A stretch of 64,000 nucleotides of DNA. It comes from Sphingomonadales bacterium. GTDB lineage: Bacteria; Pseudomonadota; Alphaproteobacteria; Sphingomonadales; Sphingomonadaceae. Below the pieces are notes generated by a model. That model did no database searches. It was not told where the DNA came from and saw nothing but the letters and a program-made list of their open reading frames with translations. The stretch spans positions 202-64,201 of the forward strand of contig JANOHL010000061.1 in NCBI GenBank assembly GCA_031406495.1. The letters run 5' to 3'. Within the stretch, counting starts at the first letter, position 1; each line of letters begins with the position of its first letter. Made by a program: the position numbers and the translations under genes. Below, one piece after another: positions 1-64,000 of the stretch.

Positions 1-457
1 CCTTCAGCGCCTCGTCGAACCGTCGCATTGCTGCCAGCGCCTTAGGCCGGTTGCTCTCACCATATTCGGTATATTGCGGCACCACGACGCGCGCAGTGAA
101 CGGGTGCGTATGCATCCAGAGTTGTGCAATCGGGTTCATCAGCGTCAGTTCGACGCGCCTGATCCACATGTCGATTTCGGCCATTTCCACCGGACCTGTT
201 CCAAACAAGGGCGGATCGGGGTTGAGCACCTCGAAATAGCGGCAGATCGCGATGCTTTCGCCAATCATCCTGCCATCGTCCAGTTCGAGCACGGGCAGCT
301 GACCGGGCGGATATTTTGCGACGAACTCGGGTGCTTTATGCTCGCCTGCGATGATCGACATTATTTTGGTCGGAACGGTAATTCCCTTTTCCGCCAAATA
401 TATTCGGACGCGGCGCGGGTTAGGGGCCGGGTTCGGGGCGTCGTAAAATGTCGGCAT
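1..457 (-). CDS. Glutathione S-transferase family protein (3' end runs off the window)
   Basis: Manual translation from ATG at 457: MPTFYDAPNPAPNPRRVRIYLAEKGI...GQLPVLELDDG...ESIAICRYFE, a typical GST N-terminal domain. Missing from the ORF track because it is truncated. Confidence 0.9.
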   Translation of the reverse strand, partial: MPTFYDAPNPAPNPRRVRIYLAEKGITVPTKIMSIIAGEHKAPEFVAKYPPGQLPVLELDDGRMIGESIAICRYFEVLNPDPPLFGTGPVEMAEIDMWIRRVELTLMNPIAQLWMHTHPFTARVVVPQYTEYGESNRPKALAAMRRFDEALK

Positions 458-518
458 ATATTACTCCGATTATTGGAAGCGCGGTATCAAGCGCTGAAAC
501 TGTGGGAGGTCGCCGAAC

Positions 519-1793
519 TCAGTCGCCCTTTGGCCCTAAATAGCCCTGACCATAGACGGCCTCACGGATATCATGGTGAAGCGTTCCGTCGAATGGGCGG
601 CTCTGGACGAAATAGACCACCGCCATATCGTTGGCTGGATCGACCCAGAACAACGTCGTCGCAGCACCATCCCAGAAATATTCGCCGACGGCACCGCGAT
701 TCTCATCAGCACTTTGCGGCTGCGAGTGACGGACAGCAAAATTGAAACCGAAGCCAACAGCTCCCTTGCCCGGTAGCCACTGGCGATCGGTTGCCCGCGG
801 ATCGAGATGGTCCGTGGTCATCAGCTTGATCGTCGACGGCTTCAATATCCGCGCACCATCGAGTTCGCCGCGATTGAGTAGCATCCGCGCAAAACGCACA
901 TAGTCGTCCAGGGTCGAAGCGAGGCCATAAGCCCCCGGCTTGAGCTTGTTATCTTGGAAATTGAGCATTTTGTTGACCTCATCCGGGTTGCGGACAAGCT
1001 TGCCATTCTCCTTGTTATAAAGTGCGGCAAAGCGCCCCAAACGGCTGTCCGGCTGGCGCCAGCCAGTGTCCGCCATTTTCAACGGATCGAGGATGTGCTG
1101 CTTCACATAATCGGCATAAGGCTGACCCGAAATCTTCTCGACCAGCAATGCCTGGATATCAACGGCGATGCCATAATGCCAACGCTCACCCGGATGGTAA
1201 AGCAACGGCACGCTGGCAAGCCGTCGGCCCAGCTCGGCCAGTTCATGATCCAACCGTGAAGGATCGGCCTTGGTATAGGCTTCATGCACCGGCGTTTCGC
1301 TGCCCTCACCTGCAAAGCCCGCACTATGGCGCATCAGATCGCGAATATTGATCGGGCGGCTGGCAGCGCTATATTGCGCGACACCGTTCGCATCCTTGCC
1401 CGCGTAGACGCGCATATCGGCAAATTCGGGAAGATAGCGCGAAATCGGATCGTCTAACCCAAACCGCCCCTGCTCCCATAACTGCATCAGCGCAACGCCG
1501 GTCACCGGCTTGGTCATCGAGAATATCTGCACAATCGTATCGCGCGTCATCGGCCGTTTTGTTTCGCGGTCGGCAAATCCGCTGGTGCCGAAATAAACCT
1601 CGCGCCCACCTTTCCAGATCAGCGCCGAGGTGCCGGCGGCGCGGCCATCGGCGACCATCTTGGCGAGCGCCGTGTCGATCCGCGCCTTGTCGATAGTGAG
1701 CGCCTGCTCCCGGCTTACCGGTGCAGCTTCGGCTTGCACCGGCGCAGCCGATGTCAACAATAAGACGCTCAATAATGCTGACCTCAATTGCAT
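519..1793 (-). CDS. Serine hydrolase, beta-lactamase class C/EstB family, with signal peptide
   Basis: SMTK (SxxK) motif, WHY-G (YxN-equivalent), signal-peptide-like N-terminus; start moved to MQLRSALL. Confidence 0.88.
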   Translation of the reverse strand: MQLRSALLSVLLLTSAAPVQAEAAPVSREQALTIDKARIDTALAKMVADGRAAGTSALIWKGGREVYFGTSGFADRETKRPMTRDTIVQIFSMTKPVTGVALMQLWEQGRFGLDDPISRYLPEFADMRVYAGKDANGVAQYSAASRPINIRDLMRHSAGFAGEGSETPVHEAYTKADPSRLDHELAELGRRLASVPLLYHPGERWHYGIAVDIQALLVEKISGQPYADYVKQHILDPLKMADTGWRQPDSRLGRFAALYNKENGKLVRNPDEVNKMLNFQDNKLKPGAYGLASTLDDYVRFARMLLNRGELDGARILKPSTIKLMTTDHLDPRATDRQWLPGKGAVGFGFNFAVRHSQPQSADENRGAVGEYFWDGAATTLFWVDPANDMAVVYFVQSRPFDGTLHHDIREAVYGQGYLGPKGD

Positions 1794-1810
1794 ATTTCTC
1801 TCCGTAATTC

Positions 1811-2257
1811 TCACCCTGCAAGCCACTCCGCCGCGCGATCCTCATCGCTCGTTTTGGCCTCAACCCAAGTTGCAGTCCCGTCGGCGCGGTGTTCTTTTTT
1901 CCAGAAAGGTGCCTCGGTTTTGAGCCGGTCGATAAGGAAGGCGCACGCCTCCAACGCCTCGGCGCGGTGGCTGGCGGCGGTGCCGACCAGCACGATTGCT
2001 TCGCCCACTGCGACCTTGCCAACGCGGTGGATCAGGACGCAACCGAGCAATGACCAGCGCGCCACCGCGTCATCCACCAACGCACTTAGGCTGGCTTCGG
2101 TCATCGCGGGATAATGTTCGAGTTCGATGGCGGTCACGCCGCCATCATCGCGCGCGATACCGGTGAAGCTCGCCACCGCACCGCCGCCCAGCGAGCCAAG
2201 CGGTGCCAGTGCCGCCGCGCCGTCAAACGCTGCATCGGTAACTTCGACGCGGATCAT
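1811..2257 (-). CDS. moaE: Molybdopterin synthase catalytic subunit
   Basis: LEHYPAMT, HRVG, ASHRAEAL and APFWKKE motifs. Confidence 0.95.
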   Translation of the reverse strand: MIRVEVTDAAFDGAAALAPLGSLGGGAVASFTGIARDDGGVTAIELEHYPAMTEASLSALVDDAVARWSLLGCVLIHRVGKVAVGEAIVLVGTAASHRAEALEACAFLIDRLKTEAPFWKKEHRADGTATWVEAKTSDEDRAAEWLAG

Positions 2258-2505
2258 CCGCCGGTCACGGGCGGGAATATCGCCAGTTCGTGCGCACCTT
2301 CAAGCGCGGTGCCTTCCCAAACCATCTGCTGGTCGAGCGCGAAGCGGAGCTTGTCGCGGTTGGCAAAAGCGGCGGCATAGTTCGCATTCTCGTCCGCGAG
2401 CCAATCGAGACAATCCGCCACGGTCAGGACATTCGCAGGCAACACACGGTCCTCTCCATCAACGCCAATCGCCTCCCGCACCCGCGCAAAATAAACGAGC
2501 AGCAC
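2254..2505 (-). CDS. moaD: Molybdopterin synthase sulfur carrier subunit
   Basis: YFARVRE N-terminus and C-terminal FPPVTGG; 4-nt overlap with moaE. Confidence 0.95.
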   Translation of the reverse strand: MLLVYFARVREAIGVDGEDRVLPANVLTVADCLDWLADENANYAAAFANRDKLRFALDQQMVWEGTALEGAHELAIFPPVTGG

Positions 2506-2509
2506 CGGC

Positions 2510-3085
2510 CTAATCCATATGCTTCAGGCCGACGCGCAGATAGTCCCAGCCGGTCAGCATGGTCAGCGCTGCCGCGATCCACAGCAGCGCCAGCGCCGCT
2601 TGCTTGAGCAAGAGCCAGTCGGGCCATACACCCGCCAATATGATCCCACCGAGCGAAACGAGTTGAAACGTCGTCTTCCATTTGGCCAGCGCCGACACCG
2701 GCACCGAAATCTGTAACCCCGCCAAAAATTCGCGTAAGCCCGACACGATAATCTCGCGGAGCAGGATAATCAGCGCCGCGATGACATGCCAGCCATCAAC
2801 GTCACGGGTGAAAACTAGCATCAATATGACTGCGGCGACCATGATCTTGTCGGCAATCGGATCGAGAAAAATCCCGAGCCGCGATACCGCGCCTTGCGCC
2901 CGCGCAAGATAGCCGTCGAAATAATCGGTGATGCCCATCAGGCAGTAAAGGATGAAGGCAAGTGCATAATCGATCGGCAAAGGCTGCACCCCGCCCGGCT
3001 TGGCGCTGGGCCAAAGCAGAAAGACAAGGATCGGCACAGCAAAGATGCGCGACAGCGTCAGGATATTGGGCAGGCTCAGCATCAT
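2510..3085 (-). CDS. pgsA: CDP-diacylglycerol--glycerol-3-phosphate 3-phosphatidyltransferase
   Basis: LPNILT and TDYFDGYLAR...G..LDPIADK CDP-alcohol phosphotransferase motif; usual pgsA-moaD-moaE order. Confidence 0.93.
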   Translation of the reverse strand: MMLSLPNILTLSRIFAVPILVFLLWPSAKPGGVQPLPIDYALAFILYCLMGITDYFDGYLARAQGAVSRLGIFLDPIADKIMVAAVILMLVFTRDVDGWHVIAALIILLREIIVSGLREFLAGLQISVPVSALAKWKTTFQLVSLGGIILAGVWPDWLLLKQAALALLWIAAALTMLTGWDYLRVGLKHMD

Positions 3086-3207
3086 GCTGCGATAGCGTCA
3101 TCCCCCAGCAAAATCACGCAGCTATTTCATGAGGGTCAGAAAAGCGCTTTGCCGCGCCAAGTAGCGCCGCTAAGGCTAACAAAACAGTTGAGAGGGTCTC
3201 GCACATC

Positions 3208-4503
3208 ATGACAACATCACTGTCGTTGCTGAACAAGCGACGCTTTTTGCCGCTGTTCGTAACGCAGTTGCTCGGCGCGTTTAACGACAATTTGTTCAAG
3301 AACGCGATGGTGTTGTTCGTAGTCTACGGCATTTACAATGACGAGGCGACCGAGACGCTGTTCAGCGCGGTGGCGACCGCTGTGTTCATATTGCCGTTTT
3401 TCCTATTGTCCGCGCTCGCCGGGCAACTGGCCGACACGCGCGACAAGGCGCGGATTATCCGGATCGTGAAGTTCTGCGAGATACTGATCATGCTCGTCGG
3501 CGCGATCGGACTGGTGATGGCCTGGTTGGGCTTCGGCATAACGCTGATAGCGATCCCGCTGATGATGCTCGCCTTGTTCGCGATGGGCGTACACTCGACA
3601 TTCTTCGGCCCGATCAAATACGCCATATTGCCACAGCATCTGCATGATGGCGAGGTGCTTGGCGGCACCGGACTGGTCGAAGCTGGCACTTACATTGCGA
3701 TACTTCTCGGAACGATACTGGCTGGCATCATCCCGGTCGAATGGGCAGCCATCGGTGTCGTTTTGACTGCTATTATCGGGTATTTTTCGAGCCGTCAGGT
3801 TCCACCTGCACCGCCGCAGCATTTTGAAACTGGCATCGACTGGCACATCATCCGGTCCTCGGTAACCCTCGTCAGAAGCACGATGCATATCAAAAAGCTG
3901 TTTCTGGCAATCGCCTCGATCAGCTTTTTCTGGACGATTGGGGCGGTGCTGTTCATCCAGTTCCCGCCGCTGGCAAAAAACATATTGGGCGCCGACAAAG
4001 AAGTCGCCAGCCTGTTTCTGGCGGTGTTTTCGATTGGTATCGCCATCGGCTCGGTTGCGATCAACCGCTTACTCAAGGGCCAGGTGTCGGCGCGTTATGC
4101 CCCTGCCAGCGTTATCGTGATGGGGTTGTTTGTCGTTGCTTTCCATATCGTTTGCCGGACTTGGGTGCTCGACAACAATGGCGATTTATACGGTATTGCG
4201 GAATTTGTGCGGCATCCGGGGGCGGTGCCATTGCTGCTGTCGCTGCTCGGGATCGCGGTGGCCGGCGGCATGTTCGTCGTGCCGCTCTATGCGTTTCTCA
4301 CCACCACCGTGCCCAAAGACCAGACCGCACGCACCGTTGCCGCCAACAACATCGTCAATTCGGGCGCTATGGTGGTCGGATCTTTGATCGCGCTGGGGCT
4401 TAGCTTCGCAGGTATTGCGGTCGTCAACCAGTTGCTGCTGGGTGCCGCAATGTGCCTGATTTCGGCCTGGCTCGCCCAACAATTGCACAAGGCTTGCGAT
4501 TAA
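3208..4503 (+). CDS. MFS transporter, LplT/Aas N-terminal-like
   Basis: RRFLPLFVTQLLGAFNDNLFK start, FGPIKYAILPQ motif, about 12 hydrophobic segments. Confidence 0.85.
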   Translation: MTTSLSLLNKRRFLPLFVTQLLGAFNDNLFKNAMVLFVVYGIYNDEATETLFSAVATAVFILPFFLLSALAGQLADTRDKARIIRIVKFCEILIMLVGAIGLVMAWLGFGITLIAIPLMMLALFAMGVHSTFFGPIKYAILPQHLHDGEVLGGTGLVEAGTYIAILLGTILAGIIPVEWAAIGVVLTAIIGYFSSRQVPPAPPQHFETGIDWHIIRSSVTLVRSTMHIKKLFLAIASISFFWTIGAVLFIQFPPLAKNILGADKEVASLFLAVFSIGIAIGSVAINRLLKGQVSARYAPASVIVMGLFVVAFHIVCRTWVLDNNGDLYGIAEFVRHPGAVPLLLSLLGIAVAGGMFVVPLYAFLTTTVPKDQTARTVAANNIVNSGAMVVGSLIALGLSFAGIAVVNQLLLGAAMCLISAWLAQQLHKACD

Positions 4504-4518
4504 AAAGCAGCAACTACC

Positions 4519-4710
4519 TCAAGCAATGAAGGTGGTGAACACCACAAAGAACGCGGTGAAGCTTACCACAAAAAGATGCGTGTCTTCCTTTTTCCACCAG
4601 GACGGCGGCTTGGGCGCGACCAACGCCATATCAAGCGTCGGCGGCGGTAGCATCCGGCGAAAGGGGTGCCCTGCGGCTTCGTTGCGACAAACTAATCTTC
4701 TTTTTAACAT
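4519..4710 (-). CDS. Small hypothetical protein with C-terminal hydrophobic segment
   Basis: 63-aa ORF ending LFVVSFTAFFVVFTTFIA; fills the gap convergent to the MFS gene. Confidence 0.45.
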   Translation of the reverse strand: MLKRRLVCRNEAAGHPFRRMLPPPTLDMALVAPKPPSWWKKEDTHLFVVSFTAFFVVFTTFIA

Positions 4711-4940
4711 GATGAGACGTTAACGATTTGTTAGGCATGATAGCTAGGCCGAAAGGTGGTTAATTCGGGTGCCATTTAAAACTGTCCCAAACTGTGACAT
4801 TTTTCGGTGTATGTTAACTATCACGCCGGTGATCGCGCGTCATGATGTGGTTAGGGTCCAGACCCTAATGCTTGCGCAATGGTCTGGTAGATTATCTGCC
4901 GCTATTAATTGAGAATCGAACGGGCAGGAGTACGATAAAA

Positions 4941-5915
4941 ATGGAACGCGCAGCACAGATCACGGCACAGGGCGGACCTGAGGTTATAAGCTGGATCGAC
5001 GTCGAACTGCCACCGCCCGGTCGCGGCCAGGTGCGAATGCGCAATGCCGCCGTTGGCCTGAATTTCATCGATACCTACCACCGTAAAGGCACCTATCCGG
5101 TCGCCCTGCCGTCGGGCTTGGGCCTCGAAGCGGCAGGTGTCATCGAGGCGGTGGGCGAAGATGTGACCGACTGGCGCGTTGGCGACCGCGTGTGCTGTTT
5201 CGGGCCGACGCTTGGTGCTTATGCCACCGCGCGTAATATCGAAGCGGCATGCCTGTTCCTCATTCCCGACGACATTAGCGACGAAACCGCAGCAGCAGGC
5301 ATATTGAAAGGCTGCACCACCGAATTTCTCGTCGAACGCTGCGCCAAGGTGCAGCCAAAATGGAATGTACTGGTTCATGCGGCCGCAGGCGGCGTCGGGT
5401 TGCTGCTCGTGCAATGGCTGAAGCATGTCGGCGCGAACGTGATCGGCACGGTCAGCACCGAAGAGAAAGCGGCATTGGCGCGGGCGGCTGGCGCAGATCA
5501 TGTCATTCTGTACGGCAAGGAAGATGTCGCAAAGCAGGTCCGCTTGCTGACCGACGGCAGGGGTGTCGAAGTAGTGTTCGACGGCGTTGGCATGGCGACG
5601 TGGGAAACCTCGCTCGACAGCGCAAGGCGGCGCGGAATGATCGTGAACTACGGCAATGCCGACGCGCCGGTGGGCGGGGTCAACCTGAGCATATTGGCGC
5701 AGAAGGGTTCGCTCTATAACACGCGGCCCACACTTTTCGATTATTATGCCCACGCCGCGGAGCGTGCGGCGGGGTCGGACTATGTCTTCGACATGTTCCG
5801 GCAGGGCATCATCAAGGTCAATATCGGCCAGACCTATGCACTGGAGGATGCGGCGCAAGCGCATATCGATCTGGAAGGTCGCAAGACGACCGGTTCGACG
5901 GTGTTGTTAGTCTAA
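4941..5915 (+). CDS. qor: Quinone oxidoreductase (zeta-crystallin family)
   Basis: GLNFIDTYHR, LGLEAAG, HAAAGGVG and KTTGSTVL motifs; start moved to MERAAQ. Confidence 0.88.
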   Translation: MERAAQITAQGGPEVISWIDVELPPPGRGQVRMRNAAVGLNFIDTYHRKGTYPVALPSGLGLEAAGVIEAVGEDVTDWRVGDRVCCFGPTLGAYATARNIEAACLFLIPDDISDETAAAGILKGCTTEFLVERCAKVQPKWNVLVHAAAGGVGLLLVQWLKHVGANVIGTVSTEEKAALARAAGADHVILYGKEDVAKQVRLLTDGRGVEVVFDGVGMATWETSLDSARRRGMIVNYGNADAPVGGVNLSILAQKGSLYNTRPTLFDYYAHAAERAAGSDYVFDMFRQGIIKVNIGQTYALEDAAQAHIDLEGRKTTGSTVLLV

Positions 5916-5964
5916 CCGGTCTCAACAAGCTTGAGCAGAATGCGTCTGTGCGAAAAAAAATCGC

Positions 5965-6717
5965 TCATTTGAACTCTGGCTTGCGTTTCTCAACAAAGGC
6001 GGTGGTGCCTTCGGTGAAGTCGGGTTTGGTAAATGCTTCGGCGAATACGCGCTTGCTGTCGGTGTCCTCCTCGTTTTGTCCTTCCAATATGCGGCGGACC
6101 AACAGTTTGGTCTCCTGCGTGCTATAAGTCGATTTCGCGGCGATCAGACCCGCAAGACCGTTCGGGCTTTCACCGATTTCCTCGATCAAGCCGATACGCA
6201 GTGCCTCTTCGGCTCCGATCAACTGCGCGCTATACAGTAATCGTTTCGCCTGCCCCGGACCAACCAGATCGACGAGCAGCTTGGTATCATGGAGCGGATA
6301 GACCAGCCCCAGATTGGCGGGTGTAATCCCGAAACGTGCCTCCGGCGTAGCAATGCGGAGGTCGCACGCCATCGCAATTCCGCAACCGCCACCGACGCAA
6401 TCGCCGTCGACAAAAGCGATAGTCGGCTTCTTTGCCCGCGCGAGCTCATATTGAGCCCTGTTGATTGCGTTCTGGTTATCCTCACGCCACAAAGCGTTGG
6501 CTTTGTGAGCAATCAGTTCGCCGATATCCGCGCCTGCGCAAAACATCCCTGCTGTGGACGATTGCACCACCAGCACGCGGATCGCCCGGTCGGCCATTGC
6601 GGCGGCGATCAGCACCGGAAACCGCTCCCACATTTCCTGGGTAAACGCATTGCGCTTTTCGGGTCTGTCGATCAGCAAGCGGCCTATCGGGCCATCGCGT
6701 TCGAGCCGCAATGTCAT
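5965..6717 (-). CDS. Enoyl-CoA hydratase/isomerase family protein
   Basis: FCAGADI, GDCVGGG, FGITPANLG and FVEKRKP motifs; start moved to MTLRLE. Confidence 0.92.
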   Translation of the reverse strand: MTLRLERDGPIGRLLIDRPEKRNAFTQEMWERFPVLIAAAMADRAIRVLVVQSSTAGMFCAGADIGELIAHKANALWREDNQNAINRAQYELARAKKPTIAFVDGDCVGGGCGIAMACDLRIATPEARFGITPANLGLVYPLHDTKLLVDLVGPGQAKRLLYSAQLIGAEEALRIGLIEEIGESPNGLAGLIAAKSTYSTQETKLLVRRILEGQNEEDTDSKRVFAEAFTKPDFTEGTTAFVEKRKPEFK

Positions 6718-6934
6718 GCCGGGTCCACGGCTGCCAGATGCTGCGTTATGCTGTGACGGGTTGTGACCCAAACGTCCTGAAGCGCCCTCACGTGGTGAAA
6801 AAACTGTTCTAGCGCCCATATGCGTCCAAGCCTCCCGATATTTCGCCTTTGAAGCCCCGGTGACATCATCATCGGATTACCCTCAATATCGTCTTCATAA
6901 ATCTGGTCAAAATTGGCTTTAGCATGTTTAGCGC

Positions 6935-8032
6935 TTAGCCATCAGCGTTCAGCTCGGGCGCACCAGTTGGCATCCAGGTCTCGCTGACAAAGCGGACCGA
7001 TGGCGCAATTTGGTGAGCGCCGTCATGTTCGACAATCAATCCACGTTCGGCAATATGCGGCTGGTCGAGCGCCTCGCGGAAATCGAGCACGGGCGAAAAG
7101 GCGACGTCCTTGTCACTGAACCACGCGATCCATTCATCACGCGATTTGGTCAGGAATGTTTCGCGCAGAAATTCGACAAGCGCCCCCTGCTGACCAGCCG
7201 GTCGCTCGGCAACGGTGATAAGGTCAGGGCGTTCGAGCGCGGTCATCAAATTCGTAACAAACTTCATCTCGCGCCCGCCAAGCACGACATGCTTGGCGTC
7301 GGCGGTGGTGTAGACCTGATAGAAGGCCGCGCCACCCAGCGAGCGTTGTTGGCTCGAACTTGGCGCTTCGCCACCCGCAATAGCGTCACCCGCAATATGC
7401 GCGCACCATGGCAACAGGCTGTCGAACATTGCGCAGTCGATATAGTCACCTTTCCCACTTTTCTCGCGACCGATCAACGCCATCAGCACAGCCGACAATC
7501 CAGTAAGCCCTGCCGCCATGTCTGCAGACGGCACCCCCGGCACGACCGGTGTGCCCCTGAGCTTGTCGAAGGGCGGTCCGTCATTGACCGAGAGAAAGCC
7601 AGCCATCGCCTGCACCGCCATGTCATGCGCCGGATGATGCGCGAGTTCGCCGGTCTGGCCGAACGCCGAAATCGAGCAGTAGACGATGCGCGGGTTGCGT
7701 GCCGAAACCGTCGCATAATCGAAACCCAGCCGCTTCATTACACCGGGACGAAAGCCCTCGACGAATACATCGGCATCAGCGATCAAATCCCAAAGTCGGG
7801 CTTTGTCGTCGTCGCTTTTCAGATCGAGAACAATGCTTTGCTTGCCGCGGTTGAGGTTGCGGAACCACACCGATTTCCCGCCCTCAAACGGTGCCTGATC
7901 GCGCGCTGGGTCGCCCATAACGGTCTCGATCTTGATGACCTCGGCACCTTGGTCAGCCATCATCATCGTCAGCATCGGGCCGGGCAGAAATACCGACAGG
8001 TCAACGACCTTGATGCCCGACAGCTTGCCCAT
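6935..8032 (-). CDS. CaiB/BaiF family (class III) CoA transferase
   Basis: GIKVVDL...GP, GAEVIKIE, NRGKQSIVLDLK and SISAFGQTG motifs; carries an in-frame REP-like insert (PFDKLRG). Confidence 0.93.
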   Translation of the reverse strand: MGKLSGIKVVDLSVFLPGPMLTMMMADQGAEVIKIETVMGDPARDQAPFEGGKSVWFRNLNRGKQSIVLDLKSDDDKARLWDLIADADVFVEGFRPGVMKRLGFDYATVSARNPRIVYCSISAFGQTGELAHHPAHDMAVQAMAGFLSVNDGPPFDKLRGTPVVPGVPSADMAAGLTGLSAVLMALIGREKSGKGDYIDCAMFDSLLPWCAHIAGDAIAGGEAPSSSQQRSLGGAAFYQVYTTADAKHVVLGGREMKFVTNLMTALERPDLITVAERPAGQQGALVEFLRETFLTKSRDEWIAWFSDKDVAFSPVLDFREALDQPHIAERGLIVEHDGAHQIAPSVRFVSETWMPTGAPELNADG

Positions 8033-8406
8033 TAGATGACCCCGGATTGCCTCAGTCGGGCAATGCTATCCGCGTCATAACCGATTTCGGCAAGCACATC
8101 GCCGCGCAAATTATTGGCAACAACATGGCTATGCGCAACCAATTTATGCAGGATTTCCTGCCCTGTATCGGTCGCCAGATCGAGCGTCAGCGAGCGTTTG
8201 TTAAGGTTGAAGCTCGGAAAATAGAGGCTCTCGCCCTCACGCAACCAATGCGGCCCGACATGGCGCGCGGTGTCGCCGCCTTTTGGCGGTTCGATTTTGA
8301 TAACGTCCGCGCCGAGCTGCGCCGAAAACATCGTGCCATAAGGGCCAGCGCCATATTGCTCGGCGCTGATTACCCGGAAGCCTTGCAATGGAAGCCGCTG
8401 GCTCAA
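8032..8406 (-). pseudogene. CaiB/BaiF CoA transferase with a large in-frame internal deletion
   Basis: N-terminal motifs (EQYGAGPYG, GADVIKIE, NLNKRSLTLDL, NNLRGD) join directly to a typical C-terminal tail (VLAEIGYDADSIARLRQSGVI). About 124 aa versus ~400 expected. TTG start overlaps the upstream remnant's TGA. Confidence 0.85.
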
Positions 8407-8537
8407 GCGGGGTTCCTCTTTACCCATTGCTTCGAAATAATTATCCGCTGCATTTCATTCGTACCCTCGGCAATGCACATGAACATCGAGTCGCGGTAGA
8501 GCCGTTCGATGTCATATTCCTTTGAGTAGCTATACCC
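8403..8537 (-). pseudogene. 3' remnant of an acyl-CoA dehydrogenase gene
   Basis: Manual translation GYSYSKEYDIERLYRDSMFMCIAEGTNEMQRIIISKQWVKRNPA* matches the ACAD C-terminal signature (GYxxEYxxERxYRD...EGTxExQR). No start or upstream part present. Confidence 0.88.
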
Positions 8538-8581
8538 AATGTAGCAATCCTCTGCCGTATTCGATCAAAAAATTTCTGTAG

Positions 8582-9937
8582 TCAGCACTCGACCACATTG
8601 ACGGCAAGCCCGCCTAGCGAAGTTTCTTTATACTTCGACTTCATGTCTTCACCCGTCTGGCGCATTGTTTCAATCACCGCATCGAGGCTGACAATATGTC
8701 CGCCATCGCCTTGCAGCGCCAGATAGGCGGCGTTGATCGCCTTGATCGCGCCCATCGTGTTGCGTTCGATACACGGGATTTGGACTAGGCCACCAATCGG
8801 ATCACAGGTGAGGCCAAGATTATGCTCCATACCGATTTCCGCCGCGTTCTCGACCTGCGCGTTGGTGCCGCCCAACGCCGCCGCGAGCCCTGCCGCAGCC
8901 ATCGAGCAAGCCACGCCGACTTCGCCCTGACAGCCCATTTCTGCCGCCGAAATCGAGGCGTTGGTTTTGTAGAGAAAGCCGATCGCGGTCGCGGTGGTCA
9001 GCAGCAACCGGCTACCCTCCGGCGTCGCGTTGGCGGTAAACACCTCATAATATTTGAGCACCGCTGGAATTACTCCCGCAGCTCCGTTGGTGGGCGCGGT
9101 TACAACCCTGCCGCCTGCTGCATTCTCCTCATTCACCGCCAGAGCCCAAAGGCTAACCCATTCGAACACCGCCGACGGATCACTGCGCGGCCCGCGCGCC
9201 AACAGCCGTTCATGCAGGCATTTGGCGCGGCGTTTTACGTTTAAGCCGCCGGGCAAGATGCCATCGTTCGAGCAACCACGGACGATGCAATCAAGCATCG
9301 CAGTGCGCACCGCATCGATAAATTCGTGCGTTTCGGCTTCGCTGCGCCACGATGCTTCGTTGGCCTCGACAATGCCGCCGAAAGTCAGCCCGGTAGCGTC
9401 GCCGATTTCCAGCAGCTGCTCACCCGACCCAAAGGGGTGTTTGAGTTCAAAGTTCAGGCGGTGCGCATCGGCATCCATCCGCGAGATGGCCCCGCCACCA
9501 ACGGAGAAATAGGTTTCTTCATAATTGCTGCCATCGGCGTAGGTCGCGGTGAAGCGCATTGCGTTGGCGTGACCCGGCAGAAATTGGCCTTTGTGGAACA
9601 ACAGATGCTGCGTTTCGACAAAGCCGATATCGACCTTGTCCGCCAGCTTCAATGTGTCAGCATTGCGAACAGCCGCCACGATCCCGGCAATTGCATCGGG
9701 GCAAACCCCTTCAGGCGTATAACCAGACAGCCCCAACAAGATCGCGGTATCGGTCGCATGTCCGTGCCCGGTCAGCGCCAGTGAGCCGAACAGCTCGCAC
9801 TTCACCTGCCCTACATCATGCCGGATCAGCGCGCGCTCGGCAAAGTCCCGCGCCGCGCGCATCGGGCCGACAGTGTGCGAACTCGATGGTCCGATGCCGA
9901 TGGTAAATAAATCTGTGATGCTGAGCGCTTGGGTCAT
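8582..9937 (-). CDS. sdaA: L-serine ammonia-lyase (iron-sulfur-dependent)
   Basis: [29 protein letters not shown] and [19 protein letters not shown] motifs. Confidence 0.96.
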
Positions 9938-10001
9938 TGACGCTACGGCCTGTAGCAGGCGGACCTTAGATAAAACAACCGCTTTGGCTGCAGTTGAAAC
10001 C

Positions 10002-10083
10002 ATTTGTTGCAGCTTGATTGGAAGCGAATAACCGGTTCCCATCCCCGCCTTCGCGAGGACAGGCTTTATTCGCATCAAGCTGC
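10002..10083 (-). terminator. Hairpin downstream of tRNA-Leu with a REP-like palindrome in its loop
   Basis: GCAGCTTGAT..GCGAATAA / TTATTCGC-ATCAAGCTGC inverted repeat enclosing CATCCCCGCCTTCGCGAGGACA. Confidence 0.5.
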
Positions 10084-10087
10084 TATA

Positions 10088-10172
10088 TGGTGCCCCAGGC
10101 CGGACTCGAACCGGCACTCCTCTCGGAACAGGATTTTGAGTCCAGCGCGTCTACCAATTCCACCACTGGGGC
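10088..10172 (-). tRNA. tRNA-Leu (anticodon CAA)
   Basis: Reverse complement GCCCCAGTGGTGGAATTGGTAGACGCGCTGGACTCAAAATCC...GGTTCGAGTCCGGCCTGGGGCACCA: 85 nt, long variable arm, T-loop GTTCGA, encoded CCA. Confidence 0.97.
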
Positions 10173-10245
10173 ACTGCTTACCGGCAAGAACCCGGCGAAG
10201 CGGCGCTCCCTCTAACCGAGCACCCGCTTTGATGCAAGGCCATCG

Positions 10246-11667
10246 TTATTTCTTCAGTTCTTTCTCCAGCGTCTTGGCGGTCGCTTTGCCATAGGGGGCC
10301 TTGAAGCCACCGATACCGGCAACATCCATCCCCGTTTGACGGTAAATAGCGCGCATATGGCTGAACGTCTTGAACCCGTCGCTCCCATGATAATTGCCCA
10401 TGCCGGACGGGCCGGTGCCGCCAAACGGCAAGTCCTCCATTGCATTATGGAAAATCACATCGTTGACCGTCACCCCGCCGGAAATGGTGCGCGACAGGAC
10501 GCGCTGCTCCTCGGCCTTATCAGTGCCAAAATAATAGAGCCCCAATGGCCGGTCATGCGCGTTCACATAATCGACCGCCTCATCCATGCTTGCATATGTC
10601 ATCACTGGCAAAATGGGTCCGAAGATCTCTTCCTGCATCACTTTCATGTCGTCGGTGACATTGCGAACGATGGTGAGTGGCATCTTGTTGCCGTTGGAGG
10701 AGGCGAAATCCTCGCCCGCCGGATTGACCTCGATCAGTTCGGCACCCTTTTCGCGCGCATCGGCGAGATAGCCCTGAAGGCGTTCGTAGTTCCGGCCGTT
10801 CACCACCGATGTGTAATCGTCATTGGCGAGCAACGTCGGATATTGCGCATTGACCCCGGCCTTCACCGCCTCGATCATATCGCCCTCCTGCTCGTTCGCG
10901 ACCAGCAGATAGTCGGGGGCTAGGCAGATTTGTCCGGCATTCATCATCTTGCCCAATGCAATACGGTCACCCGCTTTTTTCAGGTCCGCGCTCCGCCCGA
11001 TGATCGTTGGCGACTTGCCACCCAGTTCGAGCGTCACCGGCACCAGATTGTCGGCGGCGGCGCGCATGATGTGACGGCCAACGCCGGTCGCGCCGGTGAA
11101 GATCATATGGTCGAAGGCGAGCTTGGAGAAGGCCATGCCAACCTCCGGCCCGCCAGTGAACACCGCCATCTCGTCCTCGGCGAAATATTTCGGCACGACT
11201 TCGGCGAACAGTGCGGACACTTTCTCGGTAAACTCGGACGGCTTGATCATCGCGCGGTTGCCCGCCGCCAATATACCCGCCATCGGCACCATCACCATAC
11301 CAACCGGAAAATTCCACGGAGCGACTACGCCCACCACGCCCTTGGGTTGATAGACCACCTCGGCCTTTGCACCGAGCAGGCCTAGCGGAAAGGTCGGCTT
11401 GCGCTTCTCGCCCTTGGCCCAGCTTTCGAAATGCTTTTTCGCATGTTTCATTGCGCTGACCGAAGGCATGATATCGGTCATCAACGTCTGTTCGCGGCTG
11501 CGATGGCCGAAATCGGTGGAGACCGCCTTGGCGAAATCCTCGGCATGGTCGATGAGCAACGCAATCGCACGGTCGATACGGTCGCGGCGCACCGCCATCG
11601 TTTCTGGTAACGCGGCGGTAAAGCTTGCGCGCTGCTTTTCCAGCACAGCCTGCATATTGGTGGTCAT
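10246..11667 (-). CDS. Aldehyde dehydrogenase, coniferyl-aldehyde DH (CalB)-like
   Basis: PWNFP, IKPSE, FTG, LELGGKSP, AGQICLAPDY and EEIFGP motifs. Confidence 0.9.
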   Translation of the reverse strand: MTTNMQAVLEKQRASFTAALPETMAVRRDRIDRAIALLIDHAEDFAKAVSTDFGHRSREQTLMTDIMPSVSAMKHAKKHFESWAKGEKRKPTFPLGLLGAKAEVVYQPKGVVGVVAPWNFPVGMVMVPMAGILAAGNRAMIKPSEFTEKVSALFAEVVPKYFAEDEMAVFTGGPEVGMAFSKLAFDHMIFTGATGVGRHIMRAAADNLVPVTLELGGKSPTIIGRSADLKKAGDRIALGKMMNAGQICLAPDYLLVANEQEGDMIEAVKAGVNAQYPTLLANDDYTSVVNGRNYERLQGYLADAREKGAELIEVNPAGEDFASSNGNKMPLTIVRNVTDDMKVMQEEIFGPILPVMTYASMDEAVDYVNAHDRPLGLYYFGTDKAEEQRVLSRTISGGVTVNDVIFHNAMEDLPFGGTGPSGMGNYHGSDGFKTFSHMRAIYRQTGMDVAGIGGFKAPYGKATAKTLEKELKK

Positions 11668-11689
11668 AATAATCTCCTCATCCCACCCC

Positions 11690-11716
11690 GTCACCCTGAA
11701 CTTGTTTCAGCATGAC
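11690..11716. repeat. REP-like palindrome (GTCACCCTGAACTTGTTTCAG family), single collapsed copy
   Basis: First 21 nt identical to 43180-43200; ends in CATGAC like the partner arm near 43248-43253. Confidence 0.75.
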
Positions 11717-11857
11717 GATATCGTAGACTTTAGCTTGCCGCCTACAAGTTGCAAATCAAAACCCGTTGGGCACGGCATACGACTTCACATTTGTCATTAT
11801 AGTCGCACAGTATTAAGGGCGACTCGAACTTCCCCTACGGCATGAAGGAATATCCCC

Positions 11858-13045
11858 ATGAGCAGCACCGATCCCGTCGTCATCCTGTCTTACGCGCGCA
11901 CCCCGATGGGCGGGATGCAAGGTGTTTTCGCCGATGTGGCGGCGACCGATTTGGGTGCAACGGCGGTAAAGGCGGCGGTCGAACGTGCTGGCGTCGATGC
12001 GAATGATATCGAACGCATCTATATGGGCTGCGTATTACCAGCGGGCCTCGGCCAAGCTCCTGCTCGCCAAGCCGCAATCAAGGCTGGCTTACCCAAATCG
12101 GTGCAGGCAACCACCGTCAACAAGGTCTGCGGATCGGGGATGCAGACCGTCATCATGGGTGCGGAGGCACTCGCTGCCGGTTCGATCGACCTGATTGTTG
12201 CGGGCGGGATGGAAAGCATGACCAATGCGCCCTATCTCCTCAAGAAACACCGCGGCGGCGCGCGCATCGGCCATGACACCGCGTATGACCATATGTTCCT
12301 CGACGGGCTCGAAGACGCCTATGAAGCAGGCCGTGCGATGGGCACCTTTGCGCAGGATACCGCCAATGAATACCAACTGACCCGCGCCGCACAGGATGAT
12401 TACGCGATTGAATCGCTCCGCCGCTCGCAAACCGCGATTGCCGACGGCGCGTTCAAGGACGAAATCGTCGCGGTGACCGTCACGACGCGCAAGGGCGACG
12501 TCGTGGTCGACACCGACGAGCAACCCGGCAAGGGCATGCCCGACAAGATCCCTGGCCTGCGCCCCGCCTTTGCGAAGGACGGTACGATTACAGCGGCAAC
12601 CAGCTCGTCGATTTCGGACGGGGCAGCGGCACTGGTGCTCACCCGCCAATCGGTTGCCGATGCCAAGGGCCATAAGCCCGTTGCGCGTATTGTGGCGCAT
12701 GCCGCCCACGCACAGGAACCGTCCGCGTTCACCACCGCCCCTGTCGGCGCAATCACCAAATGTTTGGCGAAAGCAGGCTGGTCGGTCGGAGATGTCGACC
12801 TGTTCGAAGTCAACGAAGCCTTTGCCTGCGTCGCGATGTTTGCGATGCACGATCTTGGCATTCCGCATGACAAGATCAACGTTCACGGCGGCGCTACCGC
12901 GCTTGGCCATCCTATCGGTGCGTCTGGGGCGCGGATCATCACCACACTGATCGCGGCGCTGCAACGCCACGGCAAGAAACGTGGTGTGGCGTCGCTTTGC
13001 ATCGGCGGCGGCGAAGGCACGGCATTGGCGATCGAGTTGGTCTAA
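11858..13045 (+). CDS. Acetyl-CoA C-acyltransferase (thiolase)
   Basis: NKVCGSG, NEAF, GHPIGASG and CIGGG motifs. Confidence 0.96.
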   Translation: MSSTDPVVILSYARTPMGGMQGVFADVAATDLGATAVKAAVERAGVDANDIERIYMGCVLPAGLGQAPARQAAIKAGLPKSVQATTVNKVCGSGMQTVIMGAEALAAGSIDLIVAGGMESMTNAPYLLKKHRGGARIGHDTAYDHMFLDGLEDAYEAGRAMGTFAQDTANEYQLTRAAQDDYAIESLRRSQTAIADGAFKDEIVAVTVTTRKGDVVVDTDEQPGKGMPDKIPGLRPAFAKDGTITAATSSSISDGAAALVLTRQSVADAKGHKPVARIVAHAAHAQEPSAFTTAPVGAITKCLAKAGWSVGDVDLFEVNEAFACVAMFAMHDLGIPHDKINVHGGATALGHPIGASGARIITTLIAALQRHGKKRGVASLCIGGGEGTALAIELV

Positions 13046-13050
13046 CCGCC

Positions 13051-13167
13051 GTGCTCCTGCCCTTCGGCTGGCTTGCAGCCGCTCAGGATAAACTGCATCT
13101 TCGATGCAGGCAGGGGTGCTGTAAGCGTAGCACAACATTGCCAACGCTCCTGCCTTCGCAGGAGCAC
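13051..13167. repeat. REP doublet (GCTCCTGCCTTCGCAGGAGC family) with a second REP family nested in the left arm
   Basis: 13141-13167 identical to 57681-57707; left arm GTGCTCCTGC interrupted by CCCTTCG...GCTCAGGA. Confidence 0.8.
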
Positions 13168-13247
13168 GCCCGATACAATTTGCGACACTAATGTCTGGTT
13201 TCTGAACGACTTGTTCGCCAGACGTTCAAGCTCTGGATCCTAATCAG

Positions 13248-13272
13248 GGAACGTCGACGCAGTTGATGCGTT
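13248..13272 (+). promoter_or_regulatory. Sigma-EcfG (general stress response)-type promoter
   Basis: GGAAC-N16-CGTT, 26 nt upstream of the RcnB-like gene. Confidence 0.7.
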
Positions 13273-13298
13273 TATGTTGACAGGAAAGGAAACAGACC

Positions 13299-13769
13299 AT
13301 GAAAAGCAAGTTTTTGATCGCAGCGGTCGTCGCGGCCACATTGACGCCGATGGCTGCCCAAGCGCAAACCCGTGAACTGCAGCGCGACCGTCAGGAAGTG
13401 CGCGAAGAGAAGCGCGACCTTGAGGAAGCCAAGCGTTACGGCACCCGTAATGATGTCCGCGAGGAACGCCGCGACGTGCGTGAAGCCAAGCAGGAACGCC
13501 GTGAAGATTGGCGCGATTATCGCCAGAGCAACCGTCGGGCGTTTCAAGGCACCCGCTTCAACGCGCCATTCCGCTATCGCACGTTCAACACCGGCGTCAG
13601 CATCGGCGCGAGCTATTACTCACCGCGATATCGGGTAACCAATTACTCGAACTATCGCCTGCCGCGGCCCGGTCGCTATCAGACCTATGTCCGTCACTAT
13701 AATGACGTGCTGCTCGTCAACACGCGCACCGGTAGGGTTATTCAGGCCTATCGCGGATTTTACTGGTAA
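13299..13769 (+). CDS. RcnB-family secreted protein
   Basis: Signal peptide, R/E/D-rich helical repeats, YRLPRP...YVRHYNDVLLVNTRTGRV C-terminus. Confidence 0.82.
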   Translation: MKSKFLIAAVVAATLTPMAAQAQTRELQRDRQEVREEKRDLEEAKRYGTRNDVREERRDVREAKQERREDWRDYRQSNRRAFQGTRFNAPFRYRTFNTGVSIGASYYSPRYRVTNYSNYRLPRPGRYQTYVRHYNDVLLVNTRTGRVIQAYRGFYW

Positions 13770-13792
13770 CGTTCCAACCTCCCGGAACGTTG

Positions 13793-13827
13793 GGGCCGCT
13801 GGAGCAATCCGGCGGCCCTTTTCTTTT
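13793..13827 (+). terminator. Intrinsic terminator
   Basis: GGGCCGCTGGA-GCAA-TCCGGCGGCCC followed by a T-run. Confidence 0.8.
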
Positions 13828-13839
13828 GTCAATATATTC

Positions 13840-13867
13840 AAGCCCCTCCCCTTTAGGGGAAGGGCTT
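13840..13867. repeat. Single CCCCTCCC..GGGGAAGGG palindrome (RIME/CIR-like half element)
   Basis: AAGCCCCTCCCCTTTAGGGGAAGGGCTT, related to the arms at 16856-17032 and 40848-41009. Confidence 0.6.
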
Positions 13868-13908
13868 AAGTCTTTTCAGCAACCGAGAAAGGCTTTACCA
13901 ATGGCGCC

Positions 13909-14586
13909 ATGACCGAACCTATCAACATCGTCTTCATCCTATTCGATAATGTCACTCAACTTGATTTTGCCGGCCCGGTGCAGTTCCTGTCGCGGATGCC
14001 GGGGGCGAAGGTCTTTGTTACATCGCAAGACGGAAAGGCCGTTACCACCGATTGCGGATTTTCGATCCTGCCGACAACCAGCTTTGCCGAATGCCCACAG
14101 GCCGATATCATCTGCGTTCCCGGCGGCCACGGTGTCCGCGAAGCGATAGGCGACAAAGCAATCGTCGATTTTGTGGCGCAGCAGGGCTCGGGGGCACGGT
14201 GGGTAACCAGCGTCTGCACCGGCGCGTTCATCCTTGGTGTCGCGGGTTTGCTGCAAGACAAGCGCGCGACATGCCACTGGGGTTATACGCATTTGCTGTC
14301 GCTGGTCGGCGCGACACATGAGGCGGCGCGGGTTGTTCGCGATGGCAATCTCGTGACTGCGGGCGGGGTAACATCGGGGATCGATTTCGCGCTCGAACTG
14401 ATTGCAATGATTTCCGGCGAGGACGTGGCGCAGACGATCCAGTTGGCGCTGGAATATGACCCTGCCCCGCCTTTTTCGGGCGGGACACCCGATAAGGCGC
14501 CTCAGCAAATCCTCTTCAACCTGCGTCAGCGGGTCTACGAAAATGCTGCGAGCCAACTGGAAGCGGCGATTAAGGCAGTCGTCTAG
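13909..14586 (+). CDS. DJ-1/PfpI family protein (isonitrile hydratase-like)
   Basis: LDFAGP, VPGG, SVCTG and TAGGVTSGID motifs. Confidence 0.9.
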   Translation: MTEPINIVFILFDNVTQLDFAGPVQFLSRMPGAKVFVTSQDGKAVTTDCGFSILPTTSFAECPQADIICVPGGHGVREAIGDKAIVDFVAQQGSGARWVTSVCTGAFILGVAGLLQDKRATCHWGYTHLLSLVGATHEAARVVRDGNLVTAGGVTSGIDFALELIAMISGEDVAQTIQLALEYDPAPPFSGGTPDKAPQQILFNLRQRVYENAASQLEAAIKAVV

Positions 14587-14667
14587 CTTTGGCGTTTAAT
14601 CCAGCGATTAATTTGCGCTGGACCTCCTATGCTTTGCGGCATAGCCTCTCGCCAAGAGGAGAGAGCT

Positions 14668-16854
14668 ATGAATATCAGGCTTTTGCTGGTCGCGGCAGCA
14701 GCGAGTGCGACGTTGCTGCTGGGTGGATGCAAAAAGTCCGATGCCGGCGACGCGAGCCCGGCATTCGCGGCAATCGATGGCGATTATCTGAAAATCGGCG
14801 GTGATGGCTCCAATTGGGCGATGACCGGCTTCAACTATAACGAACAACGGCATAGCCCGCTGACGCAAATCAACGCTGATAATGTCAAAGACCTTGGCAT
14901 CGCATGGTTCGCCGACCTGCCCGATGCTCGTGGTCAGGAAGCAACGCCGGTCGTCGTTGACGGCAAGATGTTCATCTCGACCGCTTGGTCCAAAGTGTTC
15001 GCTTATGACGCCAAGACGGGCAAACCATTGTGGAGCTTTGATCCAGAAGTCGACAAGGCGCGCGGCGTTAAAGCCTGTTGCGACGTCGTCAACCGCGGCG
15101 TTGCCTTTTGGAAAGGGCAATTGTTCGTCGGCACCATCGATGGCCGCCTGATTGCGCTCGACGCTGCGACTGGCAAGCAACTGTGGAGCGCGCAGACGCT
15201 CGATCTCCAGTCCAACGGCACGATCACTGGCGTTCCGCGCGTGGTCAAGGATCTGGTCATCATCGGTAATGGCGGCGCAGAGTTTGGCGCGCGCGGGTTC
15301 ATCACCGCGTATCACGCCGACAGCGGCAAGCAAGCGTGGCGGTTCTACACCGTCCCCAACCCGAAGGGCGAAGCCGATGGAGCGGCCAGCGACAACATCC
15401 TGAAAACCGCATCGAAAACATGGAGCACCGAGCCCAAAAAGGGCGATTGGCGCGAGAGTGGCGGCGGTGGGACTGTTTGGGATGCAATCGTTTATGATGC
15501 CGAACTCGACCAGCTGTATATCGGCGTCGGCAATGGCAACCCGTGGAACCACGGCATCCGTTCGAACGGCGAAGGCGACAATCTGTTCCTGTCATCGATC
15601 GTCGCGTTGAAACCCGACACCGGAAAATATGTCTGGCATTATCAGGAAACCCCTGCCGAAACATGGGATTACACCGCGACCCAGCCGATCATCCTCGCCA
15701 ACGAAAACCGCGGCGGCAGGCAAGTGAAGGTCATCTACCACGCACCGAAAAACGGCTTTTTCTTTACCATCGACCGGACCAACGGCAAGATGCTGGCCGC
15801 CAACCCCTATATCGACGGGATCACCTGGGCGACGGGTTACGATATGGCTAGCGGTCGTCCGATTGAAAATCCGGAGGCGCGCTACGAGAAAACCGGCAAG
15901 CTTTACCTCGCCAACCCATCGGCGCTGGGCGGGCATAACTGGCACCCGATGAGCTATAATCCGGCGACCGGCCTCGTTTATATTCCAGCGCTGCAGATCG
16001 GCGGGGCCTATATGCCGCCTGTTGCGCCCAACGAGATGGAGCGCAAGGCGCTTGGCTTCAATGTCGGTAGTGCGATGGTGACGGCTGATCTGCCCGACGA
16101 CGTCAATTTCGTAAAGGCGGTGAAGGCCGCAACCACGGGCAAGCTGGTCGCATTCGACCCACGTACCGGCAAGGCGAAATGGACCATCGACCACCCTGCG
16201 TCGTGGAATGGCGGCACGATGACGACGGCGGGCAATCTGGTGTTTCAGGGCACAGCAATGGGGCAGTTCAGGGCCTATGCCGCCGACACCGGCAAACAGC
16301 TGTATAACCTCGATGTCCAGTCCGGAGTGCTATCGGGGGCATCGACCTACACCGTCGATGGCGAACAATATGTCGCGCTCCTGACCAGCAAGGGCGGCGC
16401 GTTTCCTTTGGTCTCGGGCTATGCGGGATCCGCGAGTTCGGCGGTGCCGAACATCCCACGGCTGATCGTGCTGAAACTTGGCGGCAAGGGCGCACTGCCC
16501 GCATTGCCCGCGACGCCGCCTTATGTATGGGAGCCACCGGCGCAAGTCGGCACATCTGCCGACATCGCGGCGGGCCTGTCAAACTTCCAACGCTACTGCC
16601 TGGTCTGTCATGGCCCCGGCGCGGTTGGGAACGGCGTGCTGCCCGACTTGCGCAAATCAGGCACAATTGCCGACGCGGAAACGTGGAAGTCGGTTGTGAT
16701 CAATGGAATATTGAAAGGCAACGGAATGGTCAGTTTCGCGAGCGTCCTGAGCCGCCAAGAGGCCGAGCAAATGCGCGCTTATGTCATTGCCCGTGCGCAT
16801 TATGCCAAGGCGAATGATGCGGTATTGGGAGGACCATCAAAGACGGCCAAATAA
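14668..16854 (+). CDS. Type II quinohemoprotein PQQ-dependent alcohol dehydrogenase (probable lipoprotein)
   Basis: CCDVVNRG vicinal cysteines, PQQ beta-propeller repeats, WDYTA active-site motif, C-terminal CLVCH heme motif, LLGGC lipobox. Confidence 0.93.
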   Translation: MNIRLLLVAAAASATLLLGGCKKSDAGDASPAFAAIDGDYLKIGGDGSNWAMTGFNYNEQRHSPLTQINADNVKDLGIAWFADLPDARGQEATPVVVDGKMFISTAWSKVFAYDAKTGKPLWSFDPEVDKARGVKACCDVVNRGVAFWKGQLFVGTIDGRLIALDAATGKQLWSAQTLDLQSNGTITGVPRVVKDLVIIGNGGAEFGARGFITAYHADSGKQAWRFYTVPNPKGEADGAASDNILKTASKTWSTEPKKGDWRESGGGGTVWDAIVYDAELDQLYIGVGNGNPWNHGIRSNGEGDNLFLSSIVALKPDTGKYVWHYQETPAETWDYTATQPIILANENRGGRQVKVIYHAPKNGFFFTIDRTNGKMLAANPYIDGITWATGYDMASGRPIENPEARYEKTGKLYLANPSALGGHNWHPMSYNPATGLVYIPALQIGGAYMPPVAPNEMERKALGFNVGSAMVTADLPDDVNFVKAVKAATTGKLVAFDPRTGKAKWTIDHPASWNGGTMTTAGNLVFQGTAMGQFRAYAADTGKQLYNLDVQSGVLSGASTYTVDGEQYVALLTSKGGAFPLVSGYAGSASSAVPNIPRLIVLKLGGKGALPALPATPPYVWEPPAQVGTSADIAAGLSNFQRYCLVCHGPGAVGNGVLPDLRKSGTIADAETWKSVVINGILKGNGMVSFASVLSRQEAEQMRAYVIARAHYAKANDAVLGGPSKTAK

Positions 16855-16855
16855 C

Positions 16856-17032
16856 TTATCCTCTCCATCTTGCAAAGATGGGGAGGTGGCCCGCCGAAGG
16901 CGTGACGGAGGGGACTTCGACGGTGCTGGCCCCTCCGTCAGTCGTTGCTAATCGCAACGAGTTCGCGTCGGATTGCCCCCAGCAATCCGACGCGAACTCC
17001 ACCTCCCCATTTCTGCGAGATGGCGAGGATAA
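16856..17032. repeat. Composite palindromic intergenic element (alphaproteobacterial RIME/CIR-like)
   Basis: Outer IR TTATCCTCTCCATC..GATGGGGAGGTGG / CCACCTCCCCAT..ATGGCGAGGATAA; inner TGACGGAGGG/CCCTCCGTCA; perfect 18-bp stem 16959-16976/16982-16999. Confidence 0.8.
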
Positions 17033-17035
17033 TGC

Positions 17036-17071
17036 TGCCCATGAATCTGGCATCTGCCTAATATTTAGGCA
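17036..17071. promoter_or_regulatory. Tandem 17-bp TGC-N11-GCA palindromes, putative NtrC sites
   Basis: TGCCCATGAATCTGGCA (17036-17052) and TGCCTAATATTTAGGCA (17055-17071) upstream of a sigma54-like box before glnB. Confidence 0.5.
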
Positions 17072-17122
17072 GCGCAAGTGCCCGGTTTGCCTTATCAATC
17101 GCGCTAACCCGTGCCGCCAAAC

Positions 17123-17138
17123 TGGCACGATACTTGAT
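17123..17138 (+). promoter_or_regulatory. Sigma54-like -24/-12 promoter of glnB-glnA
   Basis: TGGCACG-ATAC-TTGAT; GA replaces the consensus GC at -12. Confidence 0.55.
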
Positions 17139-17193
17139 AAGCCAAAGCCATAATCCGCGCGCGCGGAGCATTTGGCATATGCGCGCCATCTAG

Positions 17194-17541
<348 letters not shown>

Positions 17542-17590
17542 ATCCAAACCCAAATCCCCCGAAAAAGCCAAACCGAAGAAGGAAAGCAAA

Positions 17591-19003
17591 ATGGCCGTCA
17601 CCGCCAAGGACATTATTAAGCGTATCAAGGATGAGGAGATCGAGTGGGTCGATGTCCGCTTCACCGATCCCAAGGGCAAGTGGCAGCATCTGACCATGTG
17701 TTCGGGCGTGATCGGCGAAGACGAGCTGGAAGACGGCCTGATGTTCGACGGTTCGTCGATCGAGGGCTGGAAAGCGATCAACGAGAGCGACATGATCCTG
17801 AAGCCCGATCTTGAGGCTTGCTATATCGATCCGTTCTCGGCGACGCCGATGATGATCCTGTTCTGCGACATCGTCGAGCCTTCGACGGGTGAACTCTACA
17901 GCCGCGACCCGCGTTCGACCGCGAAGCGCGCCGAAGCTTACCTCAAAACCACCGGCAACGGAGACACCATCTATATCGGCCCAGAAGCCGAATTCTTCAT
18001 GTTCGACGATGTGCGTTTTGAAAACAGCTACAACACCTCATACTATAAAATCGACGATATCGAACTGCCGACCAACACCGGCACCAAATATGACAACGGC
18101 AATATGGGCCACCGCCCGCGCGCCAAGGGCGGCTATTTCCCCGTGGCACCAGTCGACAGTTGCATGGACATTCGCGGCGAGATGGTCTCGACCATGCTCG
18201 AAATGGGCCTGCCTTGCGACAAGCATCACCATGAAGTCGCTGCCGCGCAGCACGAGTTGGGCCTGACCTTCGGCACGCTGACGCAGACCGCCGACCGTAT
18301 GCAGATCTACAAATATGTCGTGCATCAGGTCGCGCATGCTTATGGCAAAACCGCGACCTTCATGCCGAAGCCGATCAAGGAAGATAATGGTTCGGGCATG
18401 CACACCCACCTGTCGATCTGGCAGGGCAAAGAGCCATTGTTTGCGGGTAACGGTTATGCCGGTCTTTCCGATATGTGCCTCTATTTCATCGGCGGCATCA
18501 TCAAGCACGCAAAGTCGGTAAACGCCTTCACCAATCCGACCACCAACAGCTACAAGCGCCTGGTTCCTGGTTATGAAGCACCCGTTTTGCTCGCTTATTC
18601 GGCGCGCAACCGGTCGGCATCGTGCCGCATTCCTTATGGCGCAGGCGCGAAAGCCAAACGCGTCGAAGTCCGCTTCCCCGACGCGATGGCGAACCCGTAT
18701 CTCGCTTATGCGGCGTTGTTCATGGCGGGCCTCGACGGCATCCAGAACAAGATCCACCCCGGCGAAGCGATGGACAAGAACCTTTACGACCTGCCGCCTG
18801 CAGAACTGGCCGAAGTGCCGACCGTTTGCGGATCTTTGCGCGAAGCACTCGAATGCCTCGAAGCGGATCACGACTATCTGTTGAAGGGCGATGTGTTCAC
18901 CAAGGACCAGATCGAAGCCTATATCGAACTCAAAATGGATGACGTCGCCCGTTGGGAAATGACGCCAAGCCCGGTCGAGTTCGATATGTATTACAGCTAT
19001 TAA
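17591..19003 (+). CDS. glnA: Glutamine synthetase type I
   Basis: [27 protein letters not shown] and NLYDLP motifs; start moved to MAVTAK after a GGAAAG RBS. Confidence 0.98.
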
Positions 19004-19028
19004 TCCGCAATATTCGGATCAGTAGCAT

Positions 19029-19063
19029 AAGCCCGGTGGTTGGGGGACCGCCGGGCTTTTTTA
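19029..19063 (+). terminator. Intrinsic terminator of glnBA
   Basis: AAGCCCGGTGGT / ACCGCCGGGCTT stem plus T-run. Confidence 0.85.
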
Positions 19064-19105
19064 TTTCGGTTCGACAAGATATGCCACGCTTGTTAGCATT
19101 ATCGC

Positions 19106-20581
19106 ATGCGGACGAAATATCTCACCCTCGCGCTTCTTCTGGCCTCCTGCGGCGGCGGAGACGGCGGTTCCAGCCCGCCAGCGCCGAACGCGGCCCCGCA
19201 ATTCACCTCGTTGCAAACCGAGAGCGTGGTCGAAAATCTGACCGCAGCCTATCAGGCGCGGGCGAGCGATACCGAGGGCGACGCGCTGACCTTTTCGATT
19301 TCCGGCGGAGCAGATGCCGCGCGCTTTTCGATAACCGCCGCTGGCGCTCTCAGCTTTGCCCCAGCTCCGGATTTCGATTTACCCGGCGATAGCGATGGCA
19401 ACAATGTCTATGCCGTCCAGTTGCGCGTTTCGGACGGTCGCAATAGCGTCGATCAAACCGTCAATATCACGGTCCTGAACAGCCGCGAAGGAATTGCCGT
19501 CCGCCGTATCGCTACTGGTTTCAACCAGCCGTTATTCGTATCGGCGATTCCAGGCGACAGCCGCGTATATGTCGTCGAGAAGACCGGCGGCGTGCATCTG
19601 TTCGACCCCGCCACGGGCACGCGCACCCAAGTTTTGAGTATCGGTAGTCTATCGACCGATGGCGAACGCGGGCTACTGGGTCTGGCGCCGCGTCCTGACC
19701 ATGCGACATCGCGCAAGCTGCTGCTGGTGGCGACTGCACCCGATGGGGCGGTCGAGATACGCGAATATACGCTTGGCCTGCCACAGTCATCGACCGCTTA
19801 TCTGGTCGCGTTGCGGACGCCGCACGGCGATTTCAATAACCATAATGGTGGCTGGATCGGCTTTGGCCCCGATGGCCATGCCTATGTCGGCATCGGTGAT
19901 GGCGGAGGCGCGGGCGACCCCGGCAACAATGCGCAGAACACAAATTCACGGCTCGGCAAAATTTTGCGGATTGCGATCAACCCCGATCCCTTTGCCGGTG
20001 CCAGCCCGGTCTATTATATTCCTGCCCCCGGAAACCCGTTCATCAGCAGCGGCGGTGACCCCTATGTTTACGCGATTGGGCTGCGTAATCCGTTTAGGGC
20101 ATCATTTTTCGGGTCGCTGCTGTTGATCGGCGATGTCGGCCAAAATGCCGTTGAAGAGATCGACATGGTCAGCACGACGCAGCCGGGCCGGAACTTCGGA
20201 TGGAGATTTCTGGAGGGCACGATGCCGTTCAGCGGTTCAGCGCCCGGCGGGCTGACGCCACCTGTCGCCGAATATGGTCACGGGTCTGGACCGCGTCAGG
20301 GCCGATCGATAACGGGCGGCTATGTCTATCGCGGGCCGGTGGCGTCGCTCCGCGACCGCTATGTTTTTGCCGATTTCATTACCGGCAATATCTGGGCCGT
20401 ACCGCTCGCCACCCTCGTTTCTGGTCAGACATTGACATCCAGCCAGTTCGAGCGACGCAACGAAGATTTTGCGCCCGATGTCGGTACGATAAACCAGCTG
20501 GTGTCATTCGGCGAAGACAATGCGGGCAACCTGTTCATCGTCGATTTCGACGGCGACATCTTCATGGTACAGTCAGGGTAA
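19106..20581 (+). CDS. Lipoprotein: cadherin-like domain fused to a PQQ-dependent glucose/sorbosone dehydrogenase domain
   Basis: LLLASC lipobox; NAAPQFTS...D.DGNNVY.V.L.VSDG Ig/cadherin motif; GERGLLGLA, HNGGWIGFGPDG and GLRNPFR. Confidence 0.85.
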   Translation: MRTKYLTLALLLASCGGGDGGSSPPAPNAAPQFTSLQTESVVENLTAAYQARASDTEGDALTFSISGGADAARFSITAAGALSFAPAPDFDLPGDSDGNNVYAVQLRVSDGRNSVDQTVNITVLNSREGIAVRRIATGFNQPLFVSAIPGDSRVYVVEKTGGVHLFDPATGTRTQVLSIGSLSTDGERGLLGLAPRPDHATSRKLLLVATAPDGAVEIREYTLGLPQSSTAYLVALRTPHGDFNNHNGGWIGFGPDGHAYVGIGDGGGAGDPGNNAQNTNSRLGKILRIAINPDPFAGASPVYYIPAPGNPFISSGGDPYVYAIGLRNPFRASFFGSLLLIGDVGQNAVEEIDMVSTTQPGRNFGWRFLEGTMPFSGSAPGGLTPPVAEYGHGSGPRQGRSITGGYVYRGPVASLRDRYVFADFITGNIWAVPLATLVSGQTLTSSQFERRNEDFAPDVGTINQLVSFGEDNAGNLFIVDFDGDIFMVQSG

Positions 20582-20582
20582 T

Positions 20583-20617
20583 AAAAGGCCCGGTAGGTTC
20601 ACCACCGGGCCTATTTT
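20583..20617. terminator. Bidirectional terminator
   Basis: AAAAGGCCCGGT..ACCGGGCCTATTTT between convergent genes. Confidence 0.8.
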
Positions 20618-20630
20618 GGACATTATCGGC

Positions 20631-21671
20631 TCAGTATGCCCGGGCTTGCTGCCAAGTCCGGTCGAGACGACGGGTCAGGCGATCCAGCCGTTTATCCACC
20701 TGTCGTTGCTCACGTTGAGTGAAGTCGCCGTCGCGGTCGAACATACGATACTGGCTGGCAATCGCGCTCAGCTCGCTCCGCGCATAATTCGCGTCGGCGC
20801 GATTGATCCGACGGGCTGACTCGCCCGAGCGGACATATTCGCGCAACCAGCTTATCCGCGTGGGAACGTCGGTCGGCATCTGGCTCATATTATAGCCACC
20901 ATTGCCGCGATCATAATCGTCGCCACGTCCGCTTTCATTATTACGCACCGAAACCCAGCGTCCGCGGGCATCATAATAGCCGTAGGCGCGGCCTTCACGC
21001 CAGCGACCGTTCTCGTAATATCCCGGCTGCTCGATTGAGGTCCAGTTGCCGTTATTTTCGTTATAACTACCGGTATCGTCCTGAATCCACCGACCGCGCG
21101 AGTCATAACGGCCGCGGACTGGTCCAGCGACCCAGCGGCCGCGCGAGTCGTAATATCCGTTCGCGCTGCCGCCAACCCAACGACCGTTACGGTCGTAGTA
21201 GCCGCTTGATGTAGCTGGTACCCAGTGACCGTCGCGATCCCAATAGCCTTGGCTGTCATTGTCGCCGGTCATCGTTACCCAGCGACCGTTGCTGTCGTAA
21301 TAACCTCTGGGCGCGCCTTCGACCCATTTACCATCGCGGTCGTAATAGCCGCGCGCGTCGGTCGTGCTGACGCCCGTTGCGTGCCAGCGGCCATTCTGAT
21401 CATAATAGCCATAGGCTTGGCGGCAATCGCCGCGGTCGGATTTGGCTATCTGATTTCCGACAATCGCACCGATCACGCCACCGATGATGGCACCTTCGGT
21501 CTTGTCGCCACGTCCGGCAATTACGCTGCCCAAGACACCGCCAGCACCCGCACCGGCAACCGTGCCGATTATCCGGCCCGAACTGTCGCGTCGGCAGCCA
21601 TCATCGGCCATTGCGACCGAAGGAGTGAGAATGGCAAGCGCAACGCCAGCCGTCAGGATATGCTTGTTCAT
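20631..21671 (-). CDS. Secreted glycine-zipper (2TM) protein with ten GYYDxxGRW repeats
   Basis: Signal peptide, GAGAGGVLG/GGVIGAIVG zipper and aromatic repeat array; start moved to MNKHIL. Confidence 0.8.
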   Translation of the reverse strand: MNKHILTAGVALAILTPSVAMADDGCRRDSSGRIIGTVAGAGAGGVLGSVIAGRGDKTEGAIIGGVIGAIVGNQIAKSDRGDCRQAYGYYDQNGRWHATGVSTTDARGYYDRDGKWVEGAPRGYYDSNGRWVTMTGDNDSQGYWDRDGHWVPATSSGYYDRNGRWVGGSANGYYDSRGRWVAGPVRGRYDSRGRWIQDDTGSYNENNGNWTSIEQPGYYENGRWREGRAYGYYDARGRWVSVRNNESGRGDDYDRGNGGYNMSQMPTDVPTRISWLREYVRSGESARRINRADANYARSELSAIASQYRMFDRDGDFTQREQRQVDKRLDRLTRRLDRTWQQARAY

Positions 21672-21710
21672 GATAAACCTCTTTCCCAAAGCTATGTTTA
21701 TACCGTGGAT

Positions 21711-21735
21711 AACGGGCGGATGGGGGTTAGGTTCC
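21711..21735 (-). promoter_or_regulatory. Sigma-EcfG-type promoter
   Basis: Minus strand GGAAC-N16-CGTT, 39 nt upstream of the glycine-zipper gene. Confidence 0.7.
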
Positions 21736-21795
21736 ATTCGACGCGCTTTCAGCTCGCCTGGGCACAGGTCGTTCTCACCATCAAATAACTCGGCC

Positions 21796-21833
21796 AAAAA
21801 AAAGGGCGGCCCATCGGACCGCCCCTTTCTTTT
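21796..21833 (-). terminator. Terminator of the tonB-exbBDD operon
   Basis: AAAGGGCGG..CCGCCCCTTT stem with A-run giving a U-tail on the minus strand. Confidence 0.75.
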
Positions 21834-21852
21834 CAATTTACACGTTGCCTGC

Positions 21853-22305
21853 TCAGCCTCCCGGTGCATCTGCCTTGCCGAACACGCGATATTGTTCGTT
21901 GCCGACAAATCCGAATTTGGTGATGCCGCTGCGTTTCACCTCGGCCAATGCCTTGTCGACAGTGTCGTAAGGCGAGGTCGGCGCGGGCTGGAACTGAAGC
22001 TCTGGCTCGGGGTTCATCGATTTGGTCTGACCCAGAAACTGCGCCATTTGCTGCAGTGAAACCGGCGTACCGTTCCACTGAATCTCGCTGTTGGGCAGAA
22101 TGATGATCTTGTTGATCACAGGATCGATCAACGGCGGATCAACAATAGTGTCGTCCGCCACCGGCAGATCGATGTTCACCGCATGCGTTACCGGGGGGAT
22201 AGTGATCATCAGCATGATGAGGAGAACGAGCATGACGTCGATCAACGGCGTCGTGTTCATTTCCATCATCGGCTGGCCATCATCCTTGCCGCCACTCATT
22301 GCCAT
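21853..22305 (-). CDS. exbD: Biopolymer transport protein ExbD
   Basis: EMNTTPLIDVMLVLLI motif. Confidence 0.93.
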   Translation of the reverse strand: MAMSGGKDDGQPMMEMNTTPLIDVMLVLLIMLMITIPPVTHAVNIDLPVADDTIVDPPLIDPVINKIIILPNSEIQWNGTPVSLQQMAQFLGQTKSMNPEPELQFQPAPTSPYDTVDKALAEVKRSGITKFGFVGNEQYRVFGKADAPGG

Positions 22306-22332
22306 ATTAAATACTCCTCAAAAGCTTGGCTG

Positions 22333-22875
22333 TTATTGCGCGTTGGCAATAACGAACGGCGAAGAAATAAACCCGACACGGGCAAAACCGGCCATTTGCA
22401 TCGAGAAAATTGCACCGCCAATACAGCGATAGGGTGTGTTCACGTCGCCGCGAATATGCGCCTCGGGAAGCTGATCGGGCTCGATGAGTCCAGCCAAGGC
22501 TGCTTTTTCGCCACCCAAAGCATCAAATTCACGCTTCAGATGCTTTGCTGCACGATCAACCAATTCGGTCGAATCGATAGGCGAAGTGCCCCAGTAAACA
22601 CGGCATTCACCGCCTGGATTGGCACCATCATAACCTTCGGTACCGGGGTCACGACCTTGCGAGTCGGTCGTGGTGATCGACAGCAGAACATTCTCGCGCT
22701 TCGCCTTGGTCGGCTCGAACGGCACAACGGGTATTTCCATTTTGACGGTCTGGATGGCCACAGGAATAGCGATAAGGAACACGATAAGGAGCACCAGCAT
22801 GACGTCCACAAGCGGCGTCGTGTTGATGTCGGACATTGGGGCGTCTTCGCCGCCGCCGCCTGAACTGATTGCCAT
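22333..22875 (-). CDS. exbD: Biopolymer transport protein ExbD (paralog with a periplasmic insertion)
   Basis: DINTTPLVDVMLVLLI and IRGD motifs. Confidence 0.92.
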   Translation of the reverse strand: MAISSGGGGEDAPMSDINTTPLVDVMLVLLIVFLIAIPVAIQTVKMEIPVVPFEPTKAKRENVLLSITTTDSQGRDPGTEGYDGANPGGECRVYWGTSPIDSTELVDRAAKHLKREFDALGGEKAALAGLIEPDQLPEAHIRGDVNTPYRCIGGAIFSMQMAGFARVGFISSPFVIANAQ

Positions 22876-22970
22876 TGGCTAATCCTCTCTAACTAAATTG
22901 GGCCGGTATCGAGTGCCGACCGATGCGATCGACGGACTGGGCCGCCGCAAAGGACGGCCCTGACCCAATC

Positions 22971-23738
22971 TTATTTCTTCATTGCCGGTGCGGCTGTTGC
23001 GGTCGCAGGCCTCGCCGGGGCAGAAGCAGCGGCAGGCTTCAAACGGCCACCCGAAGAAATGTAGCCAAGCACATCATTGGAGAATGACGACAGGTTACGG
23101 GCAATCGACTTGTTGCGCGCTTGCAACCAGTTGTACGCAAGCACCGCAGGCACCGCAACGAACAAACCGATGGCGGTCATGATCAGTGCTTCACCAACCG
23201 GACCCGCAATCTTACCGATGTCGGCTTGTCCGGCGATACCGATTTTGATCAGCGCCGAGTAAATGCCGATAACCGTACCGAGCAGTCCGACAAACGGTGC
23301 GGTTGCGCCCACCGTCGCGAGGAAAGGCAGGCCTCCGGCAAGCTTGTTGTTGATCGATTCTTCCGAACGCGACATCGCGCCGTGCAGCCAGTCATGTGCT
23401 TCGACCGGATCGGTCAGCATGCCATGCTGTTTTTGCGCAGAAATGCCGTCATCAACGACCTGGCGAAACGCGCTGTTCTTGTCGAGCTTTGCGGCACCTT
23501 CTTCAAGCGTATTGGCGCGCCAGAAACCGGCTTGAACCTGCTTCGCTTGGTTCAAAACCTTCTGCTGTTCGAACAGTTTTGTGAACATGATGTAGAACGA
23601 GAAAACCGACATGATCACCAGAACGATGAAAATCGACCAACTGATCGGGCCGCCTTCGTTAAGCGCAGGCAGAAGTCCGAATTTTGCGGCGGCGGCCGCT
23701 TCGCCGCCTGCTGCTGCGGTAAGAACTAGAATCGACAT
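22971..23738 (-). CDS. exbB: MotA/TolQ/ExbB proton channel protein
   Basis: LATVGATAPFVGLLGTV and GEALIMTAIGLFVAVPA. Confidence 0.94.
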   Translation of the reverse strand: MSILVLTAAAGGEAAAAAKFGLLPALNEGGPISWSIFIVLVIMSVFSFYIMFTKLFEQQKVLNQAKQVQAGFWRANTLEEGAAKLDKNSAFRQVVDDGISAQKQHGMLTDPVEAHDWLHGAMSRSEESINNKLAGGLPFLATVGATAPFVGLLGTVIGIYSALIKIGIAGQADIGKIAGPVGEALIMTAIGLFVAVPAVLAYNWLQARNKSIARNLSSFSNDVLGYISSGGRLKPAAASAPARPATATAAPAMKK

Positions 23739-23817
23739 TTTACTTTCCTCTCAGAAAAATTGAGTTGCTCGCAATATGCCCGACCTGAAGGCTCCCCCTT
23801 TGGCCGGGCCAAAAAAC

Positions 23818-24477
23818 TTATTTCGGTATCTGCCAACGTACACGGTTGGAATATGTCCCCGTAGTCGGCTGACCATTGCCGTCCAAAGCAGGATCGAAAC
23901 GGGCCCGACGGGTGACATTGGTGCACGTGGCCGTATCGAGATCGGGATGGCCGCTCGATGAACTGATCTGGCAATCGGTCACACGGCCATTGGGGCCAAC
24001 GGTAACGCGGAAACCGGTGGTTCCTTCACGTTCCTGTTGAAGCGCACGCGACGGATAATCGTTGGTGTTTGCCCAGTTACCAGGGTTGCCCTTCGGCAAA
24101 GGATTGGGGCGCTTGGCTACCGGTGGCGGTGGCGGTGCGGCGGGCGCAGGCGGTGCAGCGCGCGGCGGCATCGTAATCGTCGGTGGCGGCACCTGCACGG
24201 TTTGCACCGTCGGCGGCGGCGTCACTGTCTTGACCAGCGGCGGCGGTGAAACGATCGGGGGTTCGATCTGCTTTTCCGGCTCGGGCGGTGGCTCTTCTTC
24301 TTCAGGTGGCTCTTCTTCTTTTACGTCAACGACGTTCAGTTTTGCTTTAACCTGCTGCACCGCCTCATAGGCAAGGCCGGTGACGAGCGCATAGCCAAGA
24401 AAAGCATGCAAAAGGACGACGATGATAATCGAAACCAAACGGTTCGTACTCATCCCTTGTTGGTCAGCATATGCCAT
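23818..24477 (-). CDS. tonB: Energy transducer TonB
   Basis: N-terminal TM with His, Pro/Glu-rich linker, YPSRA...EG C-terminal domain. Confidence 0.93.
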   Translation of the reverse strand: MAYADQQGMSTNRLVSIIIVVLLHAFLGYALVTGLAYEAVQQVKAKLNVVDVKEEEPPEEEEPPPEPEKQIEPPIVSPPPLVKTVTPPPTVQTVQVPPPTITMPPRAAPPAPAAPPPPPVAKRPNPLPKGNPGNWANTNDYPSRALQQEREGTTGFRVTVGPNGRVTDCQISSSSGHPDLDTATCTNVTRRARFDPALDGNGQPTTGTYSNRVRWQIPK

Positions 24478-24731
24478 GCGGAAACGACTCTCCTAACTTC
24501 GCCATGTGATACAGATTCCCCGAGCGCATCTTCAAGATGCACCCGAAGCCCCCCGCGATATCGAATTTTTGTTTTTTATATTCGATTCCACGAAGCTTTA
24601 GCCAAGCCGCAACAGGCAGGCAATCTAGATTCTGCGATTCATACGCAATTCATGTATTGGGCTATCATAATAGCACTGTGGCGATATGATCGTGAGCATG
24701 ATGATTGCGCGGAAACAATGAAGAAGCCGGA

Positions 24732-25586
24732 ATGGAATTCACATTGATACGGACAGTTTTTCCAACGATTTTGCTGGCTTTGGGCGGCATTGCAGTGGCG
24801 CAAACCGTTACGGTAATGCCGCCAGCTTTGGCGGTGCAAGCCGAGGGCGCGGCCTATGCAGATATTGCCGATTTGGTCGTCATCTCGCCGCTAATCATCG
24901 ACGTAACAATACGCAACGCGCGGAAAGTGTCGCCCGAACAGGCGATTGGCGTTCCTGCAAATTTGCAACGAATGCTCGTCGAGGCAGACGTCCTGGCGCT
25001 GATTCGCGGGTCTGGCGGGGTCTCGCCGCGGGTCCTGTTTGTGCTCGACGTGCCAAAGGACGCCAAAGGCAAAGTTCCGAAACTGAAGAAGCAACGCATG
25101 TTCTTGCTCGGCAGCGCCGTGGCCGGAAAGCCGGGCGAAATCCGCCTCGCACGCCCCAACGCACTCGTCCAGTTTAGCGCGGCCAATGATGCGCTGATCC
25201 GTGCCATAACGAAGGAATCTGTACAGATCGATGCGCCGCAGCGCATAACCGGCATCATCAGCGCGTTTTACAGCGCTGGCACCGTGCTCGGCGAGGGAGA
25301 AACGCAGGTGTTTTTGCGCACCGAGAAAAATCAGCCGATTTCGCTGTCGATTATCAGCCGTCCGGGTCAGGCCAAACGCTGGGCGGTATCGACCAGCGAA
25401 GTGATCGACGATTCGGCGTCCGCCCCGGCCAAACACACGCTGTTGTGGTACAGGCTCGCTTGCGGTCTGCCACGTGACCTGTCAGCGGAAAGCGTTGAAT
25501 CTGGCGAAGGCGACAATGTCGCGCGGGCACAGGCGGATTATAAATTCGTCATCGAAAGCCTGGGGCCATGCGGTCGCAAGCGTTAG
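24732..25586 (+). CDS. Secreted hypothetical protein
   Basis: 284-aa ORF with signal peptide and native codon usage; no family recognised. Confidence 0.75.
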   Translation: MEFTLIRTVFPTILLALGGIAVAQTVTVMPPALAVQAEGAAYADIADLVVISPLIIDVTIRNARKVSPEQAIGVPANLQRMLVEADVLALIRGSGGVSPRVLFVLDVPKDAKGKVPKLKKQRMFLLGSAVAGKPGEIRLARPNALVQFSAANDALIRAITKESVQIDAPQRITGIISAFYSAGTVLGEGETQVFLRTEKNQPISLSIISRPGQAKRWAVSTSEVIDDSASAPAKHTLLWYRLACGLPRDLSAESVESGEGDNVARAQADYKFVIESLGPCGRKR

Positions 25587-25595
25587 GACACATAT

Positions 25596-26543
25596 TTACG
25601 GCGCGTTATGAAACGGCGTGGCTTGCGCCAGAACCAGCGTGAACCAGTCGGCGGTATCGCTATATTCCTTAACTGACGTCCAGCCACCCGCGCGCAGCAA
25701 CAGGCGTAGCCCGCGAAGATCAAATTTGTGGCTGTTTTCGGTGTGGATGCTTTCACCCGCTTGCATCTCGAATTCCTGACCGGCCACGACGAAAGCGATG
25801 TCGCGAATTGCTTCCAGATGCATTTCGATCCGTCCCTCGACATCGTTCCAGATCGCGCGATGCCTGAAGGCCGAAACTTGTATGTCACCGTCAAGCTCGC
25901 GATTGATCCGGTCGAGCAAGTTGAGATTGAACTGCGCAGTAACCCCACCTGCATCGTCATAGGCCGGGATCAGCACTTCCAGCGGTTTAATCCGGTCAAA
26001 GCCGATGAGCAGAAACGCCCCCTGTCCCAATATGGCACGCATGTGGCGCAACAGATCGACTGCGCTGCGTGGGATGAAATTGCCGATGGTCGATCCCGGA
26101 AAGAAGCCAAGCCGTGGGGCGTCGTCGATGTCTACCGGCAAATCCACGCCGCTCATAAAGTCGGCCTCGACCGGATAGACCGGCAGCGTGGGAAACTTAG
26201 CCTGAAGGATAGCCGCAGCATCACGCAGATAATCGCCCGAGATATCTATCGGCACATAAGCCGATGGCGCGACCGCCTCCAGCAACAGTGGCGTTTTCGT
26301 AGCACTTCCTGCACCGAATTCGATCACCGCGTGGCCTGCGCCCACACGTGCGGCAATATCGGTGCGGCAGTCTTCGAGCAAAGCGGTTTCAACGCGGGTG
26401 GGATAATATTCGGGGAGCCGCGTGATGTCGTCGAACAGCTCCGATCCGTGCTCATCATAGAACCAGCGTGCAGGGATGGCTCGGCGCGGGCCAACCAGCC
26501 CCGCCAAAACATCGGCACGGAATTGCGGATCAGCCTCAGGCAT
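25596..26543 (-). CDS. egtD: L-histidine N-alpha-methyltransferase
   Basis: FYDEHGSELF, LPEYYPTR, EFGAG, FFPGSTIGN and IHTENSHK motifs; ATG overlaps the egtB TGA. Confidence 0.93.
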   Translation of the reverse strand: MPEADPQFRADVLAGLVGPRRAIPARWFYDEHGSELFDDITRLPEYYPTRVETALLEDCRTDIAARVGAGHAVIEFGAGSATKTPLLLEAVAPSAYVPIDISGDYLRDAAAILQAKFPTLPVYPVEADFMSGVDLPVDIDDAPRLGFFPGSTIGNFIPRSAVDLLRHMRAILGQGAFLLIGFDRIKPLEVLIPAYDDAGGVTAQFNLNLLDRINRELDGDIQVSAFRHRAIWNDVEGRIEMHLEAIRDIAFVVAGQEFEMQAGESIHTENSHKFDLRGLRLLLRAGGWTSVKEYSDTADWFTLVLAQATPFHNAP

Positions 26544-27781
26544 CACGCATCTTTGGCGAGACGCAATCCGGTGAACTGCCATCGTTGATGCGGATAAAAG
26601 AAATTGCGGTAACTCGCCCGCACATGCCCGCGCGGCGTCGCGCAACTGCCGCCGCGCAGGATAAACTGTCCGCTCATGAACTTGCCATTATATTCGCCGA
26701 CTGCGCCCTCGGCGGTTTTGAAGCCCGGATAGGGGCGAAAGGCGCTGCCGGTCCATTCCCACACATTGCCGAAAAAGTCACCGCTCTCTGATGGCTCAGG
26801 CCTGATCGCGGCGGGGGCGTCAAGCAGGTTGCCCTCCAACGGGTGATGGCTCGTTGCCACCACCTCCCACTCCGCTTCGGTTGGTAGACGGGCACCCGCC
26901 CAAGCGGCATAAGCATCGGCTTCATACAGGCTGATATGCGTAACCGGCGCGGTGAGATCGATTGGGCGCAGGCCGCTCAGCCCGAACGCCGACCATTCAC
27001 CGTCAATACCCTGCTGCCAATAAAGCGGCGCAGCGATAGATTCGCGCTGAAGCCAGCCCCATCCGTCTGACAGCCAATGCCGCGCCTCGACATAACCGCC
27101 GTCGTTCATGAACTGCATCCATTCGCCATTGGTCACCGTTCGGTTGGCCAAGGCAAAAGGTTGCAGCAGTATTTCATGACGCGGGCCTTCGCAGTCAAAG
27201 GCAAAACCGGAGCCGTCATGCCCGATGGATTGAATGCCCGCTGGTCCGTCGATCCAGCCGAACGGAGCCGCGTCCTGTTTCGACGCAACGCGCATTGCTG
27301 ACTCCGACCAATAAGCGGACAGTGTCGGATTTAGCGAGAATAAGTGCAATATGTCGGTCAGCAGCAATTCCTGGTGCTGTTGCTCATGTTGGATACCAAG
27401 CTCGATCATTTCAAATGCCGGTTCGGGCAGATTGTTCCACGCATGGTCCATCGCCGTCTCGACATGGGCGCGATAGTCCAATATCCGGGCTAGCGATGGG
27501 CGCGTCAGCATCCCGCGCATTGGCCGCGCGTGGCGCGAACCTTCGGCTTCGTAATAGCTGTTGAAGAGATAAGCGAAGCTGTCATCGAAAGGACGGTACC
27601 CAGCGACATGATCGCGCAGCACGAAAGTTTCCAGAAACCAGGTCACATGCGCCAGATGCCATTTGGTTGGCGACGCATCGTCCATCGATTGAACGGTCGC
27701 ATCGGCATCGGAAAGAGGGCCAGCTAGCGCGGCGGTCAATGCGCGCGTTGCGAAGAACCGTTCCTTCAGGTCCGCGTTCAC
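26543..27781 (-). CDS. egtB: Ergothioneine biosynthesis sulfoxide synthase
   Basis: SPTKWHLAH (DinB), HEQQHQE metal-binding motif, FGE-sulfatase domain (GNVWEWT, YRNFF); GTG start overlaps the upstream TGA. Confidence 0.93.
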   Translation of the reverse strand: MNADLKERFFATRALTAALAGPLSDADATVQSMDDASPTKWHLAHVTWFLETFVLRDHVAGYRPFDDSFAYLFNSYYEAEGSRHARPMRGMLTRPSLARILDYRAHVETAMDHAWNNLPEPAFEMIELGIQHEQQHQELLLTDILHLFSLNPTLSAYWSESAMRVASKQDAAPFGWIDGPAGIQSIGHDGSGFAFDCEGPRHEILLQPFALANRTVTNGEWMQFMNDGGYVEARHWLSDGWGWLQRESIAAPLYWQQGIDGEWSAFGLSGLRPIDLTAPVTHISLYEADAYAAWAGARLPTEAEWEVVATSHHPLEGNLLDAPAAIRPEPSESGDFFGNVWEWTGSAFRPYPGFKTAEGAVGEYNGKFMSGQFILRGGSCATPRGHVRASYRNFFYPHQRWQFTGLRLAKDA

Positions 27782-28359
27782 CGCGATCCGCCCGGCACCC
27801 ACAATATATCTCCACCGCGACTGGCGTTGATCAGGCGGCACAGCACGAACAGATAGTCCGAAAGGCGGTTCAAATAGGTAACAGCCTGTGGGTTGATGCT
27901 TACGGCTTGCGATGCCGCCACCAGCGCCCGTTCGGCCCGGCGCGAAATCGCGCGGGCCATGTGCATATGCCCTGCCTCCGCACTTCCGCCCGGCAGGATG
28001 AAGCTGGTCAGTGGCGGTAACTGGTCGTTGGCAGCATCAATAGCCGACTCCAGCCAGTCGATCTGTGCTGCAACGATGCGTAACTCCATCGGCGACGGCT
28101 CAAAGCTCTCACCGGGAGTTGCGATATCCGCGCCCAAATCGAACAGATCATTCTGGATGCGCCGCAATCCGGCCACCAGCGCCGCATCATTATTGTCGGT
28201 CTCTAGCGCCTGGATAGCCAAACCAAGCGCGCTGTTGGCTTCATCTACCTCGCCGATGGCATGCAGCCGCGCATCGGTTTTCGACACGCGCGAGCCATCG
28301 ACCAGCCCGGTGGTGCCGTCATCGCCGGTGCGCGTGTAAATCTTGTTCAATTTTACCAT
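27778..28359 (-). CDS. pduO: ATP:cob(I)alamin adenosyltransferase, PduO type
   Basis: KIYTRTGDDG, IQNDLFDLG, FILPGG and YLNRLSDYLF motifs. Confidence 0.93.
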   Translation of the reverse strand: MVKLNKIYTRTGDDGTTGLVDGSRVSKTDARLHAIGEVDEANSALGLAIQALETDNNDAALVAGLRRIQNDLFDLGADIATPGESFEPSPMELRIVAAQIDWLESAIDAANDQLPPLTSFILPGGSAEAGHMHMARAISRRAERALVAASQAVSINPQAVTYLNRLSDYLFVLCRLINASRGGDILWVPGGSR

Positions 28360-28368
28360 GAAGCGCGC

Positions 28369-28596
28369 TTAGCCTGCTTTAAAGAAAAGCAACAAAACGA
28401 CGATGAGCAATATCGTGATCGCCTGCCACTTCACCCGTGCGAACATCATCTTGTTCTGTACGTTCAGAGAGTTCGGTATGCCGTTTTCGTCAACCTCGGT
28501 GGGGCGCATATTTGCAAAAGCGTGCAGCCCGCGCACCAGCGCAAACACCACTCCACCGGCGGCGGCAACGATCAACAATACCAGCAAGAATGTCAT
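28369..28596 (-). CDS. Twin transmembrane helix small protein (HIG1-like)
   Basis: Two TM segments and a QNKMMFARVKWQ motif. Confidence 0.8.
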   Translation of the reverse strand: MTFLLVLLIVAAAGGVVFALVRGLHAFANMRPTEVDENGIPNSLNVQNKMMFARVKWQAITILLIVVLLLFFKAG

Positions 28597-28640
28597 GGGA
28601 AAATGTCCTTATGGCAGGGGCTATACCCTGCGCCGTCCAT

Positions 28641-29525
28641 TTAGGCATTGGAGAGCGAAATGCCAAGCGGAAGCGCGCCATTTCGCAAATTCGCCAATAG
28701 TGTCGGTCCGTCCTCACCCGCTTCCCGCAGCACTGCCAAGGCAGGCGATGATTTGCTTTTCGCCAGTTTCTCGCCCGACCCGTCGAGCAACAAGGGATGA
28801 TGCCAATAGACGGGCTCAGGCAGCCCGAGCAGTTCCTGAAGCAACCGGTGGATCGCGGTGTAGGCAAACAGGTCTTTGCCGCGCACGACGTGGCCGATGC
28901 CGTCTGCTGCGTCATCGACCGTGGCCGCGAGATGATAGGAAGCAGGCGCGTCCTTGCGCCACAGCACGACATCGCCAAACAGCATGGGGTCGGCATGCTG
29001 CTCGCCCACCGCCAGATCGGTCCAGCACAGCGGGCCGGCCAGCTCCACAGCTTTGGCCATATCCAGCCGCCAGCTATGCGGCGTGTCGTCGGCGACGTCA
29101 CGCCCGCGGCAAGTCCCGGGATATTGTGGCCCATCGGGGCCGTGCGGGACCGTTGTCAGTTTCAGCGCCGCCGTAATGTCGCCTCGCGAACAGTTGCAGC
29201 GATAAACGATGCCCATATCTTTCAGACATTCAAGCGCATCCACATAGCGCGCGACGTTGGCCGACTGATACTGAACCAGCCCATCCCATTGCAGCCCAAG
29301 CCATTTCAGATCGATCAATATCCCCCGGACATGCTCCGCCCGGCTGCGCGTACCGTCAATGTCTTCGATCCGCAGATGAAACGCGCCATCGTGCGCCTTG
29401 GCAAAATCATGCGCGCACATTGCCGAAAAAGCGTGACCCAAATGCAGCGCGCCGTTGGGACTGGGCGCAAACCGCGTGTACGGCGCGCCCTGTTTCCCAA
29501 AATCCACAGTCGGCAAAGATACCAT
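28641..29525 (-). CDS. gluQ: tRNA glutamyl-Q(34) synthetase
   Basis: RFAPSPNGALHLGH (HIGH-like), RIEDID, KLAKS; lacks the anticodon-binding domain. Confidence 0.9.
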   Translation of the reverse strand: MVSLPTVDFGKQGAPYTRFAPSPNGALHLGHAFSAMCAHDFAKAHDGAFHLRIEDIDGTRSRAEHVRGILIDLKWLGLQWDGLVQYQSANVARYVDALECLKDMGIVYRCNCSRGDITAALKLTTVPHGPDGPQYPGTCRGRDVADDTPHSWRLDMAKAVELAGPLCWTDLAVGEQHADPMLFGDVVLWRKDAPASYHLAATVDDAADGIGHVVRGKDLFAYTAIHRLLQELLGLPEPVYWHHPLLLDGSGEKLAKSKSSPALAVLREAGEDGPTLLANLRNGALPLGISLSNA

Positions 29526-29643
29526 ATTTAGTGTCCATACCCTCTTGACGTCACAATATCCGCAAATAGGTTGGCGAATGTCAAAATGCTGTAACGCCGA
29601 TAGGCTTAAACCGCTATGACAACAGAGGGAGAAGGTCGAAGCA

Positions 29644-30228
29644 ATGTTGCACACCGGAACTTTCGAAGCAGCGGGACGGGCGCGGCATCCGGAAAATTGC
29701 CCTGCGCTGGTGCTGAACGCCGATTATACACCGCTTAGCTATTATCCGCTGAGCCTGTGGCCGTGGCAGACCGCGATCAAGGCGGTGTTCCTCGACAAGG
29801 TCGATATCGTCTCAAGCTATGACCGGCATGTGCACAGCCCGAGCGTCGATATGCAAATCCCGTCGGTTATCGCGCTGCGCCAATATGTGAAGCCATCCGA
29901 ATATCCGGCGTTTACGCGGTTCAATCTGTTCCTGCGCGACAAGTTCGAATGCCAATATTGCGGGTGCGCCGACAACCTGACCTTCGATCACATCGTCCCG
30001 CGCCGTCTGGGCGGCCGGACAAGCTGGGAAAACGTCACGACCGCGTGCCTGCCCTGCAATTTGAAGAAGGGCGGTCGCACGCCCAAGCAAGCGCATATGC
30101 AACTGAATATGGCCGCAATCCGCCCGACCAGTTGGCAGTTACAAGACAAAGGCCGCGCCTTTCCGCCGAACCATCTGCACGAAACTTGGCATGACTGGTT
30201 GTATTGGGATATCGAACTGGAGGCTTGA
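29644..30228 (+). CDS. HNH endonuclease (conserved alphaproteobacterial McrA-like)
   Basis: CQYCG...TFDHIVP...GG...WENVTTAC..CN..KG. Confidence 0.9.
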   Translation: MLHTGTFEAAGRARHPENCPALVLNADYTPLSYYPLSLWPWQTAIKAVFLDKVDIVSSYDRHVHSPSVDMQIPSVIALRQYVKPSEYPAFTRFNLFLRDKFECQYCGCADNLTFDHIVPRRLGGRTSWENVTTACLPCNLKKGGRTPKQAHMQLNMAAIRPTSWQLQDKGRAFPPNHLHETWHDWLYWDIELEA

Positions 30229-30231
30229 GGG

Positions 30232-30771
30232 CTACTCTGTAACCGTCAACGCCGGAACCGCCCTTGCCGCATCCTCCGGCGTAATCCCCGGCGGTGGCGC
30301 GGCGGCGATGCGCTCTTCGCCCCGAATCACGCGACCTGCGCGCTTGATGGCATCGCGTAGACGCGGATAGACGCCGCAGCGGCATAGGTTCGTTATTGCG
30401 GCGTCGATTTCCGCGTCGGTCGGGTTGCTGCTTTTCTTGAGCAAGACTGACGCCGCCATGATGATACCGGGTATGCAGAACCCGCATTGCGGCACGTTGG
30501 AGCCGACGAACGCCTGTTGCAACGGATGGCTGCGGTCGCGGCTCAAGCCTTCGATCGTGGTGACAAACCGCCCCTCGGCCTCGGCTATTGTGACCAGACA
30601 CGACCGGATCGCCTCACCATCGATTTCGACCATACAGGCGCCACAATCGCCGGTGCCGCAACCATATTTGGTTCCGGTTAGATTCGACGCATCGCGCAGC
30701 GCCCACAATAAAGGCGTTGCCGGGTCCATCTTGTAACGGACCGGGCGGTCATTGACGGTGAATTTGGTCAT
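30232..30771 (-). CDS. (2Fe-2S)-binding protein, IorA/CoxS-like small subunit
   Basis: GTKYGCGTGDCGAC, QCGFCIPG and NLCRCG. Confidence 0.92.
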   Translation of the reverse strand: MTKFTVNDRPVRYKMDPATPLLWALRDASNLTGTKYGCGTGDCGACMVEIDGEAIRSCLVTIAEAEGRFVTTIEGLSRDRSHPLQQAFVGSNVPQCGFCIPGIIMAASVLLKKSSNPTDAEIDAAITNLCRCGVYPRLRDAIKRAGRVIRGEERIAAAPPPGITPEDAARAVPALTVTE

Positions 30772-30802
30772 GCAACGGTGCTAGACTCTAAGCCCACTGC
30801 AA

Positions 30803-31567
30803 TCAATCCCGCCAGCTCGAATCCATCCGGTCGACCTTGCGCACCATCGCGTCGAATTCGGCACGGCCCGAACCGCCAGGGATTTGCGTCATATACAAGT
30901 CGCGCTGATGCACCGCGATCACATCTTGCCCAACCATTATCGGCTGCCCCATGCTCATCGTCGCGAGCTGGTGCTCGCAGGCGCGCTGCAGCGCCCAATA
31001 TTTGATGAACGCGTCTGGCAAACTCTTGCCCATCACCACGGGTCCATGATTTTTGAGCATCAATATCCGTTTGTCGCCCAAATTCTCGACCAACCGAACG
31101 CCCTCTTCCTCGCGCACCGTCACGCCCTCAAAATCATGATAGGCCAGTTGCCCCATGAAATTGCAGGCGTAGAAGTTGGTCGGCTGCAACCCGCCTTCGA
31201 GCGAACAGACCGCCACCGTCGCGGTGGTATGTGTATGGATAATCGCGTGCGCATCGGGCAGCGTGCGGTGGAACAGGCTGTGCTGGACAAACCCCGCCTT
31301 GTTCACATGCCACGGATTGTCAGCGTCCAATTTGTTGCCGTCGATGTCGATCTTGATCAGGCTCGATGCGGTCACTTCGCTAAAATGCATGCCGTAAGGA
31401 TTGATCAGGAACGCGCCTTCCTGATCGTCGAGCTTTACCGTGATGTGGTTGTAGATCATTTCGTCCCAACCCATCATCGCGAAAATACGGTAACAAGCCG
31501 CGAGTTCCTGCCTAGCGGTCCATTCGGTCTCACTATACGGGCTGTTGTGTCTGAGTTGCGTCGCCAT
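30803..31567 (-). CDS. Class II aldolase/adducin family protein
   Basis: IYNHIT, NPYG, IHTHT and LKNHG motifs. Confidence 0.9.
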   Translation of the reverse strand: MATQLRHNSPYSETEWTARQELAACYRIFAMMGWDEMIYNHITVKLDDQEGAFLINPYGMHFSEVTASSLIKIDIDGNKLDADNPWHVNKAGFVQHSLFHRTLPDAHAIIHTHTTATVAVCSLEGGLQPTNFYACNFMGQLAYHDFEGVTVREEEGVRLVENLGDKRILMLKNHGPVVMGKSLPDAFIKYWALQRACEHQLATMSMGQPIMVGQDVIAVHQRDLYMTQIPGGSGRAEFDAMVRKVDRMDSSWRD

Positions 31568-31788
31568 CGGGATAATCCTCTTTTTATTCTGCTTGGGTTG
31601 CATTATGAAATGAAAGTGCGCGGTGGGCAAGAGGGCGAAAAAGCGCCATTTCTGCTTGATATTCGCGTGAAGCGACGCTAAGGCGCGCTGCGATACGCCG
31701 CTTTCATGTGCGGCGCTTTTTGTTTTTAGCCTTACAAAATGGCGGTTTTCAGTCATTTTGCCGATTCGATTGCGGAGTTGAGTTTTTT

Positions 31789-31995
31789 ATGCAGATCATG
31801 GTTCGCGACAATAATGTTGATCAGGCCCTACGCGCGCTGAAGAAGAAGTTGCAGCGTGAAGGCGTGTACCGCGAAATGAAGCTGCGTCGTCATTTCGAAA
31901 AGCCTTCGGAAAAGCGCGCCCGTGAAAAGGCCGCCGCTGTCCGCCGCGCCCGCAAGATGGAGCGCAAGCAACAGGAACGTGACGGCGCGAAATAG
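31789..31995 (+). CDS. rpsU: 30S ribosomal protein S21
   Basis: [25 protein letters not shown]...EKPSEKR. Confidence 0.97.
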
Positions 31996-32110
31996 GCGCT
32001 GATGCATCCGACAAAGGGAGCGCCCCGCGATGGGCGCTTTTTTTGTATCTGGAATCCAGTGCGCTTTCTGCTAGTGAGCGCGCAATCTTACCCGACAGGA
32101 AATCCCCCAT

Positions 32111-32743
32111 ATGTCCGTTACCGCTGTTCCGATCCAACCCATCCAAAAGGGCTCGCTGCTGAAATACTGGATCGGTATTGCGCTCGTTCTGGCTGTGGCG
32201 GCGGGGCTCGCCTATTGGGGAACGGCTGGCGTGCGTAAGGAATATGGCGACGTCGTCACCACTGCATCGGGCCTGAAATACAAAATCGTCAAGGGCGGCG
32301 AAGGCAAATCGCCGACCGACGACGATGTTGTGCTGGTCAAATATACCGGCACGTTGAAAGACGGCACTATCTTCGACAAAAACGATCAGGCTGGGTTTCC
32401 GGTGAGCGGCGTGGTTCCGGGCTTTTCGGAAGGCCTGAAGATCATGCAGCGCGGTGGACAATATCGCCTGTGGATACCGTCAGAGCTGGGTTACGGTCCG
32501 CAAGACCAGAAGAACCCGCAAACCGGCGAAGTCGCGATCCCCGGCGGCAGCGACCTGATCTTCGACGTTGAACTGCTCGAATATAAATCACGCGCCGAAA
32601 TCGAGGCGATGCAACGCCAGATGCAGGAAATGCAGAAGCAGCAAGGCGGAGCCGCTGCCGGTGCACCGCAAGGCCTGCCTCCCGAAATCCAGCAGCAAAT
32701 TGACCAGCAGATGCAGCAACAGGGGCAAGCGCCGGGGCAGTAA
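32111..32743 (+). CDS. FKBP-type peptidyl-prolyl isomerase with N-terminal TM and Gln-rich tail
   Basis: TASGLKY, V.VKY.G.L.DG..FD, VVPGFSEGL, IPSELGYG and LIFDVELL. Confidence 0.93.
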   Translation: MSVTAVPIQPIQKGSLLKYWIGIALVLAVAAGLAYWGTAGVRKEYGDVVTTASGLKYKIVKGGEGKSPTDDDVVLVKYTGTLKDGTIFDKNDQAGFPVSGVVPGFSEGLKIMQRGGQYRLWIPSELGYGPQDQKNPQTGEVAIPGGSDLIFDVELLEYKSRAEIEAMQRQMQEMQKQQGGAAAGAPQGLPPEIQQQIDQQMQQQGQAPGQ

Positions 32744-32748
32744 ATGCG

Positions 32749-32895
32749 TCACGCGACACGTCGCCGCAATTGAAACTTTGCTCGCCGATTATTTTGGCTG
32801 CGCTCTTTGATCCACAGGGCTTCTTCGCCTTCGGGCGGTGGGCTTCTCAAACAATCTTTGCGGGGCGTTTGATCGTCGGGCATTGTGTTCTCCAT
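32749..32895 (-). CDS. Possible small protein (48 aa)
   Basis: Manual translation MENTMPDDQTPRKDCLRSPPPEGEEALWIKERSQNNRRAKFQLRRRVA*; fills the gap downstream of the fumarase, below the track cutoff. Confidence 0.4.
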   Translation of the reverse strand: MENTMPDDQTPRKDCLRSPPPEGEEALWIKERSQNNRRAKFQLRRRVA

Positions 32896-32974
32896 TGAAG
32901 AACAGTTCCTGTATGTACATTCCCGAGTGAGTTGAATCGCTGCGGAGGGACGTACCCGCTAAAGCCTCCAGAAA

Positions 32975-34498
32975 TCAGGCTTTCTCCAACAACCCCTCAT
33001 CCTTAATCCGCTTCTGCCATAACGCCGGGGCCAACTGATGCACATTCGCCCCCTCGCTATCGACCGCCACCGTCACCGGGAAATCGGCGACTTCAAACTC
33101 GTAAATCGCTTCCATGCCCAAATCTTCAAACCCGACAACCTTGCTGCCCTTAATCGCCCGCGCCACCAGATATGCCGCACCGCCGACTGCCATCAAATAA
33201 GCGCTCTTGTGCTTTGCGATGCTCTGCGTTGCCGCCGCCCCACGTTCGGCCTTGCCGACGCAGGCCATCAGGCCTTGTTCGAGCATCATGTCCATAAACT
33301 TGTCCATGCGGGTGGCGGTGGTCGGGCCAGCCGGGCCGACGACTTCTTCGCCGACCGGATCGACCGGACCGACATAATAGATGACGCGGCCTTTGAAGGT
33401 GACCGGCAATTCCTCGCCCTTTGCCAGCATGTCGGCGATGCGTTTGTGCGCGGCATCGCGGCCGGTGAGCATCTTGCCACTCAAGAGCAATCGGTCGCCC
33501 TGCTTCCACCCCTGCACATCTGCGTGGGTCAGCATGTCGAGGTCAACACGCTTCGCCGCCGCATCCGGCTGCCAGTTCACATCGGGCCATTCGTCAAGCT
33601 TGGGTGCCTCCAAAAACACCGGTCCCGAACCATCCAGCGTGAAATGCGCATGGCGGGTCGCGGCGCAATTGGGAATCATCGCCACCGGCTTACCTGCGGC
33701 ATGACACGGCGCGTCCATGATCTTCACGTCGAGGATGGTCGAAAGCCCGCCCAACCCCTGCGCGCCGATGCCGAGTGCATTCACTTTGTCGAAAATCTCG
33801 ATGCGCATCGCCTCGATATCATTTTGTGGCCCGCGTGCTTTTAACGGCCCCATGTCGATGGGCTCCATCAGCGCCTGCTTGGCCAACGACACGCAATGTT
33901 CCGCCGTCCCGCCGATGCCGATGCCCAGCATCCCCGGCGGACACCAGCCTGCGCCCATTTGCGGCAGCATTTCGAGCACCCAATCGACGATATTGTCCGA
34001 TGGATTCATCATCTTGAACTTGGATTTATTTTCGGAGCCACCACCCTTGGCTGCGACATCGACCGAAACCTTCGCACCCGGCACCATTTCGACATGCAGC
34101 ACGCAGGGCGTATTATCCTTGGTATTCCGCCTGGTGAAGGCGGGGTCGGCCAGTACCGATGCGCGCAGCTTGTTATCTGGGTGGAGATAGGCGCGGCGTA
34201 CGCCTTCGTCGACGACCTCTTGCAGCGACCTCGATGTGTCGTCGAGGCGGCAGTCCATTCCCCATTTGACGAAAACATTGACGATCCCGGTGTCCTGACA
34301 GATCGGACGATGCCCCTCGGCGCACATCCGGCTGTTGGTCAGGATTTGCGCGATGGCGTCCTTGGCAGCGGGGCTTTGCTCGGCCTCATACGCATCGCCC
34401 AGCGCGCGGATATAATCCATCGGGTGGAAGTAGCTGATATATTGCAATGCGTCGGCGACGCTCTCGATCAGGTCGGCCTCACGGATAGTGACGGTCAT
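32975..34498 (-). CDS. fumA: Class I fumarate hydratase (Fe-S)
   Basis: CQDTG, KGGGSEN, GWCPP and GPTTATRMD motifs. Confidence 0.94.
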   Translation of the reverse strand: MTVTIREADLIESVADALQYISYFHPMDYIRALGDAYEAEQSPAAKDAIAQILTNSRMCAEGHRPICQDTGIVNVFVKWGMDCRLDDTSRSLQEVVDEGVRRAYLHPDNKLRASVLADPAFTRRNTKDNTPCVLHVEMVPGAKVSVDVAAKGGGSENKSKFKMMNPSDNIVDWVLEMLPQMGAGWCPPGMLGIGIGGTAEHCVSLAKQALMEPIDMGPLKARGPQNDIEAMRIEIFDKVNALGIGAQGLGGLSTILDVKIMDAPCHAAGKPVAMIPNCAATRHAHFTLDGSGPVFLEAPKLDEWPDVNWQPDAAAKRVDLDMLTHADVQGWKQGDRLLLSGKMLTGRDAAHKRIADMLAKGEELPVTFKGRVIYYVGPVDPVGEEVVGPAGPTTATRMDKFMDMMLEQGLMACVGKAERGAAATQSIAKHKSAYLMAVGGAAYLVARAIKGSKVVGFEDLGMEAIYEFEVADFPVTVAVDSEGANVHQLAPALWQKRIKDEGLLEKA

Positions 34499-34797
34499 CA
34501 ATTTGGCGCTCCTGACAGGGTGAGCCCCGCCCCTATCCAATGCCCGCGCCAAATTCAACTCGGCCAAGGAACAATAGACGGTGCTTCCGATTTACATCGG
34601 CAAACTCCGCTATCTGCATCATGAAGGAGGCATGTTTTGCATTATCAGTATTAATAGTGTAAGCAGACAGGGCTAACGTCGTTTGCGACGGATACGGGGC
34701 TCTATTATGGCTCCCTTTGTCCCTTTCTAAACTCGTCGAAGCCAGGATGAGCTGCTTTTGGCCCATGCCTGTACTAAATTGGGCAAAGGATACCCAT

Positions 34798-35004
34798 ATG
34801 ACTATCGGAACAGTAAAATTTTTCAACGCGGACAAGGGCTATGGCTTTATCGCACCTGAAAGCGGCGGCGAAGATGCATTCGTGCATATTTCGGCTGTTG
34901 AACGCGCAGGCATGAGCACGCTCGATAAGGACCAACGCGTTTCTTACGATCTTGAAAAAGACCAACGCGGCAAGATGTCGGCTGTGAATATCGCAGCTGC
35001 TTAA
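34798..35004 (+). CDS. cspA: Cold-shock protein
   Basis: GTVKFFN..KGYGFI and DAFVHIS. Confidence 0.95.
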   Translation: MTIGTVKFFNADKGYGFIAPESGGEDAFVHISAVERAGMSTLDKDQRVSYDLEKDQRGKMSAVNIAAA

Positions 35005-35016
35005 TTGCTAAGATTA

Positions 35017-35052
35017 GGGTGCGGACGGCCAACGGGTTGTCCGCACCCTTTT
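35017..35052 (+). terminator. Intrinsic terminator
   Basis: GGGTGCGGAC..GTCCGCACCC plus T-run. Confidence 0.8.
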
Positions 35053-35088
35053 CATTTGTGAATTGCAAACAGGAAAATGTTACCCAAT

Positions 35089-35412
35089 ATGGCTTCGTAT
35101 AAAGACCCCGGCTTTCAGGAACGCACTGCTCTCGCCAAAGCGGCCAAGTTGAAAGCACTCCAGCAATTGAAGGCCAAACCGAAGGTCGACCCTGCCGTCG
35201 CAGCAGAGCGCGCTGCTGCTGCTGCTGCGAAAGAAGCCGCCGCCGCCGCCGCCCGCGCCGAGAAAATCGCCGCGCGCGAAGCCGAAAAGGCCGCGAAAAA
35301 GGCTGAAGCCGACGCTAAGGCCGCATTCGAGGCAGCTCAGCCAGCGCTGACCGCTGCCGAACAAAAGGCCGCGCGCGATGCGCGTTACGCCGCCCGCAAA
35401 AACCGCAAATAA
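35089..35412 (+). CDS. Ala/Lys-rich small protein (DUF6481-like)
   Basis: F.ER...A..AK and KAARDARYAARK motifs; often next to cold-shock genes. Confidence 0.75.
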   Translation: MASYKDPGFQERTALAKAAKLKALQQLKAKPKVDPAVAAERAAAAAAKEAAAAAARAEKIAAREAEKAAKKAEADAKAAFEAAQPALTAAEQKAARDARYAARKNRK

Positions 35413-35436
35413 CACGCGCCGCGATCGGTCAACCCG

Positions 35437-36111
35437 TTGATCCCGCGTAGACTTCTCGACACCGCAGAGATACCGGGCAGCAATGAAACGCTCCGCCTGA
35501 TCCAGCGCGGAGCCGAGTTTTCGATCATGCTCGGTGCCAACGAGTTGATGAACAGCCGCCTCAGTGGTTCGGAAGAAGCGCTGGCGACATTGGCATGCGC
35601 CAAGATCGCTTCGCGTCCAATGCCTCACGTTTTGATTGGTGGGCTCGGCATGGGATTTACCCTGCGCGCCGCATTGGCGGTTCTTGCGCATGACGCTCAG
35701 GTGACCGTCGCCGAACTGGTGCCGGCGGTCGTCCTATGGGCAAAAGGCCCGATGGCCGAACTGCACAGCGACAGCATAGATGACCCGCGCACCCGTATCG
35801 TTCTGGATGACGTTGCGGCCTGCATTTGGGCAGCCAAATCGGATTACGATGCAATTTTGCTCGATGTCGATAACGGCCCCGATGGCCTGACCGCGGATGC
35901 AAACGATCATCTCTACAGCGCGGAAGGACTTGCCGCAGCAAAGACTGCGCTCCGTCCGGGCGGGGTGTTGGCCGTATGGTCGGCAGCGCGAGACGCCAAA
36001 TTTGCATCTCGCCTGCGAAATGCCGGATTCAGCGTCGATGAGGTGCCAGTCAGAGCAAACAAGGGCAAATCCGGTTCGCGGCATATCATATGGCTGGGTG
36101 TCAATTTATAA
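35437..36111 (+). CDS. SAM-dependent methyltransferase, spermidine-synthase-like
   Basis: LIGGLGMGFT, YDAILLDVDNGP and LAVWS. Confidence 0.85.
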   Translation: MIPRRLLDTAEIPGSNETLRLIQRGAEFSIMLGANELMNSRLSGSEEALATLACAKIASRPMPHVLIGGLGMGFTLRAALAVLAHDAQVTVAELVPAVVLWAKGPMAELHSDSIDDPRTRIVLDDVAACIWAAKSDYDAILLDVDNGPDGLTADANDHLYSAEGLAAAKTALRPGGVLAVWSAARDAKFASRLRNAGFSVDEVPVRANKGKSGSRHIIWLGVNL

Positions 36112-36377
36112 GGCAACATTCTCCCGTTCATCTGGCGTTAAAGTAATAATTGACGCGATTTGCGGCACTTTGTCGCATTATTTACACAACAAAGCGGCCA
36201 AGCGAACCCGTTTTACTGTCAGGCTGATAGTATGATTTTTTTGGGGGTGAAACTTTTGTGCAACATCGCCATTTATATTACGAGCCGACACCAAAGGCTT
36301 TAGACAGATCTAAATAACTGTCAGTTTTTATGAGACTTCTGCGGATATTTCGCGGGTCGCAACATAAGGAGAATCAC

Positions 36378-36842
36378 ATGTCCCGTTTATTGACCATCAC
36401 AAGCGCACTGGCGCTGGCCGTAGCCACTCCCGCCGTAGCACAGCAGGCGGATCCGATGGCACAGCCACCTGTGCCAGAGTCGCCGGTTGCAGCTCAGCCG
36501 GAAACTATGCCAGCCCCGGCACTTATCGAGCCTTCGGCCCAACCGGCGACACCTGCGCCCGCAGCGCCAGCCGCTGCTCCCTCGCAGGAAACCCAGGTAG
36601 CAGCGCTGGTTGAAACCGAATTCCCGAGCTACGATGCCGACAAGACCGGCGAGCTTAGCCAACCCGAGTTTACTACATGGGTATTGGCGCTTCAGGCAAA
36701 GGCGGCAGAAGTTGATGCCAATGCCAAGAAGTTGGATGACGCTGCCAAAGCCAAATGGGCAAAGGCTGCTTTTGCATCGGCTGACGCCGACAAGAGCAAA
36801 AAGATCAGCAAGGCAGAAATGGGCAAGTTCCTGCTTGGCTAA
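36378..36842 (+). CDS. Secreted Pro/Ala-rich EF-hand protein
   Basis: Signal peptide; DADKTGELSQPEF and DADKSKKISKAEM loops. Confidence 0.82.
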   Translation: MSRLLTITSALALAVATPAVAQQADPMAQPPVPESPVAAQPETMPAPALIEPSAQPATPAPAAPAAAPSQETQVAALVETEFPSYDADKTGELSQPEFTTWVLALQAKAAEVDANAKKLDDAAKAKWAKAAFASADADKSKKISKAEMGKFLLG

Positions 36843-36878
36843 ATGGTAAGATCGTCAGCAAATGCTGATTGATCAAGG

Positions 36879-36910
36879 CGGGTCCGGATGATTTCCGGAC
36901 CCGTTTCTTT
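36879..36910 (+). terminator. Intrinsic terminator
   Basis: CGGGTCCGGA..TCCGGACCCG plus T-run. Confidence 0.75.
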
Positions 36911-36956
36911 TGCGCGGGTGCGAATGGGGACAGCTGGCTGCCCATATTCATCCGCG

Positions 36957-37301
36957 TCATTTTTTATCGGCGATGCGGACCCCTGATAGGGGCGTCGCGC
37001 GCGATATTGCCGCAGCAGCCTCGGCCGACGTGCGATGCTTATTATCCCGGTAGCAGCGGTTCACCTTGTTCTGTCCGGTCAAATCCGAGGACGAAGCCGT
37101 GCCACAGACATTTTCGACCGCGACGCGTACCCGGCGCTTGAGTTCAGAGGCGCCCTTTTTGGTTCCAAGGTCGATATCGGAATAGGATATGATCTGCGAC
37201 CGGACGACGGACGACGACTGCGCTGCGGTGTCTTGAGCAGATACGGCAGAGGTGGCGAAGGCGGCGGCGAGACCGGCGAGTATCAGTAGCTTTTTCATCA
37301 T
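36957..37301 (-). CDS. UrcA family secreted protein
   Basis: Signal peptide; YSDIDL...G...L..RV..A...VCG...CY pattern. Confidence 0.82.
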   Translation of the reverse strand: MMKKLLILAGLAAAFATSAVSAQDTAAQSSSVVRSQIISYSDIDLGTKKGASELKRRVRVAVENVCGTASSSDLTGQNKVNRCYRDNKHRTSAEAAAAISRATPLSGVRIADKK

Positions 37302-37397
37302 GCATCTCCACGGCCGGCCAAGGGGAGAGAGATTGCCGACCTGGATTCCAGATAATCTCTGGCTCAGCACAAAAAGAGCCACGATGTTGCGCACCCA

Positions 37398-37415
37398 TTC
37401 TGCAAAAGTGCAGAA
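37398..37415. promoter_or_regulatory. Perfect palindrome between the divergent urcA-like and LysR genes, putative operator
   Basis: TTCTGCA-AAAG-TGCAGAA. Confidence 0.5.
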
Positions 37416-37449
37416 TGCACAAATTCATGTTAGGTGGCACGGACTAGCT

Positions 37450-38334
37450 ATGTTCAACTGGAATGATCTCAAGGCCTTTCTCGCCGTCGCGGAAACGGGC
37501 AGCACGCTTTCCGCCGCGCAGGCGCTGCGCGTCAGCCAGACCACGATCGCACGCCGTGTCGCTGCACTTGAAGATGCCATCGGGCTCAGCCTGTTCGAGC
37601 GACGGCAGGCGGGCTATGCGCTCACCCCGGTGGGCGACACGATGCTGGCTCATGCCCTTGCGGTTCGCACCGCCGCCAACCGTTTTGACGAGGTCGCTGG
37701 CGCGCAGGCGCGCGATATCAGCGGCACGGTCCGGCTGTCCACATTGGAGATCGTCGCGGTCACCGTGCTCGCGCCGGTCCTACGCAACCTGCACGCCGCG
37801 CATCCGGAGATCCATATCGAACTCGATACCACCGACGAGTCGCGCGACCTTGCCGCAGGCGCGGTAGATATTGCCCTGCGCAGCACCAGCGAGCCCAAAG
37901 GCGGCGGGCTGGTTGGCCGGCGGATCGCCGCCAATCCGTGGACGCTCTATTGCAGCCGCGATTATGCCGCGACGCGCGGCATTCCGAAGACACGGGCCGA
38001 ACTGGCGCTCCATCCCTTCATCGGTGGCGGTGGCGGCATGTGGCCGCCGTATCGCGCTTGGCTGCAACGCCATGGGCTGGAGGATGCGGTCGTGCTGCAC
38101 CATAATTCGGCGGCCGGCCTGTTGTCCGGCGTCCGCTCGGGGCTGGGGCTTGCGGTGCTGCCCGGCTTTGTTGCCGACCGCGACCCCGAACTCGTCCGCT
38201 GCCTGCCGCCAAAGGAGGGCGACTCGACGGGCATGTGGCTGCTGACACACGAACGCCTGCGCCACGAGCCACGCGTGCGCGCAGTGCTCGACTTCCTCGC
38301 CCAGGAACTGTCCGCGCTCGACCGCAAGCGATGA
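37450..38334 (+). CDS. LysR family transcriptional regulator
   Basis: NWNDLKAFLAVAETGS..AA..L..SQ.T..RR HTH, LTPVG and DIALR. Confidence 0.94.
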   Translation: MFNWNDLKAFLAVAETGSTLSAAQALRVSQTTIARRVAALEDAIGLSLFERRQAGYALTPVGDTMLAHALAVRTAANRFDEVAGAQARDISGTVRLSTLEIVAVTVLAPVLRNLHAAHPEIHIELDTTDESRDLAAGAVDIALRSTSEPKGGGLVGRRIAANPWTLYCSRDYAATRGIPKTRAELALHPFIGGGGGMWPPYRAWLQRHGLEDAVVLHHNSAAGLLSGVRSGLGLAVLPGFVADRDPELVRCLPPKEGDSTGMWLLTHERLRHEPRVRAVLDFLAQELSALDRKR

Positions 38335-38573
38335 ATCAGGATTCTTTTTGAGCGATTGATCCACAGCATATTGCGTCGCCCCGATCGCGCCAGAGCAATT
38401 TTCAATTAATTTTTCCTCTCGTCGCTTTCCATCTTGCGCCCGAAAAAATGCCTAGCAACTCCACGCGTCGCTGCGTTGCAGCACCGTCAGGCGTGCGACG
38501 AGAGGAATCACAATAGCGACGAATGGAATGGTAAATTAACGATTTACCCTCTTGCGTTCGAAAATGATTGAGG

Positions 38574-38619
38574 CACTATAGGTAGCGGTTGGCCGTAGGG
38601 GGCATCACCACACATTGTG
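38574..38619 (+). promoter_or_regulatory. Tandem NrdR boxes
   Basis: CACTATAGGTAGCG (38574-38587) and CACCACACATTGTG (38606-38619), starts 32 bp apart, upstream of nrdA; fits the known paired NrdR-box arrangement. Confidence 0.72.
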
Positions 38620-38841
38620 CTTTGAGCTGCAGAACACGATTCTGCCGGCGGGGGAGATTTTCCCGTCGATAAGCTGGGGACAAGTCGAATTTTGCACCCT
38701 GCGACCCACAAAAAATGCTAACAGGGTCTTTCGTGCCCTGAGTCGAACAAGAAGAGAACATCTCTTCGATGCAGTAGAACAGGTGACAAGCGGTGAGGGG
38801 TGTTCCCCGCGAATCGCCAGGAACAGGAGCTTAGGGGCAAC

Positions 38842-40845
38842 ATGGATTTCAGGGACACTGGCCGGGGGGCCGAAACGGATATGGGCGCAGATATGATGGA
38901 CGTGCTGGAAGCAGAATTGGTGACAGAAGCGAAAAGCGAGATAGCGGAAAAATCTCCTCCCAAAGCAGAGGGGAAAGCTGCGCCTAAAAAGGCCGCAACG
39001 AACACCGACGCTGCCTATGAAAAGGCCGAGAGCGACAGCAAGACCGTCGACGTGCGCCGCTTTGCGGTCACCACCGATTCATCGCGCGATGTGCTTTTGA
39101 CCGAATTCGGCAAGGACACGCTGCAGGACCGTTATTTGCTGCCGGGCGAAAGCTATCAGGATCTGTTCGCGCGCGTTGCGTCGGCCTATGCCGATGACGA
39201 ACCGCATGCGCAGCGGCTTTACGACTATATCTCGAAGCTGTGGTTCATGCCCGCAACACCCGTTCTCTCGAACGGCGGCACCGGACGTGGCCTGCCCATC
39301 AGTTGCTATCTGAACAGCGTCGACGACAGCCTTGAAGGCATCGTCAACACCTGGAACGAGAATGTCTGGCTCGCCAGTCGCGGTGGCGGGATCGGCACCT
39401 ATTGGGGCAGCGTGCGCGGCATCGGCGAACCTGTCGGCCTCAACGGCAAGACCAGCGGCATTATTCCTTTCGTCCGGGTGATGGACTCGCTGACACTCGC
39501 TATCTCGCAAGGTAGTCTGCGTCGCGGGTCTGCCGCCTGCTATCTCGACGTCAGTCACCCCGAGATCGAGGAATTCCTCGAAATTCGGAAACCATCGGGC
39601 GACTTCAACCGCAAGGCGCTGAACCTGCACCACGGCGTATTGCTCAGCGACGAGTTCATGGAGGCCGTCCGCGACGGCGCCGAATTCAACCTGCGCAGCC
39701 CGAAGGACAACAGCATCCGCGGCACCGTCGATGCGCGCAGCCTGTTCCAAAAGCTCGTCGAAACCCGCCTTTCAACCGGCGAACCCTATATCATCTTCTC
39801 CGACACCGTGAACAACGCGATGCCAAAGCATCACCGCGATCTGGGCCTGAAAGTGTCTACCTCCAACCTTTGCAGTGAAATCACTTTGCCCACGGGTCGC
39901 GACCATCTGGGTAATGATCGCACGGCGGTCTGCTGCCTCTCTTCGCTCAATCTCGAAAAATGGGATGAGTGGAGCGTTGACAGGCAGTTCATCGAAGACG
40001 TGATGCGCATGCTCGACAACGTCCTGCAGGACTTTATCGACCGCGCGCCCGACGAGATGCGCCGTGCGAAATATTCGGCAGCGCGCGAGCGTTCGGTCGG
40101 CCTGGGTGTCATGGGCTATCACAGCTTCCTGCAATCGCGCGGCGTGGGCTTCGAATCCGCACTCGCCAAGTCGTGGAACATGAAGTTCTTCAAACATGTC
40201 CGCGCAGCTGCCGACGAGGCATCGATGATGCTCGCCAACGAACGCGGTGCCTGCCCCGACGCCGAAGACATGGGCGTGATGGAGCGTTTCTCCTGCAAGA
40301 TGGCAATCGCGCCGACCGCGTCGATCTCGATCATCTGCGGCGGCACGTCCGCCTGCATCGAACCGATCCCGGCCAATATCTACACGCACAAGACACTGTC
40401 GGGTAGCTTCGTCGTCAAGAACCCGTATCTGGAGAAGCTGCTGCAGGACAAGGCGAAGGACAGCAATAACGTCTGGAACAGCATCCTCGAAAAGGGCGGC
40501 AGCGTCCAGCATCTCGATTTCCTCAGCCATGAGGAAAAGGATACGTTCAAAACCAGCTTCGAGATCGACCAGCGCTGGCTCGTCGAACTCGCCGCCGACC
40601 GCACACCGTATATCGATCAGGCGACGTCCTTGAACCTGTTCATCCCCGCCGATGTGGAAAAATGGGACCTCCTGATGCTCCACTTCCGCGCATGGGAACT
40701 GGGCGTGAAGTCGCTATATTATCTGCGTTCGAAGAGCATCCAGCGCGCTGGGTTTGCCGGTGGGGTGGAAGCGGACAATACGGCGGAAGCGCCCGTAATT
40801 GAGCTGGCGACGACGGATTATGATGAGTGTTTGGCGTGCCAGTGA
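38842..40845 (+). CDS. nrdA: Class I ribonucleoside-diphosphate reductase alpha subunit
   Basis: PATPVLSN, PISCY, TSNLCSEI, APTASIS, KSLYY and C-terminal CLACQ redox pair. Confidence 0.95.
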   Translation: MDFRDTGRGAETDMGADMMDVLEAELVTEAKSEIAEKSPPKAEGKAAPKKAATNTDAAYEKAESDSKTVDVRRFAVTTDSSRDVLLTEFGKDTLQDRYLLPGESYQDLFARVASAYADDEPHAQRLYDYISKLWFMPATPVLSNGGTGRGLPISCYLNSVDDSLEGIVNTWNENVWLASRGGGIGTYWGSVRGIGEPVGLNGKTSGIIPFVRVMDSLTLAISQGSLRRGSAACYLDVSHPEIEEFLEIRKPSGDFNRKALNLHHGVLLSDEFMEAVRDGAEFNLRSPKDNSIRGTVDARSLFQKLVETRLSTGEPYIIFSDTVNNAMPKHHRDLGLKVSTSNLCSEITLPTGRDHLGNDRTAVCCLSSLNLEKWDEWSVDRQFIEDVMRMLDNVLQDFIDRAPDEMRRAKYSAARERSVGLGVMGYHSFLQSRGVGFESALAKSWNMKFFKHVRAAADEASMMLANERGACPDAEDMGVMERFSCKMAIAPTASISIICGGTSACIEPIPANIYTHKTLSGSFVVKNPYLEKLLQDKAKDSNNVWNSILEKGGSVQHLDFLSHEEKDTFKTSFEIDQRWLVELAADRTPYIDQATSLNLFIPADVEKWDLLMLHFRAWELGVKSLYYLRSKSIQRAGFAGGVEADNTAEAPVIELATTDYDECLACQ

Positions 40846-40847
40846 TA

Positions 40848-41009
40848 TTCCCCCTCTCCAGTGGGAGAGGATACGAAGCCTTAGCCGATAGGCTTAGGCG
40901 AAGTTGGTGAGGGGTTCTGCCCTGCCGATGGCGCACAGCCCCTCACCCAGCTACGACTAGCGAGAGCAAGCTCGCAAGTCTGCACAACCCTCTCCCAAAG
41001 GAGAGGGAA
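40848..41009. repeat. RIME/CIR-like palindromic element between nrdA and nrdB
   Basis: CCCCTCTCC..GGGAGAGG, GGTGAGGGG / CCCCTCACCC, CCCTCTCCC..GGAGAGGG with internal hairpins. Confidence 0.8.
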
Positions 41010-41034
41010 AAAGAATTAGACCGAGGAAACGAAG

Positions 41035-42087
41035 ATGTCCCTGTTAGAAGCCCGCAACTCTTATAAGCCCTTTGAATATCCTTGGGCCTATGACTTCTGG
41101 AAACGCCAGCAGCAGATCCACTGGTTGCCCGAAGAAGTGCCTTTGGGTGAGGATTGCCGCGACTGGGCGCAGAAGCTTTCGGACAATGAACGCAATTTGC
41201 TGACGCAGATTTTCCGCTTCTTCACGCAGGCCGATATCGAGGTGCAGAATTGCTACCACGAACAATATGGCCGGGTGTTCAAACCGACCGAGATCAAGAT
41301 GATGCTGACCGCGTTCTCCAACATGGAAACCGTCCACATCGCCGCGTACTCGCACCTTCTCGACACCATCGGCATGCCAGAAAGCGAATATTCGGCCTTC
41401 CTCGAATATGAAGAAATGGCCGCGAAGTGCAATTACATGCACCAGTTCGGCGTCGACACCGACGAAGACATCGCGCGCACGCTCGCGATGTTCGGCGGCT
41501 TTACCGAAGGGCTGCAACTGTTCGCGTCGTTCGCGATGCTGATGAACTTCCCGCGCTTCAACAAGATGAAGGGCATGGGGCAGATCGTCCGCTGGTCGTT
41601 CCGCGACGAAAGCCTGCACTGCGAAGGCATCACCAAGATGTTCCACGCCTTTTGTGCCGAACGCAACTGCCTGACCAAATCGGTCAAGGAAGACATCATC
41701 GATTGCTGCCAGAAAGTCGTTCGGCTGGAGGACAACTTCATCGACCTCGCGTTCGAAATGGGCCCCGTGCCCGGCATGACCGCAAAGGAAATCAAACGCT
41801 ATATCCGCTACATCGCCGACTGGCGTTTGGGGCAGCTTGGTTTGCCGCAAGTCTACATGGTAGATGACCACCCGCTGCCTTGGCTGGCGCCTTTGCTGAA
41901 CGGCGTAGAGCACGCCAACTTCTTCGAAACCCGCGCGACCGAATACGCCAAGGCAGCAACGCGCGGCAACTGGAGCGAAGTGTGGGACAGCTTCGACGGG
42001 CGGAAGAAGAAGATCATCGGCATTGAGGCCGCGGCGGAAAATGACGGCGTGGATATGTTCGAACAGGCAGGGGTTGCGGCGGAGTAA
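41035..42087 (+). CDS. nrdB: Class I ribonucleotide reductase beta subunit
   Basis: FFTQAD, ETVH...Y (radical Tyr), EGLQLF, RDESLH and NFFE. Confidence 0.95.
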   Translation: MSLLEARNSYKPFEYPWAYDFWKRQQQIHWLPEEVPLGEDCRDWAQKLSDNERNLLTQIFRFFTQADIEVQNCYHEQYGRVFKPTEIKMMLTAFSNMETVHIAAYSHLLDTIGMPESEYSAFLEYEEMAAKCNYMHQFGVDTDEDIARTLAMFGGFTEGLQLFASFAMLMNFPRFNKMKGMGQIVRWSFRDESLHCEGITKMFHAFCAERNCLTKSVKEDIIDCCQKVVRLEDNFIDLAFEMGPVPGMTAKEIKRYIRYIADWRLGQLGLPQVYMVDDHPLPWLAPLLNGVEHANFFETRATEYAKAATRGNWSEVWDSFDGRKKKIIGIEAAAENDGVDMFEQAGVAAE

Positions 42088-42109
42088 TTGATCGAAAAGG
42101 AAACGTATT

Positions 42110-42628
42110 ATGTCAATGTTTTCGAACTATCAAAGTATCTTCCAATTAGTTGCCGGAATTTCAATTGGTTTTTCGGGTATAATATCGCTTTTTGATGATC
42201 CGTTATCCAAAGAATCTCAAAAGCTAGCTGCGCTAAGTAAAAGAACCCGAGCGATTTCAAACAGATATCCATCCATTGGAAATGTAGAAAAAGATCAGAT
42301 TCAGTCTCTGTCAAACGACATTGACAATTATTTGGACAATATAATACGTGAATCCAATGACCAAGTTAAGTTTCCGATACTTAAGATGCTTGCTTTTGGT
42401 GCTTCGATAGCCGGATTCGTGCTTTTGATATATGCAAGCGAAATACCACAAGCAAAAATGTCTTCTGGATTGAAGTTTGCCTCTTATGTGCTATTGGCGT
42501 GTGTGCCAGCAATGACCATTTATGTCGCTCATTGGTATCGTTCGATATCTAGGTCATATGCCGCAAACCGGAAGACGCTGGACAATCGCTACATTGCTAT
42601 AGTAGACCAAATATCTTTACAGATTTGA
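42110..42628 (+). CDS. AT-rich hypothetical membrane protein
   Basis: 172-aa ORF with an RBS, three hydrophobic segments and atypical AT-rich codons. Confidence 0.65.
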   Translation: MSMFSNYQSIFQLVAGISIGFSGIISLFDDPLSKESQKLAALSKRTRAISNRYPSIGNVEKDQIQSLSNDIDNYLDNIIRESNDQVKFPILKMLAFGASIAGFVLLIYASEIPQAKMSSGLKFASYVLLACVPAMTIYVAHWYRSISRSYAANRKTLDNRYIAIVDQISLQI

Positions 42629-42659
42629 TAAAGTCCAAGGAAATTCAGGGGCATCCTTC

Positions 42660-42902
42660 ATGAAAATAAAAGGTTGGCGAGGAGGAGTTCCGGAAGAGAA
42701 CTCCCGGCTAGGGCAGTTATACAATTTGATCAAAGGTGCCCAAGACTATGCAAAGATGCATACGTCCCTTGAACAGCATAACTTTTATATCCGGCCGAAG
42801 GGCCAAGGACAGCTGTGGATTCTAGTAAGCCCAGCTATCGAACTCCGATGCCATTGCGATAGCATCACGTTGACTGTTATCGAACAACGGAAGCCATTCT
42901 AG
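42660..42902 (+). CDS. Possible small hypothetical protein or gene remnant
   Basis: 80-aa AT-rich ORF with no recognisable motif. Confidence 0.25.
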   Translation: MKIKGWRGGVPEENSRLGQLYNLIKGAQDYAKMHTSLEQHNFYIRPKGQGQLWILVSPAIELRCHCDSITLTVIEQRKPF

Positions 42903-42957
42903 AGTTTTGCGAACTTCTCTTTCGATATCATGTAAAGTTAGCTGGTCGCAGGCAAGG

Positions 42958-43095
42958 GAGTTTCGGGAGGAGTTTCGGGGGAGGAGTTTCGGGGACAGGG
43001 AGGAGTTTCGGGGACACGAGTTTCGGGGACACAATACTAATTAGCCGCTAGCTCCAGGAGTTTCGGGGACACAATACTAATTGGCCGCTAGCTCC
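42958..43095. repeat. Staircase tandem array of GAGTTTCGGGGACACAATACTAATT-derived units
   Basis: Six copies starting at 42958, 42970, 42984, 43003, 43018 and 43058; matched lengths 10, 11, 14, 15, 38 and 38 nt. Confidence 0.9.
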
Positions 43096-43112
43096 TCAAA
43101 ATTGAGATAGAA

Positions 43113-43308
43113 TTGGCCCGCCAAAGGCGGGCAAGGCGCAAAGGAAATAAGGCACAAAGACGGCGGTCCACCCACAGCTGTCACCCTGAACTTGTTTCAG
43201 GGTCTTACTATTCAACGTCTAAAAGTAAGATGCTGAAACGAATTCAGCATGACGTGCAAGAGCTAAATTTTGCGCCTTTGCGCCTTGCTCGCCACAGGCG
43301 AGCGCCCT
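43113..43308. repeat. Nested REP doublets: GCAAGGCGCAAAGG pair enclosing a GTCACCCTGAACTTGTTTCAG pair
   Basis: Outer GGCGGGCAAGGCGCAAAGG / CCTTTGCGCCTTGCTCGCC inverted arms; inner arms 43180-43204 and 43229-43254. Confidence 0.8.
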
Positions 43309-43351
43309 CAATTCAACCTCCCCTTAACCACCTCCATGCCATTCTCCACAA

Positions 43352-43606
43352 ATGGCCCGCGCCTCGTTCCTGAAAACCGCTGCTCCCTTGGTCGTCCTGA
43401 CCTTCCTCGGCGTCTATAACTTGCCCGCAATCACGCAGGAAGAAGTGGCGGCGCGGGATGCGGTCGAACAGTCCATCCACTATAGCGGCTGCAACGAAGT
43501 CCGCGCCGCTGGCAAGGCTCCGCTCTATCGCGGCGATCCCGGCTACGGCGAACATATGGACGGCGATGGCGACGGTGTCGCCTGCGAACCTTATTACGGA
43601 AACTGA
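43352..43606 (+). CDS. Excalibur calcium-binding domain protein
   Basis: YSGCNEVRAAGKAPLYRGDPGY..HMDGDGDGVACE. Confidence 0.88.
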   Translation: MARASFLKTAAPLVVLTFLGVYNLPAITQEEVAARDAVEQSIHYSGCNEVRAAGKAPLYRGDPGYGEHMDGDGDGVACEPYYGN

Positions 43607-44066
43607 GAATTCCCGGAACCGCTCACGGGTTGTTGAACAATATCGATCCAATAACGGCAGTTTCTCGTGGCCAATCTGCGAGCGTCCCTTAGCTGTTCTT
43701 TAGCCTCGGCCAAAGTGTACGTGTCAGACTCGCTGCACAATGTGCCAACGGCTATCATTTTCCCATTGCAATGTAGGATTTGATTTGAGACCGTCATCCG
43801 GTCGGTTCGCAAGGGTCGGCGCTGCTCTTTGAAATTGTCTTTGAAACCGCCCTCATGCTGGCTACGCGCCGGTTCGCCAGAACCTGCAGGGCAGATCCGT
43901 CCCCTGACTGCGCCGAAACCGTTCAGGTGAGACTTTAGTGTGACCTTCCGGCTCGCTCGCCGTTTGCGCGCATCGCTCCCTTCGACACGCTCAGGATAGC
44001 TTTGACCACTTAGCGGCTCATCCGGGAGCGCAATTCAGTGTGAACTTGGGCTGATTTGAGCGGGTT

Positions 44067-44552
44067 TTACTCCGCCACCTCACACCCCCTGCCGGTCTTC
44101 TTGCAGAACGCCGCCATCGTCTCGCCCTTGTAATCGATGCCGTCCAGTGACTTGACCGTGCCCTCGATCACCTCCGGCATGATCGCCTGATGGCGCTGCG
44201 ACGCGGGGCTGCGGTTGAAATCGACCAGCGCCTGCAAGTCGGCTTGGCTCAGCTTTTCGGCATAAATCTGCCCCTGCGCGGCGATCACCCGGGCCATACC
44301 CGCCTCGTAAATTTCGCGCGCGGTGGTGCGTAACACTTCCCCTTCCGCATCGGTCAGGTCGGGGGTGTTGGCGATCATATCCTCGGTCTCTTTCATCGCC
44401 ACCATCGGCAACAATTTCGACAACATCCCCTGTTCGGCCAGCTCACGGCCCAATGCTTCGGCCTGGCTGGACGGTGCGGCGGGCGGTGGTGTTTGCCCGT
44501 TTGCCGCCGATGTCGCGCAAACCGCCAATGTGAATGCCAGTATCTGCTTCAT
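44067..44552 (-). CDS. Secreted DUF2059-like protein
   Basis: Signal peptide; IYAEKLSQADLQALVDFNRSPASQR resembles the DUF2059 core. Confidence 0.7.
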   Translation of the reverse strand: MKQILAFTLAVCATSAANGQTPPPAAPSSQAEALGRELAEQGMLSKLLPMVAMKETEDMIANTPDLTDAEGEVLRTTAREIYEAGMARVIAAQGQIYAEKLSQADLQALVDFNRSPASQRHQAIMPEVIEGTVKSLDGIDYKGETMAAFCKKTGRGCEVAE

Positions 44553-44727
44553 CCCACGTCTCCTGCCGTCATTGCCACCTTCGTAACCCGCAATGCCATC
44601 GCCGATCAAACGGAAACCGGTTGAAACCGATCCGGGCATCGGTCAGCCAGGTCGAGCTTGCAATGTAGGATTTGCCTCGCCATTGTAATACCCGACATCG
44701 TTATCCGCCCGAATAGCTGTTAGCCTG

Positions 44728-44746
44728 CCCTGAGCCTGTCGAAGGG
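44728..44746. repeat. REP-like CCCTGAGCCTGTCGAAGGG (other copies at 7555-7573 and inverted at 43978-43996)
   Basis: Three near-identical 19-mers in the window plus a loop-expanded variant at 13060-13088. Confidence 0.8.
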
Positions 44747-44964
44747 GGCATGACAATCAGCTTCGCACGTCATCGGGCTTGCGGCATTTTCCCCGGAATG
44801 CGCGTGCGATTTAACATCGAATAGGCGTAACTTATGTCACCCATGTCACCCTGGGCGATGTGATCAGTAGCTCGCCGCGAACCTCCATTTTTGTGTGAAC
44901 TTGCGCAGAACTCTGCCGGTTTTGGGTGCTTTGCTTTGTAGGCATTTTCGCCTAGATGGGTGCC

Positions 44965-45129
44965 ATGGCCGATCTCTACCTGAAAGCACTCGAATCCGAA
45001 CGCCGCAGCCTGTGGGCGACCGCGCGGCTCAAAGGTCTGCCCAAGGATTCGCCCGAACGTCAGCGCATCGCCACAATCGATGCCGACATTGCGGCGCATA
45101 AGGCCAAGGCAAAGTCCCCACAAAAATAG
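44965..45129 (+). CDS. Small hypothetical protein (54 aa)
   Basis: Manual translation MADLYLKALESERRSLWATARLKGLPKDSPERQRIATIDADIAAHKAKAKSPQK*; native codon usage, below the track cutoff. Confidence 0.7.
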   Translation: MADLYLKALESERRSLWATARLKGLPKDSPERQRIATIDADIAAHKAKAKSPQK

Positions 45130-45189
45130 GCCCGCCTTCCGCAGGTTGGAAGACGGACCCATCCGGCACCGCATTGGCATTCGCGAGGG

Positions 45190-45420
45190 TTATTCGACCG
45201 GCGTGAACTGCTCGTCCTTCTTCTCTTCGGGCGCATCCTGCGAGCGGTCGACCGGGCGTTCGTCGGCATGGTCGTTGTCGATATCGGCACCCGTCGGGCT
45301 CATCGCCGCGTCGCTCAAATCATCGTCTTCGGCCACGCGCAAATCGGCGTTGCTGCTGACCTTGGACGCGTCGGCGGGATAGGTCGTGTCGATGGGCCGG
45401 GCGTTGTTGGTATCTGTCAT
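45190..45420 (-). CDS. Small acidic, probably disordered protein
   Basis: 76 aa, D/E-rich, GGATG RBS region, preceded by an EcfG-type promoter. Confidence 0.75.
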   Translation of the reverse strand: MTDTNNARPIDTTYPADASKVSSNADLRVAEDDDLSDAAMSPTGADIDNDHADERPVDRSQDAPEEKKDEQFTPVE

Positions 45421-45458
45421 TGTCTGGCATCCTTTTCCAATGGGGGTTGGAGAAGGTT

Positions 45459-45484
45459 AACGCGTCGGGAGCGTCTCGGGTTCC
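45459..45484 (-). promoter_or_regulatory. Sigma-EcfG-type promoter
   Basis: Minus strand GGAAC-N17-CGTT, 38 nt upstream of the 76-aa gene. Confidence 0.7.
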
Positions 45485-45497
45485 GCCGGATGCCGTA

Positions 45498-46202
45498 TCA
45501 TTGCGGCCAGACGAAGCGAAGCGCGGTCTCGCCGGTGCAGACGCCGTCCGCATCGAAGCGTCGCTCGATGATCTGCCCCTGCCCCTCGGTATCGACCGCA
45601 ACAACGGTGCTGCACCGCGTCCCATAGACCGGACTGCGGATGAAGACGGGGTGGGCGTCACGGTCGGGCTTATCTTCGTCGCGGAGCAAGTCCAATAACA
45701 GCTCGAGGCGTTCTGGTGCCTGCGCCATCCATGATTGCATCTGCTCGATCAGCCGATCTTTGCGTGGCCAATGCTCATCAGGGATCGCGTTCGACAGACC
45801 ATGAATTCCAGGCGTCAGCGCTTCCTGCTTGGGCTGGGGGCGGTTCGACGCGAACCATGCGGATTGCCTTTCGGTGACAATCAAGTTGAACGGATTGAAG
45901 TCCAGCACATTGCCGGGTTGCTGGCCTGCTATCAGCCAGTCGGTGACCAGCGCGCCGCGCGATGTCTTGTCGGGATCGGGGCCGTCGGCATCGCGGATGT
46001 TGGTGACCACTCCAAAACGTCCATCGTCGGACACGCCCATCCATGTTCCGCCCGAAACCAGATCGCGGCCTGCGATAATTCCGGCGTCATCCTCCCACCG
46101 CGCCAACGGCGCAGAAGCACGCGCGTGAAACTCGTCGCGATTGCCTGCAACGATCAGCCGCCATTCGGGATGCGCCTCCCAAGCTATTGCAACAACGCAC
46201 AT
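45498..46202 (-). CDS. NRDE/TANGO2 family protein
   Basis: MCVV...GNRDEF, GRDLVSGGTWMG and YGTRCSTVV. Confidence 0.92.
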   Translation of the reverse strand: MCVVAIAWEAHPEWRLIVAGNRDEFHARASAPLARWEDDAGIIAGRDLVSGGTWMGVSDDGRFGVVTNIRDADGPDPDKTSRGALVTDWLIAGQQPGNVLDFNPFNLIVTERQSAWFASNRPQPKQEALTPGIHGLSNAIPDEHWPRKDRLIEQMQSWMAQAPERLELLLDLLRDEDKPDRDAHPVFIRSPVYGTRCSTVVAVDTEGQGQIIERRFDADGVCTGETALRFVWPQ

Positions 46203-46252
46203 AAAAAGCGTTATTGCGTATCCCGCAAGCTATTGCGAGTGCAAAAGCGCGT

Positions 46253-46753
46253 TTATTCGACGCCAGTATATTGCGCCTCGCCGCGACGTGCGTTGCCGTG
46301 CTCGTCCAGATCGCCGGGCTCCATTCCGCCGTCGCCGAGCATCTCGGCCTCGTCGTCGTCATTGCGCTCGCCGCGGTAGGCATCCATGTCGATCCGTCCG
46401 CTGCGTTCCATCTGCTCCATATGATCGACAACATCCTGCTCGTCATCGGGGGTGATCTGGGCGGGATTGGTGGTCCCGCCATGCTCGCTGTCTTCGTTCT
46501 GGATCTGGTCGGCAGCATAACCGCGCACCGCATCGTCGGCGACCGTCTGCGCCTGCGCGCTTTCGTCTTCCTGCTCGCGGTTGTCAGTCGGCGCATCGGG
46601 GATCGCAGGCGAGGGAGTGGGTGCCGCCGGAGTTTCGGCAGGCGCATTCGGTTCGACCTCGGTACCCGGCTGAACCGGCGCGGTTTCGTTGAACTCGTCG
46701 GGCCTTCCGTCATCGGCCACGCCGGATATGTCGGAGATAATCATTTCGGGCAT
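46253..46753 (-). CDS. Acidic, probably disordered hypothetical protein
   Basis: D/E/P-rich; start moved to MPEMII after an AAGGA RBS and downstream of the EcfG-type promoter. Confidence 0.75.
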   Translation of the reverse strand: MPEMIISDISGVADDGRPDEFNETAPVQPGTEVEPNAPAETPAAPTPSPAIPDAPTDNREQEDESAQAQTVADDAVRGYAADQIQNEDSEHGGTTNPAQITPDDEQDVVDHMEQMERSGRIDMDAYRGERNDDDEAEMLGDGGMEPGDLDEHGNARRGEAQYTGVE

Positions 46754-46782
46754 CCTTGTCCTTTTGGGGTTGGTCAAGGATG

Positions 46783-46808
46783 AACGCCGCTAGCCCGCCT
46801 GCGGTTCC
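46783..46808 (-). promoter_or_regulatory. Sigma-EcfG-type promoter
   Basis: Minus strand GGAAC-N17-CGTT. Confidence 0.7.
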
Positions 46809-46865
46809 AAGCTAAGGCCCAAACCCTATGCGCTCGAACAATTCGATTACCGGAATGTCGAGAGA

Positions 46866-48017
46866 TTAGAGCCGCTTTTCGTAAATCCGGTAGATCTTGT
46901 TAATCTCGCCGTTGATCGCCTCGCCGACCGAGCGCATCGGGCCGTTATCTTCCAGCACCCAGCCGAATTCGCCGCGCTTGGTACCAAATTTGGCGACCGC
47001 GTCGCGACGGATATGCTCGACCAGCATGAAGGCCAGCTGGCTCGCTATCCGCGTCGATTGCAGCTTTTTGACAACTCCCATCAGCGGAACCCGCATCGTC
47101 CGGACTTTCGGCGCGCGCAGCCACCACAACAGCTTTACCCAATTGAACGGAAACAGCGAACCGCCGAACTCCACAATCTTCTCGTTGAGGTCGGGCAGGG
47201 TCATCATGAACGCCACCGGCTCTCCATCCACTTCGGCTATGCGAATCAGGTCTTCATAGACGATCGGCTTCAGGGTTTTACCGGCATAGGCAACCTCGGC
47301 ATCGGTGAACGGAATGAAACCCCAATTATCGCTCCACGCATCGTTCAGAATAGAGAGGATGAGCGCGGCTTCGGCGTCGAATTTGCTCTTGTCGACGCGG
47401 CGGATGACTATCCTTTCGTTGCGCTCTCCCGACGCAATAATACGTTCGACCAATGGCGGGAATGAGTCTTCGATCGGGATCGCGTAGGTGAACAAATCCT
47501 TGACCCCCGAATAGCCGCTAGCCTCGATCCATGATTGATATTCAGGACGATCATGCCCCATCAAAACCGTCGGCGGATGATCGAAGCCCTGCACCAGCAA
47601 ACCGGGTTCATCCCAAATCGACAGGCTCAACGGCCCGAGCGAGCGCGATATGTTTTTGCCCCGTAACCATGTTTCGGCTGCGGCAAACAAAAAGGTGGCA
47701 ACCGCGGCATCCTCCGCCTCGAACAGTCCCCAATTGCCGACGCCCGGCCCCATGCCCTGTTCGGGCGGTTGGACGAGCGCAAGATGGTCGATATGCGCAG
47801 ATATCCGGCCAACGACCTGACCGCCGCGTTCGGCCAGAAACAGCTGCGCCTCGCCATGTTCGAACCAGGGATTTTTGCCCGGCGTGATAAGCGAATTGAC
47901 GTCGTTCCTGAGCGGCGGCACCCAGTTCGGATCGTTCGCATAAAGCCGGTATGGCAGGTCGATAAACGCTGTTTTGTCGGCCTTCGTGCGGACGGCGCGG
48001 ATGATGATATCGGTCAT
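46866..48017 (-). CDS. Double-GNAT N-acyltransferase, bacterial ceramide synthase (bCerS/YghO-like)
   Basis: FIDLPYRLY..DPNWVPPL, GRISA, GPLSLSIWDEPG and WSDNWGF motifs; location in the Spt locus. Confidence 0.8.
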   Translation of the reverse strand: MTDIIIRAVRTKADKTAFIDLPYRLYANDPNWVPPLRNDVNSLITPGKNPWFEHGEAQLFLAERGGQVVGRISAHIDHLALVQPPEQGMGPGVGNWGLFEAEDAAVATFLFAAAETWLRGKNISRSLGPLSLSIWDEPGLLVQGFDHPPTVLMGHDRPEYQSWIEASGYSGVKDLFTYAIPIEDSFPPLVERIIASGERNERIVIRRVDKSKFDAEAALILSILNDAWSDNWGFIPFTDAEVAYAGKTLKPIVYEDLIRIAEVDGEPVAFMMTLPDLNEKIVEFGGSLFPFNWVKLLWWLRAPKVRTMRVPLMGVVKKLQSTRIASQLAFMLVEHIRRDAVAKFGTKRGEFGWVLEDNGPMRSVGEAINGEINKIYRIYEKRL

Positions 48018-48055
48018 ACTCCCCCACTCATGACTAGGCAGCGCAGTGTCAATAG

Positions 48056-49597
48056 TCAGAGCTTTAACCTGCGGCCCATTTTGCCAAGCGCCGCCTTGTC
48101 GTCCTGCTCTAGTCCCAATTTCAATCCAGCCCAAAGCAGCGGCCAGAACAGGGCGAACAACCCGACAGCGCGGATGGGTGCACCGAGTGGTGCAAGCGCT
48201 ATGCCTGCCAACCAAAGCAGCCCGATGGTCGCTGCACCGAGCCCAACCGCACGCCAAAAGCCGGAGCCAAACGGAGACAGACCATCACTGACCTTAAGTT
48301 CGACCACAGCGGCCCACGCCGTCACCACTACCGCCACAGATACCGCCAGCGCCATTCCTAACGCACCGTAAGCAGGCACCAGCCAAAGCGCGAGCAGCAG
48401 CCACAGTGTCAGACCGATCATGCTGTTCAACAGCGGCAGCGCGCGGTGGCCAACCATCTCGACAATCGGCGTTGCAGGACCGATGACTGCCTCACCCGCG
48501 CGCGCGGCCAGCAATATGACAAGCACCGGCAGAGCCGCAGCCGACCCCGGCGCGAAAGCGCTCAACATGTCCGATGCGATGAGGATCATGAAGCCAGCCA
48601 GCGGCACGGCGAGCAACAACGACATATGCGTCGAGAAGCGGTACATCGGCAGCATCGCGCCTCGATCGACCGCCGACTGCGCCGACGCCAGCGGGGAAAG
48701 GACGTAGAGGAACGATTGCCGCACGATCAGCGGGATCGAGGCAATCTTGCGCGCGATACCGAACAAGGCGGCGGCTGTCGCCCCTGCGGCGCCGGGTATC
48801 ATCAGGTTCAGCAGGATCGGTGGCAAGTCATTATAGGCCCGTCTGGCAATCGCTGGAGGCATCATCGCGGCACCGCTAGCCAACACCGCGCTGCGCGTCA
48901 GGCGCGGCATCGGCGCGCGCCACAGCAGCCCCAAATCATAATAACGCCCAAGCAACTGCGCCGATAATATCGCGGTCAGCGCCAGCGACAGCATATGGCC
49001 CAAAAGCAACCCCATAAGGTCAAATCCGATAAGGAAAAATCCGGTGGCAAAAACCAGCCGTGCGACTTGCTCCCAGAATATCCGCAGGCGGATTTCGGGA
49101 CCAAAAGCACGCTTCGCCCGCGCCGCCGCTGTCGCAATTTCGACAAATATCCATAAAGGCAGGCTCCACGCGAATATGGCAATCGCCTGCGGCAGTCGCG
49201 CAGCTTCTTTGGGCGCCGATGCGACGAAGCTGGCAAGCCAATCGGCAGACAATGTCATTGCCAGTGCTGCGAGCACCCCGAGGCCGGTGCCGGTGAGCAA
49301 GGCAAAACGCACCGCTCCGTGCTGCCGCACACGGTCATCTTCGGCAGGAACGATCCGCTGCAACGCCTGCCCCATGGCAAGGTCTAGGATGTTCGCCAAT
49401 ATGTTGATTGCAGCCCATAACACGACATAAACGCCGTATCCGGTCAGCCCGAACATCCAGGTATATGCCGGCTGCGCGACCACTTCGATAAGCGCACCGA
49501 GCCGCGACAATGCGGCCAACCCCGCGCCTTTCGCTACCTCCGATGTGCTGACCGCAGGTGCCGGCGGCACCAGTGCGTCTTCGATCGGCCCGCTCAT
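48056..49597 (-). CDS. MOP-superfamily (MurJ/Wzx-like) flippase
   Basis: About 12-14 TM segments; G..GYGVY..LWA N-terminal pattern of polysaccharide/lipid exporters. Confidence 0.78.
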   Translation of the reverse strand: MSGPIEDALVPPAPAVSTSEVAKGAGLAALSRLGALIEVVAQPAYTWMFGLTGYGVYVVLWAAINILANILDLAMGQALQRIVPAEDDRVRQHGAVRFALLTGTGLGVLAALAMTLSADWLASFVASAPKEAARLPQAIAIFAWSLPLWIFVEIATAAARAKRAFGPEIRLRIFWEQVARLVFATGFFLIGFDLMGLLLGHMLSLALTAILSAQLLGRYYDLGLLWRAPMPRLTRSAVLASGAAMMPPAIARRAYNDLPPILLNLMIPGAAGATAAALFGIARKIASIPLIVRQSFLYVLSPLASAQSAVDRGAMLPMYRFSTHMSLLLAVPLAGFMILIASDMLSAFAPGSAAALPVLVILLAARAGEAVIGPATPIVEMVGHRALPLLNSMIGLTLWLLLALWLVPAYGALGMALAVSVAVVVTAWAAVVELKVSDGLSPFGSGFWRAVGLGAATIGLLWLAGIALAPLGAPIRAVGLFALFWPLLWAGLKLGLEQDDKAALGKMGRRLKL

Positions 49598-49607
49598 TCC
49601 CCGCCGC

Positions 49608-50696
49608 TCATTCTTCTGTGCGAACCAGCACCGTCTCGCCGATCAGCAGAAACAACAGGAACGGCCCCCATGCCGCAATCCACGGCGGATAGGCACCCAG
49701 ATTACCCATTGCGAGTGCGAAATTATCCGCGACAAAATAGGTGAAACCCAACGCCATGCCGATGACCGCACGCAAGAACAACGCCCCGGACCGTGCCAGT
49801 CCGAACGCGGCCACCGCGGCCAGCAATGGCATCAGCAATGTCGATAATGGCCCCGACAATTTATGCCACAATGATGCTTCCAGACTATCGGTCCGCCTGC
49901 CCGCCGCCTTTAGATCGCCGATCGCATTCATCAACGGTATGAACGCGAAGCTATCGCCGTCGACCTTGACATAGTTGAACCGGTCGGGGGTAATCCCTTT
50001 GCCGATGGTTAGCCCGTCAAAGCGTTTCTGCTCGGTGGTCGCAACGTCGAAAGTTGTGCTGTCTTTCAACTGCCATGCGCCGTTGATGTAGCTTGCTTCC
50101 TTGGCCTTGACGACTTGCCGCAGCCCGCCGTTGGTGCGCAGGTAGATACTGACATCGCTTAACTTTGTTGCGTCGCCCATGCCGGTCACGGTTCCGGCGT
50201 TGATCAAATCCCCTCCTTCACGCACCCAGACATTGGTTTTGATGCCGTTATCGGGAGGTACCGGGCCATATTCGACCTCCTGCCAAACTTTTAGTCTGGC
50301 GGTCGCTGGTGCCACCACCAGATCGTTGAAGACAAACGAAAACGCCGCGACGGCAAGACTGGCGACGAACATCGGTGCCAATATCTGATGCGCCGAAAGC
50401 CCCGCCGCCTTCATCGCGACCACCTCGCTATTCTGGCTTAGCGCGGCGAACGTAATCAGCGTACCGAGCAGAACAGAAAAAGGCATGAACCGGGCGATCA
50501 GTTGCGGCGCGCGCATCCCGACATAGCGCAGCACGTCGCCCTGGTCGTTACCCGCCACCGACAAAATCTTTCCGCTTTCACCAAGCAAATCGAGCGTCTG
50601 CAAGATCAGCACCAGCATCGCCAGCACCGCAAGACTGCGGATGATGAACAGCCGTGCCATATACCAGGTGATGTTACGTGAAGGGAAAAAGTGCAC
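49608..50696 (-). CDS. lptG: LptG-like permease
   Basis: SQNSEVVAMKAAGLSAHQI and KLSGPLS motifs; 3+3 TM architecture with a periplasmic jellyroll. Confidence 0.88.
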   Translation of the reverse strand: MHFFPSRNITWYMARLFIIRSLAVLAMLVLILQTLDLLGESGKILSVAGNDQGDVLRYVGMRAPQLIARFMPFSVLLGTLITFAALSQNSEVVAMKAAGLSAHQILAPMFVASLAVAAFSFVFNDLVVAPATARLKVWQEVEYGPVPPDNGIKTNVWVREGGDLINAGTVTGMGDATKLSDVSIYLRTNGGLRQVVKAKEASYINGAWQLKDSTTFDVATTEQKRFDGLTIGKGITPDRFNYVKVDGDSFAFIPLMNAIGDLKAAGRRTDSLEASLWHKLSGPLSTLLMPLLAAVAAFGLARSGALFLRAVIGMALGFTYFVADNFALAMGNLGAYPPWIAAWGPFLLFLLIGETVLVRTEE

Positions 50697-50699
50697 CGC

Positions 50700-51938
50700 T
50701 TACGCCTCCGCTTCCGCTTCCGCGAGACCGATCGTACCCAGCCGCGACTTGCGGCCAAAGCGGAACAGCTTGCGTATCGACTTGCCTGCCTTGTCGGCGA
50801 ATATCTCGAGCGCTCCGATTGGTTGTCCCCCCGGCACATGCGCGATCACATGATACATCCAAAGGATCAGGCCGGCAAAGAACAGGAACGGCAGCCATAG
50901 CGCAATGACCGGTTCGATAACCCCCATGCCACCGATGCCGGCCGCATATTCGTTGATCTTGTGATAGGTCACCACCATCACGATCGACAGGAACACACCC
51001 AGCGCCGATGTCGATCTTTTGGGCGGAATCGCCAGGGCGATTGCCAAAAACGGCAACAAAAGCATCATCGCCACTTCGACCATGCGGAAATGGAAATTGG
51101 CCTGCGCCATATTTCGCGCTTGGCTGTCCGCCGTGGCATCGCCGCCGATGCGGATAAGTTCGGTTAAAGAATATTCCCGGTCCTTCCCCCCCCGCGCCCG
51201 GAAATTTTCGATCTGCGGCAACGGGATCGGCACGTCATGGCTGGTAAAGCTCAGCACACGCGGCGTCTTGTAGTTGGGCGCATCGTGCACCAGCGTGCCC
51301 TTGCTCAGCCGCAATATTATCGTGTCGGGGTCATCGGTTCGTAAAAATTGCCCGCGTTCCGCAGTCACCGCAATCGACTGCCCGCTCTTGCTTTCCGCGA
51401 AGACGAAAAGCCCCGACAGCGCATTGCCCTTGTCGCGGCTCTCCTCGATCCGCATCGTCAGATTTTTGCCCACATTGTTGAACTCGCCAACCTTGACCTT
51501 AGCCCCGAAAGCACCCGACCGCAGTTCGAAGCGCAGCTCTTCATACAGGTAACGCGCGCTGGGCTGGATGAAGCCGACAATGGCAAAGTTGACAATGGCG
51601 AGGCCGATAGCGAACATGAAAGGCACGCGAAGCAGCCGGAAATAGCTCATGCCGACGGCACGAAAAATGTCGAGTTCCGAAGAGGTTGCGAGTCGCCGGA
51701 ACGCCAACAATATACCCAATAGCAAGCCGATAGGGATGCCGAGCGAAAGATATTCGGGAATCAAATTTGCCAGCATCCTCCACACCACGCTGACCGGTCC
51801 GCCCTCTGCTGCGACAAAGTCGAACAGATTGAGCATTTTCTCCAGCAGCAACAATGAAGCGGCAATCGCCAGCGTCGCCAACAGTGGCAACATAACAAGC
51901 CGGAAGATGTAGCGGTCCGTGGCAGTGATAAATTTCAA
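50700..51938 (-). CDS. lptF: LptF-like permease
   Basis: DRYIFR, RLATSSELDIFRAVGMS and GEFN motifs. Confidence 0.88.
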   Translation of the reverse strand: MKFITATDRYIFRLVMLPLLATLAIAASLLLLEKMLNLFDFVAAEGGPVSVVWRMLANLIPEYLSLGIPIGLLLGILLAFRRLATSSELDIFRAVGMSYFRLLRVPFMFAIGLAIVNFAIVGFIQPSARYLYEELRFELRSGAFGAKVKVGEFNNVGKNLTMRIEESRDKGNALSGLFVFAESKSGQSIAVTAERGQFLRTDDPDTIILRLSKGTLVHDAPNYKTPRVLSFTSHDVPIPLPQIENFRARGGKDREYSLTELIRIGGDATADSQARNMAQANFHFRMVEVAMMLLLPFLAIALAIPPKRSTSALGVFLSIVMVVTYHKINEYAAGIGGMGVIEPVIALWLPFLFFAGLILWMYHVIAHVPGGQPIGALEIFADKAGKSIRKLFRFGRKSRLGTIGLAEAEAEA

Positions 51939-52063
51939 CTTATGGTCGCCCTGTCACCGTAATTTGGCCGCAAACTAAACCGATAGACGCATCTAGGTTC
52001 AGGGGCAATATCGATGGCGCGTGCAAAGCACATGCGTCGGAAATGAGTTCCAGGAGTATCAAG

Positions 52064-52540
52064 ATGAGTAAACTACCTTTGTTTGTGGCCGTCGCCGCTG
52101 TTGCGCTCGTTTCGGGCGCTGCTGCTGCGGGTACTGCAATCAACAACGACTTGAGCCGCTGTAGCGCCGGTAATGGGCCAGCCGTGTTGGTCAGCGTGCA
52201 CGGCGTGAAGGAAGCGGCGGGCCGCATTCGCGTGCAGTCTTATCCTGCAACCAGTGGCGCGTGGCTGGCAAAGGGCCGGTGGATCAACCGCGTCGAAAGC
52301 CGTGCCAATGCCGGCACGATGAACTTTTGTGTGCCCGTTCCTGCGGCCGGTAAATATGGCATCGCCGTCCGGCATGATCGCAATGCCAACGGCAAAACCG
52401 ACATCAGCAAAGATGGCGGCGGGTTTTCGAACAATCCAAGCATCAATATCCTCAACCTTGGCAAACCCTCGGTCGGCAAGGTTGCGTTTTACGCAGGCAC
52501 CGGTGTGACGAAGATCACGATCAACCTGAAATATATGTGA
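52064..52540 (+). CDS. DUF2141 family secreted protein
   Basis: Signal peptide; GKYGIAVRHDRNANGKTD...GFSNNP motif. Confidence 0.82.
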   Translation: MSKLPLFVAVAAVALVSGAAAAGTAINNDLSRCSAGNGPAVLVSVHGVKEAAGRIRVQSYPATSGAWLAKGRWINRVESRANAGTMNFCVPVPAAGKYGIAVRHDRNANGKTDISKDGGGFSNNPSINILNLGKPSVGKVAFYAGTGVTKITINLKYM

Positions 52541-52550
52541 CGGACAACAT

Positions 52551-53522
52551 TTGGCATTAGTCGCGCTCCTTTCGAACCCCAATTCAACCGGCAACAGGTC
52601 GCTGTTGCCGGCGGTTCGATGCTACTGCGCCAAGAACCCCGACATCTTTCATTATGAAGTCGAGGAAATGGGCCAGATTGCGAAAGCGCTGGAGATGATC
52701 GCGCGGGTCAAGCCCAAGGTATTGGTTATCAACGGCGGCGACGGTACGGTCCAATCGGCGCTGACCGAGCTTTACCATGGCGGCCATTTTGAAGGCACGC
52801 CACCGCCGGTGGCCGTGTTGCCCAATGGAAAAACCAACCTGATCGCGCTCGATCTGGGTGCCGAGGGTAGCGCGCTTGAGGCGCTTGAGCGGATTGTCGA
52901 AGTCGCGAAGGGCGACCTATCCGAACATATTGTCGTGCGCGAACTGATTGCGCTGAGCGATGGTAGTGAGGGTGCGCGACCGGTGCTGGGAATGTTCCTG
53001 GGTGGCGCGGGTCTCGCCGAAACCATCCTGTACTGCCGCCACAAAATCTACCCGCTCGGCTTGCCCAATGGCTTGAGCCATTTCCTTGCGGCAATGGCGG
53101 TCATGTTTTCCGCTATTTTCGGGCTGAAGGCCGATTTTCTGCCCGCGCGCGCAAAACCGGTGAGCATATCGTTCATCCGCAAAGGCGAGTTGCAGGGCAT
53201 TTTCTCCGTGCTGATCGTTACCACGTTAGAAAAGCTGCTGCTTGGCGGACGTACGACGGAGATGAAAAAGCGCGGCCAAATGAAGTTCATGGCCGTCGAC
53301 CAACGCCCTTGGGCGATGATCCGCGTGATATTCGAATCGATAATCGGTCGTCTTGGCCGCCATGCGGTCGAGGGTATTCACATCGAGCAAGGCGATACCA
53401 TTCGCATCGACAGCGTTAAAAGCAGCGTCGTTCTGGATGGTGAGGTGTTCGAGGCGAACAGCCGCGCGCCAATCGTGCTACGCTCGACCGCGCCGGTGCC
53501 GTTCCTGCGGCTTGCGGCTTAA
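52551..53522 (+). CDS. Diacylglycerol-kinase-family lipid kinase (ceramide kinase CpgB-like)
   Basis: LSNPNS, INGGDGTV, LPNGKTNLIA and VLDGE motifs. Confidence 0.85.
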   Translation: MALVALLSNPNSTGNRSLLPAVRCYCAKNPDIFHYEVEEMGQIAKALEMIARVKPKVLVINGGDGTVQSALTELYHGGHFEGTPPPVAVLPNGKTNLIALDLGAEGSALEALERIVEVAKGDLSEHIVVRELIALSDGSEGARPVLGMFLGGAGLAETILYCRHKIYPLGLPNGLSHFLAAMAVMFSAIFGLKADFLPARAKPVSISFIRKGELQGIFSVLIVTTLEKLLLGGRTTEMKKRGQMKFMAVDQRPWAMIRVIFESIIGRLGRHAVEGIHIEQGDTIRIDSVKSSVVLDGEVFEANSRAPIVLRSTAPVPFLRLAA

Positions 53523-53562
53523 TCGCTTAACAACCACGCTCGAAAAACGCTAAGGGCTGCGC

Positions 53563-54486
53563 ATGCTCTCGCTCACCCAATTGGTAGCCGATGAATTGGC
53601 CGTGCCTGCCTTGCCGCAGGTTCAGGACTTTGCCGCGCGTATCGCGGGGCAGTATCCGGGCGCGGCAAGGGCGGTTCTGTTTTACGGGTCTTGCCTAAGG
53701 TCGGAGCAACTTGAAGGCCAGATGCTCGATTTCTACCTAATCGTATCCGACTATGACGCCGCCTATGACAAGAAATGGCTGGCAAAATGGAACCGGCGGC
53801 TGCCGCCCAATGTCTTTCCCTTCCAACATGAGGGCCTGATGGCCAAGGTCGCGGTGTTGAGCGAAGAGGATTTCCATGATCTCAACCGCCCCGCCGCGTC
53901 GGCAGTGTCGGTCTGGGCGCGCTTTGCCCAGCCTGCGCGGCTGGTCTGGGCGGCGGACGAGGCGGCGCGGCACATGGCGGCGCGCGCGATATCGGGTGCG
54001 GCACCGACATTGCTCAATGCCGCCTTGGCCTTTGTCGAACGTGAGGTCGATGTCCTCGATCTGTGGCAATCGGGTTTCCGGATGACCTACGACGCCGAAC
54101 TGCGTGCCGAGCGCAACGACCGGCCTGCATCGGTGATCGAGTTCGACCCCGAGCGTTACGAGACTTTCGGCCGCGCCGCGCTCCACCACACGATGATCGC
54201 AAACGAACTCCGGGCTGACAAAATCCATATCCTCCCCGACCCCGAAGGCCGGATCATGCAGGAACGGGGCCGCTGGCCCGCCTTAAGGCGTCGCGGCAAG
54301 ATGCTGACCGTGGCGAGGCTGGCGAAGGCGGCCTTCACCTATGCAGGCGGCATCGATTACCTCGCCTGGAAGGTAAACCGCCACGCCGGAACGCAGATCG
54401 CAATCAAGCCGTGGCAGCGGAAATGGCCGTTGGTGGCTGCGCTGTTTCTCGTGCCGAAGTTGCTGGTGAAGGGCGCCGTCAGATAA
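53563..54486 (+). CDS. Pol-beta-fold nucleotidyltransferase, Tam41-like (CpgA-like, tentative)
   Basis: VLFYGSCLR...MLDFYLIV resembles the Tam41 YGSG...DFI motif; directly after the kinase. Confidence 0.6.
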   Translation: MLSLTQLVADELAVPALPQVQDFAARIAGQYPGAARAVLFYGSCLRSEQLEGQMLDFYLIVSDYDAAYDKKWLAKWNRRLPPNVFPFQHEGLMAKVAVLSEEDFHDLNRPAASAVSVWARFAQPARLVWAADEAARHMAARAISGAAPTLLNAALAFVEREVDVLDLWQSGFRMTYDAELRAERNDRPASVIEFDPERYETFGRAALHHTMIANELRADKIHILPDPEGRIMQERGRWPALRRRGKMLTVARLAKAAFTYAGGIDYLAWKVNRHAGTQIAIKPWQRKWPLVAALFLVPKLLVKGAVR

Positions 54487-55678
54487 TCCCCACAGCCTTA
54501 CCCGCACGTTCAAACCGGCTAAGAATATCCGACACCTGCTCACTCGTATGCTCGGCACAAAGCGAGCAGCGCAGCAGCGTCATGCCAGCCGGGGTCGCCG
54601 GTGGCCGCGCCAGGTTCACGTAGAGCCCGTTCTCCAACAGCGCCTGCCACATCGCGGCCCCGCGTTCGAGGTCGGGCATGATGACCGCGATGATCGCGCT
54701 TTGCGCTTCGGGGGTGCCCAGCTGAAAGCCCAAATCGCGCAGGCCCTTGTGCAGCGTCTTTGAATTTTCCCACAGATGCGCGCGCTTGTTGCCGCCGTGC
54801 ATCAATTTGCGGATGCTGGTCGCCGAACAGGCGACAACGGCAGGTGGCAGGCTCGCGGTGAACACATAGGGGCGGCACACCAGCCGCATGATTTCGAACT
54901 TCGGATGGTTCGAAACGCAAAATCCGCCGACCGTACCGACCGACTTAGAAAACGTGCCGATGACGAAATCGACGTCGTCCAGAACGCCCTGCTCCTCGGC
55001 CACGCCGCGTCCGTTTTCACCGATAAAGCCCATCGAGTGCGCCTCGTCGACCAGCACCATCGCGCCCGCTTCTTTCGAAACACGGACCATTTCTTTGAGC
55101 GGCGCAACGTCGCCCATCATCGAATACACGCCCTCCAGCACCACCAATTTGCCCGCATCGGCAGGCAAACGCTTCAAACGTTTCTCCAGCGCCTCGACAT
55201 CATTGTGACGGAACGCAACAATCTCGGCATCGCCCATTTTGCAGCCGTCATAGATCGACGCATGGCTGTCGATATCGAGGATGACATAATCGCCCTTGCC
55301 CGCAATCGTGCTGATAATCCCCAGATTGGCCTGATAGCCGGTGGAGAATACCATCGCGTGTTTCATGTCGTAGAATTCTTTGAGCGCTTCTTCGCACTCT
55401 TTGTGGCCTTGAAATGTGCCGTTCAGAACGCGGCTGCCGGTGGTGCCAGCGCCAAATTCGTCGAGCGCCTTTTTGCCCGCTTCGATGACATCCTCATCGA
55501 AGGTCATGCCCATATAATTGTACGTGCCGAGCAGGATCGTTTCCTTGCCGTTGCAGACCGCGACGGTAGGCGAAAGCACTTGCTCCATCACCAGCGAAAA
55601 CGGGTCCATCACGCCAGTCGAGAGCAAGCCTTCGCGTTGCGCAATCAGCGGGTCGAATTTGGAAAACAGGTCTGTCAT
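54479..55678 (-). CDS. spt: Serine palmitoyltransferase
   Basis: LLGTYNYMG, GTTGSRVLNG, DEAHSMG and GTFSKSVGTVGG (PLP lysine); adjacent to an ACP. Confidence 0.93.
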   Translation of the reverse strand: MTDLFSKFDPLIAQREGLLSTGVMDPFSLVMEQVLSPTVAVCNGKETILLGTYNYMGMTFDEDVIEAGKKALDEFGAGTTGSRVLNGTFQGHKECEEALKEFYDMKHAMVFSTGYQANLGIISTIAGKGDYVILDIDSHASIYDGCKMGDAEIVAFRHNDVEALEKRLKRLPADAGKLVVLEGVYSMMGDVAPLKEMVRVSKEAGAMVLVDEAHSMGFIGENGRGVAEEQGVLDDVDFVIGTFSKSVGTVGGFCVSNHPKFEIMRLVCRPYVFTASLPPAVVACSATSIRKLMHGGNKRAHLWENSKTLHKGLRDLGFQLGTPEAQSAIIAVIMPDLERGAAMWQALLENGLYVNLARPPATPAGMTLLRCSLCAEHTSEQVSDILSRFERAGKAVGII

Positions 55679-55693
55679 ATTTCTTCCAAGTTT

Positions 55694-55773
55694 CCGTTCG
55701 CATCGAGCGAAGTCGAGATACCTCTAGTTCGCGCCCAGAAGCCCGGTGTCTCGACTGCGCTCGACACGAACGG
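55694..55773. repeat. REP doublet between acp and spt
   Basis: CCGTTCGCATCGAGCGAAGTCGAGA / TCTCGACTGCGCTCGACACGAACGG inverted arms. Confidence 0.85.
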
Positions 55774-55780
55774 GTTTGAG

Positions 55781-56023
55781 TTAATCCGTCAGCTTCATCA
55801 CAGCATCGACCAGCTGGCCGACATTTTCGATCTCGGCCTGCAGGTTCATCGTAATCACGATGTCGAACGCATCTTCAACCTCGGCAACGAAATCCATAAC
55901 GGTCAGGCTGTCCCATTCGAGGTCACCGGCAAACGTCGTCGCGTCGGCGATGGTCACGCCCTTTTTGTTGAACGGTTCGATCAAGCCCTTCAACCCCTCA
56001 AACATCTCGCTGCGGTCGGTCAT
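55781..56023 (-). CDS. Dedicated acyl carrier protein
   Basis: DLEWDSLTVM (phosphopantetheine Ser); 80 aa, acidic; upstream of spt. Confidence 0.92.
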   Translation of the reverse strand: MTDRSEMFEGLKGLIEPFNKKGVTIADATTFAGDLEWDSLTVMDFVAEVEDAFDIVITMNLQAEIENVGQLVDAVMKLTD

Positions 56024-56198
56024 GGTGCATTCCTATAATTTGGTTGCGGCCTTGTGCCGCTTCAGGGTCGCCTATGGCAAGCGATTAAGGCCGCAATTGG
56101 GCGACAATAGTGCCAGACAGGCACCCGCTGGCCAAGCCTTGCTGTGCAAAAGCAAAGCTGTCATGCTTTGCCAATCGAGGGCATTTCGGGAGAGGCAA

Positions 56199-56714
56199 AT
56201 GAGCGACGGGAAAAAATGGCCGGGCGAAGCCATATATATGGTCCGCACCATGCAGCAGCATCATGTGCAGCTAAGCATCATGGCCGATCAAAAGGCCAAT
56301 ATGCTGATCGGCGCGACCTTTGTCGTTTTGACACTCGCCATCGGGCAAAGCCAAAGCAGCAGCTTTTCGCTTCCCTTGGTCATATTGGCGGTGTCGGCAT
56401 TTATGTCCGCTGGCCTGGCCACAATGGCGGTGATGCCATCGACCGTGCCAAAACCTTCGAGGGGCAGCAACTGGCTATTCTTCGGCACATTTGCCCAGGT
56501 TGAAGAATCGGTATTTCATGAAAAAATAATGGGGAACCTTGGCGAACCGGAAGATGTCTTCAAGGCGATGTTGCATGATATCTATCAAATGGGCTGCATC
56601 CTCCAGACCAAAAAATACCGTTATCTGGGCTGGGCCTATCGCGCCTTTTTGGTTGGTTTGGTCACGACTTTTGTGACGTTCGTCTATGAACGATTTGCCG
56701 GACCGATATTATAG
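56199..56714 (+). CDS. Pycsar-effector-family (DUF5706/PycTM-like) membrane protein
   Basis: QLSIMADQKANMLI, two N-terminal TMs ending in MP, LFFG and KKYRYL..AY..F before a third TM; start MSDGKK after a GGAGAGG RBS. Confidence 0.75.
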   Translation: MSDGKKWPGEAIYMVRTMQQHHVQLSIMADQKANMLIGATFVVLTLAIGQSQSSSFSLPLVILAVSAFMSAGLATMAVMPSTVPKPSRGSNWLFFGTFAQVEESVFHEKIMGNLGEPEDVFKAMLHDIYQMGCILQTKKYRYLGWAYRAFLVGLVTTFVTFVYERFAGPIL

Positions 56715-57626
56715 CCACCCTTGTGATTTGTACCAGCGCGCGGTTTCCTTGAGGCCAGCGCGTGTTTCCACCTGCGGCGTCCAAAGCGCGGCGGGGGGTG
56801 CGGCTGTCTGGTCGATGGTCCAATCTGGGTGGCTGAGATAGCTGGCGCGGTCGGGCGTCAACTTGGCCTTTCGCTTGCGGAAAAGCCGGTCGCCATGTGC
56901 CGCGAGTTTGAGCAAGAAACGCGGTGCGTGGATGGTCGTCACGCGCCGCCCCAAGGCCCAGCCGATGGCACGGGCGAAACCGTCATGGCTCCAACCGTTT
57001 GGCGTGCCATCGTCCGCCTCGAATATCCGCGCGGTGGCATCGTCATGGGCTGGCAGCAGCGCCACCAGTAGCCGCGCCAGATCATCAACGTAAATCCATG
57101 ATCCACGCCCACGCGGCGGCAGCAACGCGAAGCCCTTTGCCGCCATCCGGAACATGTCAAACACATCATGATCGCCGGGGCCATAGACGCCGGGCGGACG
57201 AATGATGGTCCAGTCGAGCATCGAGGTGCCGACCAGCTTCTCGCCGCGCTTTTTGCTCGCACCGTACATCGACAATTCGGGGTGCTTGGCCGCGAGCGAT
57301 GAGACATGGACGAAGCGTATGATGCCTGCGTCTTTAGCGGCTGTGAGCATCTTTGCAGTGCCGGCCACATTACCTGCTTCAAAACCCGCCGCGTCAGGCA
57401 CGTTGACCACGCCCGCAACATGCAACACCGCGTTTGCACCGTCGCAGAGTGTCGCAAGGCTCGCCGCATCGTCCAGGCTACCGTGCACCCACGTGACACC
57501 AGCGCGCTTCGGCTGGTCCCGCCGGGTCAAAGCCCGCACTTGCCATCCGGCCTCTAGCAGCCGGTCGAGCGTCATCTTGCCGACAAAACCGGTCGCGCCG
57601 GTCAGCGCTACGACCTTACCCGTCAA
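56709..57626 (-). CDS. NAD(P)-dependent extended SDR, CerR-like (ceramide reductase)
   Basis: TGATGFVG, HVSSLAA, YGASK and RPPGVYGPGD; TTG start; location in the Spt locus. Confidence 0.8.
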   Translation of the reverse strand: MTGKVVALTGATGFVGKMTLDRLLEAGWQVRALTRRDQPKRAGVTWVHGSLDDAASLATLCDGANAVLHVAGVVNVPDAAGFEAGNVAGTAKMLTAAKDAGIIRFVHVSSLAAKHPELSMYGASKKRGEKLVGTSMLDWTIIRPPGVYGPGDHDVFDMFRMAAKGFALLPPRGRGSWIYVDDLARLLVALLPAHDDATARIFEADDGTPNGWSHDGFARAIGWALGRRVTTIHAPRFLLKLAAHGDRLFRKRKAKLTPDRASYLSHPDWTIDQTAAPPAALWTPQVETRAGLKETARWYKSQGWL

Positions 57627-57630
57627 ATCT

Positions 57631-57707
57631 GTGCTCCTGCGAAGGCAGGAGCGCTAGAAGGTCCGCACATCTCCCTATTTCCAACGCTCCTGCCTTCGCA
57701 GGAGCAC
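57631..57707. repeat. REP doublet (GCTCCTGC-GAAG-GCAGGAGC family)
   Basis: Two inverted palindromes; right arm identical to 13141-13167. Confidence 0.88.
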
Positions 57708-57723
57708 AGGGTAGTTTTCATTA

Positions 57724-58848
57724 TCACAAAAGCACCAATTGGTCCCGGTGGACAAGGACCGAGCGCGGGACGGTGCCGAGGATGGCCTCCAGCTCGCCGC
57801 TCCGGTGGCCGCAAATCCGCGCGGCATCAGCGGCGGCATATTCGGACAGGCCGCGCGCAACCGCGATGCCGTCATCGCCGCTGATGTCGATCACGTCACC
57901 GCGTTTGAATTCGCCCTCGACGCTAAGTGCCCCTGCCGGAAGCAGGCTACTGCCTGCTTTCAAAGCTTTGACTGCGCCAGCGTCCACGCGGATACGGCCC
58001 TTTACTGTCAGCCTGCCCCCTAGCCAGCTCTTGCGCGCCGATCCGCCTTCGCGCGGCGCGAAAAAGGTCGAGGCACCGCCCGCCTCCAGCGCCGCCAAAG
58101 GATGATCGCTTAGGCCCGAAGTGATCGTCAGGCCGATGCCTGCCCGCGTTGCGATATCTGCCGCATCGAGCTTCGAAGCCATCCCGCCCGAACCCATGCC
58201 CGATGAGGAACCTTCAGCGACCATGATCCGGATGCGGCCATCGATCCGCGCAACCTCTGGCACAAGCTGCGCACCGGGCTGGAATGGCGGGCGGTCGTAA
58301 AGGCCGTCAACATCGGACAACAGGATCACCCCCGTCGCGCCCGCCGCCTGCGCCACACGCGCGGCCAGCCGGTCATTATCGCCAAAGCGGATTTCTTCTG
58401 TAGCAACGCTATCGTTTTCGTTGATCACCGGCACCGCGCCCGCACCCAGCAAACGGTCCAAAGTCGCCGCAATATTCAAGTAGCGCCGCCGGTCTTCCAG
58501 ATCGTCGAGCGTCACCAGCATTTGCGCCGCCGCCAGCCCTTGCGCGCCGAGGAGTTCCGCCCATAGCCCGGCAAGGATAATCTGCCCGACCGAGGCCGCT
58601 GCCTGCGCATCGGCCAGACTGGCACGTCCGCCTTTGTCGAAACCCATCCGCCGCGCACCCAGCGCCACCGCGCCAGAGGTCACAATTATGATCCGCTGCC
58701 CTGCCTGATGCCGCGCGCTGATATCGGCAACCAATGTTGCCAACCAATCCCGCCGCACACCGCCGTCGGGCTCAACCAGCAAGGACGACCCGACCTTGAC
58801 CACGAGCAACGGGCACTTGGCGTTCGGGAAATGCGAAGCATTGGTCAT
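57724..58848 (-). CDS. proB: Glutamate 5-kinase
   Basis: VVKVGSS, INEND, FGDND, GSGGMASK and a PUA domain. Confidence 0.96.
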   Translation of the reverse strand: MTNASHFPNAKCPLLVVKVGSSLLVEPDGGVRRDWLATLVADISARHQAGQRIIIVTSGAVALGARRMGFDKGGRASLADAQAAASVGQIILAGLWAELLGAQGLAAAQMLVTLDDLEDRRRYLNIAATLDRLLGAGAVPVINENDSVATEEIRFGDNDRLAARVAQAAGATGVILLSDVDGLYDRPPFQPGAQLVPEVARIDGRIRIMVAEGSSSGMGSGGMASKLDAADIATRAGIGLTITSGLSDHPLAALEAGGASTFFAPREGGSARKSWLGGRLTVKGRIRVDAGAVKALKAGSSLLPAGALSVEGEFKRGDVIDISGDDGIAVARGLSEYAAADAARICGHRSGELEAILGTVPRSVLVHRDQLVLL

Positions 58849-58915
58849 AAAGACTCCCAAAGCTCTTGCAATTGTTCACGCGGAGACGCGTGAATCATAT
58901 CTGTTTTTTTTAGTT

Positions 58916-59968
58916 TCAAATCGGCGACCATGTCCCATCTTCCGATATGCCAGTGTTCTGCGTCGATTCGAGCCCGCTTTTTTCCGGAAGTGCTGCCAGT
59001 ATCCGGTCGAGTACTGCGGGCACGCCTTGTCCGGTTGCGCCCGAAATCGACACAATGTCCGTGGCACCCGCTGCCTCAAGCTGCGCCGTGATATCCGCCA
59101 TCAATTCGGCATCAAGCAAATCACCCTTGTTGAGCGCAACAATCTGCGGCTTGTCTTCCAGACCCGCGCCATATTCGGCGAGTTCGTCACACACAGTCTG
59201 CCACGCCAATACCGGATCATCGTGCGTCGCATCGACCAGATGGATAAGAATTTGGCAGCGTTCGATATGCCCCAGGAACCGGTCGCCGATGCCTACTCCT
59301 TCTGCGGCACCGGCGATAAGGCCCGGAATATCGGCGAGCACAAACTCGCGCGATTTGTGGCTGACCACGCCCAGTTGCGGACGGATTGTGGTGAACGGAT
59401 AGGCGCCGACCTTCGCCTTGGTGTTCGACACCTGATTGATAAAGGTCGATTTGCCTGCATTCGGCATCCCGACCAGACCAGCATCGGCGAGCAATTTCAG
59501 CCGCAGCCAGACATACATTTCTTCATAGGGCCAACCGGGGCCGTGCTGCGTCGGTGCGCGGTTGGTCGAGGTTTTATAGCTCGCATTGCCGCGTCCGCCA
59601 TCGCCGCCGCGCAGGAACACCACGCGCTGGCCAACCTCGGTCAGGTCGAGCAGCAAGCTGCGTTCTTCATCGTCGGCCAGCACCTGCGTACCCACCGGAA
59701 GCTTGATCACAAGGTCTTCGCCATAAGCTCCGTGCCGGTCGCGTCCCATACCTTGTATGCCGCGCTGCGCCTTGAAATGCTGGGCATAACGGAAATCGAT
59801 TAGGGTGTTGAGACCGGCGACAGCCTCGAAAATTATGTTGCCACCCTTGCCGCCATTGCCGCCGTCGGGACCACCATATTGGACATATTTTTCACGCCGG
59901 AAACTGACGGCGCCGGGGCCGCCCGCACCCGAACGGATGAAGATTTTTGCTTGATCTAGAAAATGCAT
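58916..59968 (-). CDS. obgE: GTPase ObgE/CgtA
   Basis: MHFLDQAKI, FRREKY, GMPNAGKST, YPFTT, DIPG and NKGD. Confidence 0.97.
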   Translation of the reverse strand: MHFLDQAKIFIRSGAGGPGAVSFRREKYVQYGGPDGGNGGKGGNIIFEAVAGLNTLIDFRYAQHFKAQRGIQGMGRDRHGAYGEDLVIKLPVGTQVLADDEERSLLLDLTEVGQRVVFLRGGDGGRGNASYKTSTNRAPTQHGPGWPYEEMYVWLRLKLLADAGLVGMPNAGKSTFINQVSNTKAKVGAYPFTTIRPQLGVVSHKSREFVLADIPGLIAGAAEGVGIGDRFLGHIERCQILIHLVDATHDDPVLAWQTVCDELAEYGAGLEDKPQIVALNKGDLLDAELMADITAQLEAAGATDIVSISGATGQGVPAVLDRILAALPEKSGLESTQNTGISEDGTWSPI

Positions 59969-60627
59969 GGGGTGCCCCATAGTCGAGGATGTCGGTTTTG
60001 GCCAGTGTTTGCGCCCTTTGGTTCTAACGGGCTGCTGTTGACTGCAAACGCGGCTCCGATATCAATGCCTTGGTCAAGCTCGCTGCCATATGGTGGTTAA
60101 AGTCATGTTCAATTTCCTTTGCTTGGATACGAACAAAATAGGAACAACTCCGACATTGCAATAGTGATGAGAAAACTATTTTAAGTTTATTTGGGCTTTG
60201 CTGAAAATAGCAGTTTGCTCAATGGCTTGCACCGTTGGCCAACGCCAGCTTGACGCAAGTCGGCGCCTTAGATTTGACGGGTCATCCTGCCGACACTGGG
60301 CGGTGCATTTGCCCGCATTCGCTATTTCGGCGACTTCGAACGCTTCGCCGCGATTTCCGAGGTCACCGCAGAAAAGCTCACAGAGGTCGAAATGCGGATC
60401 GCAACATTATTGAGCGTGCCAAAAGGCGAGTTGCGTTACTCGCAAATCGCCGATCTTGCGCATGCGGTCGATGATGTGGTGGTGTCCAAAATCGAAAACT
60501 GGCAATCTGTGTTTGGTGGCAACCAGATTGCGGTTCCGGTCTAACAAACAATGTTACATTATTCTGCTGTTCACGCGGCACAAACTTCTGCACTTAGGCG
60601 CTTGTTTCGAAACTCTCCCGGTGGTGA

Positions 60628-61674
60628 ATGCGGTTAGCTTTGTTCTTTGTGGCGTTTTTCACGCTTTCCGCTTGCGGCGGAGGCGAGGCAAAGCGTGAGC
60701 GGCCGACTCCCTTGGTCACGGTCGAAGCAGTGGCGCCTCATGTTTTTGTCGATCGCTATGTGGCCGTCGGCACGGCAAACGCCAATGAGCAGGTTTCGGT
60801 GCGTGCGCCGGTTACCGAGCGGATAACGCAACTGGGTTTTTCCGATAGTTCGTTTGTCGCAAAAGGGCAGATGCTGGCGGTATTGGCGCAGGGCCAGGAA
60901 ACGGCGTCACTTGCCAGCGCCAAAGCGCGCGCGCGCGAGGCCGATCAGCAGCTTGCCCGCATGGCGGAATTACACCGGCGCGGCTTTGCGACCAATGCCA
61001 GTCTTGATGCGCAGACAGCCGTTGCAGCGGCAGCGCGCGGTGCCGCCGGTGAGGCCAACGCCTCAATAAGCGACCGCGTGGTGCGTGCGCCTTTTGCCGG
61101 ACAGGTGTCTTTACGCCGAATATCTGTTGGCGCGGTAGTCACTGCGGGCGATGAAATCGCGGTGGTTAGCGATATCAGCTCGATCAAGCTCGACTTCAGT
61201 ATCCCCGAAACAATGCTTGCCAGCGTGCGGGCGGGGCAGAATGTCACCGCCAAGGTAGCCGCGTTTCCCGATGTCGAGGCAGTCGGCAGGATTCAGGCGA
61301 TTGATCCGGTGGTCAATCCGCAAACTCGCACCGCGACATTGCGAGCCGTCCTGCCCAATCGTGGCGGGCGGTTCAAACCGGGAATGTTGATGAGCGTAAC
61401 GCTCGATTCTCGCGCGCGGTCATCGGTTGCGGTTCCTGAACTCGCGTTGGTGCGCGAAGGCGACAGCAGCTTTGTCTATGTCATTGGCGCAGATAACAAG
61501 GCGAAGCGGTTGCCGGTAAAGACCGGCGGTCGCGACGGCAATCTGGTCGAAATTACCGAAGGTTTGGCTGCTGGTGACAGGATCGTCACCGAAGGCGTGG
61601 TAAAACTGACCGACGGTGCAAAAGTGCGCACCGGCAAGCAGACTTCGCCCGCCCGAAAAAAGTCTCCCGGTTGA
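60628..61674 (+). CDS. RND efflux periplasmic adaptor (MFP) lipoprotein
   Basis: LSAC lipobox, lipoyl-like halves, VRAPFAG and KPGM. Confidence 0.92.
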   Translation: MRLALFFVAFFTLSACGGGEAKRERPTPLVTVEAVAPHVFVDRYVAVGTANANEQVSVRAPVTERITQLGFSDSSFVAKGQMLAVLAQGQETASLASAKARAREADQQLARMAELHRRGFATNASLDAQTAVAAAARGAAGEANASISDRVVRAPFAGQVSLRRISVGAVVTAGDEIAVVSDISSIKLDFSIPETMLASVRAGQNVTAKVAAFPDVEAVGRIQAIDPVVNPQTRTATLRAVLPNRGGRFKPGMLMSVTLDSRARSSVAVPELALVREGDSSFVYVIGADNKAKRLPVKTGGRDGNLVEITEGLAAGDRIVTEGVVKLTDGAKVRTGKQTSPARKKSPG

Positions 61675-61686
61675 TATCGCGGCCAA

Positions 61687-64000
61687 ATGACGATTTCTGA
61701 TCTCTCCGTCCGCAGACCAGTTTTCGCATCGGTCATTGCAATATTGATGGTCCTCGTCGGCATCGTCGGCTTTCTAAATCTGCCAGTCCGCGAATATCCC
61801 GATACCGAACCGCCGATTGTCTCGGTCGGCACCAGCTATACTGGCGCCGCTGCCAGCGTCGTCGAAACTCGGGTGACGCAGGTTCTGGAAAACGCGCTTG
61901 CGGGCGTCGAAGGTATCCAAACCATCACCTCGCGATCACGCGATGGCAGTTCGGACATCACCATCGAATTCGCCCCGGGACGAACCGTAGATAGCGCCGC
62001 CAATGATGTGCGTGACCGGGTTGGCGGCGTCGCCGATGACTTGCCCGAGGAAGTTCTGGCCCCTGAAGTCCGCAAGGTAGACGCCGACGCCTCGCCGATA
62101 TTGTTTCTGGTGGTATCGAAACCCGGTTGGTCGCGGCTCGAATTGAGTGACTATGTCGACCGCAATCTTGCCGACCGGTTTTCCGCATTGGACGGTGTTG
62201 CTCGCATTTTTATCGGCGGTGAGGCAAGGCCGTCGATGCGTGTTTGGCTGAAACCAGACCGGCTCGCGGCTTTAGGCCTGACACCCGCCGACATCGAGAC
62301 CGCGCTCAGGACACAGAATGTGGAGCTTCCCGCAGGGCGTCTTGAATCGGTCGAGCAAAACATAACGCTGCGCGTCAATCGTCCTTTCGCGACGACCGAA
62401 CAGTTCGCGCAGCTTGTCGTATCGCGCGGCACAGATGGCTATCTGGTCCGGCTCGGCGACGTCGCCCGCGTCGAGACGGGTGCCGAAAACCCTTATTCGG
62501 CATTCAGGCTAAATGGGGACTCCGCCCTTGGCATGGGCATTGTCCGGCAGTCGGGTGCCAATACGCTGTCAGTTGCCGAGGGCGCGAAAAATCTGGCCGA
62601 ACAGATCCGCCCGACATTGCCGCAAGGCATGACGATCACCGTTGGGGCCGACGACTCTCTGTTTATCAGCCGCGCCATCGACGGTGTATGGACGACGTTG
62701 GCTGAGGCGGCGGCCTTGGTTGTGCTGGTCATTTTCTTGTTTCTGGGAAGCTGGCGGGCGACGCTGATCCCAGCGATTACGGTACCGATCTGTCTTTTGG
62801 CAACTTTTGCGGTGCTATGGCTTCTCGGATTTTCAATCAATCTGCTGACTTTGCTGGCAATGGTGCTCGCCATCGGTCTGGTGGTCGATGACGCGATCGT
62901 AGTGCTGGAAAATGTCTACCACCGGATCGAGCAAGGCGAACAACCGCTGGTTGCTGCGGTCAAGGGAACCCAGCAGGTCGCGTTTGCGGTGATTTCAACG
63001 ACCATAGTGGTCTGTGCAGTGTTCGTGCCTGTCATGTTTTTGGCCGGTCAAACCGGATTATTGTTCCGCGAACTTGCCGCGGCGATGATCGCAGCCGTCG
63101 CTTTTTCCGGCTTCGTCGCGCTCAGCCTGGCACCGATGCTGTGCTCAAAATTGCTGCGTAACGAAGAACGCGGCAAGCTCGCTCGCTGGGTTGACGACCG
63201 GTTTCAGCGGGTCGAACAACGCTATGCCGACCTGCTCGCGCGGGTAATCGCCAAGCCTTTGACTGCAATTCTCGGCGTCGTGGCATTTCTGGCGGTCAGC
63301 GGTTTTCTGTTTACCACTTTGCAATCTGAGCTCGTTCCCGCCGAAGACGTGGGGATACTGAACGCCAATATCGCCGCCCCCGAAGGCACCGGCTATGCGG
63401 CGATGGACAAATATATGCTCGACGCTTCGAAGCCGATGTTGACCTTGGTCGATAAGGGCACGGTCCGCTCGATCATCCAGCGGACACCAGGCGGGTTTTC
63501 GGCGAGCGACGATTTCAATGGCGGGACATTTGTCGTGTTTCTGAAACCGTGGGAAGAACGCACAGAAACGACCGAGGATGTTGTCAATCAGGTCAACAAG
63601 ATATTGGCCGATCTGCCCGCGGTGCGGGGCAATGCGACCGCGCGTTCGTCAATCGGGCGCGGACGTGGGCAGCCGCTGAGTTTCGTTATCGCAGGTTCCA
63701 GCTATGAAGGGCTGAGCGCGGCGCGCGATCGCATATTGGCGGCTGCACGAGACAACCCCGGCATCGTTAACCTCGATTCCGATTATAAGGAAACCAAGCC
63801 GCAGATCCAGATCGACGTCGATACCGTTCGCGCCGGCGATCTCGGTGTATCGGTTGAGGCGGTCAGCCAGGCATTGCAGTCGTTGTTAGGCTCGCGCCGA
63901 GTGTCGACCTATGTCGACCGGGGTGAAGAATACCGTGTGATTGTTCAGGCCGATGCGGTCGACCGCGCTTCGCCGGAAAATCTGGCCGCCATTCAGGTGC
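61687..64000 (+). CDS. RND efflux permease (AcrB/MdtB-like), truncated by the window end
   Basis: Manual translation MTISDLSVRRPVFASV...LPVREYP; IGLVVDDAIVVLEN. Confidence 0.93.
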   Translation, partial: MTISDLSVRRPVFASVIAILMVLVGIVGFLNLPVREYPDTEPPIVSVGTSYTGAAASVVETRVTQVLENALAGVEGIQTITSRSRDGSSDITIEFAPGRTVDSAANDVRDRVGGVADDLPEEVLAPEVRKVDADASPILFLVVSKPGWSRLELSDYVDRNLADRFSALDGVARIFIGGEARPSMRVWLKPDRLAALGLTPADIETALRTQNVELPAGRLESVEQNITLRVNRPFATTEQFAQLVVSRGTDGYLVRLGDVARVETGAENPYSAFRLNGDSALGMGIVRQSGANTLSVAEGAKNLAEQIRPTLPQGMTITVGADDSLFISRAIDGVWTTLAEAAALVVLVIFLFLGSWRATLIPAITVPICLLATFAVLWLLGFSINLLTLLAMVLAIGLVVDDAIVVLENVYHRIEQGEQPLVAAVKGTQQVAFAVISTTIVVCAVFVPVMFLAGQTGLLFRELAAAMIAAVAFSGFVALSLAPMLCSKLLRNEERGKLARWVDDRFQRVEQRYADLLARVIAKPLTAILGVVAFLAVSGFLFTTLQSELVPAEDVGILNANIAAPEGTGYAAMDKYMLDASKPMLTLVDKGTVRSIIQRTPGGFSASDDFNGGTFVVFLKPWEERTETTEDVVNQVNKILADLPAVRGNATARSSIGRGRGQPLSFVIAGSSYEGLSAARDRILAAARDNPGIVNLDSDYKETKPQIQIDVDTVRAGDLGVSVEAVSQALQSLLGSRRVSTYVDRGEEYRVIVQADAVDRASPENLAAIQV

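Follow-up and report, generated by a model that had tools for sequence, protein, structure and literature searches.

Two adjacent genes in the 64-kb stretch of DNA analysed here (the window) probably encode the two enzymes with which headgroup assembly begins on the way to an anionic phosphosphingolipid: (i) a predicted ceramide kinase and (ii) a Tam41-like protein which would activate ceramide-1-phosphate to CDP-ceramide (Table 1). For this reading as a whole we estimate a probability of about 0.7, a figure that blends two parts of unequal strength: the two genes are very probably orthologues of Caulobacter cpgB and cpgC with the corresponding pathway role, and the chances of the CDP-ceramide step are about even. 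Sphingomonads carry sphingolipids in place of lipopolysaccharide, and survival of Caulobacter without lipid A requires anionic lipids the synthesis of which is begun by CpgB and CpgC.

Table 1 Features of the cpgB-cpgC locus and of the remainder of the window (positions refer to the window)
Feature	Position	Strand	Basis or remark
pgsA, sole CDP-alcohol phosphotransferase of the window	2510..3085	-	Pfam CDP-OH_P_transf, 1.7e-30
Bacterial ceramide synthase (bCerS, CC_1154 orthologue)	46866..48011	-	Start uncertain
Putative Polysacc_synt (MOP-type) flippase, CC_1166-like by family	48056..49597	-	Pfam Polysacc_synt, 8.1e-7
lptG-type permease (LptG2 equivalent)	49608..50696	-	NCBIfam LptG, 306 bits; conserved position
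lptF-type permease (LptF2 equivalent)	50700..51938	-	NCBIfam LptF, 235 bits
DUF2141 protein, signal peptide	52064..52540	+	Pfam DUF2141, 1.2e-20; 10 nt upstream of cpgB
cpgB orthologue, predicted DAGK-fold lipid (ceramide) kinase	52551..53522	+	323 aa, TTG start
GGDG ATP-binding motif of the kinase (residues 62-65)	52734..52745	+	
cpgC orthologue, Tam41-like nucleotidyltransferase-fold protein	53563..54486	+	307 aa, ATG start
Signature FYGS-x12-DFYLIV of the Tam41-like protein	53680..53745	+	G42/S43, single Asp D56, Y58 replacing the second carboxylate
spt, serine palmitoyltransferase	54479..55678	-	NCBIfam SerpalmtaseAlphaP, 797 bits (cut-off 670)
acpR, dedicated acyl carrier protein	55781..56023	-	Pfam PP-binding, 2.9e-8
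cerR-like NAD-dependent reductase	56709..57626	-	Pfam Epimerase and NAD_binding_10; conserved position

The predicted ceramide kinase

The fold of the kinase is settled by domain, motifs and orthology. Residues 5-117 match Pfam DAGK_cat (E 1e-13), the GGDG motif is invariant across 29 sequences including the Caulobacter type, and NP-S-GN, GGDGT, VLP-GKTN and DGE-F are invariant motifs common to the kinase and Caulobacter-type CpgB. The Caulobacter-type reference used throughout is a contig (L081) found by scanning metagenome contigs for the published cc_1160 primer; it contains two primer sites published for C. crescentus, and its gene order, i.e., cpgA (CDP-OH_P_transf), cpgB, cpgC, spt, Metallophos, lptF2/G2, cerS and two NTP transferases, is the published Caulobacter order. 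In tblastn, CpgB of this contig yielded a single match within the window, namely the kinase (28 % identity, E 1e-19, residues 1-304 and hence nearly full length). Start and length of the kinase (322-326 aa) are kept in 57 of the 59 recovered orthologues, and a hydrophobic segment lies inside the protein (residues 174-197).

The PDB matches of the family profile are YegS, DgkB and acylglycerol kinase. NCBIfam models of the YegS type scored the kinase at 14-25 bits versus cut-offs of 118-505, pointing to a CpgB-type homologue rather than a YegS/BmrU/DgkB kinase. The GGDG motif is common to CpgB and human CERK, and absence of the CxxxCxxC motif serves to separate CpgB from the eukaryotic enzyme (PMC10331486); a search of the kinase with the pattern C...C..C gave no match. 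ATP-dependent phosphorylation of ceramide in vitro was shown for Caulobacter CpgB only (PMC10331486); the window gene product is its predicted counterpart.

The Tam41-like protein: sequence, fold and active site

Over its full length, the second protein shares 37 % identity (E 3e-48) with the CpgC of the Caulobacter-type contig, residues 1-303 aligning to residues 1-284 of the 293-aa reference, the ORF of which (882 bp) has the published length of cc_1161. The family comprises 1145 clusters at 50 % identity. Searched alone, the protein had no Pfam or NCBIfam match at E ≤ 0.01, and PF09139 did not match it even at E ≤ 10. Pfam Tam41_Mmp37 was matched weakly by 17 of 112 family members (best E 3.3e-6), and one inspected relative reached 17.9 bits versus the cut-off of 24, the best score seen individually. 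Sequence searches of the PDB with the protein and with a divergent relative (P0168) returned nothing useful; likewise, the 112-sequence family profile found no Tam41 chains, its single marginal PDB match being an unrelated minimal nucleotidyltransferase (9xbd_E, E 0.21). The family is therefore treated as a distant sister of Tam41, outside the Pfam-level membership of PF09139. An apparent CpgB-CpgC fusion in Sphingobium (L047, 611-aa ORF) was rejected as an over-extended ORF downstream of gcvP.

The AF2 model of the protein (pLDDT 96.3) supports a Tam41 fold. In the Foldseek search, which the earlier note had suggested as a check of its Tam41 assignment, the top five matches were all Tam41 (7ecd, 6ig2, 6ig4) with E-values from 1.6e-9 to 9e-9, TM-scores of 0.49-0.60 and 277-298 aligned columns at 12-13 % identity; the next family was ANT(4') with a TM-score of 0.31. 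The motif assignments of the earlier note, a DAGK-fold kinase followed by a protein with FYGS...DFYLIV, were likewise borne out: FYGS (residues 40-43) and DFYLIV (residues 56-61) lie on a strand-helix-strand element (residues 35-61) of the model.

Among the 112 family representatives, Y41, G42 and D56 are invariant, as are the basic residues R46, K95, R120 and R181, and S43 and Y58 are conserved in at least 90 %. Tam41 retains one of the three carboxylates of nucleotidyltransferases and holds CTP via basic residues (PMC11646218). Compared by description, the pattern formed by G42-S43, D56, R46, K95, R120 and R181 agrees with Tam41 as presented in that study. The C-terminal 80 residues are also unusually conserved (W238, R252, K255, D265, Y266, W269, K270, R273, H274).

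Gene neighbourhood and conservation

The order of genes in the window is cerS, flippase, lptG, lptF, DUF2141, cpgB, cpgC, spt, acpR and cerR, so that the pair belongs to the sphingolipid cluster in which it is also found in Caulobacter. The DUF2141 protein has a hydrophobic N-terminus, and its gene is probably the first of a DUF2141-cpgB-cpgC operon, from which the lptF-type gene diverges. Convergent spt overlaps the end of cpgC by 8 nt, and its product shares 55 % identity with Spt of the Caulobacter-type contig. The acpR gene is flanked by spt and cerR, an arrangement also seen in Caulobacter and S. wittichii; the cerR-like assignment relies on Pfam and position, as the Caulobacter-type contig ends short of cerR. 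The lptF-type gene gave a tblastn match to Caulobacter-type LptF2, for which a role in sphingolipid export is described (10.64898/2026.04.12.717747). The bCerS ORF as listed extends to 48257; its product shares 43 % identity over 382 residues with Caulobacter-type CC_1154 (E 4e-96) and has no Pfam or NCBIfam match. The Polysacc_synt score of the putative flippase barely exceeds the Pfam cut-off. Promoter and terminator sites predicted between 51800 and 56200 were no more numerous than in shuffled sequence, tRNA and Rfam scans found nothing at or near the locus, and a search for RNA evidence retrieved the locus sequence from runs of metagenomic DNA only.

For comparison, 80 Sphingomonadales loci were fetched; a genome scan with a reduced alignment gave matches in Sphingomonadales only, and the S. 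wittichii genome is absent from the set. Most of these loci retain the order cerS-lptG-lptF-DUF2141-cpgB-cpgC-spt-acpR-cerR. Homologues of the two genes are adjacent in 62 loci, DUF2141 precedes cpgB in 59, and cpgC has spt within 10 kb in 77, while a Polysacc_synt flippase was detected at its window position in only 15. Thus, the pairing of the kinase with the Tam41-like protein is not due to chance. In Sphingomonas (Rhizorhabdus) wittichii, Swit_3903/Swit_3902 are the published orthologues of CC_1160/CC_1161 next to spt, and Zymomonas orthologues of cpgB and cpgC are listed as well (PMC11324152). The window gene order matches Swit_3897-3908, and the identities to the Caulobacter type (37 % for the Tam41-like protein, 28 % for the kinase) are on par with those published for S. 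wittichii (39 % and 25 %).

The earlier note had suggested that the product may be an undescribed phosphosphingolipid. Novelty was not supported: the pair corresponds to the cpgB-cpgC module already described, and the Tam41 domain of CC_1161 (IPR015222) as well as an NDP-ceramide intermediate were put forward by Olea-Ozuna et al. 2024 (PMC11324152). The expected product is the described ceramide phosphoglycerate, or else ceramide phosphoglycerol, which is reported from a Zymomonas mutant according to a study cited in the supplement of that paper. With the pairing and the idea of a nucleotide-activated ceramide already published, a described system has, at the genome level, been found anew.

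Proposed pathway

Ceramide would be supplied by the products of four neighbouring genes, Spt, AcpR, bCerS and CerR. The kinase would convert it with ATP to ceramide-1-phosphate, as shown for the Caulobacter orthologue, and the Tam41-like protein, anchored at the membrane through a hydrophobic helix at its C-terminus, would form CDP-ceramide and pyrophosphate from ceramide-1-phosphate and CTP, as Tam41 does with phosphatidic acid. A phosphotransferase encoded outside the locus might then swap CMP for glycerate or a phosphorylated three-carbon alcohol, yielding ceramide phosphoglycerate or ceramide phosphoglycerol. As suggested by work on Caulobacter, the lipid would be flipped and passed to the adjacent LptF/LptG-type extractor for transfer to the outer membrane.

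The sequence from ceramide via ceramide-1-phosphate to a Tam41-like step, as envisaged by the earlier note, fits the genetics of Caulobacter CpgB and CpgC (PMC9393093, PMC10331486), where deletion of cpgC lets ceramide-1-phosphate accumulate and abolishes ceramide phosphoglycerate (CPG) as well as CPG2 (PMC9393093). The mechanism of CpgC was termed unidentified as of May 2026 (PMC13228409), and no mention of CDP-ceramide was found in the literature searched. From fold and mutant lipid profiles, formation of CDP-ceramide by CpgC may be given an even chance.

The acceptor transferase and alternative explanations

A six-frame scan of the 64 kb for the acceptor motif (DG-x2-AR-x(n)-G-x3-D-x3-D, or a PF01066 domain) detected pgsA, which adjoins moaE, and no CpgA-like CDP-alcohol phosphotransferase in the cpgB-cpgC locus, in agreement with the earlier note. 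Caulobacter-type CpgA gave no tblastn match in the window, nor within 10 kb in any of the 80 loci. The lack of a local transferase, from which the note derived a possibly undescribed product, is to be expected because the first headgroup can be made without CpgA and S. wittichii keeps cpgA at a distant locus. In Caulobacter, the adjacent CDP-alcohol transferase CpgA is needed only to add the second phosphoglycerate; the CC_1159/1160 double mutant regains CPG once CC_1160 is supplied by itself, and CpgA is therefore not the first acceptor enzyme. Nor is CDP-glycerate the donor, because CPG is still formed in cpgD mutants, from which this compound is missing.

Lying outside the locus, pgsA is yet a candidate for a promiscuous acceptor enzyme. 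If PgsA accepted CDP-ceramide instead of CDP-diacylglycerol and a phosphatase acted subsequently, ceramide phosphoglycerol would be the end product in Sphingomonadales, which would account for the lack of a dedicated acceptor enzyme linked to the locus. Such a route would agree with pgsA being the only gene of its kind in the window, with the absence of cpgA-like genes near the 80 loci, and with Zymomonas mobilis, which possesses cpgB and cpgC but no cpgA and a mutant of which, devoid of ceramide glucuronosyltransferase, accumulates ceramide phosphoglycerol (as cited in the supplement of PMC11324152). However, Caulobacter makes the glycerate form with the same two enzymes, S. wittichii has the full cpgA/cpgD set elsewhere, and no evidence was found for PgsA accepting a ceramide-based donor, so that this end product appears rather unlikely.

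Somewhat less plausible is that CpgC operates without nucleotide-activated ceramide, either by directly joining ceramide-1-phosphate to glycerate or to a group derived from phosphoglycerate, in line with the initial proposal of Zik et al. that CpgC adds glycerate to ceramide phosphate (PMC9393093), or by other nucleotidyltransferase-fold chemistry, e.g., as a LicD/fukutin-type phosphotransferase. Genetic screens of the Caulobacter cluster yielded no separate acceptor transferase, and the low identity to Tam41 marks a remote relationship only. The nucleotidyltransferase fold also includes CDP-alcohol-using phosphotransferases. On the other hand, the nearest structures are all CTP:phosphatidate cytidylyltransferases, the persistence of CPG in cpgD mutants speaks against CDP-glycerate as donor, and direct ester formation between a phosphomonoester and an alcohol is energetically unfavourable (Olea-Ozuna et al.). 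On balance, direct attachment or a related chemistry is unlikely.

With activation by CTP retained, one may speculate that CpgC alone both activates ceramide-1-phosphate and transfers ceramide-phosphate to the headgroup alcohol, for which it would use its conserved C-terminal 80 residues. Such independence of a partner would account for the failure of both Caulobacter genetics and Sphingomonadales synteny to reveal an acceptor transferase, and CpgC would, if this were true, represent a new type of lipid headgroup synthase, complete in itself; we nevertheless consider it improbable.

Glycerolipid salvage with no sphingolipid link, i.e., formation of phosphatidic acid by a diacylglycerol kinase and of CDP-diacylglycerol by a bacterial Tam41, is very improbable and already largely refuted by Caulobacter genetics: CpgB acts in vitro on diacylglycerol about as well as on ceramide (PMC10331486) and Firmicutes Tam41 (7ecd) is a genuine CDP-diacylglycerol synthase, but cpgC resides near spt within a ceramide synthesis and export cluster, deletion of cpgB leaves the phosphatidic acid level unchanged in Caulobacter (PMC10331486), and loss of cpgC specifically abolishes CPG.

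The preferred reading is a two-step module in which a predicted ceramide kinase is followed by a Tam41-like protein that may activate ceramide-1-phosphate with CTP. Both the module itself and its close linkage to spt and an LptFG-type exporter are conserved in the freshwater Sphingorhabdus lineage and in most Sphingomonadales loci retrieved, which supports the published prediction of phosphosphingolipids, not only glycosphingolipids, in the sphingomonad outer membrane; in the literature searched, no phosphosphingolipid was found to have been shown in a wild-type sphingomonad, Sphingorhabdus included. If CpgC makes CDP-ceramide, CDP-diacylglycerol would for the first time have a counterpart among sphingolipids, and the model of the Tam41-like protein together with the list of invariant residues offers a direct route to testing CpgC chemistry.

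Comparison with known systems

Tam41/TAMM41 (PF09139; 6IG2, 6IG4, 7ECD) is the CTP:phosphatidate cytidylyltransferase of mitochondria and Firmicutes. The window protein resembles it in overall two-domain fold (nucleotidyltransferase and winged-helix, ~280 columns), in the pattern of GS and a single Asp at the putative nucleotidyltransferase site, in a hydrophobic/amphipathic C-terminus suiting peripheral membrane binding, and in a lipid phosphomonoester as likely acceptor. It differs in that the genetic context points to ceramide-1-phosphate rather than phosphatidic acid, and in the conservation of the C-terminal 80 residues far beyond the needs of a simple anchor.

With Caulobacter CpgB (CCNA_01218 / CC_1160), the kinase shares DAGK_cat with GGDG, the internal hydrophobic segment, the lack of CxxxCxxC and the position directly upstream of cpgC and near spt; its N-terminus is shorter than that of annotated CpgB, identity is low, and the preceding gene encodes DUF2141 in place of cpgA. 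The Tam41-like protein occupies the same slot between cpgB and convergent spt as CpgC (CCNA_01219 / CC_1161). Most of the family-invariant residues checked in the alignment with Caulobacter-type CpgC are shared, including YGS, R46, D56, Y58, K95, R120, Q123 and R181 as well as the C-terminal W/R/K/H set, whereas the PPN motif (P81, N83) is replaced by WPD in the Caulobacter type.

At the level of the order Sphingomonadales, the cluster of S. wittichii (cerR, acpR, spt, cpgC, cpgB, lptF, lptG, cerS) is the closest parallel judged from its published layout, and there, too, cpgA and cpgD lie outside the cpgB-cpgC locus. The proposed route would follow the logic of CdsA-PgsA and of TagD-TagF or CpgD-CpgA, in which activation by CTP precedes displacement of CMP by an alcohol; as with CDP-diacylglycerol it would be the lipid that is activated, whereas in the second Caulobacter step (CpgD/CpgA) it is the headgroup.

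Ceramide gene cluster

The lipid kinase ORF A and the Tam41-like protein ORF B are very probably (about 0.85) orthologues of Caulobacter cpgB and cpgC, respectively, with the corresponding pathway role. The pair is embedded in a full set of genes for ceramide synthesis and export (see table). The DUF2141 gene, the stop codon of which lies 10 nt ahead of ORF A and which accompanies cpgB in 59 of the 80 Sphingomonadales loci fetched for comparison, probably opens the operon; ORF B starts 40 nt behind ORF A and overlaps by 8 nt with the end of the convergent spt (serine palmitoyltransferase). The orthologue of bacterial ceramide synthase (bCerS) has no match in Pfam or NCBIfam, a gap in the annotation that these profile libraries offer; where the gene starts is uncertain, since the ORF as listed (46866-48257, minus strand) overlaps the flippase gene by ~200 nt.

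Features of the window and their positions
Feature	Position	Strand	Remarks
pgsA	2510-3085		adjoins moaE
Serine dehydratase ORF	8582-10117		
tRNA-Leu (CAA)	10088-10172	-	
ORF in low-G+C patch	42110-42628		GC3 0.36
ORF in low-G+C patch	43313-43651		
TANGO2-family gene and overlapping 208-aa ORF	46087-46713 and 45498-46202	-	directly adjoin cerS
bCerS orthologue (cerS)	46866-48011	-	43 % identity to Caulobacter-type CC_1154
MOP-type flippase	48056-49597	-	
lptG	49608-50696	-	
lptF	50700-51938	-	
DUF2141 protein	52064-52540	+	signal peptide; directly before ORF A, then ORF B
ORF A (cpgB-type kinase)	52551-53522	+	TTG start, 323 residues
ORF B (cpgC-type, Tam41-like)	53563-54486	+	ATG start, 307 residues
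spt	right of ORF B, convergent	-	NCBIfam serine palmitoyltransferase, 797 bits
Acyl carrier protein (acpR)	55781-56023	-	
PycTM membrane protein	56199-56714	+	171 aa; between acpR and cerR
CerR-like reductase (cerR)	56709-57626	-	then proB, obg

The position of the TANGO2 gene beside cerS is kept in 10 close relatives; the 208-aa ORF overlapping it has no family match. The membrane protein between acpR and cerR matches PycTM (Pycsar effector, PF18967; E 9e-23) and has no adjoining cyclase. Its gene occurs at the same spot in ~25 more distant Sphingomonadales loci and is absent from the closest relatives (L001-L021); the longer reading frame listed with its start at 55860 runs antisense through acpR and is an artefact.

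The window has a G+C content of ~58 %, its proteins match those of Sphingorhabdus and other Sphingomonadales, and a freshwater sediment metagenome is the only sequencing run containing nearly the whole stretch (0.99 of sampled words). Directly past the ribonucleotide reductase genes, a patch of low G+C (42000-44000; 0.50 vs ~0.58) with two ORFs lacking Pfam matches may represent recently acquired DNA. The tRNA-Leu gene is the only tRNA gene of the window; as placed by ARAGORN, it runs into the start listed for the serine dehydratase ORF, so that the true start of this ORF is probably further downstream.

The kinase and the Tam41-like protein

A DAGK-fold kinase followed by a protein with FYGS and DFYLIV motifs, as described in an earlier note, is correct in every particular: Pfam DAGK_cat matches ORF A (E 1e-13; GGDG at residues 62-65), the start and length of which are shared by 57 of 59 retrieved orthologues, and ORF B carries FYGS at 40-43 and DFYLIV at 56-61. 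ORF B by itself remains below threshold in Pfam, NCBIfam and PDB sequence searches. Its family is large (1145 clusters at 50 % identity); weak matches to Pfam Tam41_Mmp37 were obtained for 17 of 112 relatives (best E 3.3e-6), the single one inspected scoring under the family cut-off.

An AlphaFold2 model of ORF B (mean pLDDT 96.3, pTM 0.92), with 112 family representatives as alignment input, was compared with the PDB by Foldseek, as the same note had proposed. The top five matches are Tam41 chains (Firmicutes 7ECD with CTP-Mg; S. pombe 6IG2/6IG4) at E 1.6e-9 to 9e-9 and TM 0.49-0.60 over 277-298 columns, aminoglycoside nucleotidyltransferases being the next family (TM ~0.31). We conclude that ORF B has the Tam41 fold, as a distant sister of the Tam41 family and not a Pfam-level member.

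Residues Y41, G42, S43, R46, D56, Y58, P81, P82, N83, K95, R120, Q123 and R181 are conserved in the ORF B family. They comprise the GS motif, one lone Asp where the first carboxylate is expected, and a number of basic residues. By comparison with its published description, this set may correspond to the pattern of Tam41, which keeps only one of three nucleotidyltransferase carboxylates and holds CTP by basic residues (PMC11646218). The hydrophobic final helix (288-306, WPLVAALFLVPKLLVKGAV) would suit a peripheral attachment to the membrane like that of Tam41.

Conservation across Sphingomonadales

The comparison loci stem from one-per-species genomes with labels that are Sphingomonadales, or only broad or probably mis-binned. 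Most share the order cerS-lptG-lptF-DUF2141-kinase-ORF B-spt-acpR-cerR; the kinase adjoins ORF B in 62 of the 80, and spt lies within 10 kb of ORF B in 77. Among loci with sufficient upstream flank, 16 (mostly Sphingobium, plus Allosphingosinicella and Sphingosinicella) have ORF B together with spt and no kinase found within 10 kb upstream (E 1e-5). In Sphingobium-type loci (L047, 9035-14158; L051, L052, L054, L063, L065 and others) cpgC is still located with spt and acpR; glycine cleavage P-protein genes lie upstream of cpgC, which is separated from spt by a hybrid histidine kinase. What looks like a 611-aa fusion ORF in L047 is only an over-extended reading frame.

Proposed pathway

Caulobacter CpgB was purified and characterised as a ceramide kinase (PMC10331486), and deletion of cpgC retained ceramide-1-phosphate and abolished ceramide phosphoglycerate (CPG) and its form with a second phosphoglycerate (CPG2) (PMC9393093; PMC11324152). 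As shown for these orthologues, the kinase would phosphorylate ceramide and the Tam41-like protein would then act on ceramide-1-phosphate. Judging from its fold, the latter may transfer CMP from CTP, yielding CDP-ceramide and pyrophosphate, whereupon glycerate or a phosphorylated three-carbon alcohol would displace CMP; the adjacent LptFG-type complex may export the anionic lipid, as suggested by a 2026 preprint on LptF2/G2 (10.64898/2026.04.12.717747). The putative CDP-ceramide step appears about evenly poised.

A six-frame motif scan of the 64 kb revealed pgsA as the only CDP-alcohol phosphotransferase, bearing out the earlier claim that none lies in the locus and that pgsA has its usual context. 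A variant of the above scheme, in which promiscuous PgsA would form a glycerol instead of a glycerate product, is doubtful; it is suggested by ceramide phosphoglycerol, reported from a Zymomonas mutant according to a citation in the supplement of PMC11324152. Direct addition of glycerate by CpgC, or other chemistry of this protein, is unlikely, and self-sufficient headgroup attachment via its strongly conserved C-terminal region quite improbable. Synteny and Caulobacter mutant lipid profiles both argue against a glycerolipid salvage route, which has hardly any likelihood.

Homologues of cpgA (CC_1159, CDP-alcohol transferase), CC_1158, CC_1157, CC_1153 and cpgD were found neither in the window nor within 10 kb in the 80 related loci. 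In a Caulobacter CC_1159/1160 double mutant, CC_1160 alone restores CPG (PMC11324152); CpgA is therefore needed for the second phosphoglycerate only, the CDP-glycerate for this step being made by CpgD (PMC12275187). Since, moreover, S. wittichii has cpgA/cpgD-type genes at a separate locus (Swit_1306-1309) and Zymomonas is without cpgA altogether (PMC11324152), the lack of a local acceptor transferase in the window is not anomalous.

Comparison with known systems

The ceramide route proposed in the earlier note holds, per the Caulobacter orthologues, for ceramide-1-phosphate and the subsequent Tam41-like step, but not as a novelty: CpgC homologues in Sphingomonadales were noted by Zik et al. 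2022 (PMC9393093), and Olea-Ozuna et al. 2024 (PMC11324152) noted the Tam41 InterPro domain (IPR015222), gave a table of S. wittichii and Zymomonas orthologues, and put forward both an NDP-activated ceramide and a condensing enzyme yet to be named. The CDP-ceramide idea for the pair is an independent re-derivation of this published hypothesis. In the literature searched, no mention of CDP-ceramide and no demonstration of CPG in any sphingomonad were found.

In Caulobacter crescentus, CC_1160 (cpgB), CC_1161 (cpgC) and CC_1162 (spt) adjoin. Because the genome scan yielded no Caulobacter, metagenome contigs were searched with the published cc_1160 reverse primer. The reference contig (L081) contains two published C. 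crescentus primer sites, a cpgC ORF of the published length (882 bp) and the published order of cpgA (CDP-OH_P_transf), cpgB, cpgC, spt, metallophosphoesterase, lptF2/G2, cerS and two NTP transferases; its primer sites and gene order mark it as Caulobacter-type, but it is not identical to strain CB15. A counterpart of the DUF2141 gene is absent from this Caulobacter-type cluster. ORF A shares 28 % identity with CpgB of the contig (E 1e-19) and ORF B 37 % with its CpgC over the full length (E 3e-48), practically equal to the published figures for their counterparts in S. wittichii, Swit_3903 for cpgB (25 %) and Swit_3902 for cpgC (39 %; PMC11324152). The latter lie within Swit_3897-3908, which has the same layout as the window cluster; together, these identities and this layout argue for ORF A and ORF B being the cpgB and cpgC orthologues.

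Follow-up and report, generated by a model that had tools for sequence, protein, structure and literature searches.

The 171-aa protein encoded at positions 56199..56714 (+ strand, stop codon counted in the coordinates) of the analysed window, i.e., the whole stretch of 64,000 nucleotides from a Sphingomonadales bacterium, is by its profile matches a genuine member of the PycTM family (PF18967). Its gene, referred to as PycTM-like in the following, is a resident and vertically inherited core gene of Sphingomonadales and does not belong to a Pycsar or CBASS system. By analogy to its relatives, the protein is probably a housekeeping, nucleotide-gated, oligomeric 3TM membrane protein. To the whole reading, i.e., a non-defence core PycTM protein that forms an oligomeric ring set by a ligand and that probably serves envelope or membrane homeostasis, we give roughly even chances.

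The open reading frame starts with ATG, ends with TAG and is preceded by GGGAGAGG located 4-11 nt upstream. It is a coding frame with a codon-usage score of 0.205 per codon (window genes: 0.225 +/- 0.063), and the other five frames across it contain 3-8 stops. With regard to base composition, the gene had been taken as native in an earlier note made from the DNA letters. This holds for codon usage and for GC3 (0.63 vs 0.68 +/- 0.05) but not for the total GC content, which is 50.8% vs 58.7 +/- 2.9% in window genes. Given that GC3 and codon usage are native despite the low total value, the latter thus reflects the amino-acid composition of a membrane protein.

The assignment to the Pycsar effector family, likewise proposed in the earlier note, was confirmed by profile search. 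Pfam PF18967 (PycTM) matches the 171-aa protein with E=9.3e-23 (81.1 bits at a gathering score of 27.2), and the PADLOC PycTM models PDLC02363-02365 match with 3.3e-14, 5.2e-11 and 3e-4, respectively, spanning aa 28-161 of 171. RefSeq labels the proteins of this clade accordingly as 'Pycsar system effector family protein'. Profile search yielded 2669 homologues, the best 120 of which are essentially those of the first homologue search. A sequence search of the PDB returned only a chance match to LSm2 (E=0.26), and the sequencing runs that matched the gene were DNA metagenomes only (freshwater sediment).

The protein is composed of a cytosolic N-terminal helix, TM1, TM2, a cytosolic helical insert of about 60 aa and TM3. 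The best 19-aa Kyte-Doolittle windows (aa 33-51, 60-78 and 149-167) mark three hydrophobic helices, and the AlphaFold model of the monomer, which is of moderate confidence (pLDDT 72, pTM 0.58), is all-helical with helices 9-50, 58-78, 103-113 and 117-167. The 3TM protein with two motifs that had been read from the sequence is thus borne out by reading frame, hydropathy and model; the motifs are MADQKANMLI (aa 28-37) and KKYRYLGWAY (aa 138-147). TM1 (aa 33-51, 56295..56351, + strand as all protein features, hydropathy 1.52) lies within helix 9-50 of the model, TM2 (aa 58-78, 56370..56432, hydropathy 2.18) corresponds to helix 58-78 and ends in the invariant P80, and TM3 (aa 142-167, 56622..56699, hydropathy 1.44) is part of helix 117-167. 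The insert between TM2 and TM3 (aa 81-141, 56439..56621) is placed by alignments and by the helices 103-113 and 117 onward. It holds 7 K+R residues while the TM1-TM2 loop holds 0, a charge distribution that fits the positive-inside rule and an N-in topology. That is, size and architecture are those of PF18967 (~150-200 aa, three TM, TM2 and TM3 connected by a helical region in the cytosol). Foldseek returned no match with E<=0.001 from BFVD or from a PDB set that contained no PycTM/PucTM structure.

Conservation is highest in the motif R16-N34 (RTmQQHHVQLSxMADQKAN, 56244..56300), which is located on the predicted cytosolic N-terminal helix right before TM1. Here, H21, H22, L25, S26, M28, A29, D30, K32 and A33 are invariant across 76 orthologues, and within the insert the same applies to N91, F94, F95, F98, E103, D127, Q130, G132, K138 and K139. 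The family-wide residues, i.e., R16, H22, A29-D30-x-K32-x-N34, P80, LFFG.F, D127, G132 and KYR, are all present; in our alignments they are kept in the 76 orthologues, in 144 diverse representatives and in cyclase-linked fusions of an HD domain to PycTM. R, H and AD.K.N are common to these HD-PycTM fusions and the homologues from Arenimonas, Leptospira and Marinicella.

The divergent upstream neighbour, separated by an intergenic gap of 175 bp, is acpR (55781..56023, - strand, Pfam PP-binding), which encodes a specialised acyl carrier protein (PMC9386255). It is accompanied by the serine palmitoyltransferase gene spt (54479..55678, - strand), whose product matches Pfam Aminotran_1_2 with 3.6e-53 and is 84-97% identical to Sphingomonadales Spt. 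On the other side, a convergent cerR-like gene for an NAD-dependent epimerase/reductase is found (56709..57626, - strand; Pfam Epimerase 1.5e-24 and synteny). The coordinates agree with the arrangement described before, i.e., divergence from acp and a stop overlap with cerR of exactly 6 nt (TTATAG), and the same overlap was found again in the relatives L146 and L149-L152.

The gap between the PycTM-like gene and acpR contains two conserved blocks. The block CCTTGCTGTGCAAAAGCAAAGCTGTCATGCTTT (TTGCTG-N17-CATGCT, 56137..56169, + strand) is kept in PycTM-bearing relatives and falls in the segment 56105-56712, which is absent from the PycTM-less relative L064; we infer that it is a candidate promoter of the PycTM-like gene itself. 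A sigma-70 consensus scan of 55700-56900 called no promoter. The block CTATGGCAAGCGATTAAGGCCGCAATTGGGCGA (56072..56104, no strand assigned) is kept out to relatives with PycTM proteins that are only 57-61% identical and is also retained in L064; this pattern of retention assigns it to the region upstream of acpR-spt and not to the PycTM-like gene. An Rfam search of 55500-57000 gave no match, and a 10-nt inverted repeat upstream of acp was rejected because it has no covariation support among relatives.

For one locus search, a degenerate DNA pattern for MADQKANILI was used in place of aligned distant representatives, which differed too much to serve as a seed. Overall, 61 of the 98 Sphingomonadales loci sampled have the PycTM-like gene next to acpR-spt, while the other 37 spt loci are without it. 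Adjacency to acp-spt was observed for 18/21 Sphingomonadales loci reached by starting from the protein, 41/80 loci sampled from the spt side, 13/13 Sphingomonadales loci of an independent motif scan and 10/11 metagenomic contigs. Sphingomonas paucimobilis, Sphingobium and Novosphingobium also show this gene order (L202, L012-L022, L116). That is, the gene is neither sporadic nor unlinked, and the synteny with spt that the earlier note had named as a check is present across the order.

Beside its position, its history is that of a core gene. The distances of PycTM-like and Spt proteins co-vary (Mantel r=0.69; 0/999 permutations as high), and the dN/dS values against orthologues of 0.04-0.13, relocated copies included, show strong purifying selection. 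In one Sphingorhabdus lineage, the gene was relocated yet kept. Genome GE-11 carries an intact gene 1.75 Mb from spt (L005, L071), and in L003 a decayed second copy lies beside an intact one, i.e., one working copy is kept. Fixed core homologues are also found in Leptospira and Marinicella, and PycTM is followed by prmC in 36/41 loci, mostly from Arenimonas. The homologues of these three genera are 39-46% identical to the PycTM-like protein and, as those of Chitinophagaceae, have no spt within the 4-8 kb covered by their loci.

The clade is connected to class III cyclases in several places, although most of its loci show none within 4-8 kb. Four loci (L162, L163, L185, L200) have the order HD-PycTM, ppk1 and class III cyclase, L193 shows PycTM, ppk1 and cyclase, and on a Fulvitalea megaplasmid HD-PycTM is followed by a cyclase. 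In the relocated Sphingorhabdus copies L003, L004 and L214, a GAF-GAF-PAS cyclase precedes PycTM. These three cases represent a single evolutionary event. We down-weighted this cyclase as a functional partner because nine other genomes with orthologous cyclases show no PycTM neighbour and because the relocated gene of GE-11 is without this cyclase. PADLOC's PycC models do not separate pyrimidine from ordinary cyclases, i.e., their best score (2e-24) was obtained for the GAF-GAF-PAS cyclase, which by eye reads as an adenylate cyclase; thus, they were not used for calling PycC.

For the molecular function, two relatives serve as guide. EcPucTM, from the cGMP-producing Pucsar branch, forms a hexameric cylinder in cryo-EM, with TM2 lining a channel of ~15 A, and is described as a 'pJV1-SpdB3 family 3TM' protein (bioRxiv 10.64898/2026.08.12.744502). 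SpdB3, the namesake of that family, interacts with itself and is highly toxic if over-expressed in E. coli (PMC4447253). By analogy with both, the PycTM-like protein would form an oligomeric ring within the inner membrane, and given the EcPucTM channel its TM2 would be the pore-lining helix. From what is common to the family, the state of such a ring may be set by a small cytosolic ligand that acts on the conserved N-helix and the insert. The most likely ligand class would be a cyclic mononucleotide, produced by a class III cyclase whose gene is located at another place in the genome, since clade members are found beside such cyclases in Bacteroidota and in the Sphingorhabdus sub-lineage. As physiological output, homeostasis of the envelope or membrane is probable. 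We count against this explanation that a constitutively present pore-former would be in need of tight control.

The same observations could be met by a conserved small membrane protein that is related neither to nucleotides nor to sphingolipids. PF18967 would then reflect a shared 3TM scaffold, and the adjacency to spt would be an inherited accident within a slowly rearranging block obg-proB-cerR-X-acpR-spt. We consider this possible but rather unlikely. Within 4.5 kb of acp-spt, the unrelated genes proB and obg occur nearly as often as the PycTM-like gene (47-48% vs 59%), relocation of the latter does not entail its loss, and beyond Sphingomonadales the neighbours vary (prmC, DNA polymerase B, a LytTR regulator, a rhomboid and a cation-efflux protein). 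However, the conserved residues are the same as in the cyclase-linked fusions, class III cyclases recur beside clade members in two unrelated phyla and the fusions to an HD phosphohydrolase speak for nucleotide chemistry.

Only its position suggests a tie to sphingolipid synthesis, for which the gene could be a dedicated component, i.e., an inner-membrane translocator of oxidised ceramide, a membrane partner for CerR in the periplasm or a regulator that acts on Spt as ORMDL does in eukaryotes. The head-to-head spacing to acpR is tight (median 176 bp, range 81-214, 61 loci), in 38 loci the gene is still found beside acpR-spt although cerR, proB and obg are not neighbours any more, and in the window it abuts cerR with overlapping stops. 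Furthermore, flippase and CerR electron-transfer partner are stated as not found for the pathway, whose bacterial Spt is soluble (PMC11087976), and published comparisons began from 17 Caulobacter genes (PMC11324152) and therefore would miss a gene specific to Sphingomonadales. Such a role is nevertheless unlikely in our view. The Arenimonas, Leptospira and Marinicella homologues are core genes without nearby spt, more than a third of the sampled spt loci do without the gene, and relocated copies are equally constrained. In addition, an upstream block of its own goes with the gene, and L064 cleanly lacks the gene but retains the upstream element of acp. Since its linkage to spt is similar to that of proB/obg, a sphingolipid role is not established, and the literature searched does not mention the gene in a sphingolipid context. 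Combining both ideas, i.e., a nucleotide- or lipid-gated ring of PycTM fold that serves sphingolipid biology as translocator of oxidised ceramide towards the periplasmic CerR, as membrane partner of CerR or as ORMDL-like brake on Spt, gives a reading that we rate as slightly less probable still. The earlier note had listed, as one of three options, a domesticated PycTM fold that senses a cytidine nucleotide or CDP-lipid. The pattern of a domesticated gene syntenic with spt stands; for the sensing we found no evidence, given a linkage no stronger than that of proB/obg and homologues that are core genes in lineages without nearby spt.

A defence function would require a split Pycsar system, in which a PycC encoded elsewhere makes cCMP/cUMP on infection and the PycTM-like protein kills the cell. 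The PycTM models match nearly the full length of the protein, and the rest of the genome is outside the view of the 64-kb window. Within the window, PADLOC called neither a PycC nor a CD-NTase among the 61 called genes, and two class III cyclase domains, searched by phmmer against all six frames, gave no match at E<=10, which agrees with the earlier statement that the window holds no pyrimidine cyclase. Elsewhere in the window, weak PADLOC matches were obtained for CSD, PtuB-like and QatC. None of the spt-linked relatives has a cyclase beside the PycTM-like gene; the nearest, ~6 kb away in L002, was rejected as partner, being an unrelated class III adenylate cyclase beyond different genes that has no counterpart in the window. 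Against a split system stand the vertical inheritance, the order-wide fixed position and the purifying selection, the lack of defence genes nearby and the distribution on mobile elements, with no matches in phages and only 2/72,556 in plasmids. In canonical Pycsar, furthermore, the effector shares an operon with its cyclase (PMC11224242, PMC13069673). We thus regard this as very improbable. With regard to the earlier suggestion of a cyclase in trans, the vertical inheritance makes the defence version unlikely, while the mechanism as such gains some support from the cyclase linkage of the clade.

A CBASS-like pairing with the nucleotidyltransferase-like orf307 (53563..54486), 1.7 kb away, is effectively refuted: beside the match of the PADLOC CBASS '2TM effector' model PDLC00700 (7.8e-11) there is a faint NTase hint in orf307 (DUF294, E=0.14), but none of the PADLOC models, those for CD-NTases included, hits orf307 at E<=1. 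Orf307 follows a ceramide-kinase-like gene as cpgC (CC_1161) follows cpgB (CC_1160) in Caulobacter (PMC11324152), belongs to another transcription unit than the PycTM-like gene and is separated from it by spt and acp, and many loci carry PycTM without a nearby orf307 or the reverse.

If the combined reading of a gated ring in sphingolipid biology is correct, the 'killing pore' of Pycsar would be the weaponised relative of a housekeeping membrane gate controlled by cyclic nucleotides. Judging from the clade, the PycTM pore may have relatives with housekeeping roles, some of them still connected with class III cyclases, HD phosphohydrolases and polyphosphate kinase. Such relatives are a natural place to seek the origin of the effector and its ligand-binding site. 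For defence annotation, an orphan-effector label would be wrong for this clade, i.e., for a core gene with no adjacent cyclase. For the sphingolipid field, about 60% of the Sphingomonadales loci sampled have a strongly conserved inner-membrane gene placed head-to-head with acpR-spt and, in many cases, flanked by acpR and cerR; on positional evidence, this gene is a cheap test candidate for the missing flippase or the membrane partner of CerR.

Among known systems, ORMDL/Orm proteins are small eukaryotic membrane regulators of serine palmitoyltransferase. They share with the PycTM-like protein, by analogy only, that a small multi-pass membrane protein is genetically tied to SPT; in contrast, no similarity in sequence or fold was found, i.e., Pfam reports PycTM only, and the 50 PDB matches that Foldseek listed include no ORMDL complex. 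CBASS '2TM' effectors (PDLC00700, PDLC00668) show significant HMM similarity over TM2, insert and TM3 (7.8e-11), but the window gene is without a CD-NTase partner. SpdB3 of the Streptomyces conjugative plasmids pJV1 and pSVH1, related by description, fits an oligomeric, membrane-active protein, whereas it is plasmid-borne and acts in intramycelial plasmid spreading. The HD-PycTM fusions of Chitinophagaceae and Fulvitalea share the motifs R..H..L..AD.K.N, LFFG.F, D.Y..G and KYR; they are chromosomal and conserved across genera in Chitinophagaceae, with the Fulvitalea copy on a megaplasmid. Unlike the window protein, they have an N-terminal HD phosphohydrolase domain and a cyclase in cis. The PycTM effectors of Pycsar belong to the same HMM family and agree in size (~160-170 aa) as well as in their three TM with cytosolic helical insert. 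Pycsar systems are however expected to be patchy and horizontally acquired in variable or defence regions, while the window gene is a core gene at a fixed position (61/98, r=0.69), not sporadic, in no defence island and without an adjacent PycC. EcPucTM is encoded together with its cyclase and provides anti-phage protection, which sets it apart from the window gene; being of the same 'pJV1-SpdB3 family 3TM' kind, it is, by description, the sole structural precedent for the PycTM-like protein.

The PycTM gene (56199..56714, + strand) is an intact ORF of 171 codons that begins with ATG and is preceded by a GGGAGAGG ribosome-binding site, and its frame is the only one free of stops in this interval (multiple stops in all other five). 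Both motifs quoted in the earlier note are present in the protein, i.e., MADQKANMLI at aa 28-37 and KKYRYLGWAY at aa 138-147, and the proposed family is confirmed by a match to Pfam PF18967 (PycTM; E=9.3e-23, 81 bits vs. a cutoff of 27). PADLOC's PycTM models span aa 28-161 (E=3.3e-14), its CBASS '2TM effector' models likewise match, and NCBIfam has no model for the protein. With regard to topology, hydropathy and an AlphaFold model (pLDDT 72) reproduce the three membrane helices suggested before (33-51, 58-78, about 142-167) and also show that the N-terminus is a long cytosolic helix and that TM2 and TM3 are separated by a helical insert of ~60 residues. An N-in topology is implied since Lys/Arg cluster in the N-terminus and the insert. 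The protein has every testable defining feature of the PycTM family and belongs to it; as its orthologues are already labelled 'Pycsar system effector family protein' in RefSeq, this assignment is not new.

The gene is divergent from acp (the specialised acyl carrier protein gene acpR; 55781..56023, - strand; 175 bp apart) and convergent with a cerR-like reductase gene (56709..57626, - strand). The latter's stop region overlaps its own by 6 nt. Both observations had been made before and hold in window coordinates, and the overlap also recurs among relatives. The claim of a native GC content holds in part: total GC is low (50.8% vs. a gene average of 58.7 ± 2.9%), while GC3 is within one standard deviation. 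That is, the low total GC results from the amino-acid composition and not from a foreign origin. The codon-usage score (0.205 vs. 0.225 ± 0.063) is typical for the window, whose source organism comes from a freshwater-sediment metagenome. The segment 60628-63999 holds a gene for an RND efflux membrane-fusion protein and, after it, a large ORF running past the window end, presumably the RND pump.

We sampled loci via pattern-seeded searches with one genome per species and scored a gene as present from tblastn and HMM matches on six-frame ORFs. A protein search of species-representative genomes yielded 63 loci, among them 21 from Sphingomonadales, and in 18 of these 21 the PycTM gene is divergent from acp-spt (spt, serine palmitoyltransferase); they include Sphingorhabdus, Parasphingorhabdus and Sphingobium, with identities down to 43%. 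Among the listed matches of an Spt search, the gene is at the same place in 41/80, including Sphingopyxis, Parasphingorhabdus, Novosphingobium, Blastomonas, Sphingosinicella and Allopontixanthobacter. An independent DNA-motif scan added 13 further Sphingomonadales loci (e.g., Polymorphobacter, Erythrobacter, Sphingomonas paucimobilis), all 13 with this arrangement, which also appears in 10/11 metagenomic contigs with close relatives. Pooled, of 98 loci with sufficient flanking sequence, 61 have the gene adjoining acp, such that the suggested synteny with spt across Sphingomonadales is borne out. The divergent gap in these 61 loci is 81-214 bp (median 176), and 38 of them have lost the adjacency to cerR, proB and obg. 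Pairwise distances of PycTM co-vary with those of Spt (Mantel r=0.69, 0/999 permutations as high), and dN/dS of the gene versus its orthologues is 0.04-0.13. Linkage, co-variation and constraint are what one expects of a long-standing resident gene rather than of a defence gene. After obg, the relatives L002, L146 and L149 carry other genes than the window.

The closest relatives by Spt (loci L064-L075, 92-97% identical) have no PycTM gene at the spt locus. L064 lacks exactly the window segment 56105-56712. A 33-nt block upstream of acp (56072-56104), conserved across genera, is retained in L064 and other PycTM-less loci and thus belongs to acpR-spt, for which it is a candidate regulatory element. 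Overlapping this block is a perfect 10-nt inverted repeat (TTGCGGCCTT / AAGGCCGCAA, at 56044-56053 and 56087-56096), which shows no covariation among relatives. The PycTM gene has its own upstream block (56137-56169), conserved in relatives.

In the L064-L075 lineage the gene has moved and was not lost. In the complete Sphingorhabdus-lineage genome GE-11, spt lies at 2.12 Mb (L071) and an intact PycTM gene at 0.37 Mb (L005), where genes for a TPP enzyme and an aldehyde dehydrogenase follow downstream. In L004, L214 and L003, the relocated gene is directly 3' of a 779-aa GAF-GAF-PAS class III cyclase, which by eye has a Lys and an Asp that we take to be typical of adenylate cyclases. This cyclase (L003:4677-7016) scores 2e-24 on a PADLOC 'PycC' model, i.e., above cyclases linked to PycTM fusions, so the PycC models cannot separate pyrimidine from ordinary class III cyclases. 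Nine orthologues of it in other genera show no PycTM neighbour; the pairing is thus one lineage-specific event. The cyclase-side PycTM copy of L003 (L003:7017-7456, equal to L203:6341-6780) has a truncation and a frameshift; it shares 85% identity with the L004/L005 type and lies between the cyclase and an intact window-type copy. Tandem gene replacement or chimeric assembly of the MAG would account for this picture. One working copy is thus kept, be it of the one type or of the other.

Beyond Sphingomonadales, an exhaustive profile search gave 1916 representative clusters at E<=1e-3, of which 122 reach E<=1e-30. Judged by lengths of 98-236 aa, mostly 150-220, among the matches listed, the homologues look stand-alone. 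In 36 of 41 loci (L023-L063, mostly Arenimonas; e.g., L055:7974-8486) the homologue is immediately upstream of prmC (release-factor methyltransferase) and usually downstream of oxyR-ahpC-ahpF. Fixed genus contexts are also seen in Leptospira (DNA polymerase B, LytTR regulator) and Marinicella (rhomboid). No recurrent cyclase family was found among 82 immediate neighbours. A wider iterative search took in all 217 loci and revealed a pattern in Bacteroidota. Four Chitinophagaceae-type loci (L162, L163, L185, L200) carry, in this order and on the same strand, an HD-PycTM fusion (about 405 aa), the polyphosphate kinase 1 gene ppk1 and a class III cyclase (about 358 aa). L161 has fusion and ppk1, its sequence ending before the cyclase position; L193 has a stand-alone PycTM gene followed by ppk1 and cyclase, and in L144 (Fulvitalea megaplasmid pFA2) HD-PycTM is followed by a cyclase.

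The window protein is a constrained, full-length PycTM-family 3TM protein that keeps the conserved cytosolic residues and is retained in one functional copy. By analogy with EcPucTM, a hexameric cylinder whose TM2 lines a ~15 Å channel (2026 preprint, bioRxiv 10.64898/2026.08.12.744502), and with SpdB3, which self-interacts and is toxic on over-expression (PMC4447253), it would form an oligomeric inner-membrane ring that is controlled via the cytosolic N-helix and the insert. The regulator would most likely be a cyclic mononucleotide from a trans-encoded cyclase, because class III cyclases in two phyla and HD phosphohydrolase fusions are associated with members of the clade. We give such a housekeeping ligand-gated ring about an even chance.

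It is unlikely that the gene encodes a conserved membrane protein unrelated to the nucleotide or sphingolipid theme. Within <=4.5 kb of acp-spt, the PycTM gene is found in 59% of loci, bona fide sphingolipid genes in 49-71% and the unrelated proB and obg in 47-48%, all being sample figures and no census. Given the proB/obg values, the PycTM-spt synteny is real, yet alone no proof of shared function. A dedicated sphingolipid component is a rather improbable reading; it is worth testing given the gene's position beside acpR-spt and the statement of PMC11087976 that neither a ceramide flippase nor a CerR membrane partner is known. On the other hand, close homologues occur in lineages without nearby spt within the sampled loci, which speaks against a function specific to sphingolipids.

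We consider the effector of a split Pycsar defence system, i.e., with its cyclase elsewhere, very improbable. A PADLOC scan of 61 window genes (the PycTM gene and 60 further called genes) gave no PycC match, in agreement with the earlier note, and its sole PycTM/effector matches are the gene itself. Six-frame phmmer with two divergent class III cyclase domains as queries found no such cyclase in the window. Phages gave 0 PycTM matches in 50,697 records, and among 72,556 plasmids only two Bacteroidota replicons matched. Weak PADLOC matches elsewhere in the window are CSD_V (cold-shock domain, 3.8e-10), PtuB-like (2.8e-07), QatC (8e-4) and PDC-M01B (9e-4).

A CBASS-like pair has a practically negligible chance, as the scan found no CD-NTase among the 61 genes and orf307 (53563..54486), formerly read as a pol-beta NTase, matches no Pfam/PADLOC model except a faint DUF294 (E=0.14) and has the position of cpgC. 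It directly follows a DAGK-type lipid kinase, the order being identical to Caulobacter, where cpgC (CC_1161), a suspected CDP-DAG-synthase-like activating enzyme, follows the ceramide kinase gene cpgB (CC_1160) beside spt (PMC11324152). By this placement, orf307 is a predicted head-group gene of sphingolipid synthesis rather than a CBASS cyclase. In a metagenomic relative, an inserted BrnT/BrnA toxin-antitoxin pair (L146:1884-2430) separates the orf307 homologue from spt.

In the literature searched, we found no description of a cyclase-less, core PycTM clade, of a PycTM clade that sits within the acpR-spt neighbourhood throughout an order, or of clade members in HD/ppk1/cyclase operons. The HD-PycTM/ppk1/cyclase arrangement may represent either a variant of Pycsar or an undescribed membrane module involving cyclic nucleotides and polyphosphate. 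Compared with known systems, the window unit at 52043-54486 (DUF2141, DAGK-type lipid kinase and orf307, convergent on spt) resembles Caulobacter cpgB-cpgC (ceramide phosphoglycerate synthesis). In contrast to Pycsar systems, the window gene has neither an adjacent cyclase nor a defence-type distribution and is not a member of such a system. The motifs invariant in the window protein are common to it and the HD-PycTM/cyclase-linked proteins of Bacteroidota, and its architecture equals, by description, that of PycTM/PucTM ('pJV1-SpdB3 family 3TM') in the 2026 preprint.
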